DNA of 64,000 nt from positions 372,001-436,000 of the forward strand of contig NIVC01000551.1 in NCBI GenBank assembly GCA_002269645.1, read 5' to 3'. Source of the DNA: Macrostomum lignano (Eukaryota). How positions within the stretch are numbered: position 1 is the first letter of the stretch; every line of letters starts with the position of its first letter. The translations under genes and the position numbers were made by a program. Positions 1-64,000 of this stretch are shown here, in pieces. Below the pieces are notes generated by a model. It was not told the DNA's origin, searched no databases, and was given only the letters and a program-made list of their open reading frames with translations.

Positions 1-525
1 GTTTTTCCAGGTTTTTTTGCATTTCCAGGTTTTCTAGTTTTTCCAGGTTTTTTTGCATTTCCAGGTTTTTCCAGGTTTTTCCAGATTTTTCCAGGTTTTT
101 CCAGGTTTTTCCAGGTTTTTTTGCATTTCCAGGTTTTTCCAGGTTTCCCAGGTTTTTCCAGGTTTTTCCAGGTTTTCCGGGTTTTTTGCATTTCCAGGTT
201 TTTCCAGGTTTTTTTGCATTTCCAGGTTTTTTGCATTTCCAGGTTTTTCCAGGTTTTCCAGGTTTTTTGCATTTCCAGGTTTTTTGCATTTCCAGGTTTT
301 TCCAGGTTTTCCAGGTTTTTTGCATTTCCAGGTTTTTTGCATTTCCAGGTTTTTCCAGGTTTTCCAGGTTTTTTGCATTTCCAGGTTTTTCTAGGTTTTT
401 CCAGGTTTTTCCAGGTTTTTTGCATTTCCAGGTTTTTCCAGGTTTTTTTGCATTTCCAGGTTTTTCCAGGTTTTTTTGCATTTCCAGGTTTTTCCTGGTT
501 TTTTTGCATTTCCAGGTTTTTCCAG
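1..525. repeat. Degenerate minisatellite (TTTCCAGGTTTT / TGCATTTCCAGG units)
   Basis: Direct tandem repetition; runs off the left edge of the window. Confidence 0.95.
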
Positions 526-757
526 GTTGCGGACACCCTGCTGGCGACTCCAACTGGCAGGCAATTTCATCCGAGCCGAGTCGTACTGCCCACAGCCGGT
601 GCAGGAGGTGCTGCTGCTGCTGACGCTGCAGGCACCCTACCGGCGGGGGCAGGCGCGCACTCAGCGTTTCGTCGACTGCCTGCTGGCTGATGCCGGCTCG
701 GAAACTGTCGGCAGTGCGGCCTACGTTTGCACACAGGCATCGAAACGCTCCCAGTGA
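526..757 (+). mobile_element. 3' remnant of an RTE-like non-LTR retrotransposon (post-RT C-terminus)
   Basis: Translates as RLQLAGNFIRAESYCPQPVQEVLLLLTLQAPYRRGQARTQRFVDCLLADAG, resembling the RTE C-terminal 'RRRLQLAGH..R' region. A homologous copy lies on the minus strand at about 54590-54830. Confidence 0.7.
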
Positions 758-805
758 CATTGTCTCACGCATGAATGGCTGGCAATGCACTTTGTTGATG
801 TTGAA

Positions 806-1478
806 TGGAGGGGTGGGAATGGAGAGCTGGGAATGGAGAGCTGGGAATGGAGAGCTGGGAATGGAGTGCTGGGAATGGAGAGCTGGGAATGGAGTGCTGG
901 GAATGGAGAGCTGGGAATGGAGAGCTGGGAATGGAGTGCTGGGAATGGAGTGCTGGGAATGGAGAGCTGGGAATGGAGAGCTGGGAATGGAGAGCTGGGA
1001 ATGGAGAGCTGGGAATGGAGTGCTGGGAATGGAGAGCTGGGAATGGAGAGCTGGGAATGGAGAGCTGGGAATGGAGAGCTGGGAATGGAGTGCTGGGAAT
1101 GGAGAGCTGGGAATGGAGTGCTGGGAATGGTGAGCTGGGAATGGAGTGCTGGGAATGGAGAGCTGGGAATGGAGTGCTGGGAATGGAGAGCTGGGAATGG
1201 AGAGCTGGGAATGGAGAGCTGGGAATGGAGAGCTGGGAATGGAGAGCTGGGAATGGAGAGCTGGGAATGGAGAGCTGGGAATGGAGAGCTGGGAATGGAG
1301 AGCTGGGAATGGAGAGCTGGGAATGGAGAGCTGGGAATGGAGAGCTGGGAATGGAGTGCTGGGAATGGAGGGGTGGGAATGGAGAGCTGGGAATGGAGAG
1401 CTGGGAATGGAGTGCTGGGAATGGAGAGCTGGGAATGGAGAGCTGGGATTGGAGTGCTGGGAATGGAGTGCTGGGAAT
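806..1478. repeat. 15-bp minisatellite GGGAATGGAGAGCTG
   Basis: Direct tandem repetition. Confidence 0.95.
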
Positions 1479-1518
1479 AAGAACATGTTATTGCTGACTG
1501 TTGACTGTCATGAGCCAT

Positions 1519-2072
1519 CAAATGTCACTGACAGTCAAATGTCACTGACAGTCAAATGTTACTGGCTGTCAAATGTCACTGACAGTCAAATGTCACTGAC
1601 AGTCAAATGTTACTGACAGTCAAATGTCACTGACAGTCAAATGTTACTGGCTGTCAAATTTCACTGGCAGTCAAATGTCACTGACAGTCAAATGTCACTG
1701 ATAGTCAAATGTCACTGACAGTCAAATGTCACTGACAGTCAAATGTTACTGGCTGTCAAATGTCACTGGCAGTCAAATGTCACTGATAGTCAAATGTCAC
1801 TGATAGTCAAATGTCACTGACAGTCAAATGTCACTGACAGTCAAATGTCACTGACAGTCAAATGTCACTGACAGTCAAATGTCACTGACAGTCAAATGTC
1901 ACTGATAGTCAAATGTTACTGGCTGTCAAATGTCACTGGCAGTCAAATGTCACTGATAGTCAAATGTTACTGGCTGTCAAATGTCACTGACAGTCAAATG
2001 TCACTGGCAGTCAAATGTCACTGACAGTCAAATGTCACTGATAGTCAAATGTCACTGACAGTCAAATGTCAC
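1519..2072. repeat. 17-bp minisatellite CAAATGTCACTGACAGT
   Basis: Direct tandem repetition. Confidence 0.95.
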
Positions 2073-2332
2073 GAGCCGCATTCAAATGAAGCCGATTTTG
2101 TGTTATGACGGCCTGATTGTGAGTTTGTCCATCAATCAAGTGATTGCATGGCTCAATTGAAAGAGCCTTTAGACATCATAAAACATCTTTTTGACAAAAA
2201 AATCAGTATACTCGTAATTAAATACACAGTCGCCGTACGAAACGCGGGCAATTGATGCCAATTTGAAAAGAGACTTCCTTATTTGGAAAGGAAACACAGT
2301 GTTTATATTTTGCAGACTGGATTGTGCGTTCG

Positions 2333-4024
2333 CTAAAACATACGCTTGGTGCGCTTGCGACACCTGTAGCCGGTGACATTGGCCGTATTGAAATCTCCAT
2401 CATATTTGCATCTGCATGTCATGAATTTGGCTCTCTTGGAACAACAACGCCGCCAATATCTCCACCTGCTCCAGTCAAAGCAGCGGCATGAATGACCCGT
2501 CTGCCTTTCCCACCGGCCTCCTGAACAGCTGTTTGACGAGTTCCTGGTGCAGTCGTAAGTACGACTCTTTTTTCGAATAATATTATGGCTATTTTTGCCG
2601 TCCCTATACAGGTACCAGCTGCCCCAGTTGCCCCAGGCGCACCAGGCAGTGAAGGCAGTGTCCAACTCGCTGCTCACCTCCAGGCCAGCCGACGCGCTGA
2701 TCGCAGTCGAGCAGCCGCACTTGCGGACTCTCTTGCGAGTGAACCGCCAGTTGCATCCAAGATAGTTGTTCGCGTAGTGCCAAGACTTCTTATAGCCTTT
2801 GTCACTCGTCCACTCGTTCCAGCCTTCCCAGTTGCACCAGTTCCAAGTCTTCGGGGAATAAGAGCAATAACAATACTGATTATACTACTGAAAGTATCCC
2901 AGTTGCATTTTACTAGAATTTACAATCTGGCGATCAACGTAAAAACCAAACCCAAAAGCTAAATTCAGCAACATCTTCAAACTCACCTGGGTGATGTTCT
3001 CAACTGCGGCCGTCTCGATGGTCGCAGGCGGCCTGTCAATCGGGCAGCGGCAGCTCCTGGACCGGTGCTTGCTGTTCCAGTTCCCACAGACCCGGCTGCC
3101 TTCGGACGAGTCGGTGGCCCACTCGGACCACTGGCACCAGCTGATGAAGCTGCCCTGCGTCTGGCTTTTGTCCTTCGCGCCCTGACACCAGCCGCTCACG
3201 GAGGCCCCTTCGTCGGTTGGGCAGGTGCACTGGCGGACGCGGGTTCGATTCACAAGCGCGTTGCAGATGTCGGAATCTCCGGTCGCACCAGAGGCGGTGG
3301 CCCAGTTGGTCCAGGACTGCCAGGTGCAGATGTCTGAGCAGGAGAAGTCGGTGTGCTTTCATAAATCAAAGTATACAGGAAACAGCTCGATTAAAGACCC
3401 ACTCACCGTGGTACAGAGTGACAGAAGACCCACTCACCGTGGTACAGAGTGACAGAAGACCCACTCACTGTGTTACAGAGTGACAGAAGACCCACTCACT
3501 GTGTTACAGAGTGACAGAAGACCCACTCACTGTGTTACAGAGTGACAGAAGACCCACTCACTGTGTTACAGAGTGACAGAAGACCCACTCACTGTGTTAC
3601 AGAGTGACAGAAGACCCACTCACCGTGGTACAGAGTGACAGAAGACCCACTCACCGTGGTACAGCTTGACGAAGGCGGCTTCCCCAGCCGTGCCGTTGCC
3701 AGTCCAGTAGGTCTCGAACTGTCCCTGGTCAGCCAGGTGGCACAGGCCCGCACTGGCATTGAAGTAGTACGCGTGGCAGAAAGCCCACGCTCTGCACTTG
3801 GTCGCGCACTGGAGACTCCCCAGCCAGCTGGCGTTCATCCCCACGGGACCCACCAGCTTGATGGAGCCAGGACTCAGCGCCACGGCTGAGACCGCGGACT
3901 CGTTGGGACCGCCGATTCCCGACGGCAGACGATCAGACGCGTTGAAGTTGAACTCCCTGACTGTGGAAGCGTCGGTCAGCCGTGCCGCAGTCAGGAGTAA
4001 TAAGGTCGCCACCGAGAGGCCCAT
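2333..4024 (-). CDS. Secreted protein with a PAN/apple-like domain and 4-5 divergent thrombospondin type-1-like repeats (about 422 aa)
   Basis: Exons 4024-3655, 3333-2987, 2884-2333 have GT-AG ends and matching phases (1, 0), total 1269 nt. Signal-peptide-like start MGLSVATLLLLTAARLTDA; PAN-like LQCATKCRAWAFCHAYYFNASAGLCHL; repeated WxxWxxW...RxRxC motifs (WQSWTNW..RTRVRQC, WCQWSEW..RSRSC, WEGWNEW..RKRVRKC, WGNWGSW). Confidence 0.8.
3395..3664. repeat. 31-bp intronic minisatellite built from the exon-1 splice donor
   Basis: Minus-strand unit TTCTGTCACTCTGTACCACG|GTGAGTGGGTC, about 8.5 copies. Confidence 0.9.
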
Positions 4025-4572
4025 CAGGCTGTTCTTGCTGAAGTTGCCGATTGCTGTGTTGCTAAAAGACAAAACTTTTCTTTCCTGCTTCTGGCCCGTC
4101 TCCCACCTCGGGCTCAGGTGTTTTATGCACCGGCTTGATGCGTCTCTTTGTTTTGTTGGTTGCCATGGAAACAGCGCTTTTGAGCGATTCCGCGGGCGGC
4201 TACGGAGGTGGGAGAAGCTGAATAATAATTGCACAGGAATTCAGACGCTGTCAATGCGGAATGACTCTGAGAAGCCAGCATCCGGGATTTTCTGATCGCA
4301 AATAGGGAAAAAATCCGCGAATCCATTCCAGACCATGGTTCCCATCAGGCATTTGACAAAATTAAGTCAGTTTTACCTGTTGCAGATCCGGGTTGCAGAA
4401 AAACAGTACATAGTAAATTAGCACTCACCAAATACCGATTTATCCTGTCATCCCAGCTGGATCGCGTGTAAGCCTAGGTTCGGGAAAAAGGTTCTAAAGA
4501 TTCGTGCAGGTATTGTTACATGTGCATGCGGATTGAAACAAAAAATATGAATAGAAAAAACTAAATAACTTG

Positions 4573-4753
4573 AAGGTCGGAGGCTCGATTCCCGACTTTA
4601 CTGGAACAATTTGTGTCCTTGAGCAAGAGACAATTAACTCTGCATTGCTTCAGTTCACCCAGGTGTAAAATGGGTGCCAGCATTAGCTGAGGTAATTGAG
4701 GGTGTGTGGCGAACCCCCAGTCCTTGGACTGAACAGCCGTACGCAGCCTTCAG
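4573..4753 (+). mobile_element. tRNA-derived SINE (family 1), 5'-truncated copy
   Basis: B-box-like GGCTCGATTCC followed by a body nearly identical to the copy at 35474-35675 (GTGTCCTT...GTAAAATGGGTGCCAGCATTAGCTG...GGACTGAACAGCCGTACGCAGCCTTCAG). Confidence 0.75.
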
Positions 4754-5116
4754 CGGCGACGCCCCTGAAACCCCTTGAGCGCTGTGCAAAAAAGTACAAA
4801 TTCTGTAATCTGGGAGTTTCTGCTCTCCCAATATAGTGCTTTTTCAAAGCTTTTCTCGAAGAAATTATGAATGTTCGTTGAATAACGAGTTAGAATAAAA
4901 AATCAAAACCACAAAGCATACGTATACTTCATACGTATTGTTGGTAATCAAGTCAGCATATCGTTTGAAGATATTGATCAATAGACCAGATCAAATTATT
5001 GAACTTAATAAAATAGCCTGAACTCGACGCCAAAGTTTATATGATATTTGAAAACAAATTAAAGCATTTTTTGTCTTTCTTTCTATTTTTGGCTTGCATA
5101 ACACACAGTTAGCATA

Positions 5117-6296
5117 CTACTCATAGTAGAGCGCGTGGACAGTAGCAACGCAGGCAAACTCTCCGGCAGAGACCTGAGCAGTGGCGTAATTGTCAGTCTC
5201 CGGGTTGCCGACACTGCGGCTAGCAACCGCGGCTGATTGGCCCAGCAGCTGCATGATGGAGACGTTCACCACCAGCTTGTAGCGGCGGCTGTCCAGCTCG
5301 CGCAGCTCCCGTCTGGCTTGTTCAGCCGCAGACTGGCATGCGGAGCGGCATCTGCGATTGGGGGAGGGGGTGAATCAGGGGGTGAATCAGGGGGTGAATC
5401 AGGGGGTGAATCAGGGGGTGAATCAGAGGGTGAATCAGGTGGTGAATCAGAGGGCGAATCAGAGGGCGAATCAGGTGGTGAATCAGAGGGCGAATCAGAG
5501 GGCGAATCAGGTGGTGAATCAGGGGGTGAATCAGGTGGTGAATCAGAGGGCGAATCAGAGGGCGAATCAGGTGGTGAATCAGGTGATGAATCAGGTGGTG
5601 AATCAGGGGGTGAAGCAGAGGGTGAATCAGGTGGTGAATCAGGCGTGAATCAGGTGGTGAATCAGAGGGTGAATCATGGGTGAATCAGGCGTGAATCAGG
5701 TGGTGAATCATGGGTGAATCAGGTGGCGAATCATGGGTGAATCCGGTGGTGAATCATGGATGAATCAGAGTGAATCAGGGAGTGAGTCAGGGCGTGAATC
5801 AGGGGTGAAACTGGAATGAATCAGTGAATCGGTGAGTGAATGAGGGGTGAGTCTACACTATAGATCTGCATGTTCTTTCCCACCTCTCCGCATCATATTT
5901 CTGCCCAACTCCGGCCACCGCAGTCTCCAGCGCCGCCGTCAGAATCTCCGTGGCCAGCCGGCAGTTAAACCGCTGCGACTCGTCAGGCTTCAGCCGGTAG
6001 GTGTTCTCCAGCGGCGGTGGCTGCCCGCTGCGAGCTCCGTGATCTCCGCCGCCCAGCATGAGGCTTGGGCCCGCCAGGGTGCCCAGCCTGCCGCGGCCCT
6101 GGCGCCCGCCCCCGCCGCCGCCGCCGAGAACGCGCGACATTCGACGTCCATGAGAAGCGCCAGCGCCAACGTTGCTGGGCAACGGAGCGAGCAGGTCGTC
6201 AGAGCCGGCGTTTGAAGCCTTGCGCTGTTGTTGATGATGCTGATGATGCTGCTGAGCAGCGGAGGCTGCGGCCGCTAATTCAACTTCTGCTGTCAT
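5117..6296 (-). CDS. Tctex-1 domain-containing dynein light chain (TCTEX1D-like), about 215 aa
   Basis: Exons 6296-5884 and 5351-5117 (phase 2), 648 nt. Tctex-1 domain: LENTYRLKPDESQRFN...KYDAERCRSACQ...RRYKLVVNVSIMQ...VASRSVGNPETDNYA...ACVATVHALYYE*. Low-complexity Q/H/G-rich N-terminus. The start codon is inferred. Confidence 0.85.
5367..5830. repeat. 12-bp intronic minisatellite GGTGAATCAGGG
   Basis: Direct tandem repetition inside the Tctex-1 intron. Confidence 0.9.
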
Positions 6297-6467
6297 TTCC
6301 TGTGTTGAGCAGTTTAGTAGGTGGTTCTGTCTGTGACTGCGGCTTACAGTTGGTTCTTGATTGAGAATGGACAATGTCAAGAAGTCATTTGGGCGTCGAT
6401 ACAAGTGAAAGAAAGGGTCAGGGTGGCATACCCCCCCCCTGCTGAGAGATGCTTTGTTCTTTGTAGG

Positions 6468-6901
6468 GGTGCTAGCACCAAGGTGCGCCAGCCGCCAGCA
6501 TCAAGGGGCGCTAGCATCAAAGGGCGCCAACACCAAGGTGCGCCAGCATCAAGGGGCGCCAGCATCAAAGGGCGCCAGCACCAAGGGGCGCCAGCACCAA
6601 GGGGCGCCAGCATCAAGGGGCGCCAGCACCAAGGGGCACCAGCACCAAGGGGCGCCAGCACCAAGGTGCGCCAGCATCAAGGGGCGCCAGCACCAAGGTG
6701 CGCCAGCATCAAAGGGCGCCAGCATCAAGGGGCGCCAGCACCAAGGGGCGCCAGCACCAAGGGGCGCCAGCACCAAGGGGCGCCAGCACCAAGGTGCGCC
6801 AGCATCAAGGGGCGCCAGCACCAAGGTGCGCCAGCATCAAAGGGCGCCAGCATCAAGGGGCGCCAGCACCAAGGGGCGCCAGCACCAAGGGGCGCCAGCA
6901 C
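6468..6901. repeat. 16-bp minisatellite GGGGCGCCAGCACCAA
   Basis: Direct tandem repetition. Confidence 0.95.
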
Positions 6902-7635
6902 GGCGGTGAATCGCATGACACCCCCCAAATATGTGCATTAAATGCACAAACTTACCGAGACACTGGAAGCTTCAGAGTTTACATAAACACTGTTTTTTGA
7001 GAATTTCACAGTTTATTTGACTGACTCGCTCAGTTATGGTTTGAGCAAGAAAATTAGAGACAGAGATGGGGATGAGAATAAAAGGGAGCGCTGGGGTTTT
7101 GGATGAGGTGAGGTGAGGCTAGGAAACCCAGCTAGCAACCGCACGGCTATGCAGACCCACACGCAGTTCTTTCCCAACTTCCTGAGCCTCTTAATGAACG
7201 AACGCATTGTGCACAGAGTTTCTCACCATTGGCTGCATCTGCTTTGGGGCTCTACAGGCCGCTGCGAGTGCATTGAAAGGCAACTAATTACGAGTATAAT
7301 GACTGTATTCTATTCAAACACCACTTTTTTAGTTGCCATGGAGACAGAGCGAGGTGAGGAGGAAGAATTCAAGGAAGTGGATGGGAGTAGGATGAAGCCA
7401 CAATAGAGAAAGGGAGTTGCTTTGAAGAAGTAAAAATGCTTCAGACTTAAAGCCTAGCACAATGAATGCATGGCTCTGTGTACAGCAGAATCACGCTTTT
7501 GTGGCTATGAAAATGCTAGTAGGGGCAGAACTCAATGAAAAGTATGGTACAAAGCCTCAGTTTGTTAGGCAGATAGTTTTCAAACTATCTAGATGCTAAA
7601 ATTCTGATTCATGCAAAGTTGCGTGCATTAAAACT

Positions 7636-8145
7636 GGGGTGAGTGACTGGGTGAGTGACTGGGTGAGTGACTGAGTGAGTGACTGGGTGAGTGACTGGGT
7701 GAGTGACTGGGTAAGTGACTAGTTTAGTGACTGGGTGACTGATTGAGTGACTAGTTAAGTGACTGGGCGAATGACTGGGTGAGTGGCTAGGAGAGTGACT
7801 GGGTGAGTGATTGGGAGAGTGATTGGATGAGTAACTGGATGATTGACTGGGTGAGTGACTGGATGAGTGACTGAGCGAGTGACCGGGGTGAGTGACCGGG
7901 TGAGTGACTGGATGAGTGACTGGGTGAGTGACTGGGTAAGTGACTAGTTTAGTGACTGGGTGACTGATTGAGTGACTAGTTAAGTGACTGGGCGAATTAC
8001 TGGGTGAGTGACTAGGAGAGTGACCGGGTGAGTGATTGGGAGAGTGATTGGATGAGTGACTGGATGATTGACTGGGTGGGTGACTGAGTAAGTGCCAGGG
8101 TGACTAGGAGAGTGACTGGGTGAGTGATTGGGAGAGTGATTGGGT
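7636..8145. repeat. 12-bp minisatellite GAGTGACTGGGT
   Basis: Degenerate tandem repetition. Confidence 0.9.
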
Positions 8146-8838
8146 TCCAGTCAGTCAGTGAGAACGCTGGTCTGTGTTCCAGTTGAAGCCATCAATTTGG
8201 AAATGGCGCACAATACCACAAAAACAGATTAAACTCAAAATGAGCTTCAACAAACACATTAAATTAATTAATCGCTTACCTTATCGGTGCAGCTAGGAAT
8301 CAACCGAATAAAAGTACATAAAATTGTGCGACTGGATTCGAAACTCGAGCCGGTGAGCAAAATTATAATAGCATTGAGTCTATTGTGCGAGCAGTTTTAT
8401 ATGCAGCGTGTACCACTTGAGCACACAATTAAGCTAACAGGTTAAGCTGAGGTAGCGGTGCAGCGTGGGACACCCACGCGGTGATGCCGTGACAGCCTGC
8501 AGTTGGGAGCTGGGGGGGCGCAATTTTACGATGCCATGCGCAGAGATGCACACCTTAGCATACACTGGAGACAGAGACTACTTGAGTTTAGCAACTGTAT
8601 TATCTGCTTAGTGTGCCAGCCCAGTCTCAAGTGTGATGAGCTCGTGAAGTTTCAGTAGATATTTAAGCATACTTTAAGACTTATTATATAGATGATTTCA
8701 GATATTAATTATACACCATGCAACCAGGCTCGATTCTGCTTCTTTACATCTTGGGAAATATTGCCCGTAACTGGGATTGCCATGTGCGACTCTCACTCAT
8801 GCCTGACGATGAGAGAGTCAGGGCACCTGTGTACACCC

Positions 8839-9200
8839 TGACTGACTGTCTGACTGACTCTGACTGCCTGACTGCCTGACTGACTGTCTGCCTGACTGTC
8901 TGACTGACTGTCTGACTGCCTGTCTGACTGTCTGACTGTCTGACTGCCTGACTGGGTGGGTGACTGATTGCCTGACTGACTGACTGACTGCCTGACTGTC
9001 TGCCTGACTGACTGCCTGACTGTCTGACTGACTGACTGCCTGACTGTCTGCCTGACTGTCTGCCTGACTGACTGCCTGACTGTCTGACTGACTGACTGAC
9101 TGACTGACTGTCTGACTGCATGACTGACTGACGGCCTGACTGTCTGACTGACTGACTGACTGACTGACTGACTGACTGACTGACTGACTGACTGACTGAC
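8839..9200. repeat. (CTGA)n-type microsatellite
   Basis: Direct tandem repetition. Confidence 0.95.
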
Positions 9201-9776
9201 TAATTAACTAACTACTTAACTAACCAACAGACGTACTAACGATATTTATAAATAAACCAGTAACTAGCCTTGTCTAACGTACGTAAAAGGTCAACAAAAT
9301 GAAACCAAAAGACCGGCTGGAAATAAAAAAAGCTTTGGTTGAGCACACTCCACTGAGCAGTGATCGGCATTCTTCAACAATGTTAAAAAACGAATTCCCG
9401 CACACGAGAGTGTATTTATTACAATATACCAGGTAGCATAACTATATCGATATTATTAACTTTAGGACGCCTGGAAAAAGCAAATAGGCAAAATGAGTCC
9501 AAAAAGTACTTTTGTATTTCTATTCTAAAGTGCATGAGCCGTTTCACTATAGTATCCACTATTTTAGTCATCAAAATTAATAAACAAACTAATATAAATT
9601 GTTATAATTACCTAGCATACACGAATGATAGTGTGTATAATTAGGTCTACTTATAGTCGTATAGTAGCATTTCAGAATAGAGCACAAACTAAAAAAAGAA
9701 ACTAGACTCCCCCAGCATTAATGACGCAAAAATTTAGGTAATAAATTTCATCCAGTGGGCAGCCGCGGACTCGGCA

Positions 9777-10732
9777 TCACATGTAGCCAGCCTCCTTGGC
9801 TGTTTCCGATTTGCGTTGGCGAATTACGAATGCCTGAAATTGTAAAAACGGAACGTATAAATTATCTACTCAAATCAATTTATGGGTGATTCTGGATGAT
9901 GAAGATTCTTTGTAAGAAGGAAGATTCTGGATGATGAGGATTCTGTAAATGAAGGTCAATTCTGGATGATGTGGATTCTGTGGATGAAGGGCGGTTCTGG
10001 TTGATGGGGATTCAGAAGATAAAGCGAGATACTGGATGATGAAGGTATTGCTGATGATGGGAGAATCTGGATGAAGATAGTGCCAGCTACAGAGGGTGGC
10101 GCCAGCTACAGAGGGGGGCGCCAGCTACAGAGGGTGGCGCCAGCTACAGAGAGAGGCGCCAGCTACAGAGGGAGGCGCCAGCTACAGAGGGGGCGCCAGC
10201 TACAGAGGGGGGCGCCAGCTACAGATAGGCGCCAGCAGGCCTCAGAGGCATGAACCATGCACTGCAAACCCCCAGCCAAGTTCCGTGCACCCCAAGCCAG
10301 GACTCACCCTGCGCTGCTCGGTGACGCACTGCTCAAACGCGGCGACCATCTGGGAGCAGCGCAGCGGGTAGCGCACATTGGCGGCGTAGCACTGGCGCAC
10401 CGCCTCCTTCTCGGCCTGGCAGCAGGGCGGCGGTGCCTCCCGGTCAATGAATTTCGATTCCACCCGATTGACTGCCGCCGAGAACTGACCGGCTGCCGAC
10501 TGGAATCGAGCCTGGGACCGCTCTTCTAGTTTGGCTAGGCGGGACTCGTAGTCTCGCTGCAGCTGGTCCAGCTGCTGAGTCTGTCGGATGCTGTCGGCCA
10601 CGCTGTCGGCCAGGCTGTGCGACTGGGGCCGGCCCGCCGATGGCGCAGAGTCCTCGCCCTCGCTGCTCAGGTTCACCTGGCGCTTCTCGGCTAGGCGGAG
10701 CCGGTCCTGGAATGGTGGGGTGGGCTGTGAAT

Positions 10733-10776
<44 letters not shown>

Positions 10777-10819
10777 CACAGACAGGCAGACAGACAAACA
10801 GACAGACAGAGTGATACAG

Positions 10820-10880
<61 letters not shown>

Positions 10881-10941
10881 CAGACAGACAGACAGACAGA
10901 CAGACACAGACAGAGTCAGACAGACAGACACAGACAGAGTC

Positions 10942-11002
<61 letters not shown>

Positions 11003-11059
11003 CAGACAGACAGACAGACAGACACAGACAGAGTCAGACAGACAGACACAGACAGAGTC

Positions 11060-11092
<33 letters not shown>

Positions 11093-11165
11093 CAGACAGA
11101 GTCAGACAGACAGACAGACAGACAGACACAGACAGACAGACAAACAGACAGACAGAGTGATACAG

Positions 11166-11226
<61 letters not shown>

Positions 11227-11259
11227 CAGACAGACAGACAGACAGACACAGACAGAGTC

Positions 11260-11292
<33 letters not shown>

Positions 11293-11371
11293 CAGACAGA
11301 GTCAGACAGACAGACAGACAGACAGACAGACACAGACAGAGTCAGACAGACAGACAGACAGACAGACAGAC

Positions 11372-11404
<33 letters not shown>

Positions 11405-11413
11405 GTGATACAG

Positions 11414-11454
<41 letters not shown>

Positions 11455-11489
11455 CAGACAGAGTCAGACAGACAGACACAGACAGAGTC

Positions 11490-11522
<33 letters not shown>

Positions 11523-11557
11523 CAGACAGAGTCAGACAGACAGACAGACAGGCAGAC

Positions 11558-11590
<33 letters not shown>

Positions 11591-11599
11591 GTGATACAG

Positions 11600-11632
<33 letters not shown>

Positions 11633-11810
11633 CAGACAGACACAGAGTCAGACAGCTATCTAGATCACTGGAACTCTATCAACTGCAACAAACCATACTA
11701 CCGATAGTAGTAAGCAGGCAGCCGGCTCTCACCTGCACATCCTCGGTAATAAAAAAATACGTATCACGGCTAAGTGTTGTAGTTCGCTCGTTTGAGTTCG
11801 CATTGCCCAT
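9777..11810 (-). CDS. CHCHD3: MICOS complex subunit MIC19/MIC25 (CHCHD3/6-like), about 177 aa
   Basis: Exons 11810-11733, 10706-10308, 9833-9777, all phase 0. N-terminal MGNANS fits a myristoylation motif; central coiled coil; C-terminal twin CX9C CHCH motif [11 protein letters not shown]...[11 protein letters not shown]. Confidence 0.85.
10078..10236. repeat. 19-bp intronic minisatellite GGCGCCAGCTACAGAGGGT
   Basis: Direct tandem repetition. Confidence 0.9.
10733..11655. repeat. (GACA)n microsatellite filling CHCHD3 intron 1
   Basis: Direct tandem repetition with a higher-order pattern of variants. Confidence 0.97.
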
Positions 11811-12097
11811 GGCCGGCTGTACTTTAGTGCTCTGCAGGCTTTGTTAGAGGCAAAAAGGGATCAAAATTTGGCTGAAAACCGTTGTGGTGAAATATTTATG
11901 GCAGGAGGGCTGTGGGGGCAGCCTGGCGCAACGCGTTCGGCGACATCGTCACCAGACACGCAGTCATACACGCGCTCACACAGGGTGTACAGCAGCCCTT
12001 GACTTTCTAATCGTCAGACATGTACACTCTCTCTGTGTCTTGGGGGTTGGCCCTTATGGCTGTGAGTCACATGACACCCCCTTGGCCAATTCTTGGC

Positions 12098-12420
12098 CAG
12101 ATGTCAAGGCTTTGGGGGGGGGGGGGGGGGGATTGCTGAGATGTCAAGGCTTACTGGGGGCATTGCTGAGATGTCAAGGCTTACTGGGGGCATTGCTGAG
12201 ATGTCAAGGCTTACTGGGGGCATTGCTGAGATGTCAAGGCTTACTGGGGGCATTGCTGAGATGTCAAGGCTTACTGGGGGCATTGCTGAGATGTCAAGGC
12301 TTACTGGGGGCATTGCTGAGATGTCAAGGCTTACTGGGGGAATTGCTGAGATGTCTAGGCTTACTGGGGGCATTGCTGAGATGTCAACACATGGAGGGGG
12401 GCATTGCTGAGATGTCAAGG
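12098..12420. repeat. 30-bp minisatellite GAGATGTCAAGGCTTACTGGGGGCATTGCT
   Basis: About 10 near-perfect copies. Confidence 0.95.
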
Positions 12421-13370
12421 CAAATAGGATTCACATAAATAATTTTAGTCCCTTGATTATTGGCCCTCCGAAAGGGGGGGGGGGGGCACTAGCCTGCTAG
12501 TAATTATCTCGTGATTCTTAGCCTAATCCATGAATTTATTATCTGAAGCAGTATCTAAGCATACACTGCAAATAAGCCGAACCAAGACACGAGTTCAGGT
12601 AAATAGAAATATTCCTGCAGTAGCAGACCACGATTTATTCAACATTCATTGTCAAAATAATATTCAGCATGCACTACTAACACAGATTCAGCCAGTAGTT
12701 TGAACGTACTTATGGGTTTGAAATTAAGAAAAAAAAACGATTTCAATTAATTTTTAATAATTCAAAAATTGATCACAAAACAAAAAGCAAACGTTAGCGA
12801 CGGAATGCTTAACAGGAAGACGGTTACTATGGCAACAGATATAACAATGGAAGATCAAAATACTCAATAATGGTCAAATAATATAAAGGGAAATGTGAAA
12901 AAACACAGCTTTATAAGTCCGTAATTAACGTTGAGATTCGAAATAGGCACATTTAAAAATGGTAAAAATGTAAAAAACGCAAACACTGCGTAAATTTTTT
13001 ATTTTCGATTTTCAAAAATTACTTTACGTAAACATTATATAACAATACAAATTATTTACGATGGTTTAAATTTTAAAAATAAATTCAACTGAACAGAAAA
13101 TTGGCGGCAATTCAAATTTGAAATTAAAATAACAAATATAGTACTTTCTCTTAGAATTGATTTCGACTTATAATAGTTAGACACTCGATCACTCGAATTT
13201 ACATAGAAATTAGTCATTGTTTCTATGTTTGCTTCTATTTTTTGTTATTTTAATATCTGAAATATTCGCGCTAAAATAATTTTTGAATTTCCAAGAAACC
13301 ACATTTTATTAAAAAGAAAAGTTAAAAACAAAAAACCCGCGAATTTAAAATAAAGCAATTCTAACTCATT

Positions 13371-16300
13371 TTAGAGTTGGAAGTTTTTGCTTCTAGTAGA
13401 CTTGGCCGCAGTGTTGAAGCTGATGTCGGTGAAATCGTCGCCAAAATTGGCGGGCCCCAGAGTGGCCACCCGCGGCGTGGTTGCCGGGTTGTGGTACAGA
13501 TCGTCCGCGTAGGCGGAGTTCACTTCGGCTGAAAGAAAAGTACACAATGTCATTTATAGAAATATTAATTAATAACGCTACCACGTCTGTTATCCGAGAA
13601 AGAAGATTTAAACAAAATCTATAACACCCACAAGAGGAAAATATTTCAAGTATGAATTATAACAAAATAATGTTATGCATAAATGAATATTTACAAAAAC
13701 ATTTTAAACATATCGTTTAAATTTATAATTGCCGGAGACGTGAAAGAACTTTGCCAGTCGAGCTAAAATGTACGAGTTTAGGTAGGACAGAGCCGTATTG
13801 AAGATTGTAGATTGGCAATGTTTTAATAAGTTTATGTTATCATACAGTTTGCTTTAACTTGAATCTCAATCTCACCCTAACCTGCATCTGCGTATCTCAC
13901 CCTACCCTAGATATCCATATCTCACCCTACCCTAGACATCCATATCTCACCCTACCCTAGATATCCATATCTCACCCTACCCTAGATATCCATATCTCAG
14001 CTTACCCTGAATCTTCATCTCACCCTACCCTGAATATCCATCTCACCCTACCCTGAATCTCCATATCTCACCCTACCCTGCATCTCCATATCTCACCCTA
14101 CCCTGCATCTCCATATCTCACCCTGCCCTGCATCTCCATATCTCACCCTGACCCTGCCCGGAATCTCAATCTCACGTAACCTGAATCTACATGTCTCATT
14201 CTCACCCTACCTAGAATCTTTTGATTTTCTCTTAAGTAATTGTCTGATGCATTAAAGTGATGCTTGTTGTTAAAAAATAGTAAATAATCAATCGTGATTT
14301 TATTGGGTAAACAACGTGAGTAACCATCACTGCATATGAAGCTGTAAACGCTTCGTCATCTTATTAGCATAAAGGGTAAACAGCATGAGTAACTACACCC
14401 GGCCTCGCCACCTAATTAGTAACTTTACTCAATAGCGGCACTCACACTGCGGCCTGCTGTGCTTGTCGCCATTCATCGGGCCGGCGCCGGGAGTGCCGGT
14501 GGCCAATGGGCGCAGCTTAGCAAACCGGGAGCCCAGCACGAATGCCAGAATAGCCAGCACTAGCGAGTCGAATATGGACAGAATGGCCAAGATGAAGGCC
14601 CAACGAATGCCGCAGGAGCCTGGATTGAATTTGTCGGCGTTGGAGCCGCACACGGAGCGAACTTTGGCGTGATCCCAGCCGCTGGGATAAATGACGCAGC
14701 CGAGTAGGGAGAACAGGCCTGCGAAAAAGGGATTTTTTGGGAAGGTTTTTGCATAGATAATTATTAACACGTTTTAGCTGTTGCTGTCTCAGATCTGACT
14801 GTATTCGTATCAGATCCTCTTCTTATATCAATCTCACCCTCTTCTTATATCAATCTTACCCTCTTCTTATATCAATCTCACCCTCTTCTTAAATCAATCT
14901 CACCCTTTTCTTATATCAATCTCACCCTCTTCTTATATTAATCTCAACCTCTTCTTATATTAATCTCGCCCTCTTCTTATATTAATCTCGCCCTCTTCTT
15001 TTATCAATCTCGCCCTCTTCTTTTATTAATCTCGCCCTCTTCTTATATTAATCTCGCCCTCTTCTTTTATTAATCTCGCCCTCTTCTTTTATTAATCTCG
15101 CCCTCTTCTTATATCAATCTCACCCTCTTCTTTTATTAATCTCGCCCTCTTCTTTTATTAATCTCGCCCTCTTCTTATATTAATCTCGCCCTCTTCTTTT
15201 ATTAATCTCGCCCTCTTCTTTTATTAATCTCGCCCTCTTCTTATATCAATCTCGCCCTCTTCTTTTATTAATCTCGCCCTCTTCTTTTATTAATCTCGCC
15301 CTCTTCTTATATCAATCTCGCCCTCTTCTTTTATTAATCTCGCCCTCTTCTTTTATTAATCTCACCCTCTTCTTATATCAATCTCGCCCTCTTCTTTTAT
15401 TAATCTCGCCCTCTTCTTTTATTAATCTCGCCCTCTTCTTTTATTAATCTCACCCTCTTCTTATATCAATCTCGCCCTCTTCTTTTATCAATCTCGCCCT
15501 CTTCTTTTATCAATCTCGCCCTCTTTTATCAATCTCACTTATTTTCAGATCAATCTTACCCTCTTCCTAGACCAATCTCACCCTCTTCAAATATCAATCT
15601 CGCCCTCTTGCATCAATCTCACCCTCTTCTTACATTAATCTCACCTTTTTACATCAATCTCACCCTCTTCTTACACTACTCTCACCCTCTTTCTACACCA
15701 ATCTCACTTTTTTACATCAATCTCACCCTATTCTTACACTCTCTCACCCTCTTTCTACACCAATCCCACTTTTTTACATCAATCTCACCCTCTTCTTACA
15801 CTACTCTCACCCTCTTTCTACACCAATCCCACTTTTTTTACATCAATCTCACCCTCTTCCTACGCCAATCTCACCCTCTTCCTACACTACTCCCACACTC
15901 TTCCTACACACTGCTCTCACCCTCTTTCTACACTACTCCCACCCTCTTCCTACACACTGCTCTCACCCTCTTTCTACACCAATCTCACCCTCTTCCGACA
16001 CCAATCTCACCCTCTTCCTACACTACTCTCACCCTCTTCCTACACCAATCTCACCCTCTTCCTACACTACTCTCACCCTCACCCAGCCAACTCACAGGTA
16101 ACAGCCAGCACAGTGCCGCAGATCCGAAACACCCATTCCGGAGTCCGGACAAAGAAGAACAGAATCATGAGCACAATGGTGGTCAGAGCCAGCAGGGCGG
16201 CCAGACCGGACATCACAGTTGCCGCCCTAAATGCGTCATTTAAAATGGTGCTAAAATCGTCCAGCCGACCGTCGCAAACCAGATTGGTGCCAGTCTGGTA

Positions 16301-16522
16301 CAGCTGGCAGTAGCGGATCAGGCCGAAGAAGCCAACGCCGGGACTCGAACTCGTGTCGCCGATCCACTGCGGCTGAGCCACCACCACAACATTGATAATG
16401 GCTAAACAGACCACAAAGATGGCCCACATCACTCCAACAGCTAGCAGATTTCGCCGATAACTAATATAGTAAGACTCCGTAGTCTTATCGACAACAGTTC
16501 GACTATTCATTGTTGTCGACAT
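13371..16522 (-). CDS. LHFPL3: LHFPL/TMHS-family tetraspan membrane protein (LHFPL3/4/5-like), about 285 aa
   Basis: Exons 16522-16096, 14718-14446, 13528-13371 (phases 1, 1), 858 nt. Family motifs YRRNLLAVGVMWAIF, QPQWIGD, GFFGLIRYC, GCVIYPSGWD..VRSVCG..ADKFNPGSCGIRWAFILAI. The symbol denotes the family, not strict 1:1 orthology. Confidence 0.92.
13870..14210. repeat. About 25-bp intronic minisatellite CTCACCCTACCCTAGATATCCATAT
   Basis: Direct tandem repetition. Confidence 0.9.
14815..16080. repeat. 22-bp intronic minisatellite AATCTCGCCCTCTTCTTTTATT and derivatives
   Basis: Direct tandem repetition filling LHFPL intron 1. Confidence 0.95.
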
Positions 16523-17844
16523 GATAGAATAACAATAGTTGAATAATTTAATAGTAGACAGGCGGCTCTTTTTGGAATATAGGAGCTCTGAAAAATTGAC
16601 AGAAATATTGTTAGGAACTGGGTGGGTCCGGTCGCACCCAATATACCCCACCCACACTACTCTGTTAGCTACTCTATCTGCAGCGAACGTATCCACTGTC
16701 CATTGTGCTATAGCTACTGACAGTCTGCCTGTCTCTCTCTCCCTCCCCACCCTTCTCTCTCTCTAAAATGCTCAAATTCTTGAATACACTAGCTGGCTAG
16801 TGCGGGTATACAGGGTTACAGTGGGGTGGTGAACGGACCTCGCTTAATGCGCTCGAGCTTACAATGTTATATACACTTCTTTTTTAGGTATTTTATACTA
16901 CTTAGAGTAGGAAATCTACCGTGTAAAGGTTGCTGATTTTAAAAGACTAAATTTTTCTAGGCGAAGTCTACTTCTCTACTAAGTAGGGTCTACATCTCAT
17001 CTTGATAGAATCTCCTCACCCAGTAGAATCTCCTTCTCAACCTCCAAAGAATCTTCTTCTCACCCTCTATAGAATATCCGTCTCACCCTCTATAGAATAT
17101 CCGTCTCCCCCTCCATAGAATCTCCATCTACACCTCCATAGAATCTCTTCTCACCCTCTACAGAATCTCCTCTCACCCTCAATGACCATAGTAATTTCCT
17201 CACCCTACATAGAATATCCTTCTCTCCCTCTATACAACCTCCCCACCCTCCATATAATCACCTTCTCTCCCTCTATAGATTATCTTTCGCACGCTCCATT
17301 GAATCTCCTCAATTTTCTAGAATCTCATTTTCACCCTTCGAAAATCTCCTCACCCTTGACTATTCTGGGAAAATTTCCACAAGAAGCATAAAAACACTAT
17401 TTATACTACTCCTGAGCTGAAGTATAAATTAGCGTGCATTCCGAACCGCCTAGAAAAAGTCTTCAATCTTCATATCTTTATTTTATTTGACATCTATTTT
17501 TATTCAAAAAGCAAAAAGCAATACATTATTGTAAATCATAATCTTGTCTCTTAAATAATTTACGTTCTTATATATTTAAATTAAATAAAATTGCAAATAG
17601 AAAGTCTTCAGAATCCACATTGCACCGATATTGGCAGAGAAAAGTTCAATAGTATAAACTGGAATGTTTCCATGAGAGCAAACATATAAAAAATACGGCA
17701 CAATTAAACAGAATGATTGTCAAAATTTTAACTGTTAACTTAAAGTTATAAAAAATAAAATATTTATTTAGCGCAGCGAGAATAATATCGTTAGATATTA
17801 TGCAATTATTACAGCCTTAAAGCTCCATCTCGTCTACTTCTCCA

Positions 17845-18372
17845 CCCAGTAGGGTCTACTTCTCTATCCAGTAGGGTCTACTTCTCTATCCAGTAGGGTC
17901 TACTTCTCTATCCAGTAGGGTCTACTTCTCGATCCAGTGGGGTCTAATTTTCTATCCAAGTAGTGTCTACTTCTCTATCCAAGTAGTATCTACTTCTCTC
18001 CCAGAGAATCTCCATCTCACCATATATCCTATATACTAAAAATGAAAATCTTCTTCAACTCATAGTATCTTCTTACCCTCATAGAACTTCCTTCTCACCC
18101 TCCTCCATAGATTCTCCTCTCCCTCCATAGAATCTCCTCTCCCTCCATAGAATCTTCTCTCCCTCCATAGAATCTTCTCTCTCTCTATAGAATCTCCTCT
18201 CCCTCCATAGAATCTCCTCTCCCTCCATATAATCTCCTCTCTCTCCATAGAATCTCCTCTCCCTCTATAGAATCTCCTCTCCCTCCATATAATCTCCTCT
18301 CTCTCCATAGAATCTCCTCTCCCTCTATAGAATCTCTTCTCCCTCCAAAGAATCTCCTCTCCCTCCATAGAA
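17845..18372. repeat. Adjacent 22-bp and 20-bp minisatellites
   Basis: CCAGTAGGGTCTACTTCTCTAT units (about 17845-18000) and TCCATAGAATCTCCTCTCCC units (about 18090-18372). Confidence 0.85.
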
Positions 18373-18822
18373 TGTTCTGGTTGTTCTGTGAAAAAGTTTT
18401 TATGAAAAATACAAATCGTAAAGTACAAATAATCTCTATCTAGGAAATCGTAGAAAAATACAAAACAATATTTACTTCCAGGCCTACTCACTAGAATATC
18501 AATAAGTAGTGTACATAGCGAAAAATATAGTCCTAAGTATAAAGTGGATGATTAAAAACATAAAATAGCGATAAAAACGGACATTAACGCTAATCTATAA
18601 GAAACGATAGAAATAGCAAAAATATCAAATATTGCACAGAATAAGCACCAAAACAGTTAGAGACGCAATGAATATATATAAAAATACATAATTTCCAAGA
18701 AAGAAACTGTCTTTATCGCTTAAAGCGCCAGATAAAAATCTGCACAATTATCTAGAATAACAATTTGAGCTTGAATCGGTAACATCACTTTAAAGGTAAA
18801 TTATATCACACCCAGATTTTCA

Positions 18823-21800
18823 TTAAGCTTCATTAGTAGCATCGAATGCTTCGTTATCGCGACCAGCCGCAGTGGTGGCGGAGGTGGCCCTGACATAAAC
18901 TGGATCGTTCGATGACTCATCAGTAAGCGAATCTGCGCCAATTGTTGGCGGTTAGCTACTGTTAGTAATCACGTCGGATTTCGGTTTTAAAAATAAACGG
19001 CAGTTTCTATATTCAAATTGTAAAACTCACCATTGAATGCGCTGATTCGTTGCTTTTTCTGCACAAAATTCAGCAGAAATTTATAGATGAAGGCGTACTG
19101 GTGCTGAAATGCGGCCAGGGTGAGGGATTTAAATGGGATTGCACTGCCTTGGGAATGATAGCGGCTTGTAGTCCAGGATCTGGGAAGCTGGCTTAGCAAC
19201 TGAGGATCTGTGAGGCTGGCATAGCAACTGGGGATCTGGGAGGCTGGCATAGCAACTGAGGATCTGTGAGGCTGGCCCAGCAACTGAGGATCTGGGAAGC
19301 TGGCTTAGCAACTGAGGATCTGTGAGGCTGGCATAGCAACTGGGGATCTGGGAGGCTGGCATAGCAACTGGGGATCTGGGAGGCTGGCATAGCAACTGAC
19401 ACTCTGTGAGGCTGGCATAGCAACTGGGGATCTGGGAGGCTGGCATAGCAACTGACACTCTGTGAGGCTGGCATAGCAACTGGGGATCTGGGAGGCTGGC
19501 ATAGCAACTGACACTCTGTGAGGCTGGCATAGCAACTGGGGATCTGGGAGGCTGGCATAGCAACTGGGGATCTGGGAGGCTGGCATAGCAACTGGGGATC
19601 TGGGAGGCTGGCATAGCAACTGACACTCTGTGAGGCTGGCATAGCAACTGGGGATCTGGGAGGCTGGCATAGCAACTGACACTCTGTGAGGCTGGCATAG
19701 CAACTGAGGATCTGGGAGGCTGGCATAGCAACTGGGGATCTGGGAGGCTGGCATAGCAACTGAGGATCTGGGAGGCTGGCATAGCAACTAGGGATCTGGG
19801 AGGCTGGCATAGCAACTGAGGATCTGGGAGGCTGGCATATAGCAACTAGGGATCTGGGAGGCTGGCATAGCAACTGAGGATCTGGGAGGCTGGCACAGCA
19901 ACTGAGGATCTGGGAGGCTGGCACAGCAACTGAGGATCTGTGAGGATGGCCCAGTAACTGAGGATCTGGGAGGCTGGATCAGCAACTGAGGATCTGGGAG
20001 GCTGGCCCAGCAACTGAGGATCTGGGAGGCTAGCCTCAAGCACCCGCAGACATCCCAAACCGCCCCGCACATACCTTGGTCTGCACCATGTCCACCCGAC
20101 AGCGCCGCAGCTGCAACACGGTCTCGTAGACGCTGACCTCCTGACGCTCCTGACAGTCCTGCAGCCGGCGGGCCAGCAGGTCCAGCGCGATGAAGGTGCC
20201 GGTGCGGCCGACACCTGCGCTGCAGTGCAACACGATTCGGCCGCCGCCGCCGTTGCGCTGCGAGCGGTGCACCCGGCCGAGAAACTCGGCCAGATTGTCC
20301 AGATTGGGCACAGCGTGATCCTCCCATTCCATGTACTGCAGCAGCTCAGTGTCCATGCCGGACGCTCGGCCATCTGTTGTTTTATTATCAGTATTCGGCA
20401 TCAGGCGCAGTTTCCGAACAATATAAGAGCCGCAGTTCTCAGCGCTGAGCAGGGTCACAGTGAGTCCGCAGTCCAGTTCGAGGCTTTCGCCTTCGCTATC
20501 CGGCCAATACTGCTCGCATTTGGTCTGCAGACCGATTGGGGGTCAGCTTTAGTTGCCTAGCAACACGGACATAACTTTGACTGCCAAAGATTCGGAAATG
20601 AGAATGAGAAGATGAGACAGAAGAACAGAGGAACATGATTCAGGGAAAAGGGGAGAGAGGATTTAGGTTCAGGTTTAAATTTAGGATAGAGTTCAGGTTA
20701 GATTAGGGTAATAGAGAGAATGTTTAAAGATTAGATTTAAGTTAAGGTAAAAATGTCTGGGTTAGGAGCCTCTCACTTTGTCGGGAGAGAGGGAGTTGAA
20801 AGAGGGAGAGAAGAGGGGAGCTACGGGAAGGAGAGAGGGAGATGAGAGATCGAGGAGAGAAAGAGAAGAGGGGAGAGAGGGAGGAGAGGGAGAGGGAGAT
20901 GAGAGAGGGCGGAGGGGGAGAGTCAGGGAGGGGGGAGAGACACGAGAAAAGGAGTTGGAGAGTGATCAGCCAACCTTAAAAGTTCTCATCAGCACACAAT
21001 CAATTACGACATCAAAACAGAATCGCCAGATCAAAGAACAAACGCAGCTATCGCTCACCCTTCCTTTCTCAACGCAGGTGGTCAGCATGACAGTGACTGG
21101 CACCATCTGTTCCCAGATCATGCGCCAATGATCTGACACGGTAGCCGGCTTGGGACCTTGGCAAGCGATAAATGGTGCACTACTAGCAGTAGCATCTTCG
21201 CTCACATAGCTAGCATTAATATAGTCATTATCTCCGCTCAGTTTCACTCGGTTATTATCGAACGGTAAAATATTGATGTAGCGATTCTTTTCTCGATTGC
21301 CGCTAGCCAGACCGTCTTCGGTGGAGAATGATTTAGTCTGCTCAATGGCCGCCTGCTTCATCAGGCTGTACTGCTGATCACTGAGGCAGGCCGCGTCCGC
21401 CAGGAGCTTCTTTGCGTAGGCGGCAAATTCTGCGGCTGGCACCGAGAGCGGTGGTGATGGAGACTGCGGAGGCTGGGGCGGCGACAGCGGCGGCGGCTGA
21501 GGCTGAGTTGGCGACATCCGCGGAGGCTGAGGCGGCTTATGGCTGCCATTAAATGAGAAATACAGCATCAGAAATGTATTATTATTGTGCTTAATGAGCT
21601 TGAAATGAAACTATAGCCTGTCTGTTTCTACAGTAGGGGGGTCAATGGGTCTGTCTCATCTTACAGCAGGGGTCAGCAGGTCTGTCTCACCTTACAGCAG
21701 GGGTCAGCAGGTCTGTCTCACCTTACAGTAGGGGGTCAGCATGTCTGTCTCACCTTACAGCAGGGGGGTCAGCAGGTCTGTCTCACCTTACAGCAGGGGT

Positions 21801-24800
21801 CAGCAGGTCTGTCTCACCTTACAGCAGGGGGGTCAGCAGGTCTGTCTCACCTTACAGTAGGGGGGTCAGCAGGTCTGTCTCACCTTACAGCAGGGGGTCA
21901 GCAGGTCTGTCATTATACACACAAAATGCATGCAAAATGAAGAATTACCCATTCCGAGAGGAAGTCTTCGGTACAGACGTCTGCAGCTCGTGCTCTGTTC
22001 TGGGATTTGCAATGCCATTAGAAATTTCCCTCATGGATGTCGTTGGCTCTTGGCTGTCTGGTTGACTGGAAATTTGTTTATTTAAGATCAAGATCCATGT
22101 AAAGCTGCATTATAATTGGACAATATGAATAGGAATACAGCATATTGATTGTTTATAAAGCTTTGATATGTAGGTTGTTTATTTGAAAGTCGTATTGTAA
22201 TAGAACACCATTTTCAAGCCCAAATCTGTATTATATAATTTATTGAAAAATCTTTATTAAAAAGCACATTATCTACACACGAAACGTACTTATATCGCTT
22301 ATCATTTTCATCAATGAGTACGGAGTCCTTCCTATATTGTTCGACAATTAAACAAAAGAATTAATATTGGTTTTAGCTAATACTAATGCAGTGAATTGTT
22401 AATAAACGCTAACTTGTTTTAAAAGTAAAAAATCGATAATTCTTATGTACTAACTTTATAAAAATTTAAAATTGATATCTCCAATTCTATTACATGTATT
22501 CCCAATATTCTGTATCCTGATTCAATTCCCCAGTGCCCCACATCAGTCGGGGGATTCCAGTCAGTAGAATCCCAGCCAGTGAAATGCCAGTTAGTGGATT
22601 CTCAATCAGGGAAATCCCAGTAATGGGAATCCTAAACAGGGGAATCCCAGTTATGGGAATCCCAAACAGAAGAATCCCAAACACGGAAATCCCAGTCATG
22701 GGAATCCCAGTCATGGAAATCCCAGTCATGGGAATCCCAGTCATGGGAATCCCAGTCATGGGAATCTCAAACACGATAATCCCAGTCATGGGAATACCAA
22801 ACAGGGGAATCCCAGTGACGGGAATCTCAAACAGGGAATCCCAGTCACGGGAATCTGAAACAGGTGAATCCAAGTCATGGAAATTCCAAGCGAGGAAATC
22901 CCAGTCATCGGAACCCCAAACAGAGGAATTCTAGTCATGGAAATCCCAATTAGGGGAATCCCAGGCAGGGAAATCCAGTCAGTAGAATCCCATTCAGAAA
23001 ATTCCAGTCAGTAGAATCCCAGGCAGGAAAATCCCAGGCAGGGAAATCCCAGTCAGTAGAATCCCATTCAGAAAATTCCAGGCAGGCAAATCACAGGCAG
23101 GGAAATCCCAGTCAGGGAAATCCCAGTCAGTAGAATCCAGTTCAGCGAAATTCCGATAAAAGTCGATAAAATAAATTAAATTAAATTCGAATAAAGCTAA
23201 AAATACATCCGGACTTTCCTGCCCTGACCACGCTACTAACTAGGCTACTAAAAGTAACAACATGAGAAATAACGAAAAAAGACTACGATCTAATCGAGGG
23301 TATAGTTCGATTGATGCGGAATTTATTGCCTATAACGGCCACCTTGGGCGATGGCTGATGCACACAACTGAGTCATCTTACAGACTCAGCCCACCACCTC
23401 ACCAAATGGGAAATTTTTGCCCAAACAACCACCAGCTAATCAGAAATCACGACAAGCCGTACCTGCTGCGCCTGCGGTACCACACCAAGCCCAACAGGCC
23501 AGCCGCAATCGCCATGGCAACCAGCACCGACACTGCAACCGCCACCACGATAGTCATCGAGCCGCCGCCGCCGCCGCCGCCTCCGCCTCCAGTTGTGGCG
23601 AATTTGACCTGAGCTGGAGTTCCTCTGAGAGTCTGGCTCACGGGAATCACTTTCACTGAGTACTCTGAGCCTGGCTGCAGGTGTTCCAGCCTCACTGTGT
23701 GTCGGGTGGAGCCGTTGCTAGGGCCGCCAGTCTGCATAGCAACCAGTGGATTGACAACAGCGGAGCCGCACTCAGCAGCGAGTTCCTTCAGCAGCTCATC
23801 GGTGCTGCAGTTGAGCAGCTGGCAGCCAGGAGCTGAGCTTGAGTTCAGCACCAGCATCTGGGAGCAGCCTGAGGATGAGTTCAGCACCTGGGAAATTGGG
23901 GGATGGAGATTTGGTTGCCTAGTGACTGACATTGGCTGCTGGAACACCTCTTTGAGCTTTTAGCAGCAGTTTGAGTTCTCAAGTTATGACTGCGTTTTAC
24001 TAAACAGCTCAGCTCTTACAGTTCACGTCTCTGTGCTATCTCTGCTATCTATCTATCTGCTATCTATCTCACTCTCGCCCACTCTCCCCACTCCCCATCA
24101 CTCTCCCTCACTTTCCATCACTCGCCTTTTCACTTTCCTTATCACTCTCCCTCACTCATCTTATCACTCTCCCCATCACTTTCATTATCACTCTCCCTCA
24201 CTCTTCTTATCACTCTCCCCATCACTCTTCATCACTCCCTATCACTCTCTTTATCAATCTCCCTCACTTTTCTTATCACTCTCCTTATCACTCTCCCTCA
24301 ATTTTCTTATCACTTTTCCCATTACTCTCCATCACTCTCCCTGTTCTGGAGCTGCCACTGTCTCGTGGTATTTCTTGTACTTTGCGTCTGGGGTTCGTTT
24401 GCAATAGCTAAATGTACGTTCATTAGGTTAGAATATTTATTTTTCTCATACGTACAGTCCCCAATTATTGATCGCACCATTTCACTCTTCACCGATCGCC
24501 CCACCCCACATTACGCTCACGTGTATTGTACGCTTTCACTCAGCTCATAAAATATATCGACCCAGAGCATCTCGCTCAAGAGGCTTTTCGTTTTTCGTCG
24601 TTTCAATATCGCATCATATAGTTTGTCTTTCATCTCGAGTTATTCTAGCAACCACTCCCCATCACTTTCCTTATCACTCTCTTTATCAATCTCCCTCACT
24701 CTTCTTATCACTCCCCATCACTCCATCACTCTCTATCACTCTTTTTATCACTCTCCCCATCACTCTCCATCACTCTCCATCACTCTCCCCATCACTCTAC

Positions 24801-27800
24801 ATATCACTCTCTTTATCACTCCATCACTCTCCATCACTCTTTTTATCACTCTCCATCACTCTCCCCATCACTCTACCTATCACTCTCTTCATCACTCCAT
24901 CACTCTCCATCACTCTTTTTATCACTCTCCCCATCACTCTCCATCACTCTCCCCATCACTCTACCTATCACTCTCTTCATCACTCCATCACTCTCCATCA
25001 CTCTTTTTATCACTCTCCCCATCACTCTCCATCACTCTCCCATCACTCTACCTATCACTCTCTTCATCACTCCATCACTCTCCATCACTCTTTTTATCAC
25101 TCTCCGCATCACTCTCCTTATCACTCTCCTTATCACTCTCCCCATCACTCTCCATCACTCTCCCCATAACTCTACCTATCACTCTCCATCACTCTCCATC
25201 ACTCTCCATATAACTCTCCATCACTCTCCCCATCACTCTCCCTATCACTCTCCATCACTCTCCCCATCACTCTCCTTTTCACTCTCCCCATCACTCTCCA
25301 TCACTCTCCATCACTCTCTCCATCACTCTCCCTATCACTGCCCATCACTCTCCATCACTCTCCCCATCACTCTCGATCACTCTCCATCACTCTCCCTATC
25401 ACTCTCCATCACTCTCCCCATCACTCTACCTATCACTCTCCATCACTCTCCATCACTTTCCCCATCACTCCATCACTCTCCATCACTCTCCCCATCACTC
25501 TACCTATCACTCCCCATCACTCTCCCTATCACTCTCGATCACTCTCCATCACTCTCCCTATCACTCTCCATCACTCTCCCCATCACTCTACCTATCACTC
25601 TCCATCACTCTCCATCACTTTCCCCATCACTCCATCACTCTCCATCACTCTCCCCATCACTCTACCTATCACTCCCCATCACTCTCCCTATCACTCTCCA
25701 TCACTCTCCCCATCACTCTACCTATCACTCTCCATCACTCTCCCCATCACTCTCCATCACTCTCCATCACTCTCCATCACTCTCCATCACTCTCCCCATC
25801 ACTCTCCCTATCACTCCCCATCACTCTCCATCCTCTCCCCATCACTCTCCCTATCACTCTCCATCACTCTCGCCATCACCCTTCACATACATGTACGTCT
25901 CCTCATCACTCTCCCCACCAGTCTTCTATCAGTCTCCCATCACTCTCCCCACCACTTTCCCATCATTCTCCCCATCACTCTCCCCATCACTCTCACTATT
26001 ACCCTCTCCATCACTCTCCAATCACCGTCCCTATCACTCTTAGATCACAATCCCCATCACTCACCCTAAAACTCCCAATCACACTCCCTCCCTAACAACT
26101 CTTTTATCTATGAATCTCACAATCTATCTCTTGGCCAAGAAAAATATTTGATAAAGCAAGGCAATGAAGATTCAGTTTGTCATGCTAAATGGAAGGATGA
26201 GCGAGAATAGAAGGCACGATTTGAGAGCTTTTCACAGAGACAACAAGACGCATTCATTTTCTTCAGGCTGGCCGACTAAAGCTATAATGGCACCGTGGAT
26301 TTTATTTGTTGCAACATCTCATAAAGTGCAGAAATAACTCGCTACTAAAAGGAACCATTTGGCGGTAGCCGACATGGTTGAGGATGAGCTCAACTGAAGG
26401 TTCCACCTTGCAGCAAAAGAAGTAAAGATTCATAAGACGAGGCAGCGGAAAAATATGCAAGCCTCTTCAACATGCAAACTTTTTAGGCAAAATCTGATTG
26501 GTTTTCAGCAACGACTTTTTCGGTTAGGAGCCAGATAATGAGAGGCACAGCGACAAAAGCAATGCACAGTCAGTCAAGTCCTCCAAAGCTATCATAATCT
26601 ACCCTGTTACCAACCATTAGCATAGCACTGAATATGTACACTCAATTACAGCGGTTGCTGCATAAGGAATAAAAATAACCCGGATACTGGCATACAGCTC
26701 AGATATCAATGCATGTGCACTGCAGCTTTCTTATCGACTCGCCAACTCCACACAAACAAAATCTGGCCAACCCAGAGCATCGTGCCGACTGTGTGCGAAT
26801 CTCAACAGAAGGAGAGACAGGACTGAAACTCTGAGTGAGCAAAGGGTCTATGAAAATATTCACTAATATCTGCCACTGGGTAACTTTTACCATAAGTATA
26901 ATGCGCTTGACAATGCCACTTAGGTCACTGCATTGAGTCATCAGTCACTTCCTGTCCATGGGTTCCTCCGCTGTCCCTTCAGTCCCTCCGCTGTCCCTTC
27001 AGTGCCTCCGCTGTCCCTTCAGTGCCTCCGCTGTCCCTTCACTCCCTCCGCTGTCCCTTCACTCCCTCCGCTGTCCCTTCAGTCCCTCCGCTGTCCCTTC
27101 AGTCCCTCTGCTGTCTCTTCAGTCCCTCCGGTGTCCCTTCAGTCCCTCTGCTGTCCCTTCAGTACCTCCGCTGTCCCTTCAGTCCCTCCGGTGTCCCTTC
27201 AGTCCCTCTGCTGTCCCTTCAGTCCCTCCGATGTGCCTTCAGTCCCTCTGCTGTCTCTTCAGTCCCTCCGGTGTCCCTTCAGTCCCTCTGCTGTCCCTTC
27301 AGTACCTCTGCTGTCCCTTCAGTCCCTCTGCTGTCCCTTCAGTCCCTCCGCTGTCCCTTCAGTCCCTCCACTGCCCCTTCAGTACCTCCGCTGTCCCTTC
27401 AGTCCCTCCGCCGTCCCTTCAGTCCCTCCGCTGTCCCTTCAGTCCCTCCGCTGACCCTTCAGTCCCTCCGCCGTCCCTTCAGTCCCTCCGCTGTCCCTTC
27501 AGTCCCTCCGCTGCCCCTTCAGTCCCTCCGCTGTCCCTTCAGTGCCTCTCATGCCCGCAAAGGAGCTCCCAGTCGCACAGGCGGCCTCACCTGCACAGCG
27601 AAGGCCTGCAGCAGGCCGTTTGGCAGCCGCGGCTCCTCGAACTCCACCAGCGCCTCCGCCTCCGAGGGCGTCGCCCGCAGGCCGCCGACGGCGACGCTGC
27701 GAGTCTCCGGGCTGCGGAAGGAGGCGGAGGCGACGGCGCCGGGCCCCGCGAGGTTCACCGGCCACAGGGAGGCGCTGTACTCGGTCAAGGGCAGCAGCGA

Positions 27801-30800
27801 GTTCGGCGAGGCGCCCTCGGAGCTGACGGCGACCTCCGCGGACAGCGAGGCGTCGCCGAACTTAAAGGTCCGCACGAGCACCGGCGCTGAGCAGTCGGCC
27901 GTGAGGGCCTCGAGCCGCTGCCGGGCCTCCTCCGACTGCAGCTGGAGGCGGTGGCGGCCGCAGTCGGAGCAGTTCAGCCGCCGGGCCGCCGCGCAGCCGC
28001 CCGGACCGTCCAGTCGCAGCTCGAACTCGAACACGACGCCCCGGCCGAGCTCGGGGCTGAGCGGCTTCCAGCTGAGGCGGACGGGACCGCCAGGGACCGC
28101 CAGCGGCTGCAAGCCGCCGGACACCGCGGGCGCTTCGCCGTCGGGCAGCCGGCGCTCCGCCCTGTCGCTGCCGCGGCTGCAGCCGCCGCCCGTGCAGGCG
28201 CCGACGCGGCAGAAGCCGACGTGGCCCGGCAGCGGCGGCGGCTCGAGCGGCAGGCGAGTCGTGTCGGCCGCCGCCTCCTTGGCTCCGACGCGAATCTCAG
28301 CGCCGTCCGGGAAGCTCAGCGAGCCCCAGGCCACCGAGTAGTTGCGGATGACGCCGTTCGGCTCGCTGGGAGCCCGCCAGTCGCATAGCAACTGCGATGA
28401 CGCATCGTCCAGCCTCACCGACTGCGGCTGCGACGGCGCGTCCTCCAGCGTTCGAACCTCCGACCTCTGGGGCAGCGAGGCCAGGCCCGACAGCTCGGCG
28501 ACCGCCTCCACCGAGTAGTTGGTGAACGGCCTCAGCGGCTGCAGAGCCACGGTGCACCTGCCGGAGTCCGGGCGGCAGCTGTTGGTAGCAGCAGCGAAGC
28601 TCCCGCTGTCTGCGTGGGCGGCCGCAGTCAGCAGCTCGGAGCCGGAGCTGGCAGTCAGCGACACCTCGACGGCGCGCCTGTCCGGCAGCAGCGACACCGA
28701 AGGGCGGCCGGGCGCTGCGGGAGGCGGAAAAACCAGGCTCAGAACCAACACTCACTCAGAACCAACACTCACTCAGAACCAAGACTCACTCAGAACCAAG
28801 ACTCACTCAGAACCAACACTCACTCAGAACCAACACTCACTCAGAACCAACACTCACTCAGAACCAACACTCACTCAGAACCAACACTCACTCAGAACAA
28901 AGACTCACTTACAACAAAGACTCACTCAGAACAAACACTCACTCAGAACCAACACTCACTCAGAACCAACACTCACTCAGAACCAACACTCACTCAGAAC
29001 CAACACTCACTCAGAACCAACACTCACTCAGAACCAACACTCACTCAGAACAAAGACTCACTTACAACAAAGACTCACTCAGAACAAACACTCACTCAGA
29101 ACCAACACTCACTCAGAACCAACACTCACTCAGAACCAACACTCATTCAGAACCAACACTCACTCAGAACCAACACTCACTCAGAACCAACACTCACTCA
29201 GAACCAAGACTCACTCAGAACCGACACTCACTCAGAACCAAGACTTACTCAGAACCAAGACTCACTCAGAACCAAGACTCACTCAGAACAAAGACCCACT
29301 CAGAACCAACACTCACTCAGAACCAAGACTCACTCACAACAAAGACTCTGAGCTGAACTCACGCATCTGCAGCTGCTCAGCGATGACGATCTCCGAGCCC
29401 TCCTGTCTCAGCCCGGATTTGTTGGCCACGGCAGCCACCGCCACCGTCAGCTTCAGCGAGAGCAGCTCCGTCTCCGCCAGGCTCAGCAGCAGCCTCATCG
29501 AGTTGAACGCAGCCTCCCTCAGCAAGTCGGGCTTCGAGGCGCTGCTCACGCGGAACCGCAGCAGGTCGGCGCCCGCGGCAGCGCTGGACGTCCAGTTGAG
29601 CAGCAGCACCGCCTCAGCGGGCAGCGACTCGCTCGGATGCGACACCGCGGCAGCGGCTGAGGGTCGGCTGGCGGGGTCCGCGATGAGCAGCGGCCCTGAG
29701 AAGGGTGGGGAGATGGGGATTGAGATTGAGCTGAGTGACACTGTGAGCTGTGTGCCACTGTGAGCTGAGTGACACTGTGAGCTGAGTGAAACTGTGAGCT
29801 GAGTGACACTGTGAGCTGAGTGAAACTGTGAGCTGAGTGACACTGTGAGCTGAGTGACACTGTGAGCTGAGTGACACTGTGAGCTGAGTGACACTGTGAG
29901 CTGAGTGACACTGTAAGCTGAGTGACACTGTGAGCTGAGTGACACTGTGAGCTGAGTGACACTGTGAGCTGAGTGACACCGTGAGCTGAGTGACACTGTG
30001 AGCTGAGTGACACCGTGAGCTGAGTGACACCGTGAGCTGAGTGACACTGTGAGCTCAGTGATACTGCCAGCTATCAAACTTTAATTGAGCTTCCTACGTT
30101 GCTAACTTTGTTTTAGTTATTAGACAGGAAAAAATACAAGAAAAATCTCTGAAAAACTGGAATATTCCAGATTTTCAAGATTGTACAGGCCAGTACATAC
30201 TGGTACATGAGCACTTTGATTATAGTTGTTAGCTAATTCTTACTGAAGCCAGTGTGACTGGACTACTGCACTTATAACATAATTCTGGTTTATGAGAAAA
30301 AACAAAATACAAAAAGGCAAGAGTGGGCACCTGTTACAGTGCCGTACTAATCACAGCAATATGCAAAACTATCTTTTATTTTTGTATTTTGTCAAATCAT
30401 AGATATTCAATGGACAGATGCTGAGATGCCACAGACTTAATGCAGAGATGCTGAGATGCCACAGACTCAATGGACACATGCTGAGATGCAACAGACTTAA
30501 CGGAGAGATGCTGAGATGCCAGAGACTCAATGGACACATGCTGAGGTGCCAGAGACTTAATGGACACATGCTGAGATGCCATAGACTCAATGGACACATG
30601 CTGAGATGCCAGAGACTCAACGGACACATGCTGATATGCCTAAAGAAGAACTTTTCTATATTTTACACAATTTCATAATTTTACACGTAAAAACTTTAAT
30701 TTAGAGTTAAAATGAAAATATAATTTGTTCCCAACTTAATAAGCCCCTTAGCCCTAGAGGGGGGCTGGCTAGTCTACATATAGTAAATTTTCGTGCTGAA

Positions 30801-33800
30801 AATCTAAAAGAATAATATCCCACTAATTCATTTTAAAAAGGCATTAGGCTTCCACCAAAACAATCGATAAACTTAAAATGGCGCCCGAGACTCACAGGTG
30901 AGCAGCTGTCCCACCTCCGCCAATGCGGGCTTGAAGCCGCCCACCTTCAGCACGACAATCTGCAGGCTGAACTTCGAGCCCGACTGCAGGGAGTCGCAGG
31001 TGGCGCTGAGCCGCTGCTCAGGCGAGGTGACATTTCTGATCACGACTGAGCCGTCTGAGCCGCTGACGCAGCGCAGCTGGTGGTGAACTCCAGCACCGGT
31101 GGCTGAGGCGTCCCAGGTCACGCTGATGGCTGACTCATTGGCTGAGTAGCTGACCGAGTTGGGGTTCACTGAGTACAGCTCTGCGGCGGTTGGCGGGTGC
31201 GAGGGAATTGGTGAGGTGCGAGTTCTTTTAGTCGCAAGAAGACGCAAGCGAGCAAGAGCGAAGAGGCGACGAGACATGTACCCAGACACGCGCTCACACT
31301 GGGTGCACAGCCGCCCTGACTTTCCAAGCCAGGACCACTAGAAGTGGTCCATAATCCTTAATCACATACATATCAGGAATCTCGCATTGAAAGACTCTGA
31401 GTGAGTCTTGGTTCTGAGTGAGAAAGCATTGAATCAAAATATAGGCTTTAACCATTTTTAAGACTATAGAAAGTAATTGTATAAAATAGATTTTGCTTCA
31501 AAAAATTTAACTTAAATTTAAGTCGATAAACTAATTAAGCCACCTTAAGACCCAAGCCCATGTCCAGGGTCTTGCGATCGTCTATTAAGAACTTAAATTT
31601 GATTATAATCTATCTTTCTAATTCAGTTTCAGGCCTTTAAATACTGAAGAATCCGTAGAATACGACTGATAAGTCCCACTACAACGGAGAGTTCAAAAGT
31701 TCCTTGCCATTGGGGTGTTAGCGATTTCTGTTATTATCCAAATGACACAAAATCTAACCCGAGTCATTTGACTCTCAGGAACCAAAAAATTCAAAACGAA
31801 TTGTGAGATAAGGTGAGCTGAACTTATAGATATTTATTTGCAAAATTTGATACAACAATCAATAAAAAGATGCATCATCAAGTTGCAGTTGAAGCTTCAA
31901 CATACGTGAGATGCGAACACTAGATGAAGCACATATTCAAAAATTGTTGATATAAGAATACGATAATATAAAAGATGTGACAAAAGCAGCACTCACTGGT
32001 CAGCTGATTGGACAGAGCCGTGATGACGTCATCAAAGCCGCCCGTCTTCTGCACAACCACCCGCAGCTCATATTCCTGTCCAGACTGCAGGGAGCCGCAG
32101 GTGGCAGACGGAGTGGGTGAAGACGCGGTCGAGACTTCACCTGAGCCGACTCGCTTGCAGGTGAGCTGGTACGAGACGCCAGAAGTTCTGGATGGCTGCC
32201 AAGTCACAGAGATGGCGGTCTCATTGGAGCTATACTGAGCTGAGCTGGCGTCAATGCCGAACAGCTCTGCAATGAAACGGACCCAATAGAAGCGAGCTGT
32301 GCCTCATCAGAGCAGCTGCAATCATTTGCTGAGCTCCAACTCACTGGTCAGCTGGATTGGCAGCCAGGTGACAACTTCATCGAAGCCGCCCTGCTTAGTG
32401 ACAGCCACACTCAGGTTGTAGGCTTCTCCTGACTGCAGATTGCTGAAGCCGGCATTCAGATACTGTGATGGAGGCAGAGATGAAGAATCCCCTGTGCTGA
32501 CTCGCCTGTACGTCACCCGGTACAGAACTCCTTCAGTGATGGACGCCGCCCAAGTCAGGTGGATGGAAGTCTCTGTGATGGTGAAACTCACTGAGCTGGC
32601 GTCGATCGGGAAGAGCGCTGCATTTGCGAGGTGGGTGGGCAGCTCCTGACTTAAAAGTCCCAATTACTGTCAAATTATCATCTGATACAGACATTCCTGT
32701 CTGCTAAATTTCTTACCCTAAATATCAGTTGCTTTTGAGCACGCAGAAATATAGATGCAGCTCAAAATGAGTGAGCATTTTGTGTCTACAAATAGTGTCA
32801 GTGAGTTCACAGGCCGGGCACTGGGCGCTCGCCCTGAGCAGTCATGCCAGCTCCTCTGAGCCCTGAGCAGTCATGCCAGCTCCGCTGAGCCCTGAGCAGT
32901 CATGCCAGCTCCGCTGAGCCCTGAGCAGTCATGCCAGCTCCACTGAGCCCTGAGCAGTCATGCCAGCTCCACTGAGCCCTGAGCAGTCATGCCAGCTCCG
33001 CTGAGCCCTGAGCAGTCATGCCAGCTCCGCTGAGCCCTGAGCAGTCATGCCAGCTCCGCTGAGCCCTGAGCAGTCATGCCAGCTCCGCTGAGCCCTGAGC
33101 AGTCATGCCAGCTCCGCTGAGCCCTGAGCAGTCATGCCAGCTCCGCTGAGCCCTGAGCAGTCATGCCAGCTCCGCTGAGCCCTGAGCAGTCATGCCAGCT
33201 CCGCTGAGCCCTGAGCAGTCATGCCAGCTCCGCTGAGCCCTGAGCAGTCATGCCAGCTCCGCTGAGCCCTGAGCAGTCATGCCAGCTCCGCTGAGCCCTG
33301 AGCAGTCATGCCAGCTCCGCTGAGCCCTGAGCAGTCATGCCAGCTCCGCTGAGCCCTGAGCAGTCATGACAGTTACCCTGAGCAGTCATGCCAGTTCCCC
33401 TGAGCAGTCATGCCAGCTCCGCTGAGCCCTGAGCCAGCTCACTCACACAGGATGTACAGCAGCCCCGACTTTCTCACTGCACACTCTGGGCCTTGGGAGG
33501 GCTTGGACCCTAATGGGCAAAAATTGCACAACAAACTTCAGGCTTAATTTTCGTGCACGGAGCTCAAGGTTAATTGAGCTCGGCTGCTCTGGCATGAGAA
33601 AAATCCATGCATGCTTTGAGCCAATTGGTCAGGTTTCAGTCACGTGACGATTCTCCCAACCAATGAGCACTGAGCAAATAGAAGAAAATTGTAAATCTTG
33701 AATTATGAAATCCGAGAAACTGGATGTAGTGATTGACACAATTCTGCGATTATGAAGGCATGAAAAGGGCACACGGCATTAACCTACAGACATTTAGCTG

Positions 33801-36800
33801 TCTAATTACATTATATTATGCGTGGTTCAGACCATCACAGACTCTTATACTGTCTATTCAAAATGATTAGTTTGCTTGGTTTTTTTATTCTTGATGGAAG
33901 GCTTTTTCCCCAGTCGTTTTTCTATTGCTTTTGTGTTATCTACCCCTGGTATATAACATGTTGTGATCAAAATCGAAAAACTAATATCTTATTTCTATGC
34001 TAGAATGCACGCAATTTCACAGTTGTTGTAGGGAGCGAATAAACTTTTGTTAGTGTTATTTTTGTTAGGGACAAGTGACTAATCAAATTCACTGATTCAC
34101 TCCAAGTTTCATAGGCCAATTGATATTGTACGAAGAAATTTTCAAAGCTATGAAACTGTTTCTAAGACGGTATTTTAACATTATTTTAGCGCCAATTTAA
34201 AATTTTTATCATTTAAAACAAAAGCTTTAACACGAAAAGAGATCGTACCTTAGAAGTTAGGCCCTACTATGTCTATTTTGTATAAATATTAAAACCTTCA
34301 TATTGCAGTTTAATATGCTGCAATGAAGTTTTAATACTTATGGACTTTTTAACAATCCTTCTAAAGATTTGTCTTCTTCTGTGGGTGTACTCCCAGCTTG
34401 AAAGGTGGCTGCTTATGAATGTATAAGCAATAAGAAGGATAATACCGATGGAGTGTATAAGATAAGGAAAAAAAGAACCCAGTAACACTTTTCCATACAT
34501 GTAGTGAAGTTTCGACAGTGAGCAGCCTTTGGCGTGAAAGTCAGACGAGTTTGCCACAAAGCCGGTCTGGCCCTCAAGTATTGAACTGCATCAATGATTA
34601 TGCCATATACATGCTAGATGCTAGATACAAGATTCATACAGGTAAAACTGTGGCACCGCAGCAGCTGAGCACTCACTGGTCAGCTGGTTGGATAAAGACG
34701 TGATGACGTCATCAAAGCCCGCCTTCTGCACAGCCACCCGCAGCTCATAGGCCTGTCCAGACTGCAGGGAGCCGCAGGTGCCAGACGGAGTGGGTGAAGA
34801 CGCATTCCAGACTTCACCTGAGCCGACTCGCTTGCAGGTGAGCTGGTACGAGACGTCAGAAGTGCCGGATGGCTGCCAAGTCACAGAGATAGCGGTCTCA
34901 TTGGAGCTGTACTGAGCTGAGCTGGCGTCAATGCCAGAGAGCTCTGCAAGTTTTAATGGATATCTGTAGAATAAAATCTATAAATTTGATAAATTTACCT
35001 GAAAAAAACTGAGCGATGACGCAATAGTCCAACTGCTTAAATTAGCTAGAAGTAGTAGTAAATTTTTATACTGCCTCCAACTTAGTGTTTACTGGTAAAA
35101 CAGTTGGTCATTACCGCACTGTCTAAGCAAGGACCACTATTAAAGTTACCGTTGTATCAGGACCTAACACTAGAAAATACTGCAAAATTATTTGAAGACT
35201 GGCCTAATGCTTCCGTGTACTTCGCTATGTTTATAGCGTAGAAAACTGCACTAGCTTTGTGCAACGGTAGCTCTAAATTTGGTGCATGTATATTTTGTTA
35301 AGGTTTTAACCTGTTAAATCTACATACTTAAAATTATTTATGTTATTACATGCAACATTCCGAATTCTGGAGAACTAAATTAATGACAGAAGAGTAATTT
35401 AACCAAAATATTCTTTTTATATGCTTTGTCTGTCTTTGGAGTATCTTGCCTAATCTCTAAGCTTTATATGCTAGGTTGTAGCCAAGTAGTTAAAGCATCG
35501 GACTTACGACTCAAAGATCGGGGGTTCGATTCTCGACCCACTAAGAACAATTTGTGTCCTTCAGCTTCAGTTCACTCAGCTGTAAAATGGGTGCCAGCAT
35601 TAGCTGTGGTAATTGAGGGTGTGTGGCGACCCCCCCCCCCAGTCCTTGGACTGAACAGCCGTACGCAGCCTTCAGATGCGCTGCGCAATAGCTGCGGCTG
35701 ATCTGTCGGTAGTCAATTAGTAAAGTATTATTAATTAATAAACTATTATTTATGCTAGGCTATTTTAGACAACTAAAGCTATTTTCTTGGCGGACTGTCG
35801 CGGTCGCGGGTCTTTCCAGACCAGATCGCTGATGACATGGATGACTTTTTGTTGTCCTGGTTGAACACTGGCCGGTCAGATCTCGTGGCATCTCCGAATT
35901 CGAACCCCGAAGGATCAGAAAAGTCTTGAAAGCACCTGTGAATTGTCCTGCAAATCAAGCAGTTGTCCAGCAGTGTGGGTCCCGAGATCCTCCCCTACTT
36001 CTGCTGCAGAGTATCCAAGCTGATAAATAGAGCGATACTAAAGCTGCTTAACTGACTCTTGCGAAAGATTGTGGGCTATAAACAAAATGCACTGGTACTG
36101 CTGGACTACCCACAAGTGCATGTACACATGTCTACATGTACTTTCGACAGAAGCATGCAGTGACATAACTTTGCTTATGACACACCTGACATATTTTAAA
36201 GTGAAAATCAAGAATTACCCTGCATTTATGTTAATTATTATGAAAATTTAGTCATACTTATAGACAAAAAAAATGTTATCATTGACAACTTAAAATATTC
36301 ATACTTAATTAATCATACTATTAATTTTTAAGAAAGACAGCTTGTTTACAAAATTTTGTTTAAATAGATGTTAACAACTGAGAATTTGAGTAAATAATTT
36401 GAATCTTATAATCATTCTCATCACATATTAACCATCAGTGCGTATTTTAGTTGTGCCGTATCTCTGATTCAGATAAAGGGATTTTTATGACTTGGCATGC
36501 TGTCAGTTGTAACGCAGTTTCCTTATTTCACAACTTTTGAATGATATCATAGAGGTTCGTTAGAAGACCTAAATAAATATTTTTAAATGTTGGAGTCCAT
36601 GTTGCACCAGTGTGTCAAGATTTCAAAAATATTGCCCCCTACAACTACTCAAGTAGATACGGGAAACTGCGTTTTAGGGGGCGAGTTCTACCGAAAAAGA
36701 CATTGGGAAGAATGGGGGTTTTCATTTATTCAGCACAAAAACGGTTACTGTTTCTAAAAAGAGGCAGACCTAATGTTTATCTTTTAATATGACTTGCCTT

Positions 36801-39800
36801 TCATACAGCTCTATCGATATTCATAGCCTGTCTTCTAAAAATTCCAATAAATAAAGTTTCTCGTCTCTCTACTTGAGTAGTCCATGATTACCTCACCGAT
36901 TTTATAATTGCGATTCTTTGATAGCGAGAAGCATATATAAATTTCTGAAGCAGCCAATTCAACACTTATTTTTTTATTAGAGGCAGGGGGGGTTGTGTGC
37001 ATCCTGGCGCACTTTAAGCGACATTGGCACACAACCGGCGAGAGGCATTACTGCCCATTCTGCCGACTCCCCTGAGCAGGCACACAAGCGCGCGGATACG
37101 TACGCAGGCACACACTCACACAGGAGTGTACAGCGGCCCTAACTTTATATTATCGTTAGGCATGTACACTTCACTGCGCCTTGGGGGGTTGGCTCTCAAG
37201 GCCGTTAATTGCACGAGCAGAGCCAAGCCGAGATTCCAATTCAGCCCCAAATTAATGTGACTGCACTTGGAATCGAGCCTGGGTCGCTGGCACACCAGAG
37301 CCTGCGCTAGACCGCTGGGCTACGGCCCCCGCATTCAACACTGTACAGATTATTTACTTTTCAAAGCTTCTCAACTACAGGGCTATTCTGATATGAAACT
37401 TTGTCAAGACAAGATAAACTGACTCGCAACTTCATTCTTTTTGTCTGCAAGAAATACTGCGTATTTGGAAACTTTGCGTCATCAAACCTGAAGACAACAA
37501 AATTTCAAATAAAAGCTGACGAAAGCAATGCAAACACGCTGGCCTTCCCAATAATTTTGCAATATTTACGAGTACGAGTGTTGCTTCCTGATACTACGGT
37601 AACTGCTAGTGGTCCTTGATTAGCGATGTACAATCCTGATTGCACAAGCCAAAACCCTCAATCCCTACTGCAAAATCAATGCACACGGCTTGTATTGTGA
37701 TTTGTTATCTCAACTGCCTCAACTGTTGCAACCGCTATTTGCAAGGATTTCCAAAACAAAGCACCAGGGAACTCACTGGTCAGCTGATTGGACAGAGGCG
37801 TGATGACGTCATCAAAGCCGCCCGACTTCTGCACAGCCACCCGCAGCTCATATTCCTGTCCAGACTGCAGGGAGCCGCAGGTGGCAGACGCACTGGATGA
37901 AGACGCAGTCGAGACTTCACCTGAGCCGACCCGCTTGCAGGTGAGCTGGTACGAGACGCCAGAAGTGTTGGATGGCTGCCAAGTCACAGAGATGGCGGTC
38001 TCATTGGAGCTGTGCTGAGCTGAGCTGGCGTCAATGCCGAACAGCTCTGCAATTGATGAGCATCTCTGACGAGTTTGATTTCTAATGAAGGCAGTTAAAT
38101 TAATCTATAAGTAATTACTACATGTAATTCATAAGCAAATTTACAGGTATTGAGAGCACACTAAATCTTGCCACTTACACAGTCAAGCAGAGGCTCCAAG
38201 ATTGCAGATGGCGCTTGGCAGTTTATAATTTTATTGAGCAGCAATTTATTGGGGAATTTCAGGACAGCTCGTGACTTATACCGTACCTGACTCTGCCTGC
38301 TCACTGAGCAAGTCTGTCAATAAAGAATTTCCAGGTGTGCATGGCTTCACGAAAAATGGAAACCACATTAACCAGAAACCAATTTCATACAGTATCCACA
38401 ACTACTAGATGTACTTTAAAAGTAAGGAGAATTTTGTCATAACTCATGAACTTTAAATTTTTATCCAACAACTTTATAAATAGAGCCAACAAAGACCTTC
38501 ATTTTCTAATTGATATAACTGCTCGCTGTGTATTTTGATTTGAAAGTGTCCAGACCTCGATATTAAAAATTACGCCTTCTGTCTATGGTAAAAAGGTTTA
38601 GAGCTTGAAATTTATTTTTCTGCATTTGGTTGCCTGGTTGGTTGAACACTTTCTTCTACCATAGACAAAACATGTCCCGCGAATACAGGGAGCGGAGAAT
38701 ACTCATAATCTCCGCGAATCTAGTCAATATTCTCCGCTCTTTGCATTCGTGGGATACATTTAAATAACCAACTGAAACGAGGAGAATGTCTATGGATAAT
38801 CTCAGAGGTCCTAACCGGAACCCTAACCCTAACCACCTAGGAGATTCTGCATAGACATTTTCCTCGTTTCAGTCGGTTATTATACATCAGTTTCATCTAA
38901 GTTATTATTCTTCCATTTTCTACTTTAGGAATCTGTAATCAGTGCAAATCAGTCTAGATGAGTGATATTGCTGCTATCATTTCAACTCGATATGAAATTT
39001 TCGTTTGATCAAATCTCAACTCAGTTTAATTATCAAAGTTTCTAAAAATTCATCATAATACAAATTATATTGTAGTTCTGGCCACGTCTGTATTACAGTA
39101 CAGCTAAAATATCTCCAATATGACAATGGAGCTCACTGGTCAAAGCTGTGCCGTAAATGAAATTCGCAGGCTCAAACCCAGTCTTGACGGGTCTCACTCT
39201 GACAGTGACAGAGGCTCCGGATGGCTGGCCTGTGCACACAGCGGTTGTGTCTGGCACTCTGCCAGCGCAGCTGACTTCATACTCGACTCCGGCATCGGGA
39301 GAGGCCGCCCACCGGGCTCTGAAGCTCGTCTCCGTCACATCCGAAATGTGCACTGGTCCTGGGATATTGCTGAGAACTGAAATTTAGTAGGGAATTGCTT
39401 AACTAATGTTGTGAAGTTTCGCCAGCTGGTTTTGAATTTAGGAGTGAGAAATACTTTGAATTTATTTATAAATCGAGGTGGCCAGGTGTGGCACCTGAGG
39501 CTGCGTGCATTCTGCACTGAATGACCCGCACAGTTTTCATTCTCACGTGTCCTTCCAGAAAGATGGAATGCAGGGCTGAGGCTGCAGTTCTGAAGTCCAG
39601 CCTGAATGGAGAAGTTGTACTCAGTAGCCGCTGTGAGACCTCGAAATGTGAATGTCTCATCTGAAGTGTTGTGCTGCCGACTGGGACAGCTGGGGCAGTT
39701 TACTGTGTAAAAGTACCCTGTGATGCCACGGTCTGGTGGCAGCCAATCAACTGTTATTGATGAAGATGTAGAAGAGCGAACTTTAGCCACTGTCACAGGA

Positions 39801-39952
39801 TCCACCTGACCCGGCACCAGTTTTCCACACGACGTGCCTTGAGCAGCCGCCTCATCGCACAGCAGCAGAGCAGCTGCAGCAGCAACCAGAAGCAGCCAGC
39901 AGCAGCAACTGCAGTGAAAGAGTCGTGGAATTCCAGTTGACATGCCAGACAT
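18823..39952 (-). CDS. Receptor-type tyrosine phosphatase, R3-subtype architecture (signal peptide, about 12-13 FN3, TM, single PTP domain), about 1700 aa
   Basis: Exons 39952-39547, 39358-39137, 38046-37777, 34943-34677, 32617-32345, 32266-31997, 31180-30896, 29695-29363, 28714-27591, 23887-23463, 22065-21949, 21542-21059, 20524-20075, 19103-19031, 18932-18823. All junctions are GT-AG and phase-compatible, 5109 nt in total. TM segment MTIVVAVAVSVLVAMAIAAGLLGLVWYRRR; PTP motifs KNRYINILPFD, DYINAS, IACQGP, KCEQYWP, WEDHAVP, VLHCSAGVGRTG, MVQTKHQY. The first and last exon boundaries are less certain. Confidence 0.9.
19176..20035. repeat. 28-bp intronic minisatellite GGCATAGCAACTGAGGATCTGGGAGGCT
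   Basis: Direct tandem repetition in an RPTP intron. Confidence 0.95.
21630..21912. repeat. About 31-bp intronic minisatellite CAGCAGGTCTGTCTCACCTTACAGCAGGGGT
   Basis: Direct tandem repetition. Confidence 0.9.
22540..23140. repeat. 15-bp intronic minisatellite GGGAATCCCAGTCAT
   Basis: Degenerate tandem repetition. Confidence 0.9.
24060..26060. repeat. 10-12-bp CATCACTCTC(C) minisatellite, interrupted at about 24340-24650
   Basis: Direct tandem repetition. Confidence 0.92.
26950..27548. repeat. 20-bp intronic minisatellite CCGCTGTCCCTTCAGTCCCT
   Basis: Direct tandem repetition. Confidence 0.95.
28738..29350. repeat. 17-bp intronic minisatellite AGAACCAACACTCACTC
   Basis: Direct tandem repetition. 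Confidence 0.95.
29728..30062. repeat. 17-bp intronic minisatellite CTGAGTGACACTGTGAG
   Basis: Direct tandem repetition. Confidence 0.95.
30412..30640. repeat. 30-bp intronic minisatellite
   Basis: ATGCTGAGATGCCAGAGACTCAATGGACAC units. Confidence 0.9.
32832..33432. repeat. 29-bp intronic minisatellite GCCCTGAGCAGTCATGCCAGCTCCGCTGA
   Basis: About 20 near-perfect copies. Confidence 0.97.
35474..35750 (+). mobile_element. tRNA-derived SINE (family 1), full-length, in an RPTP intron
   Basis: A-box-like TAGCCAAGTAG, B-box GGTTCGATTC, AT-rich tail, 7-bp flanking direct repeat TATGCTA (35467-35473 and 35751-35757); second copy at 4573-4753. Confidence 0.8.
36967..37332 (-). mobile_element. tRNA-derived SINE (family 2, tRNA-His-like head), full-length
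   Basis: Head GGGGCCGTAGCCCAGCGGTCTAGCGC...GGCTCGATTCC (A and B boxes), A-rich tail, 10-bp target-site duplication ATTCAACACT (36957-36966 and 37333-37342). Partial copies at about 11925-12055, 31245-31325 and 33439-33520. Confidence 0.8.
38673..38886. mobile_element. Small non-autonomous element made of two adjacent hairpins, one with a (CCTAAC)n loop
   Basis: Inverted arms GGGAGCGGAGAATA/TATTCTCCGCTCTT and AACTGAAACGAGGAGAATGTCTATG/CATAGACATTTTCCTCGTTTCAGTC. Superfamily not determined. Confidence 0.5.
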
Positions 39953-40909
39953 TTCTCAACATCTATGCTCCGCTCAAAGCGACCAACTGGACCTGTTGCC
40001 TTATGACACAATCAAGAATTGAGACTCTGTTTCTATTTATTTCCAGTACTTCAATAGTTTTATGCCCACATTTAAATCGACACTCTTATCAATTGTGCCC
40101 TATCAGTGGTCCGAGACCATTCTGTACAGTTTAGTTATTTTTCAGTAAGAGTTCTTCGCTCTAAGTCTTGAAATCCTAGCCAACCTAAAGATAAGACAGA
40201 CCAGCAAGACCTACAATTTTAGGTCTCTCGCTGTTTCTCCCGCTTATCTTGAGTAGCTAGGGGCGAAAGAAGTCCGCTTCTAGCAAATCTCTTGGTAGCA
40301 AGCAACAACCAACCTACGGACTAACAAGCTTCGAAAAAGCTCTTGCAAGTTCACTGAAGCTCACGGAGCCTCTTATAGCTTGAATCCTATTTTGTAAGCA
40401 AGCAAAAAAGGCTAACCTAAACTAAAAAATATGAATATTGTTCTTGCCATGAAACTTCTTATTCCAGGCCAGTTTATATGTACATTTAAACTACAAAAAG
40501 GTTACTTTATAATCAGAGTACCGAATCATCAATAGGTGTTGCCTAACAATAAATACTACTAAGATGGTTAGTAGTATAAACTAGCTAGCTATATATTGCA
40601 TACATGGCCTAAAAAAGAGACCATTTAAAGACAAAATAAAGAAACCTAACTTATTCCTATTAACTTTAAGTTTAAAGTAAATAACAGACAAATGAAGCAA
40701 TTTTGGTTTAGCAATTTTGTTTCAACACACAAGCCAACTGATATCTTTAGTGTATTTGTTTTATATCCAAATGTTAACGCTGAATTACACATTTGTTAGT
40801 AAACACATTAGAAATTTATTTACGAAAAGAAGATTAATAATATTAAATTGAGTTTTTGTTAAATATAAACTCAGTTCAAAATGAAATAGATTTGATATCT
40901 ATCTAAACA

Positions 40910-41452
40910 GTCCTGAAGACTCCATCAACCCAGCCCTGAAGACTCCATCAACCCAGCCCTGAAGACTCTATCAACCCAGTCCTGAAGATTCCATCAACCC
41001 AGCCCTGAAGATTTCATCAACCCAGCCCTGAAGATTCCATCAACCCAGCCCTGAAGATTCCATCAACCCAGCCCTGAAGATTCCATCAACCCAGTCCTGA
41101 AGATTCCAACAACCCAGTCCTGAAGATTCCATCAACCCAGTCCTGAAGATTCCATCAACCCAGTCCTGAAGATTACATCAACTCAGCCCTGAAGATTCCA
41201 TCAACCCAGCCCTGAAGATTCCATCAACCCAGCCCTGAAGATTCCAACAACCCAGTCCTGAAGATTCCATCAACCCAGTCCTGAAGATTACATCAACTCA
41301 GCCCTGAAGATTCCATCAACCCAGCCCTGAAGATTCTAGCAACCCAGCCCTGAAGATTCCATCAACACAGCCCTGAAGATTCTAGCAACCCAGCCCTGAA
41401 GATTCCATCAACACAGCCCTGAAGATTCTAGCAACCCAGCCCTGAAGACTTA
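40910..41452. repeat. 23-bp minisatellite CCAGCCCTGAAGATTCCATCAAC
   Basis: Direct tandem repetition. Confidence 0.95.
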
Positions 41453-41659
41453 CAATGATTTCAACCCTGATCACCCATGATTTAATGACGACCCATTAAT
41501 ATTTGAACACTAATAATCAATCACAATGGGATTTATTTTTAGTCTATTTACCTAACATGTAAGTAGAAAATAATATAATGTTAAGCTAAATTATAACTTC
41601 ATACATTAGGCTAAGCTACTAACAGTAATATATATTCAGACACTGTGCACGCGCCAAAT

Positions 41660-41950
41660 CTACTTGCTACCAAGCAGTGGATCATTTTGACGCTGAGCCA
41701 CTCTAATCTGTTGCGACACCAGCGAATGCGGAGTCTTGAAATCGTTATCGCAATTAGCGACGCCCATGCCTAGGCCGATTCCGGTGCCAAGGACCGCAGG
41801 CCAGGGTCTGCGACGAAGGAACAGCACAGAGCATAGGATCCCGATACCAAGGCCTGACACAGTTTTAATTGCCGTGTCAGACAGGCATCGATCGGTTTTG
41901 TTGCTAATATAGTCTTCTGTTGCTTCTCCTTTGATGCTCGACATTTGCAT
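41660..41950 (-). CDS. MICOS10: MICOS complex subunit MIC10
   Basis: KTDRCLSDTAIKTVSGLGIGILCSVLFLRRRPWPAVLGTGIGLGMGVANCDNDF matches the MIC10 pattern (DRCL, two GxGxG TM helices separated by RRR). Single coding exon; start at 41950 or 41944. Confidence 0.92.
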   Translation of the reverse strand: MQMSSIKGEATEDYISNKTDRCLSDTAIKTVSGLGIGILCSVLFLRRRPWPAVLGTGIGLGMGVANCDNDFKTPHSLVSQQIRVAQRQNDPLLGSK

Positions 41951-43084
41951 GAGAGATTAGGATAAATAGAATTGAATGTTGTTTAATTACATTTTACTAA
42001 CAGAAATAGTACTAACCGCGGCTAATTCTGCTTAACTTTGCAAAATATAAAAAGACATGCTTGACAACAGACTCACAGACATCTGTAGATCTTTTTCAGA
42101 TAAATTGTGGCCTGATCATTATTTAACTTTAACCCGATACTTTCAAGCTAAAAGTACACAAAAGTACACAACTATATAGTACAAGCCAAGTGACCCAGCA
42201 ACTAAACATAGTGCAGTTCACTTGCATCGCACTAGCCTGGTGGTCATGCCACTAACCTACACAAGTTACCCATCAAAGTGCTATGACTACATAGAAATAG
42301 GTAGCATCATGGGATCTTCCTTTTGTCATATGCCATGAAGTTGTTTATAAGAGTGCTGTTAGCACAATTGGAACCTACGTATGCTGGACCCATTTGCACT
42401 CCACTGTATCATCAAAGAGACTCGCCTGTTGTTGTGTGGACATCGCAGGGCACACAGAGACAAAGACAAAGGCAAATGACACACTACCCCTTCGGAGCTG
42501 CTTCTGGGGGGGGGGGGTGCAAGACCCTTGTTCTGACTCTGACTGAAGGAGCTTTATAAAGCTGCTGTATAAAGAAATCTAATGCAATTTCAATAATATT
42601 TCGAAAGCTCCTTCTTCACCAGAGGAAAAGATTTTTTGTGAAGAATCCTATTGAAAAATTGTCACATAGTTTTAAACAGGCTATTGTAAATAATATCTAT
42701 AGCAAATTATGCAAATAACTGATTTTCATTCCCTGGGTGTTAGAAATGGTATGTTTAACTGGCTTCACTGGCTTTGATTAGGACTGTATGCATATTGAAT
42801 TTAGCCCTTTAACTTTAGAATTTTTTGCCAAAAGTATCTGCTTTTAAAATCAGAAATATGATATACTAGGAACAAATCTGAAAATCCCACATTAATCTGT
42901 TATATAATCTGTTAAAATGTATAGCCTTAAAATTTAATCATGGTTATAAACATGTTATCTTACTCAACAAATGTCTCAAAAAAAGAAAGTTTTAAAAAAC
43001 AAGTTTTATATTTTTTTTTGATACTGATATAGTTTATATATTGATACGGGGCCAACTCCTCTATTGGCGGAGTAAGGGGATAGA

Positions 43085-43351
43085 ACTCCCATCGCCAGAA
43101 TTATGCCACTACCCCTCCACTGGAGAGGCAAAGTGGCCAAAGAAGGTTAAGAAAACAGTTTTCTGCTTTTTTAACTGACTTAATTTTGGGAATTTCAACA
43201 TTAAAATAGCCTATTTGTTGTGTAGGAAAATTTTGGATTAATATATATAAGTCCCGCATTTGAGTTGCCAGCCGTCTAGGAGGAGACACGCGTTAAACCC
43301 GGCCAGTCGATCGATCGATCGATCGACCCACTCAGCTTTAGATATAAGAGA
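43085..43351 (-). mobile_element. Possible non-autonomous Helitron-like element (5' end)
   Basis: Minus strand begins A|TCTCTTATATCTAAAGCTGAGTG followed by a (TCGA)n microsatellite, a layout typical of non-autonomous Helitron 5' ends. No clear CTRR 3' end was found. Confidence 0.35.
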
Positions 43352-45149
43352 TAGTCAGGCTGCCATATCAGATTGAATAGCTGGTGTCTAGTGAAACATA
43401 CTAGGTAGTTAGATGGCTTATTGATAGTCAAGCCACTCAGCCAGTCTAGGATCAGCTTGTGAAAATTGAATTATATTGGTGTCAACAATATTTAGTGTCA
43501 ACAGTGATGAATATTTCAGAGATAGAAAAAATAACCTCTAGCATGATGGCAACAATAAAATATAAGTGTACACTAGATAAAACCTAACCCTATGACAACT
43601 TTTGATAGCCTTTTAGTGAGATTACAACTCATTTTTAGTATATAGGATTCTCTTCTAAGAAAAAGCTAAGAAGCCAATATATTGTTATATCATAGTAGAG
43701 CTACCACTATGTATTGTATTTTATTATTTATTTCAATTTACATTTATTCCTATGTATGTAATATTCTTTGCATTGGACTTTGATTCAATCAGAGAGATCT
43801 ATCAATGGTTAAATTATTTCATTAGAGCGTCCAACTAATAAAACCACCATTTCATCACCTAGACCTACATTGTCCAGTCAATCAATAGAACTTATTTTTA
43901 ACCACCTAAACTAGACCCATGTTGTCCAGTAGGTAGACTACTATAGATTAGCCAGCAATAGTCTAGCCTGAATTAATAGACCCCTATAGACTCTGTGCCA
44001 AGCACAGTATACCTATAATGCTATATTGCATGCCACTATTTCCCCCTCTACCTAGACTAACAACTCTAGTACAATAGGGAGGGGGGCTCTCACAGATAGG
44101 ACCCACAGTCTAGATGATTCAATTGCCTATAACTATGCCTGCCTAACAGCTAGCCAAGCTACTGCAATAGGAACTAGAAGCCAGTTAGAAGACCAACAAA
44201 ACACCAAGTGACTGTTAGTATTGGACCTAGCTTACCACCTCTTTGACTGCTACTTATTCTGTAGAAATTGCAATAGTCAAAGATCACCTCTATGCCATTT
44301 TTCTATGCCAAAAGGCCATTGGCCAGTCTGCAACTAGGGCTATTCTGCATGCTAATGGCCACCCATAACTAGAGGTTGTCCCTAGCCCTGGAGCTGCCCT
44401 GCCATAATGCCAAGGTGGCAAGGCTAAAACAATGATACTAGCCCAAGATGCCACAGCTAGAGCTCAATATGGTGCTTGCCTTACAAGACATAGAGGCCAA
44501 GCTGCTAGCTGCCATTGACACCTAATGCAAAGGAATGCACAATTGAAATCAAGGGACTGTCTTAACTTTTTATTAGGGCTCTCTATACATATGGTAATTG
44601 GGCCACAATTTTTTATTTAATTTTTTTATTTAGTTAAATTTCTATTTTTTCATGTGTAAATTATACCCATGTAAAATATTCACTTATGTTGGACTTTGGT
44701 TTCACTGGAAAGACTTATCTATGGCCAAATTGGTCAATAAAAAAGTCTAACTAATGATACTGATTAAACTTATCATTCTATACCTAGACCATCTAGCAAA
44801 TAGACCCCTGCTCCTTTTACTATACCTAATCCTTCGTGCCCTAATGCCTATTACCTTTAGCTTCATATATGTGCAACAGTCAGCCAAGTTGGCCAAGTTG
44901 GCCGATCCGGCTGACTGATTTGGTGGCCAACTAAGGTAAGTTGCAAAAATGCCCACCCAAATAAATACCCAAGTAGTACTAAGTAGATAACGAGGCATTT
45001 TGCCTTGATAGGATAGTCATAGTTACTCTTGCTGTTCACCCAAAGTTGCATTAATTCTGCTTTAGGGTTTTTTACATATAAGTCACATTTTTGGCCAAAA
45101 ACTATGTCACATTTTTTGTCAAAACTAAGTCACATGGCCAACCAAATCT

Positions 45150-45811
45150 TAGAGCTCGAACGGGATCCCGATCCCGATCTCGAATTCTCGGGATCCCGAA
45201 GATTTTTCGGGAATTCGGGATCGGGATCTCGAAGGCTTAGAGAACTCGGGATTCGGGAGCACAATAGATTGATAATGAAGATGATGCTTTCAACAATCAA
45301 GAGCAGTAATCAATACTAAGCTAATTTTTGTAACAGCAACTATAAATATGTTGAAAGTCTGACCTTGAATTCACCAAATAAAGCAGCAGATTTTTACTTA
45401 GTAACAGATTTGTAAAGAGTTGTACTCGTAAATAACGAACTAACGAGTATGAGGCTTTTCACGAAGCGATTCCAGAAACAGAATTTTACAAGAAAAAAGA
45501 CGAGTATAACTTTGGCCGTCAACTTTTTCGTCAACTTTTCCATTAACTTTTCCGTTAAGTATTCCGTTAACTTTTCCATTAACTATTCCATCAAGTATTC
45601 CGCTAATTTATAGGCTATACTTTGCAAAAAGGGTCTGGAACAAGAATTGACAATATGAAAAGCCCCTCATGGGTTTATAGTCAGATAAAACTATCCTTGA
45701 ATCCTTGATTCATTAGTTAGTAAGTAATATATTCCCAGATCCCAGATTCCCGAATCCTGAATACTAATCCCGAATCCCAATCCCGAAAATTCTGCTCTCG
45801 TTCGAGCTCTA
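45150..45811. mobile_element. hAT-type MITE
   Basis: TIRs TAGAGCTCGAACG/CGTTCGAGCTCTA, exact 8-bp TSD CCAAATCT (45142-45149 and 45812-45819), subterminal TCCCGA/TCGGGA motifs. Confidence 0.9.
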
Positions 45812-46474
45812 CCAAATCTTGGAGGTGGCACATGTATGTTTAGCTTATTCCAGATACCAAAATACCTTGTCTATTATGAAGAGCCGCCCTATTATCTAGA
45901 AAAAACCCTACAATAAATGGGCTAACTTTTATTTTTCTTTTCTCCATTTTAACTTACTCTTTAAATTTATTTTTTATACTTACTTTGCATTAGCAACATT
46001 CTACACTGTGGCTCCACAAAACCATTCCCCTTACAAGCTAGGATATACAAATATTATTTTAACCCAATAGAATACTTATTTATTCATTGTTGACCTATTA
46101 ATACATAGCCATTTCTTAAGTTTTTAGTCCTAGGGGGTATAATAACTATATACTCTTAACTCTATATAGCTCTAAAAATCGGTCTATATATACTTTGAAT
46201 AGAACAAAAGTATTGTTGTTTAGGCTATAACTCTGCTAAAAAAAGCTGTTATTCCATAATTTTACACTTAAATCAAAAATGGCCATTAACAAAATAGCTA
46301 CTAAAAACTGGCTACAAGAAAAACTCACTTAAAAGTCAGACTTAAAACCATTGAGTGTCTATAGGGTATGCAATGAGCCCAGGAAAATTGCAGTCGAAGC
46401 TAGAGCCTGACAGGATGATGCTTGACTACATGAGGGGCATCCAAAAAGTCAAAAAGTCCAAAAAGACTTTTTCA

Positions 46475-47205
46475 CATTAGTCTTTTTAATCATCAGCAAG
46501 AGTAACAGCAACTGGTTTATTTCATAGTGGCTTTATTTACTAATGACACAATGAAAAAATTTTGAAAATTTCACAAACTTTTCAAAATTTATGCCTTTAA
46601 CTGCAGTAGGATAATGCATCTCAATATATGAACAGCAACTTGGATGCTGCATATGGAGCACCATGAAACAGTAAGTCAGTTGTCTTTCAAAAAAAAGTTC
46701 AAATGTCTTCCTCAATCCTCAGTAGCAACAGAGAACTTTTCAATTTGTCACTCTCAGTTGGATGCATTTCTTCCATAGGGTAAGCATGTCATTAATGGCA
46801 TGATCTATGCATGCTGCTTGTCTTGGCATTTTGTGGACAAGAACCCATTGCACTTCCTGTTCAACGCAGTCACAGTTGGCATGAACTCTGCCCCTTAGTT
46901 TTAAAGTGCCACACTAACAGTGAGCATATGAAACTTGTACCATAGATATAGAGAGTGATGATATGGCATATGCTAGAGATTTTTCACACAAGTTTGAATT
47001 TGGTTAATGTCTGAGATTTCAAAATTGTAGTTCAGTTTCAGTTCTTATTCATAAATTGAAATGCAGCAGCCCATTGCAGTTAAGGAAGCATAACTTTTAA
47101 AAAGTTTATGATATTTTTGAAATGTTTTCATTGAGTTTATTAGTAAATAAAGCTGCTATGAAATAAACCAGTTGCTGTTACTCTTGCTGACTATTAAAAA
47201 GAGTA
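46475..47205. mobile_element. Old non-autonomous DNA transposon with about 130-bp degenerate TIRs
   Basis: CAGCAAGAGTAACAGCAACTGGTTTATTTCATAG and its reverse complement flank the element; the arms differ mostly at ancestral CpG positions. Confidence 0.7.
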
Positions 47206-48379
47206 AAGTTTTAAGTCTTAAGACTATTTGAATACCCCTTATAATATCTATGCAATTTACAAACATGTTAGCACCATTTTGCATAATGATAGTATTGAAT
47301 AATAAAGATGACATTTAAAAAATTAAAACAAAATTTGAACTTGATATGTAAGACCTAACTGACATTTACAACCCTTAGACCATAGTTTAGATTGTGTATT
47401 ATTGTATATTAGGAAAAAAGTATGGGGCTTTGTTTGTATGCCTGGGACTAAAAAATGTTTTCATTATATAGGTCAAGGTTAAATATATTTAAAGGGGTAT
47501 CATGTATACATGTACATGTCATATATGCTAAGATATATATCAATTGATTTATGCTAAAAAATGGCAAGTACTCTTGTTGTACACTAGGAAATTCTAGTAT
47601 ATATGTCATTCCAAACTATAGCCTTTAGACTATATATAACTAATGACTATCTTAAACAATGTGAATATATATAATATTTACTTTTATAATTGATTATATA
47701 ATAGATTATATTATTGCAAAACCTTTTACCAAAACTAGTTGCCTATATAGGGAAAATTGACTTTGGTACACAGTATGTACCTTCCTGACTATGGTAGGCC
47801 TAGCTATTGGATTCAATTTATATCCAATAGGCAATATTGTTCTTTAGTCCTATAATAGAAAGTTCTATTAGGCAATATGTCTCCAAATAGAACTTGCCAG
47901 ATATAAATTATACAATAGGCCCTATAAAAGTTAACAGTAGGCCTAGAAATGGGATGAAATGAGATTTTTTAATTGATTTAATTCAATTCAAATATCTGAC
48001 AAAACTGATTCAAATACCAAATATAAATATTTTAGTAACAATATGCATACCTCACTGCTTGTCAATCAGCTAGTAGCCTTTGGCTAATAGGCCTGCATCT
48101 TTATCTCTTGTCCAATCAAATGCAACCAAGACCAAATGTCAACCCTACCCTTCTGAGTTTATAGGAATTAGTGCCCCAACCCATGTTCTATAAACTCAAT
48201 TCTTAATGCTCCACTTCTTCTAAAGCCTCAAAGTCTCCTAAAGCCTCAATCTAACTTATTTAAGTGCAATGTGCTTACAACTGCTCAAGCACCCCTGCTT
48301 TTCTTCAAGATGTGCCATATGTTATCCCATCCTAAATTGCCTTTTTTATTTATGAGCCATAATCCTATAATCCCATAAC

Positions 48380-51300
48380 TATGGATGCTAAAATACCAGA
48401 CTTGCCCAAAACCAGGATCCCGCTATTCAATACCAGAATTTTGCCAATATTGGTTTTGAATACCAGTATTTAATAGCTTTTTTGATATTTTAGCTTTCAA
48501 ATTTCAAAAAGTCAAATTTTATTGCATTTTTCCTATTATTTTCTTATTGTCTATCTTTTGAATGCATTGTAAATCATTTACTAAATTGTCATGACTTTTA
48601 AATCTAATCAATTTATGGAATAATAGTAATTGTTTGTACAGTAGTTATCAGTTTAGTAGCATTTTTACTAGCCTTACCTTATTGATTGCCTTATCATATT
48701 TGCCTTAATATAGTTATATTGTTCATTAAATAGATCATAAAAAATCATGTATCTTTTACTCATAAGGAAAAATAGTTTTAATTCTATTTTTCCTTATTAA
48801 CAGTAGAACTACCAAGAGGGGGGGGAAAAATTTCCCCCCCCCTGACAATTTTTTTTGCTGCGCCGGAACGGAGCAACGCAGGCACACGAAATTCAAGAAC
48901 ACGGGCTAACTTTTTGTTGCGCACCTTCTCAAACAAGAATCAAGTCGCCAACCCTCTGGACCGTCGAGATATTCGACGATTCTGCCAGAAGGTCGGATTT
49001 TTCCCATAAGCGCTAGTGTATTCAGTACACCCCTGTGCGCCAATTAGCACTGCGCCTCAGTGCAGCCTTGCCAAGTCTCCAAATTTCATCAGCACATCGA
49101 CCAAATGTGTCTGCATCAGCTCTGACTTCGTTAGTTACTGGCCTTCACCGAGACGGAGCTTCTAGACCTTCAACAGGTGGCACCAGGTGACTATGAACAC
49201 CTTGATGCGAATTTCTCGAGTTTCACCGATCAAGCCTCGACAGTAGGCAAGCCTCAACTGCCGGACACCCTCAGCTAGTCTCCTGAGCATTCCGTCATCA
49301 TCCCAACACCGTCGGCTCCTTCAACAGGTGGCATCAGGCGACTATGGACGTCCTTTTGCAACTATGTCAGGTCTTTCTTATCAAGCTTCAATAATGGGCA
49401 AACCTCAACCGACGGACATTGTCAGCTAGTCTCTCAAGCATTCCGTCATCATCCCGACGCCGTCGGCTCCTTCAACAGATGACACCAAGTGACTATGGAC
49501 ACCCTGATGCGAATTTCTCTAGTTTCGCCGATCAAGCCTCGACAGTAGGCAAGCCTCAACTGCTGGACACCTTCAGCTAGTCTCTCAAGCATTCCGTCAT
49601 CATCCCGACGCCGTCGGCTCCTTCAACAGATTACACCAGGTGACTATGGACAGCCTGTTGCAAATATGTCAGGTTTTTCTTATCAAGCTTCAATAATGAG
49701 CAAATCTCAACTACTGGACATCCTCAGCTAGTCAGTCAAGCATTCAGCCATCACCCCGACGCCGTCGGCACCTTCAACAGGTGGCACCCGGGGAGTAAGG
49801 ACACCTGAGCGTGATTTTTCATCATGCTCTTAACATTTCTGAAGCTCTCAAAATTTTTAAAGCACGGACATTGCTATAGTTAAGCTTGAACTCATGTTGC
49901 TGTATATTTATATTATTATTACACATACTTTTATGCATACGAGCTACATACATATTTTATTCGAAAAGCTGTTTAGTTTATTCAACTATAATATTGAACC
50001 GAATTTTTATGCAGAAAGGGTTATGCTTATAAGAAGCCAGTAAATTCAATCCGTTTTTTCATTTTATAATGATTCAGAAATGTTAAGAGCATGATGAAAA
50101 ATCACGCTCAGGTGTCCTTACTTCCCTGGTGCCACCTGTTGAAGGTGCCGACGGCGTCGGGGTGATGGCTGAATGCTTGACTGACTAGCTGAGGATGTCC
50201 AGTAGTTGAGATTTGCTCATTATTGAAGCTTGATAAGAAAAACCTGACATATTTGCAACAGGCTGTCCATAGTCACCTGGTGTAATCTGTTGAAGGAGCC
50301 GACGGCGTCGGGATGATGACGGAATGCTTGAGAGACTAGCTGAGAATGTTCAGCAGTTGATTTTTGCCCACTGTCGAAGCTTGATCGGCGAAACTAGAGA
50401 AATCCGCATCAGGGTGTCCTTACTCCCCTGGTGTCATCTGTTGAAGGAGCCGACGGCGTCGGGATGATGACGATGACGGAATGCTTAGGAGACTAGCTGA
50501 AGGTGTCCAGCAGTTGAGGCTTGCCTACTGTCGAGGCTTGATCAGCGAAACTAGAGAAATTCGCATCAGGGTGTCCATAGTCACTTGGTGTCATCTGTTG
50601 AAGGAGCCGACGGCGTCGGGATGATGACGGAATGCTTGAGAGACTAGCTGACAATGTCCGTCGGTTGGGGTTTGCCCATTATTGAAGCTTGATAAGAAAG
50701 ACCTGACATAGTTGCAAAAGGACGTCCATAGTCACCTGATGCCACCTGTTGAAGGAGCCGACGGTGTCGGGATGATGACGGAATGCTCAGGAGACTAGCT
50801 GAGGGTGTCCGGCAGTTGAGGCTTGCCTACTGTCGAGGCTTGATCGGTGAAACTCGAGAAATTCGCATCAAGGTGTTCATAGTCACCTGGTGCCACCTGT
50901 TGAAGGTCTAGAAGCTCCGTCTCGGTGAAGGCCAGTAACCAACGAAGTCAGAGCTGATGCAGACACATTTGGTCGACGTGCTGATGAAATTTGGAGACTT
51001 GGCAAGGCTGCACTGAGGCGCAGTGCTAATTGGCGCACAGGGGTGTACTGAATACACTAGCGCTTATGGGAAAAATCCGACCTTCTGGCAGAATCGTCGA
51101 ATATCTCGACGGTCCGGAGGGTTGGCGACTTGATTCTTGTTTGAGAAGGTGCGCAACAAAAAGTTAGCCCGTGTTCTTGAATTTCGTGTGCCTGCGTTGC
51201 TCCGTTCCGGCGCAGCAAAAAAAATTGTCAGGGGGGGGGGAATTTTTCCCCCCCTCTTGGTAGTTCAACGGGTGGAAAAATGGCTTGGTATTCCTACTGT

Positions 51301-52793
51301 TAATTGGTTAAATAAGTTGCCTTGCTTTATTATGCTTACTAAATATGTACTATTGCTTAAATTTTATTAATAATTGTCTGCCATATTTAGTAAAATTACT
51401 ATAATTATGAGCAAATATACTGTGAGAAAGAACAACTTGTGCTTGACTGCCCTGTTCTGGCGATTGCTATTAGGCCTTAGCACTAATCACAGTCTAAAAA
51501 TAGCAACTGAGTCAGCCTTGTTCATTTAGAAACATACAGTCTTTTCTCTATTTCCCCTTTTCCTCTACAAAGTGTATAGCTCCTCCCTCCTAATTTTGGA
51601 GATTGCTCATGTAGGGACCCAAAAATCTAAAAAACTGAAGCTAAAGCATTTTTTTATTTCTAGGAAAATGCAATTTAAACAAAAAATTGCAAATTTGTAA
51701 AAATACAAACATAATTTAGACCAATACTGGACATGGACCCTAATACCAGTATTGGTAATACTTAAAAAAGGCCCAAAACTGATATTTCTCAATACTGGCC
51801 TAGCTGGCCACTTTGTGGGAGCGAGTCGCAGAGTTTCTTTGGAAACGTGGTGAGAAATTCCGCCGGTATCACTGGCCGCATTGCGCGCTTTTTGATTACA
51901 CCACCACAATATCCTGCTGAGCTGGTGCTATGGATTACAGGCATCACAATTTCTGGCGTCAATTTCATGGCAACAGTGGACAAGGCGGCACTCTACCAGT
52001 CGTTCTACACAGAGCCCACTGTCTACCAGCATGCCGGCCAGCAGGTTTGCACACTGCTGGATTTCACGCTACATTGCTCTGGCACTGGTAAGAAACACAT
52101 TCCATACCAACCTAATCATAGCCACTTCGCAGCCACTAAAATGCTAAGTGACAAAGCATTTACAGTTGTCTTACTACCCTGCCTTCCTCCATCAACGGCC
52201 ATCATTGAGTCATTCTACTCAACAATATGCTTTCAACAGAAGCACGGTGGCCAGAAGAATGAAATGCTAGAGCGGCAGACGAAGCTTTGCTGGATGCTAC
52301 TCGCCGTGGATAGCCATGCCGGCAAGCATTTTGTAAAGCAGGCGGCTAAGGTGTTTTACACCAGTGATGAGGTGCGTAGCATAAAGGCACACCGTGTGCC
52401 CTTTTTTGGGCCATTTAGCTAGGCAAAAAATCTAGGGACCAGCAGCATCATTTCCAGTCGCAGGTTCCTTTCAACTCGTTGCCCGTTGTACATCAAGTTG
52501 TTCTCCAATGCCAACGATGCCGACGATATTGATGATGAGTAGTGGCAGTGCCACCTGCTCTGCCTGCCTGCCTACCTACCTGCCGGCTGCCTCAACATTC
52601 AACACAAAAGGGACCCAAAATTTGAGTTAGAATTTGGCATAGCATTGAAATTTTTTCCAGCATACATATGATATGCAACATTTTTTTGGCATAAACTTGA
52701 AATTATGGCGTAGGGGGTCATTTTTTCTAGTGTACATGTAGTAGATGTAGATTCAAGAGTGTAGATACTAGGATCCTGGTATTAGCATCTTTA
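48380..52793 (+). mobile_element. Old hAT-like element with transposase-like C-terminal remnant, hosting a nested foldback element
   Basis: Degenerate TIRs TATGGATGCTAA / TAAAGATGCTAA; near 8-bp TSD CCCATAAC vs CCCACAAT; subterminal AATACCAG motifs; degraded ORF at about 51960-52500 (IIESFYS..QKHGGQKNEMLERQTKL) recalling the hAT C-terminal E-x-x-F/Y-S motif. Confidence 0.55.
48801..51299. mobile_element. Foldback-type element (near-perfect 2.5 kb palindrome with internal 150-bp tandem units)
   Basis: Arms 48806-49843 and 50073-51266 are reverse complements around a 229-bp spacer; outer termini TTAA|CAGTAG...CTACTG|TTAA. Confidence 0.9.
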
Positions 52794-53288
52794 CCCACAA
52801 TCCCTAAAACTCTTAACTGTTCAAATCAACCAAATGCAAACTTTTTAGTCCAAGATTCCCTAATTTCTTCCTTTCATTTATGCTATACTCCAGATCATGT
52901 AATATATCATCACATATGCCCAAAAATTCAGGCATGTATTGACCTTGCATGCCAAAAGTAGACATGCATAGTTGGCATGCATCACTCTTAAGAAAATAGT
53001 GTGCATGCACACTTAGCATGCACTTTATAAAATCACATGGAATAGTCATTAAAAAAGATAAAAAATTCATTTTTAAGCATAAATTTCAAGCTTTTGTTAG
53101 TTTTTTAAGCTTGTAATAAAGCATTTGAACATATCTTTACATAGGCCTATATCAATTTTCTACTATAAATGGTATCACCAAAAAAGTAGAAAAATTAACC
53201 AAATTTAAATTATTTGCCAAAAGGGTCTATTACACAATTTAAAAAGGTCATTTATTGTTGCAATACCAACATAGGCCTAGTTTGGAGA

Positions 53289-53586
53289 GGCAATGGCTAG
53301 ACGCCTAGAGTTCCGGCACCGGAACCCATTTTCTAACGACTACGGATCCGGCAATGCCATTATAATATAGATGGAACATTATATTTTTCTTTCTACAGGT
53401 GGCTGATATTGAGATTTTGTTCTAGATTAAAATTTAAGACGATATGATAAGATTCGGGACAAGATGCTTCTAATATTCAGACTTCTTAAGATATGTTCTT
53501 AGCAGTCTTTATATGCTTCTATATGGCACTGCCGGATCCCTAGCTGTTAGAAAACGGGTTCCAGTGCCGGAACTCTAGCCATTGCT
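53289..53586. mobile_element. Mutator-like (MULE) MITE
   Basis: About 60-70-bp TIRs (GCAATGGCTAG..AGAGTTCCGGCAC..GGAACCC..TTTCTAAC) and exact 9-bp TSD GTTTGGAGA (53280-53288 and 53587-53595). Confidence 0.8.
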
Positions 53587-54589
53587 GTTTGGAGAATAGG
53601 TATCACGGGTATGCACTCAATTTTTTGGTGTGCACTGTGCATTTGTAATTATTAGATTTTTGATCGGGCATGCACCTAGCATGATCTGGACTATGACATT
53701 TATGAGCTACAATATCTATAGGCCTTAGGCCTAGTCATTTTTATTGAGATTGAGATTCAACACGTTTATTTTTTGCATAAAAGAACAACCATCAACACTA
53801 TCCTATACTTGGGTTATGACAATAGGTAAGTGTAGCTGAAAAGAAAGGATAATAGTTGAAAATAAAGTTAAAGTTAAAATGTAGAGTTAAAGTTAAAGTT
53901 AAAGTTAAATGTAGGCATACCCATTTTTATATTACTTTAATGGATTAAAAATTAACTGCAAGCACCTATCACTGTTAAGCTGGCGCGGAAAGTTTCTAAG
54001 AAAGCATTTACGCTCGTTAATTTCCGCGGACTTCAGCATGATAATAATCTTTATACATTAAGAAAATTGTAAGAATTAGTCAATCTAAAACTACATTTGT
54101 CGCAAAACACTTTTCATTACTAGCGAATTAACAACCTACTCACAGTAGACAACTAAGCCTAATTGTGTGACCGGATTGTACATGTGTGATATGTGCCATA
54201 CAATTTATGTGCCATACAATAATTCAGGCAAACGTGTCAGTACATGTACTTGTCAAGGACAGGTTGCGTCTCAAGGAGTTCTGGGTATCTCCTTAGTCCA
54301 AGTACATTTTGCCTCAACTGTTTTTTGTGTTTGTGTTTACAATCACGGCCAATAAAAAGTTACACTGCTACCTATACATGTAAGACAATATTGCACCCTT
54401 AATTTCCTTATTAAGCCTGTTTGGATCTTATGGCATGTAGTTGCCGATGAAATTTGACTGCCGAATATTTGGGATATTCGGTGTGCTTGAATTTTTTGCT
54501 TCAGTTTTGTTGAAAAAAACGATGAAAAAATACAAACAAACTATACATGCATACGCTGTAAGAGCCAGTCAAGCGTGATCGCCAACTTC

Positions 54590-55329
54590 ACAGGGCGCTT
54601 TTCGGAGCCTGGGCGCAAACTAAGCCGCACCGCCGGCAGTGTTCAGGACGCCGGCATCAGCCAGCAGGCAATCGACGAAACGCCGAGTGTGCGTCTGTTC
54701 CCGCCGGTAGGGTGCGGCCTGCAGCGTCAGCAGCAGCGCACCTCATGCACCGATTGCGGGCAGTTACTACGACTCGTTTGGATGATGGCTTGCCAGCTGG
54801 AGTTTCCGAAGGCGCAACAGTTGGCTGTGACAGACAGGCTGGTGCGGCGATAGAGTGCCGCATTTGGTGACTCGCTCGAAGCCAAATTTTGCTTAGCCGC
54901 ATCAACCTGATGTTCAAGTGAACCCTCCAGCGTCCAGGTCTCAGTGTTGTACATGTACAACAGGACGGTATCGATCACCGCTGAAACAGCGAGGCCTCCC
55001 CCTTTGACGGTTACATGGCCTCTGCACGGAGAAGTCGTCAGGCACCAGAATGGCTGACAGTGCTGCAGCTTCGTCACCTTCCCGTCAGCTCCTCGGCAGA
55101 AACTTCCAGCCTCGATGTCATCCGGCACGCAGAGCACGACGTGGGCTACACTGAAACTCTTCCTTCTCTCGGCAAAGGTGGCTGCGATCGCCGGACGCCG
55201 ACCCGTAGTAGCCAGTTCATTCAGCGCTCCAACACCTCTACGGCCTCGTTGGTCCGCCGATGTGTACCAGAGGGTCCAACCAGCGCCCAGGTCCTCACAA
55301 TGAAAACCCGGGTCGGCCCTGATGGACAC
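54590..55329 (-). mobile_element. Degenerate, internally deleted RTE-like LINE
   Basis: AP-endonuclease-like fragment (IRADPGFHCEDLGAGWTLWYTSADQRGRRGVG) joined to RT-distal fragments (VPDDI, AVIDTVLLY..NTETWTLEGSLEHQVDAA, NAALYRR, RRFVDCLLADAG); frameshifts and stops present. Confidence 0.75.
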
Positions 55330-56684
55330 CTCTTACAGCGAGAAGACACATCGCATCTAGGTAAGCAGCCCTCTCCGCATTTACCGCGAGTTTGCAGGAA
55401 ATTTGTGAAAGAGAAAATTAATCTGGACAACATGCAAAACTGTGAGGAAATGTATCAGCATTCTTTCAACACAATTAGAGCCAGAAAATGCGCGTCAAGG
55501 CTGCAAGCTGCGTAAATTATTATTTGCCCTTTAAGTCCTTACTTCATCACTAACGTCATCTGACATGTAAGTAGCTGCTTCAAAAAATGATGTTACAGCT
55601 GTCCGGCCCTGCTGAAATTCTAATGATAATATCTCCCTTTGTGTACATTTTCACCCATGCATGCTCGATCCCAATCGTAGATATCTATAGGTCCCTACTC
55701 CCAACGGCTCATTCGAAGACTCATTCCCTACGCCCCTATCCTTTCTCACACCCAACCTGAACCTTCGAAACCATCCAAGCGGAACGTACCCAATCAATCA
55801 AAAACTCCCCCATTCCAGCAAGGCTAGTTTTTCTTCCAGTCATGTGACCTCCCGATTTTAATTTTCTCCTAAGCCGCGATCCACCCCATTTTAGTATTCA
55901 ATCACAGCAAGGCTATAGACAGGTGATTTCTCTCGAACGCTAGGCAATGTAGGCTCATGATTCGTGATTATAGCTCTATAGTATACATATGAGCGGTTTG
56001 TTTTCAATTCCTCCTAACCTATGGCCACCCAAACTTCAACCAAGAGATCAAAGCCCAGAGCATCAACGGTCGTTTACGTCAGCAACATCATCCTTCAGGC
56101 ATCAGCCTGAACTACCTGGATCTATGCCAGCGCCGAGTGAACTCACCTGCCTGCCGTGTCAAATCAAGGTATTCGGATCATCATTTCAGGAGACGTAAAA
56201 GTGAAACTGCAATTCAATCAATGTAAGGAACTAATACATTGCCATTAATATGCTATGCGTAAGTAAAAATATGGATACTTAATATAGGCCAGGAAACGTA
56301 GTCATTAGCGTCATCTTGATTGTCGCACAACACCGCAGTTCCAGGGGAAATCATTTTTTAGGAAAGTCAAGTGATTCCACTCACCAGACGAAAGAGTTCC
56401 CTCAGTCCCTGAGCTTTGCCCGTAGGCTGCTGGGAGTCTGTCTTCTTTGCTTGAGTTTCCCTAGGGTAGGGTGTACTTTTGTGCAGGTGACTGGTCCCAC
56501 TGTGCGGGTGAATGTGGCCGCTAGTGCAGCATACGGGATCCCTTGGCCACTCCGACACACCACAAGCTATCAAACTTCAGTCAGCCAAGGTCTTGGTCTT
56601 AGATAGCATGGCCTTGCACCCGCTGTACACATCAGTGCCAGAGCAACCCGAAGTTGTTGACGCCAGCAGAGACATAGCGCACGA

Positions 56685-57949
56685 CAGGGGCGTCGCGTAG
56701 GGGGCATGGGGGCATGTCAATGTTTTGTTTTGTTTTAGAAAGCAATAATTTTTCTTCAAGGCGCCAAGGTATAGCGACTCTGTTGGCGCCAAAATGAATC
56801 GAGAGCCTGCCTGCGGCGCCAGAATGAGTGCCTACCTGCGGCCCTAAAATGAATGCCTGTCTGCGGCGCCAGAATGAGTGCCTACCTGCGGCGCCAGATT
56901 GAATGCCTACCTGCGGCGCCAGAATGAGTGCCTGCCTGCGGCGCCAAAATGAGTGCCTGTCTGCGGCGCCAGAATGAGTGCCTACCTGCGGCGCCAGATT
57001 GAATGCCTACCTGCGGCGCCAGAATGAATGCCTACCTGCGGCGCCAGATTGAATGCCTGCCTGCGGCGCCAAAATGAGTGCCTGTCTGCAGCGCTAGAAT
57101 GAGTGCCTGCCTGCGGGGCCAGAATGAGTGCCTACCTGCGGCGCCAGAATGAGTGCCTGCCTGCGGCGCCAAAATGAGTGCCTACCTGCGGCGCCAGAAT
57201 GAGTGCCTGCCTGCGGCGCCAAAATGAGTGCCTGTCTGCAGCGCTAGAATGAGTGCCTACCTGCGGCGCCAGATTGAATGCCTACCTGCGGCGCCAGAAT
57301 GAATGCCTACCTGCGGCGCCAGATTGAATGCCTGCCTGCGGCGCCAAAATGAGTGCCTGTCTGCAGCGCTAGAATGAGTGCCTGCCTGCGGGGCCAGAAT
57401 GAGTGCCTACCTGCGGCGCCAGAATGAGTGCCTGCCTGCGGCGCCAAAATGAGTGCCTACCTGCGGCGCCAGAATGAGTGCCTGCCTGCGGCGCCAAAAT
57501 GAGTGCCTGTCTGCAGCGCTAGAATGAGTGCCTACCTGCGGGGCCAGAATGAGTGCCTACCTGCGGCGCCAGAATGAGTGCCTGCCTGCGGCGCCAGATT
57601 GAATGCCTACCTGCGGCGCCAGAATGAGTGCCTGCCTGCGGCGCCAAAATGAGTGCCTACCTGCGGCGCCAGAATGAGTGCCTGTCTGCGGCGCCAGAAT
57701 GAGTGCCTGTCTGCGGCGCCAAAACGAGTGTCTGCGGCGCCAAAATGAGTGCCTGCGGCGCCAAAATAAGTGTCTGCCTGCGGTGCCAATACATGTGTAA
57801 GTGACTGCCTGCGGCGCCAAAACGAATGTCTGCGGCGCAATAATGATTGCTAAAAGCACTGATTACCGAAGTAATTTAGGAATTTAGTCATGTAAAATTC
57901 TTGGCTAAGTCCGCCCCTAACCATCATAAAATCCATGGCGACGCCCCTG
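56685..57949. mobile_element. MITE-like element with TIRs CAGGGGCGTCGC, inflated by an internal minisatellite
   Basis: CAGGGGCGTCGC at 56685 and GCGACGCCCCTG ending at 57949; no exact TSD (gcgcacga vs aagcacag). Confidence 0.6.
56778..57845. repeat. 25-bp minisatellite GCGGCGCCAGAATGAGTGCCTACCT
   Basis: Direct tandem repetition. Confidence 0.95.
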
Positions 57950-58253
57950 AAGCACAGGTTGCAATGTAAAATCATCCCAAAGTTCTTACCTATAAAGTCG
58001 TAGTTTAAATTCAAAAAGCTCAGAGAGATTTGAATGAGAGTTGACGAAGCCTCTTAGGATTTATTAAATATAATTAACTATCGCTAATGGTAAATTACTG
58101 GGAATAAAAGGGAGGGGCAGAGAGCGAGTGAAAAGTATGTCATACATGCTGTACAATAGCAACCCTGAAACCCTGCAATACTCTCTACAATTCTCCTCAG
58201 GGGAAAGATCGATTACAAATAATTCGAAGGTAAATAAAAACAATGAGATATAT

Positions 58254-60072
58254 GAGGCAACACACTGGGGGCAACACACTGGGGGCAACACACTGGGGGC
58301 AACACACTGGGGGCAACACACTGGGGGCAACACACTGGGGGCAACACACTGGGGGCAACACACTGGGGGCAACACACTGGGGGCAACACACTGGGGGCAA
58401 CACACTGGGGGCAACACACTGGGGGCAACACACTGGGGGCAACACACTGGGGCAACACACTGGGGGCAACACACTGGGGGCAACACACTGGGGGCAACAC
58501 ACTGGGGGCAACACACTGGGGGCAACACACTGGGGGCAACACACTGGGGGCAACACACTGGGGGCAACACACTGGGGGCAACACACTGGGGGCAACACAC
58601 TGGGGGCAACACACTGGGGGCAACACACTGGGGGCAACACACTAGGGGGCAACACACTGGGGGCAACACACTGGGGGCAACACACTGGGGGCAACACACT
58701 GGGGGCAACACACTGGGGGCAACACACTGGGGGGCAACACACTGGGGGCAACACACTGGGGGCAACACACTAGGGGGCAACACACTGGGGCAACACACTG
58801 GGGGGCAACACACTGGGGGCAACACACTGGGGGGCAACACACTGGGGGCAACACACTGGGGGCAACACACTGGGGGGCAACACACTGGGGGCAACACACT
58901 GCGGGCAACACACTGGGGGCAACACACTGCGGGCAACACACTGGGGGGCAACACACTGGGGGCAACACACTGGGGGCAACACACTGCGGGCAACACACTG
59001 GGGCAACACACTGGGGGCAACACACTGGGGGCAACACACTGGGGGCAACACACTGGGGGCAACACACTGCGGGCAACACACTGCGGGCAACACACTGGGG
59101 GCAACACACTGCGGGCAACACACTGGGGGCAACACACTGGGGGCAACACACTGCGGGCAACACACTGGGGGCAACACACTGCGGGCAACACACTGGGGGC
59201 AACACACTAGGGGCAACACACGGGGGCAACACACTGGGGGCAACACACTGGGGGCAACACACTGGGGGCAACACACTGGGGGCAACACACTGGGGGCAAC
59301 ACACTGGGGGCAACACACTGGGGGCAACACACTGGGGGCAACACACTGGGGGCAACACACTGGGGGGCAACACACTGGGGGCAACACACTGGGGGCAACA
59401 CACTAGGGGCAACACACTGGGGGCAACACACTGGGGGGCAACACACTGGGGGCAACACACTGGGGGCAACACACTGGGGGCAACACACTGGGGGCAACAC
59501 ACTGGGGGCAACACACTGCGGGCAACACACTGGGGGCAACACACTGCGGGCAACACACTGGGGGCAACACACTGGGGGCAACACACTGCGGGCAACACAC
59601 TGCGGGCAACACACTGGGGGCAACACACTGGGGGCAACACACTGGGGGCAACACACTGGGGGCAACACACTGGGGGCAACACACTGGGGGCAACACACTG
59701 CGGGCAACACACTGCGGGCAACACACTGGGGGCAACACACTGCGGGCAACACACTGGGGGCAACACACTGGGGGCAACACACTGCGGGCAACACACTGGG
59801 GGCAACACACTGCGGGCAACACACTGGGGGCAACACACTAGGGGGCAACACACGGGGGGCAACACACTGGGGGCAACACACTGGGGGAAAACACTGGGGC
59901 AACACGTTGGGGGCAACACATTGGGGGGGGGGCAACACACTGGGGGCAACACACACTGGGGGCAGCACATTGGGGGCAACACACACTGGGGGCAACACAC
60001 TGGGGGCAACACACTGGGGGCAACACACTGGGGGCAACACACTGGGGGCAACACACTGGGGGTAACATTGGG
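58254..60072. repeat. 14-bp minisatellite GGGGGCAACACACT (about 1.8 kb)
   Basis: Direct tandem repetition; the source of the spurious long Cys/Pro-rich ORFs. Confidence 0.97.
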
Positions 60073-60857
60073 GGGCGCCTTGCAAAGGATGCCATACGAG
60101 GGGCGTTGCAATGGTCGCTAGCTGTGCTTCGGAGGTGAGGGGGCGGCAGTTTCCTTTGCACTAATTGTGCTGAGAAGGTGCCACCTCTATACCTGTACTC
60201 TGACAAGTTTTCTAAATCAACAAGCAAACTTGAGCGGAAAATGTTGGAACTAATTAGATTAACAAAATCCTTAGATTTGCTATTTTTCTCTTGTTTGCGA
60301 TGCAATATTTAAAAAAACAAACAAACCGGATATGCATGCCTTATCAATTCTGAACTGAATACATTTAGGCATGCCGCAAAAGAAGACTCAAAATTTTCAA
60401 ATGAACTCAGCTAACCAGTGAAATACTGTATGGACTCATCCGGGTCCAGATAAAAAACACGAGCTCGATAAGAACAGTTTTTTTCGAAATTTCTTGACTT
60501 TATGAGTACTGAGTCCTGACTCTTTTTCCAGCTAGATTTTCTATTTAATCTACATGTACTCATACATATATACGGGTTTGTCTGTACAAATCGTACGCTT
60601 CGCTACACAAGGCAAGGCCTATAGCCATAGGTTGCATGATACAGTAGAAAACTACAGATAAGAGCGAGCTCATGGTAAACGAGTGAGTTACGAATAGTCT
60701 GATAAAGCATTAGTCATGGGTAATCATTAATCGCCTATAAATAGTACTGAAAGTCGAGCTGAAAAAATAAGTTTTCAAAGCAAGTCATACATCTACTGAC
60801 TGAATATAAATTAACTACCCGGTAGAGTTTTAAAAACGAATTAAACAAAACTACTAA

Positions 60858-63800
60858 ATGAGATCTCAAGCAGACAGAGGTCGGTCTCTCTTCTGTTTCT
60901 ACAGGCTGTTTCTGGTTGCTGCTGCAGCTACTCTGCTGCTGTGCGATGAGGCGGCTGCTCAAGGCACATCGTGTGGAAAACTGGTGCCGGGTCAGGTGGA
61001 TCCTGTGACAGTGGCTGCTGTTCGCTCTTCCACAAATTCATCAATAATTGTTGATTGGCTGCCACCAGACCGTGGCATCACAGGGTACTTTTACACACTG
61101 AGCTGCCCGAGCTGTCCCACTCAGCAACTCAACGCTTCAGATGAGACATACACATTTCGAGGTCTCACAGCGGCTACTGAGTACAGCTTCTCCATTCAGG
61201 CTGGACTTCGGAACTGCAGACTCAGCCCTGCATTCCATCTTTCTAGAAGGACAGGTGAGAATGAAAACTGTGGGGTCATTCAGTGCAAAATGCACGCAGC
61301 CTCAGGTGCGCCATTGGCTGCCACACCTGCCACCTGGATTTCTGAAAAAATTCATTTTGAATTTTGACTCTAACTAATCTTCATTTGATTATTAGATGAT
61401 TCGTTTACTATTAAAAATAAAAATTATTGCTAATTTAATACTGCTTAAGTACCAAACCTCGCGAAACTTTAAAACATCAGTTGAGCATGTCCCAACACAA
61501 TTGCAGAACTCAGCAATATCCCAGGACCAGTGCACATCTCGGATGTGACGGAGACGAGCTTCAGAGCCCGGTGGGCGGCCTCTCCCGATGTCGGAGTCGA
61601 GTATGAAGTCAGCTGCGCTGGCAGAGTGCCAGACACAACCGCTGTGTGCACAGGCCAGCCATCCGGAGCCTCTGTCACAGTCACAGTGAGACCCGTCAAG
61701 ACTGGGTTTCCGCCTGCACCTTTCATTCATGGCACAGCTTTGACCAGTGAGTTCCAAAAATATTAATTACCTTTTAATGATATGTTTTATAAAGTATTTA
61801 CAACACTCAGTCATCCATGTGTGACCTCTAGGCATCTTTGGCTGATATTAAATCACTAGAGGAGTTAATCAGCCTTTTGAAAATAAATCGTAAGTGCACT
61901 CAGTCCAGTGTCACTCAGCCAATCCATCTGACAAGTGATATAGAGCTTATTAAATGATTGCAGCTGCTCTCATGAGGTTGCTTTGATGTGGTCTATTGGG
62001 TCCGTTTCATTGCAGAGCTGTTGGCATCGACGCCAGCTCCAATCGATGTGGTTTCCTTTATTTGCACCACTGTGAATCAGAGACAACAGTTCGTTGCACA
62101 TTGAACTCTCACCTTTCCCAAATGGTTTTTTGTGCATTTTGCCTTCCACGCATGCCTTACAAAATGAGATGCCGTCAGCCTGCATGCTGCTTTTATCCAT
62201 TGCGATTCCTTCCACTATGCTTCCTCGAAACAGTGATTTCAGAGCTTGCTGCTCCATTAGCTACGGTGAATTCTTCGAGTTAGTAAAGCCTTCCAATTTT
62301 CATGACGTCTCCAGCAACGTTTCCACTTTTGTCTACAATTTTATACAGTTTTGAAAACTGCACATTAAAGCTTTTTTCTTGTAACCGCTAATACTGAGAA
62401 CAAGTGTTGGTTTAACTAGCTAACATTATATCACACCACAGACCACACGACATGAAATAAATTATTGATTCGAAATGCTCACTGATTTTGAGAAACACTT
62501 ATATTTCTACTTGCTAAAAAACAAACATTTGCTGTCATTAGATATTTATCAGGCAGGCATGCCCCGGTGTAAAATGATAATAAGACAAAAATTGGGACTT
62601 TAAAGTTAGGAGCTGCCCACCCCCCCTCGCTACCGCAGAGCTCTTCCCGATTGACGCCAGCTTAGTGAGTTTCACCATCACAGAGACTTCCATCTCCCTG
62701 ACTTGGGCTGCGTCCATCACTGAAGGAGTTCTGTACCGGGTGACCTGCAGGCGAGTCAGCACAGGGACGTCAACATCTCTGCCTCCATCAAAGTATCTGA
62801 GTGCCAGCATCAGCAGTCTGCAGTCAGGAGAGGCCTACAACCTGAGTGTGGCTGTGACTAAGCAGGGCGGCTTCGATGAAGTTGTCACCTGGCTGCCAAT
62901 CCAGCTGACCAGTGAGTTGGAGCTCAGCAAATGATTGCAGCTGCTCTCATGAGGCTCAGCTCGCTTCTATTGGGTCCGTTTCATTGCAGAGCTGTTCGGC
63001 ATTGACGCCAGCTCAGCTCAGTACAGCTCCAATGAGACCGCCATCTCTGTGACTTGGCAGCCATCCAGCACTTCTGGCGTCTCGTACCAGCTCACCTGCA
63101 AGCGAGTCGGCTCAGGTGAGGTCTCGACTGCGTCTTCATCCACTCCGTCTGGCACCTGCGGCTCCCTGCAGTCTGGACAGGAATATGAGCTGCGGGTGGC
63201 TGTGCAGAAGGCGGGCGGCTTTGATGACGTTATCACGGCTCTCTCCAACCAGCTGACCAGTGAGTGCTCGGCTGCTGCGGTGCCACAGTTTTTCCTGCAT
63301 GCATCTTATTAAACAATATTTACCTGAGCATAATCATTGATGCAGATGAATACTCGAAGGGCAGAGCAGCTGTGGCAAACGTTTTTGACTTCCACAATGT
63401 CGAAATTTTTAACTTGTCGGAATTATATCACTTATCAGTGACTGACTGACTGAGTTTCCTTGACTTCTTACTCTTCTTCTTACTTCTGACTCAGTAAATT
63501 GATTGCAGGCCTTCTTAAAAGCGACTGATATTTGCAGTCATTAGAAATTTATCAGGCAGTAGGAGGTCTCTGTATCGGATGATAATTTTGGCAAAAATTT
63601 GGGGCTATAAGTCAGGGGCTGCCCTACCCACAGATGGAAACAGAGGTTCATGTGCGACAGCAGACTGGCTGCAATTCAATGGCTTCTGCTACCTCCTGGT
63701 CAAGGGATCCAACGGACGAAACCTCACAGCGGCAGTTTCTGACTGTCAGAGACGAGACCCGTCTGCTCACCTGCTGTGGATCACATCTCAGTCGGAGATG

Positions 63801-63973
63801 AACTGGGTGATGGACTACTCAGCAAGGAACTGGAGACTCAGAGAAGACTACAGAGCTCAGTGCCAAGACTGCAGGTTTCAAGGAGACGCGGCCTGGACCG
63901 GACTGTACAGATACGAGGCAGACGGAGGGAAGTTCAAGTGGCTCAGAGACAACTCCAGCGTCAACGTCAGCAT
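60858..63973 (+). CDS. FN3 x4 + C-type lectin domain protein, paralogous to the RPTP ectodomain (3'-incomplete)
   Basis: Exons 60858 (or acceptor 60905)-61254, 61525-61746, 62639-62911, 62990-63259, 63634 (or 63616)-63973. The FN3 junctions are phase 1 and the last donor is AT|GTAAGC. CTLD motifs CATADWLQFNGFCYLL, AVSDCQRRDPSAHLLWITSQSEMNWV, AWTGLYR, FKW. A possible tiny first exon ATG GTA AAC GA|GTGAGT at 60672-60682 would give MVNELFLVAAAATLLLCDEAAA. Confidence 0.8.
61952..62039 (+). pseudogene. Dead copy of an FN3 'type A' exon start with its upstream intron
   Basis: Copy of the 62929-63012 sequence (AAATGATTGCAGCTGCTCTCATGAGG...TTTCATTGCAG|AGCTGTT) with a 1-nt deletion, truncated at a Copia fragment. 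Confidence 0.7.
62040..62352 (-). mobile_element. Ty1/Copia pol fragment (GAG-pre-integrase region)
   Basis: KIVDKSGNVAGDVMKIGRLY* and FCKACVEGKMHKKPFGKGESSMCNELLSLIHS match the Copia C..C..GK.H..PF...L.LIHSD pattern. Confidence 0.75.
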
Positions 63974-64000
63974 GTAAGCTCTTGTTGCAGGTGGCCTGGG

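What the first reader, a model, noticed from the sequence alone, without database searches (positions are those of the whole stretch)
60858..63973. Receptor-phosphatase ectodomain exons recycled onto a C-type lectin: a young chimeric receptor or decoy
The plus-strand gene at the right end carries near-identical copies of the signal/FN3-1, FN3-2, type-B and type-A exons of the minus-strand RPTP (39952-31997), with the same exon lengths (222, 273, 270 nt) and phase-1 junctions. The 78-bp B-A intron differs at only about 2 positions between the genes. After the fourth FN3 it splices into a C-type lectin exon that the RPTP lacks. This is phase-1 exon shuffling at an early stage. It could yield an FN3-CTLD protein sharing the phosphatase's N-terminal binding surface and acting as a decoy, ligand or partner. 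Sequence identity is seen; function is inference.
Basis: partly seen in the sequence, partly recalled or inferred. Interest (0 to 1): 0.72.

Follow-up and report, generated by a model that had tools for sequence, protein, structure and literature searches.

The report
Flatworm secreted FN3–lectin-like mosaic gene

Summary
Window 60858-63973 carries five GT-AG exons: signal peptide plus FN3-1, FN3-2, FN3 'B', FN3 'A', and the first exon of a divergent C-type-lectin-like domain (CTLD). All FN3 junctions are phase 1. The FN3 exons are 92-96% identical to exons of the minus-strand single-domain receptor phosphatase. The 78-bp B-A intron differs at 2 positions.

The window is Macrostomum lignano contig NIVC01000551.1. 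The model is the first 506 residues of GenBank PAA81093.1 (BOX15_Mlig011792g1, 651 aa, 'hypothetical protein'), which comes from an RNA-seq-derived annotation. Two more exons beyond the window end the protein with no transmembrane segment and no phosphatase domain, so it is predicted to be secreted.

'Young' is not supported:
- Alignable introns between the two genes are only 75-81% identical.
- The CTLD differs from its nearest relatives by dS 0.40-0.55.
- Three diverged, intact copies of the gene exist.
- Another M. lignano gene family (Mlig027029) already has FN3-CTLD architecture.
- FN3 exons are as similar between paralogues as between recent copies, which points to gene conversion.

The decoy function remains inference. 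This is an ordinary mosaic gene family with a well-resolved junction.

The parts
60858..61254 (+). Exon 1 of the FN3-CTLD gene: start codon, signal peptide and FN3-1. It ends in phase 1.
   Evidence: The model is. It is identical to residues 1-132 of PAA81093.1. The hydrophobic segment at residues 11-29 is the only one with a Kyte-Doolittle score above 1.6. Homology to the phosphatase exon 1 runs from about 60896 at 91.6%.
61507..61746 (+). Exon 2: FN3-2, 240 nt, phase 1-1.
   Evidence: It is 94.6% identical to 39376-39137.
61917..62040 (+). Dead cassette inside intron 2. It holds the last ~18 nt of a type-B exon with a mutated donor, a B-A-type intron, and the first ~30 nt of a type-A exon with a 1-nt deletion.
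   Evidence: Alignment A4 and a blastn hit at 82% to 32361-32242. The same remnant is present in locus L001.
61973..62260 (-). Antisense fragment resembling a retrotransposon gag/pre-integrase region. It interrupts the dead type-A exon.
   Evidence: The ORF was seen, and a longer 184-aa version lies in the 1.2-kb larger L001 intron. There is no Pfam hit. The identification rests on motif resemblance only.
62639..62911 (+). Exon 3: FN3 type B, 273 nt, phase 1-1.
   Evidence: It is 92.7% identical to 32617-32345.
62912..62989 (+). The 78-bp B-A intron, which is nearly invariant across the family.
   Evidence: 76/78 identical to 32344-32267. It is 75/78 identical to the L003 copy, and the L003 copy is 77/78 identical to the phosphatase intron.
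62833..63119 (+). Low-divergence tract against the phosphatase gene. It spans the end of B, the intron and the start of A, and is a candidate recent gene-conversion tract.
   Evidence: 5 differences in 287 nt, against 28 in the remaining 343 nt. The scan permutation gives p=0.0045.
62990..63259 (+). Exon 4: FN3 type A, 270 nt, phase 1-1.
   Evidence: It is 95.6-95.9% identical to phosphatase exons A1 and A3 and 95.2% identical to its own copy in L001.
63260..63395 (+). 5' part of intron 4, homologous to the intron that follows phosphatase exon A2.
   Evidence: 80.7% identical to 34676-34534.
63500..63625 (+). 3' part of intron 4, homologous to the intron just upstream of type-B exons. The receptor-derived sequence therefore runs to within about 10 nt of the CTLD exon's acceptor.
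   Evidence: blastn at 74.6% to 32739-32631 and alignment A1.
63634..63973 (+). Exon 5: first exon of the CTLD-like domain, 340 nt, entering in phase 1 and leaving in phase 2. The donor GT is at 63974. The gene continues beyond the window.
   Evidence: It is 87-88% identical at nucleotide level to five CTLD 'a' exons at the Mlig027029 locus, and the homology starts at about 63636-63644.
39547..39952 (-). Receptor phosphatase exon 1: signal peptide and FN3-1.
39137..39376 (-). Receptor phosphatase exon 2: FN3-2, 240 nt.
37777..38046 (-). Receptor phosphatase type-A exon A1.
34677..34943 (-). Receptor phosphatase type-A exon A2, 267 nt (one codon shorter).
32345..32617 (-). Receptor phosphatase type-B exon.
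31997..32266 (-). Receptor phosphatase type-A exon A3.
20198..21298 (-). The single tyrosine-phosphatase catalytic domain of the minus-strand gene.
   Evidence: Pfam Y_phosphatase at 2.2e-30 on ORF 20039-20542. The motifs NRxKNR, YINA, KCxxYWP, WEDHAVP and HCSAGVGRTG each occur once.

Best explanation
The plus-strand gene is the annotated Macrostomum lignano gene BOX15_Mlig011792g1 (PAA81093.1). It has seven exons, of which five lie in the window.

The encoded protein has a signal peptide, four FN3 domains, one divergent C-type-lectin-like domain and a truncated second one. It has no membrane anchor and no phosphatase domain, so it is most likely a secreted extracellular binding protein.

The gene is a mosaic of two older lineages:
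- An FN3 exon block of the local cluster of R3-like receptor tyrosine phosphatase genes. One such gene is inverted upstream and another lies about 10 kb downstream.
- A CTLD block from an M. lignano-restricted CTLD family.

The seam sits within about 10-20 nt of the exon-5 acceptor. Intron 4 is receptor-type at both ends, and CTLD homology starts at the first codons of exon 5.

The mosaic is not recent. The high exon similarity to the neighbouring receptor is maintained by repeated gene conversion among phase-1 FN3 exon cassettes, including the short B-A intron that lies inside the cassette.

Shown here: the structure, the homologies, the divergence figures, and the identity to a GenBank model whose annotation was built from RNA-seq assemblies.

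Inferred: gene conversion as the homogenising process, secretion, and any role as a soluble competitor or partner for ligands of the neighbouring receptor's N-terminal FN3 domains.
For: Identity of the locus:
- Locus L002 (NIVC01000551.1) matches window 50858-64000 at 13143/13143 bases.
- The seven-exon GT-AG model translates exactly to P0011, which is PAA81093.1.
- GenBank models of this assembly come from a StringTie/TACO RNA-seq assembly (PMC5730564).
- A second UniProt model, P0013, has the same 'NQLT|NGNRGSC' junction.

Domains:
- Pfam fn3 scores 9e-25 with 4 stretches, and Fn3_Dep-1_3rd scores 2.3e-6.
- The CTLD region hits only CTLD chains in the PDB: DEC-205 at 1.4e-4 and a profile best of 1.3e-3.
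- All of the Foldseek top-50 matches are CTLDs.
- Library-wide phmmer hits P0021/22/23/25 are Pfam Lectin_C proteins.

Secreted product: there is no hydrophobic segment besides the signal peptide, and no phosphatase or membrane-tail exons within 10 kb downstream in three loci.

Seam: intron 4 ends match the post-A2 intron (80.7%) and the pre-B intron (74.6%). CTLD homology begins at about 63636 in the same frame as the Mlig027029 CTLD exon.

Age:
- Introns are 75-81% identical against 92-96% for exons.
- FN3 dS to the receptor is 0.082. This is about the same as the dS of 0.056-0.080 among the three copies.
- CTLD dS to its nearest relatives is 0.40-0.55 with omega 0.12-0.23.
- Three intact copies exist.

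Conversion:
- The A-exon identity matrix is a star.
- There is a low-divergence tract with p=0.0045.
- Between the window and L001, FN3 exon 1, B and A are more diverged (93-95%) than the introns (95-98%).
- Relationships among the three copies are mosaic.

Older architecture: the Mlig027029 group has signal peptide, FN3-1, FN3-2, FN3 and CTLD(s).
Against: - No RNA-seq reads were inspected directly. Transcript support is second-hand, through annotation pipelines.
- Pfam Lectin_C does not hit the domain. The structure model is low confidence (pLDDT 51).
- Gene conversion is inferred from divergence patterns on few sequences. No formal genome-wide test was run, and the other family members of the genome were not available.
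- dN/dS of 0.4-0.7 in the FN3 part is compatible with relaxed constraint. The second CTLD is truncated.
- Secretion rests on a hydropathy scan only.
- The origin of the 5' end (promoter and first ~13 codons) is unresolved.
Confidence: 0.75

Rival explanations
1. A very recent duplication copied the receptor's 5' exons and spliced them onto a CTLD exon. The high identity simply reflects youth, and the gene is at an early stage of exon shuffling.
For: - Exons are 92-96% identical, the B-A intron 76/78 and the first ~80 nt of intron 1 90%.
- A dead B/A cassette in intron 2 shows the FN3 block came from a longer receptor-type array.
- Synonymous divergence to the receptor is only 0.082.
Against: - Other alignable intron stretches are 75-81% identical, and most intron and 5' flank sequence is unalignable.
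- FN3 dS to the receptor equals the dS among the gene's own three copies.
- A exons show no orthology signal.
- CTLD dS is 0.40-0.55 to every known relative.
- The junction is shared by three loci.
- The FN3-CTLD architecture already exists in a paralogue group that is about 50% diverged.
Confidence: 0.13
2. Annotation artefact. The CTLD exons belong to a separate downstream gene, for example a trans-spliced cistron of one transcriptional unit, and the FN3-CTLD join is a read-through or assembly chimera.
For: In M. lignano about 7% of assembled transcripts are multi-gene precursors and 39% of genes are trans-spliced (PMC5730564). No reads were examined here.
Against: - The frame is continuous across canonical GT-AG sites in all three copies.
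- The CTLD frame has no nearby in-frame ATG or signal peptide of its own. This follows from reading the exon 5 sequence.
- The annotation pipeline cuts transcriptional units at trans-splice sites.
- A second model has the same join.
- The Mlig027029 paralogues have the same architecture and phase.
Confidence: 0.05
3. A decaying by-product. The gene is a transcribed but functionless remnant of a receptor duplicate fused to CTLD debris.
For: - FN3 omega is 0.43-0.70, with B-exon omega at or above 1.
- A dead cassette and a transposon fragment lie in intron 2.
- The second CTLD is truncated.
Against: - All three copies keep a 651-codon open frame and all splice sites.
- The CTLD shows omega 0.12-0.23 against relatives. 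For CTLD plus tail, omega between copies is 0.14 for L001-L003 and 0.49-0.59 for comparisons with the window copy.
Confidence: 0.07

Closest known systems
BOX15_Mlig027029g1 and relatives (P0004, P0005, P0007, P0008) in M. lignano
   Same: Signal peptide, FN3-1, FN3-2 and a further FN3, then CTLD(s) of the same subfamily. The FN3-to-CTLD junction is phase 1 and the CTLD is split into two exons at the same place.
   Different: - The FN3 part is only 40-58% identical in protein, and the CTLD is 78-83% identical in protein (87-88% nt).
- It has one A/B-like FN3 rather than two, up to three tandem CTLD units, and a C-terminal hydrophobic anchor in P0007.
- No intron homology to the window gene was found.
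R3-subtype receptor tyrosine phosphatases (PTPRJ/DEP-1, PTPRB, PTPRO, PTPRH; Drosophila Ptp10D/Ptp4E). The comparison is from my own knowledge of the family; the minus-strand gene here is of this type.
   Same: An ectodomain made only of FN3 repeats, with a Pfam Fn3_Dep-1_3rd match. The N-terminal FN3 exons are 92-96% identical to the neighbouring receptor.
   Different: No transmembrane segment and no phosphatase domain. It carries a CTLD instead. The UniProt name 'Protein-tyrosine-phosphatase' on models P0012 and P0013 does not fit, because those sequences stop at or near the same C-terminus.
Secreted receptor-ectodomain proteins such as phosphacan, the soluble form of RPTP-zeta (from my own knowledge)
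   Same: A soluble protein that shares the extracellular binding domains of a receptor phosphatase and could compete for or present its ligands.
   Different: Phosphacan arises from the same gene by alternative splicing. Here a separate gene with its own 5' end carries a foreign CTLD. No binding data exist.
Exon-shuffled mosaic extracellular proteins built from phase 1-1 modules (the classical exon-shuffling model; from my own knowledge)
   Same: Symmetrical phase 1-1 FN3 exons of 240, 273 and 270 nt. The recombination seam lies at an intron/exon boundary, and the frame is preserved.
   Different: It is not an early-stage case, and the similarity is maintained by homogenisation rather than recency.

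Membership tests
Fibronectin type III domain proteins (Pfam PF00041) | A significant profile match over repeated units of about 90 residues. | tested here: met
   fn3 scores E 9e-25 (87 bits against a cutoff of 25) with 4 stretches. Fn3_Dep-1_3rd scores 27.8 bits against a cutoff of 26.
C-type lectin-like domain (CTLD, Pfam PF00059) | A match to the curated Pfam Lectin_C profile. | tested here: not met
   No Lectin_C hit at E<=10 for the window fragment, P0002 or P0009.
C-type lectin-like domain (CTLD, Pfam PF00059) | Sequence homology to proven CTLDs. | tested here: met
   - phmmer against the PDB hits only CTLD chains: DEC-205 at 1.4e-4, then CLEC4D, CD302 and snaclecs.
- In the profile search the top 19 hits, and most of the 36 listed, are CTLD chains, with a best E of 1.3e-3; a few antibody, nanobody and homeobox chains appear at E>0.2.
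- In a search of 1.84 billion proteins, hits P0021/22/23/25 (E 1.4e-5 to 4.8e-4) carry Pfam Lectin_C at E 6e-15 to 3e-64.
C-type lectin-like domain (CTLD, Pfam PF00059) | The CTLD fold. | tested here: inconclusive
   The AlphaFold2 model has pLDDT 50.9 and pTM 0.50. All 50 best Foldseek PDB matches are CTLDs, but at TM about 0.3 and E 1e-3 to 9e-2.
C-type lectin-like domain (CTLD, Pfam PF00059) | Conserved cysteines and the WIGL motif. | tested here: inconclusive
   Read from P0011. Present: the N-terminal Cys pair (C400, C412), the helix-1 Cys (C431), the final 'FCK' Cys (C545) and 'WTGL'. The second canonical disulfide pair is absent, and an extra CxxC lies at 470/473. Motif positions were judged by eye against my own knowledge of the CTLD consensus.
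Ca2+-dependent carbohydrate-binding C-type lectins | An EPN or QPD triplet and a WND motif in the long-loop region. | tested here: not met
   Neither motif is present in residues 394-550 of P0011 (sequence). Sugar binding is therefore not supported.
Receptor-type protein tyrosine phosphatase (for the plus-strand gene) | A transmembrane segment and at least one intracellular PTP catalytic domain. | tested here: not met
   The full 651-aa product ends at a stop in exon 7. No hydrophobic segment is present beyond the signal peptide. No PTP-like sequence lies within 10 kb downstream in three loci.
R3-like receptor tyrosine phosphatase (for the minus-strand gene) | An FN3-only ectodomain and a single catalytic domain with the HCxxGxxR[ST]G motif. 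| tested here: met
   FN3 exons run from 39952 to 27552. Y_phosphatase scores 2.2e-30. One set of catalytic motifs lies at 21298-20198. The transmembrane exon was not mapped.
Young chimeric gene (recent exon shuffling) | Parental lineages are identifiable for both halves, and the seam is at an intron with compatible phase. | tested here: met
Young chimeric gene (recent exon shuffling) | Neutral divergence from both parents is low and the gene has a restricted distribution. | tested here: not met
   Introns are 75-81% identical to the receptor. CTLD dS is 0.40-0.55. Three diverged copies exist. An older paralogue group has the same architecture. Presence in other species could not be tested.

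The most novel reading that the evidence does not exclude
The secreted FN3-CTLD protein and the neighbouring receptor phosphatases may form a matched pair. Under this reading, gene conversion keeps the soluble protein's N-terminal FN3 binding surface in step with the receptor's, so that it remains an effective competitor or co-factor for the same ligand while the FN3 domains diversify. In support, FN3 exon 1, B and A are more diverged than introns between the window gene and its L001 copy, and B-exon dN/dS is at or above 1.
Probability: 0.1. Interest if true: 0.55.

Novelty: new member of a known kind. Interest (0 to 1): 0.3.

Why it matters
The locus is a clearly resolved example of how mosaic extracellular proteins are built and then kept similar to a parent gene. 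The seam can be placed to within about 10-20 nt of a splice acceptor. A dead cassette records the longer ancestral FN3 array. Exon-limited homogenisation makes an old mosaic look young.

This is a practical warning: exon identity alone misdates chimeric genes in repeat-exon families and in neopolyploid genomes such as M. lignano.

Functionally, the gene offers a candidate soluble partner for an R3-type receptor phosphatase in a flatworm model that can be manipulated genetically. It does not change any general understanding.

Tried and rejected
- Pfam on the CTLD region gave no Lectin_C hit. The CTLD call had to be rebuilt from the PDB, Foldseek and the library-wide search.
- The AlphaFold2 run on a shallow 5-sequence alignment gave a low-confidence model, usable only as a weak fold indication.
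- A word-indexed search with the CTLD plus tail found only P0009. The informative paralogues came from searching with P0009 itself.
- P0009 has no contig on record, so a pure CTLD donor locus could not be read.
- Literature and supplement searches for Mlig011792, Mlig022912 and Mlig027029 found nothing. No expression or phenotype data were obtained.
- The Rfam scan of the window found nothing.
- The idea that the receptor has a missed CTLD exon was rejected by tblastn at E<=10.
- The idea that the gene continues into membrane or phosphatase exons was rejected.
- I tested whether P's 5' end comes from the Mlig027029-type gene, which would indicate conversion of an older FN3-CTLD gene. The 5' ends do not align, so this is unresolved.
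- A three-way site pattern (window, L001, receptor) was uninformative about the direction of conversion.
Full report
**What is in the sequence**

Window 60858-63973 contains five exons with canonical GT-AG borders that read as one open frame:
- 60858-61254 (397 nt): signal peptide and FN3-1.
- 61507-61746 (240 nt): FN3-2.
- 62639-62911 (273 nt): FN3 'B'.
- 62990-63259 (270 nt): FN3 'A'.
- 63634-63973 (340 nt): start of a lectin-like domain.

All FN3 junctions are phase 1. Pfam finds four fn3 stretches (E 9e-25) and a Dep-1-type FN3 match.

**Comparison with the minus-strand gene**

- 60904-61354 to 39897-39457 at 90.1%.
- 61458-61756 to 39425-39127 at 91.6%.
- 62473-63268 to 32780-31988 at 90.5%.
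- 62983-63276 to 38053-37760 at 94.6%.

Feature by feature, the exons are 91.6-95.9% identical and the 78-bp B-A intron is 76/78 identical.

The minus-strand gene is a receptor phosphatase. It has FN3 exons from 39952 down to about 27552 and a single catalytic domain (Pfam Y_phosphatase 2.2e-30, with one set of motifs at 21298-20198). It has no CTLD-like sequence anywhere in the window, even at tblastn E<=10.

- FN3-2 is 240 nt, not 222.
- The exons are not 'near-identical'.
- The receptor has two extra type-A exons between FN3-2 and B.
- Homology begins inside exon 1 at about 60896. The first ~13 codons are only faintly similar, and the 5' UTR and flank do not align.

**Where the window comes from, and transcript support**

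All protein hits are from the flatworm Macrostomum lignano. Locus L002 (GenBank NIVC01000551.1, assembly GCA_002269645.1) is identical to window 50858-64000 at 13143 of 13143 bases.

I extended the five-exon model with two further exons beyond the window. In window-equivalent coordinates these are 64815-65180 and 66145-66214. The seven-exon model translates exactly to PAA81093.1, BOX15_Mlig011792g1, a 651-aa 'hypothetical protein'.

GenBank models of this assembly were made from a genome-guided RNA-seq assembly (StringTie/TACO). Transcriptional units were cut at trans-splice and poly(A) sites (PMC5730564). A separate UniProt model (P0013) has the same FN3-A to CTLD join. I did not see the reads themselves.

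**The product**

The 651-aa protein has one strongly hydrophobic segment, the N-terminal signal peptide (residues 11-29), and eight N-glycosylation sequons. After the first CTLD comes the N-terminal half of a second CTLD-like unit, then a short tail and a stop.

No phosphatase-like exon and no membrane tail of the Mlig027029 type lies within 10 kb downstream in any of three loci. The predicted product is secreted.

**Is exon 5 really a C-type lectin-like domain?**

Pfam Lectin_C does not hit it. Other evidence supports the call:
- phmmer against all PDB chains returns only CTLDs: DEC-205 at 1.4e-4, then CLEC4D, CD302 and snake-venom lectin-like proteins.
- In a five-sequence profile search the top 19 hits, and most of the 36 listed, are CTLDs, with a best E of 1.3e-3; the few non-CTLD chains sit at E>0.2.
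- An AlphaFold2 model is low confidence (pLDDT 51, pTM 0.50). Its 50 best Foldseek matches in the PDB are nonetheless all CTLDs.
- A search of 1.84 billion representative proteins finds only 15 relatives at E<=1e-3. The more distant ones carry Pfam Lectin_C at E down to 3e-64.

The domain keeps the N-terminal cysteine pair, the helix-1 and final cysteines and a WTGL motif. It lacks the second canonical disulfide and has no EPN/QPD or WND motif (sequence; motif knowledge is my own). It is a divergent, lineage-restricted CTLD, and sugar binding is not supported.

**The seam**

Intron 4 is receptor-type at both ends:
- Its first 136 nt match the intron after receptor exon A2 (80.7%).
- Its last ~130 nt match the intron just upstream of type-B exons, both in the receptor (74.6%) and in the gene itself.
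- That homology fades at about 63625.

Homology to CTLD exons of another locus starts at about 63636-63644. It is in the same reading frame as the first CTLD exon of BOX15_Mlig027029g1 ('NGNRGSC' against 'NENEGSC'), 21 nt downstream of that exon's start.

The acceptor AG at 63632-63633 therefore lies inside a junction interval of about 10-20 nt. A CTLD exon sits where a type-B exon would be expected.

Intron 2 holds a dead cassette at 61917-62040. It consists of the end of a B exon with a ruined donor, a B-A intron, and 30 nt of an A exon with a frameshift. It is followed by an antisense fragment that resembles a retrotransposon. The same remnant is in locus L001. The FN3 block thus descends from a longer receptor-type B/A array.

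**Why it is not young**

1. *Intron divergence.* Outside the B-A intron and the first ~80 nt of intron 1, alignable intron sequence between the gene and the receptor is 75-81% identical. The rest does not align.
2. *Three copies.* The gene exists in three copies in the assembly, and all three have intact 651-codon frames and splice sites:
   - Mlig011792g1, which is the window.
   - Mlig011792g2, locus L003.
   - Mlig022912g1, locus L001.

   Their introns differ by about 2-5%, setting aside introns 5 and 6 (72-94%), of which intron 5 carries a minisatellite. Redundancy of this kind is expected in this neopolyploid line (PMC5730564; PMC5704211 and PMC10733133).
3. *Equal synonymous divergence.* FN3 dS between the gene and the receptor is 0.082. 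Among the gene's own three copies it is 0.056-0.080. Yet intron divergence differs several-fold (roughly five- to ten-fold).
4. *Old CTLD.* The CTLD exon differs from each of five CTLD exons at the Mlig027029 locus by dS 0.40-0.55, with dN/dS 0.12-0.23. It is an old, constrained member of that family.
5. *Older architecture.* A second paralogue group (P0004, P0005, P0007 = BOX15_Mlig027029g1, P0008) already has signal peptide, FN3-1, FN3-2, one FN3 and one to three CTLDs. It has the same phase-1 junction, and P0007 has a membrane anchor. Its FN3 part is only 40-58% identical to the window gene.

**Gene conversion as the explanation for the similarity (inference)**

- Type-A exons from the three gene copies, the upstream receptor (A1, A3) and a downstream FN3 gene are 93-98% identical in all pairs. 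There is no orthology signal. For example, the window copy is 95.9% identical to receptor A3 and 95.2% identical to its own L001 copy.
- The B-A intron is 75-77 of 78 identical in all comparisons.
- Against the receptor, a 287-nt tract (62833-63119) spanning this intron has 5 differences, against 28 in the other 343 nt (scan permutation p=0.0045).
- Between the window and L001, the 5' flank is 99.4% identical and introns 1-4 are 95-98% identical (97-98% apart from the short B-A intron). FN3 exon 1, B and A are only 93-95% identical; exon 2 (97.1%) does not follow this pattern.
- The closest copy changes along the gene.
- The gene is flanked by receptor-family genes on both sides. One is inverted about 21 kb upstream. 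Another starts with a receptor-type exon 1 about 10 kb downstream of its stop (L002 25134-25357). Donors are therefore close by.

**Function**

Nothing here tests function. Selection looks moderate on the FN3 part (dN/dS 0.43-0.70) and stronger on the CTLD against its relatives (0.12-0.23). Between copies, CTLD-plus-tail dN/dS ranges from 0.14 to 0.59.

My best guess is a secreted extracellular binding protein. Its N-terminal FN3 domains resemble those of the neighbouring receptors, so it could compete for or present their ligands. The CTLD would contribute protein rather than sugar binding. This is inference by analogy with soluble receptor ectodomains.

**Verdict**

The 'mosaic of receptor FN3 exons plus a CTLD' reading is right. 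The 'young, early-stage' reading is not.

The gene is already annotated, as a hypothetical protein. I found no paper that names it. It is a new, well-resolved member of a known kind of gene, and of modest interest.

Noticed in passing
window 20306-20326 (-): The receptor phosphatase's general-acid loop reads WEDHAVP instead of the usual WPD. The catalytic HCSAGVGRTG motif is intact.
   Followed up: no
window about 32508-32510 (-) and 34677-34943 (-): The receptor's type-B exon has Tyr where all other B exons have a conserved Cys (VTYRRV against VTCRRV). Its exon A2 is one codon short at 267 nt.
   Followed up: no
window 60858-63259 compared with L001 10001-13592: Between two recent copies of the gene, FN3 exon 1, B and A are more diverged (93-95%) than most introns (95-98%; 97-98% apart from the short B-A intron) and the 5' flank (99.4%). 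B-exon dN/dS is 1.1-1.7 on small counts. This could reflect ectopic conversion or diversifying selection.
   Followed up: partly
L002 25134-25357 (about 75991-76214 in window-equivalent coordinates); L003 20229-25728: A further FN3 gene with a receptor-type exon 1 starts about 10 kb downstream on the same strand. That exon is 95% identical to 39926-39703. In L003 the gene is annotated as a product of more than 940 aa.
   Followed up: partly
L004 2337-7184 and 13714-16202: The Mlig027029 locus holds a tandem array of two-exon CTLD units: three inside the gene and more in an upstream 1384-aa gene. Different annotated isoforms use different units.
   Followed up: partly
proteins P0012, P0013, P0001, P0003-P0005: UniProt names several of these FN3 or FN3-CTLD models 'Protein-tyrosine-phosphatase'. 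For P0012 and P0013, which are the FN3-CTLD protein of this gene, no phosphatase part is present. P0008 and P0009 contain wrong-frame stretches of the CTLD exon (for example 'KASATFWSRDPT'), which match the out-of-frame ORF at window 63586-63798.
   Followed up: partly
window-wide, e.g. 58256-60067, 24653-26089, 10733-11655, 14816-16080, 32831-33434: The window is dense with long mini- and microsatellite arrays: 28 TRF rows with score >=400. Several lie inside introns of the receptor gene. A 14-mer repeated 128 times sits just upstream of the FN3-CTLD gene. A large minisatellite fills intron 5 of the L001 copy.
   Followed up: no
window 49166-49805 and 50099-50906: Two arrays built of units of about 151 bp have consensus sequences that look like reverse complements of each other. 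This would be an inverted pair about 300 bp apart.
   Followed up: no
window 14432-16762 (-): A two-exon match to the lipoma HMGIC fusion partner-like (LHFPL) tetraspan family lies downstream of the phosphatase gene (Pfam 5.6e-20 and 1.1e-24).
   Followed up: no
window 2336-4240 (-): Cysteine- and tryptophan-rich ORFs, one with a weak PAN-domain match (7.9e-4). They probably belong to another secreted-protein gene at the left end of the window.
   Followed up: no
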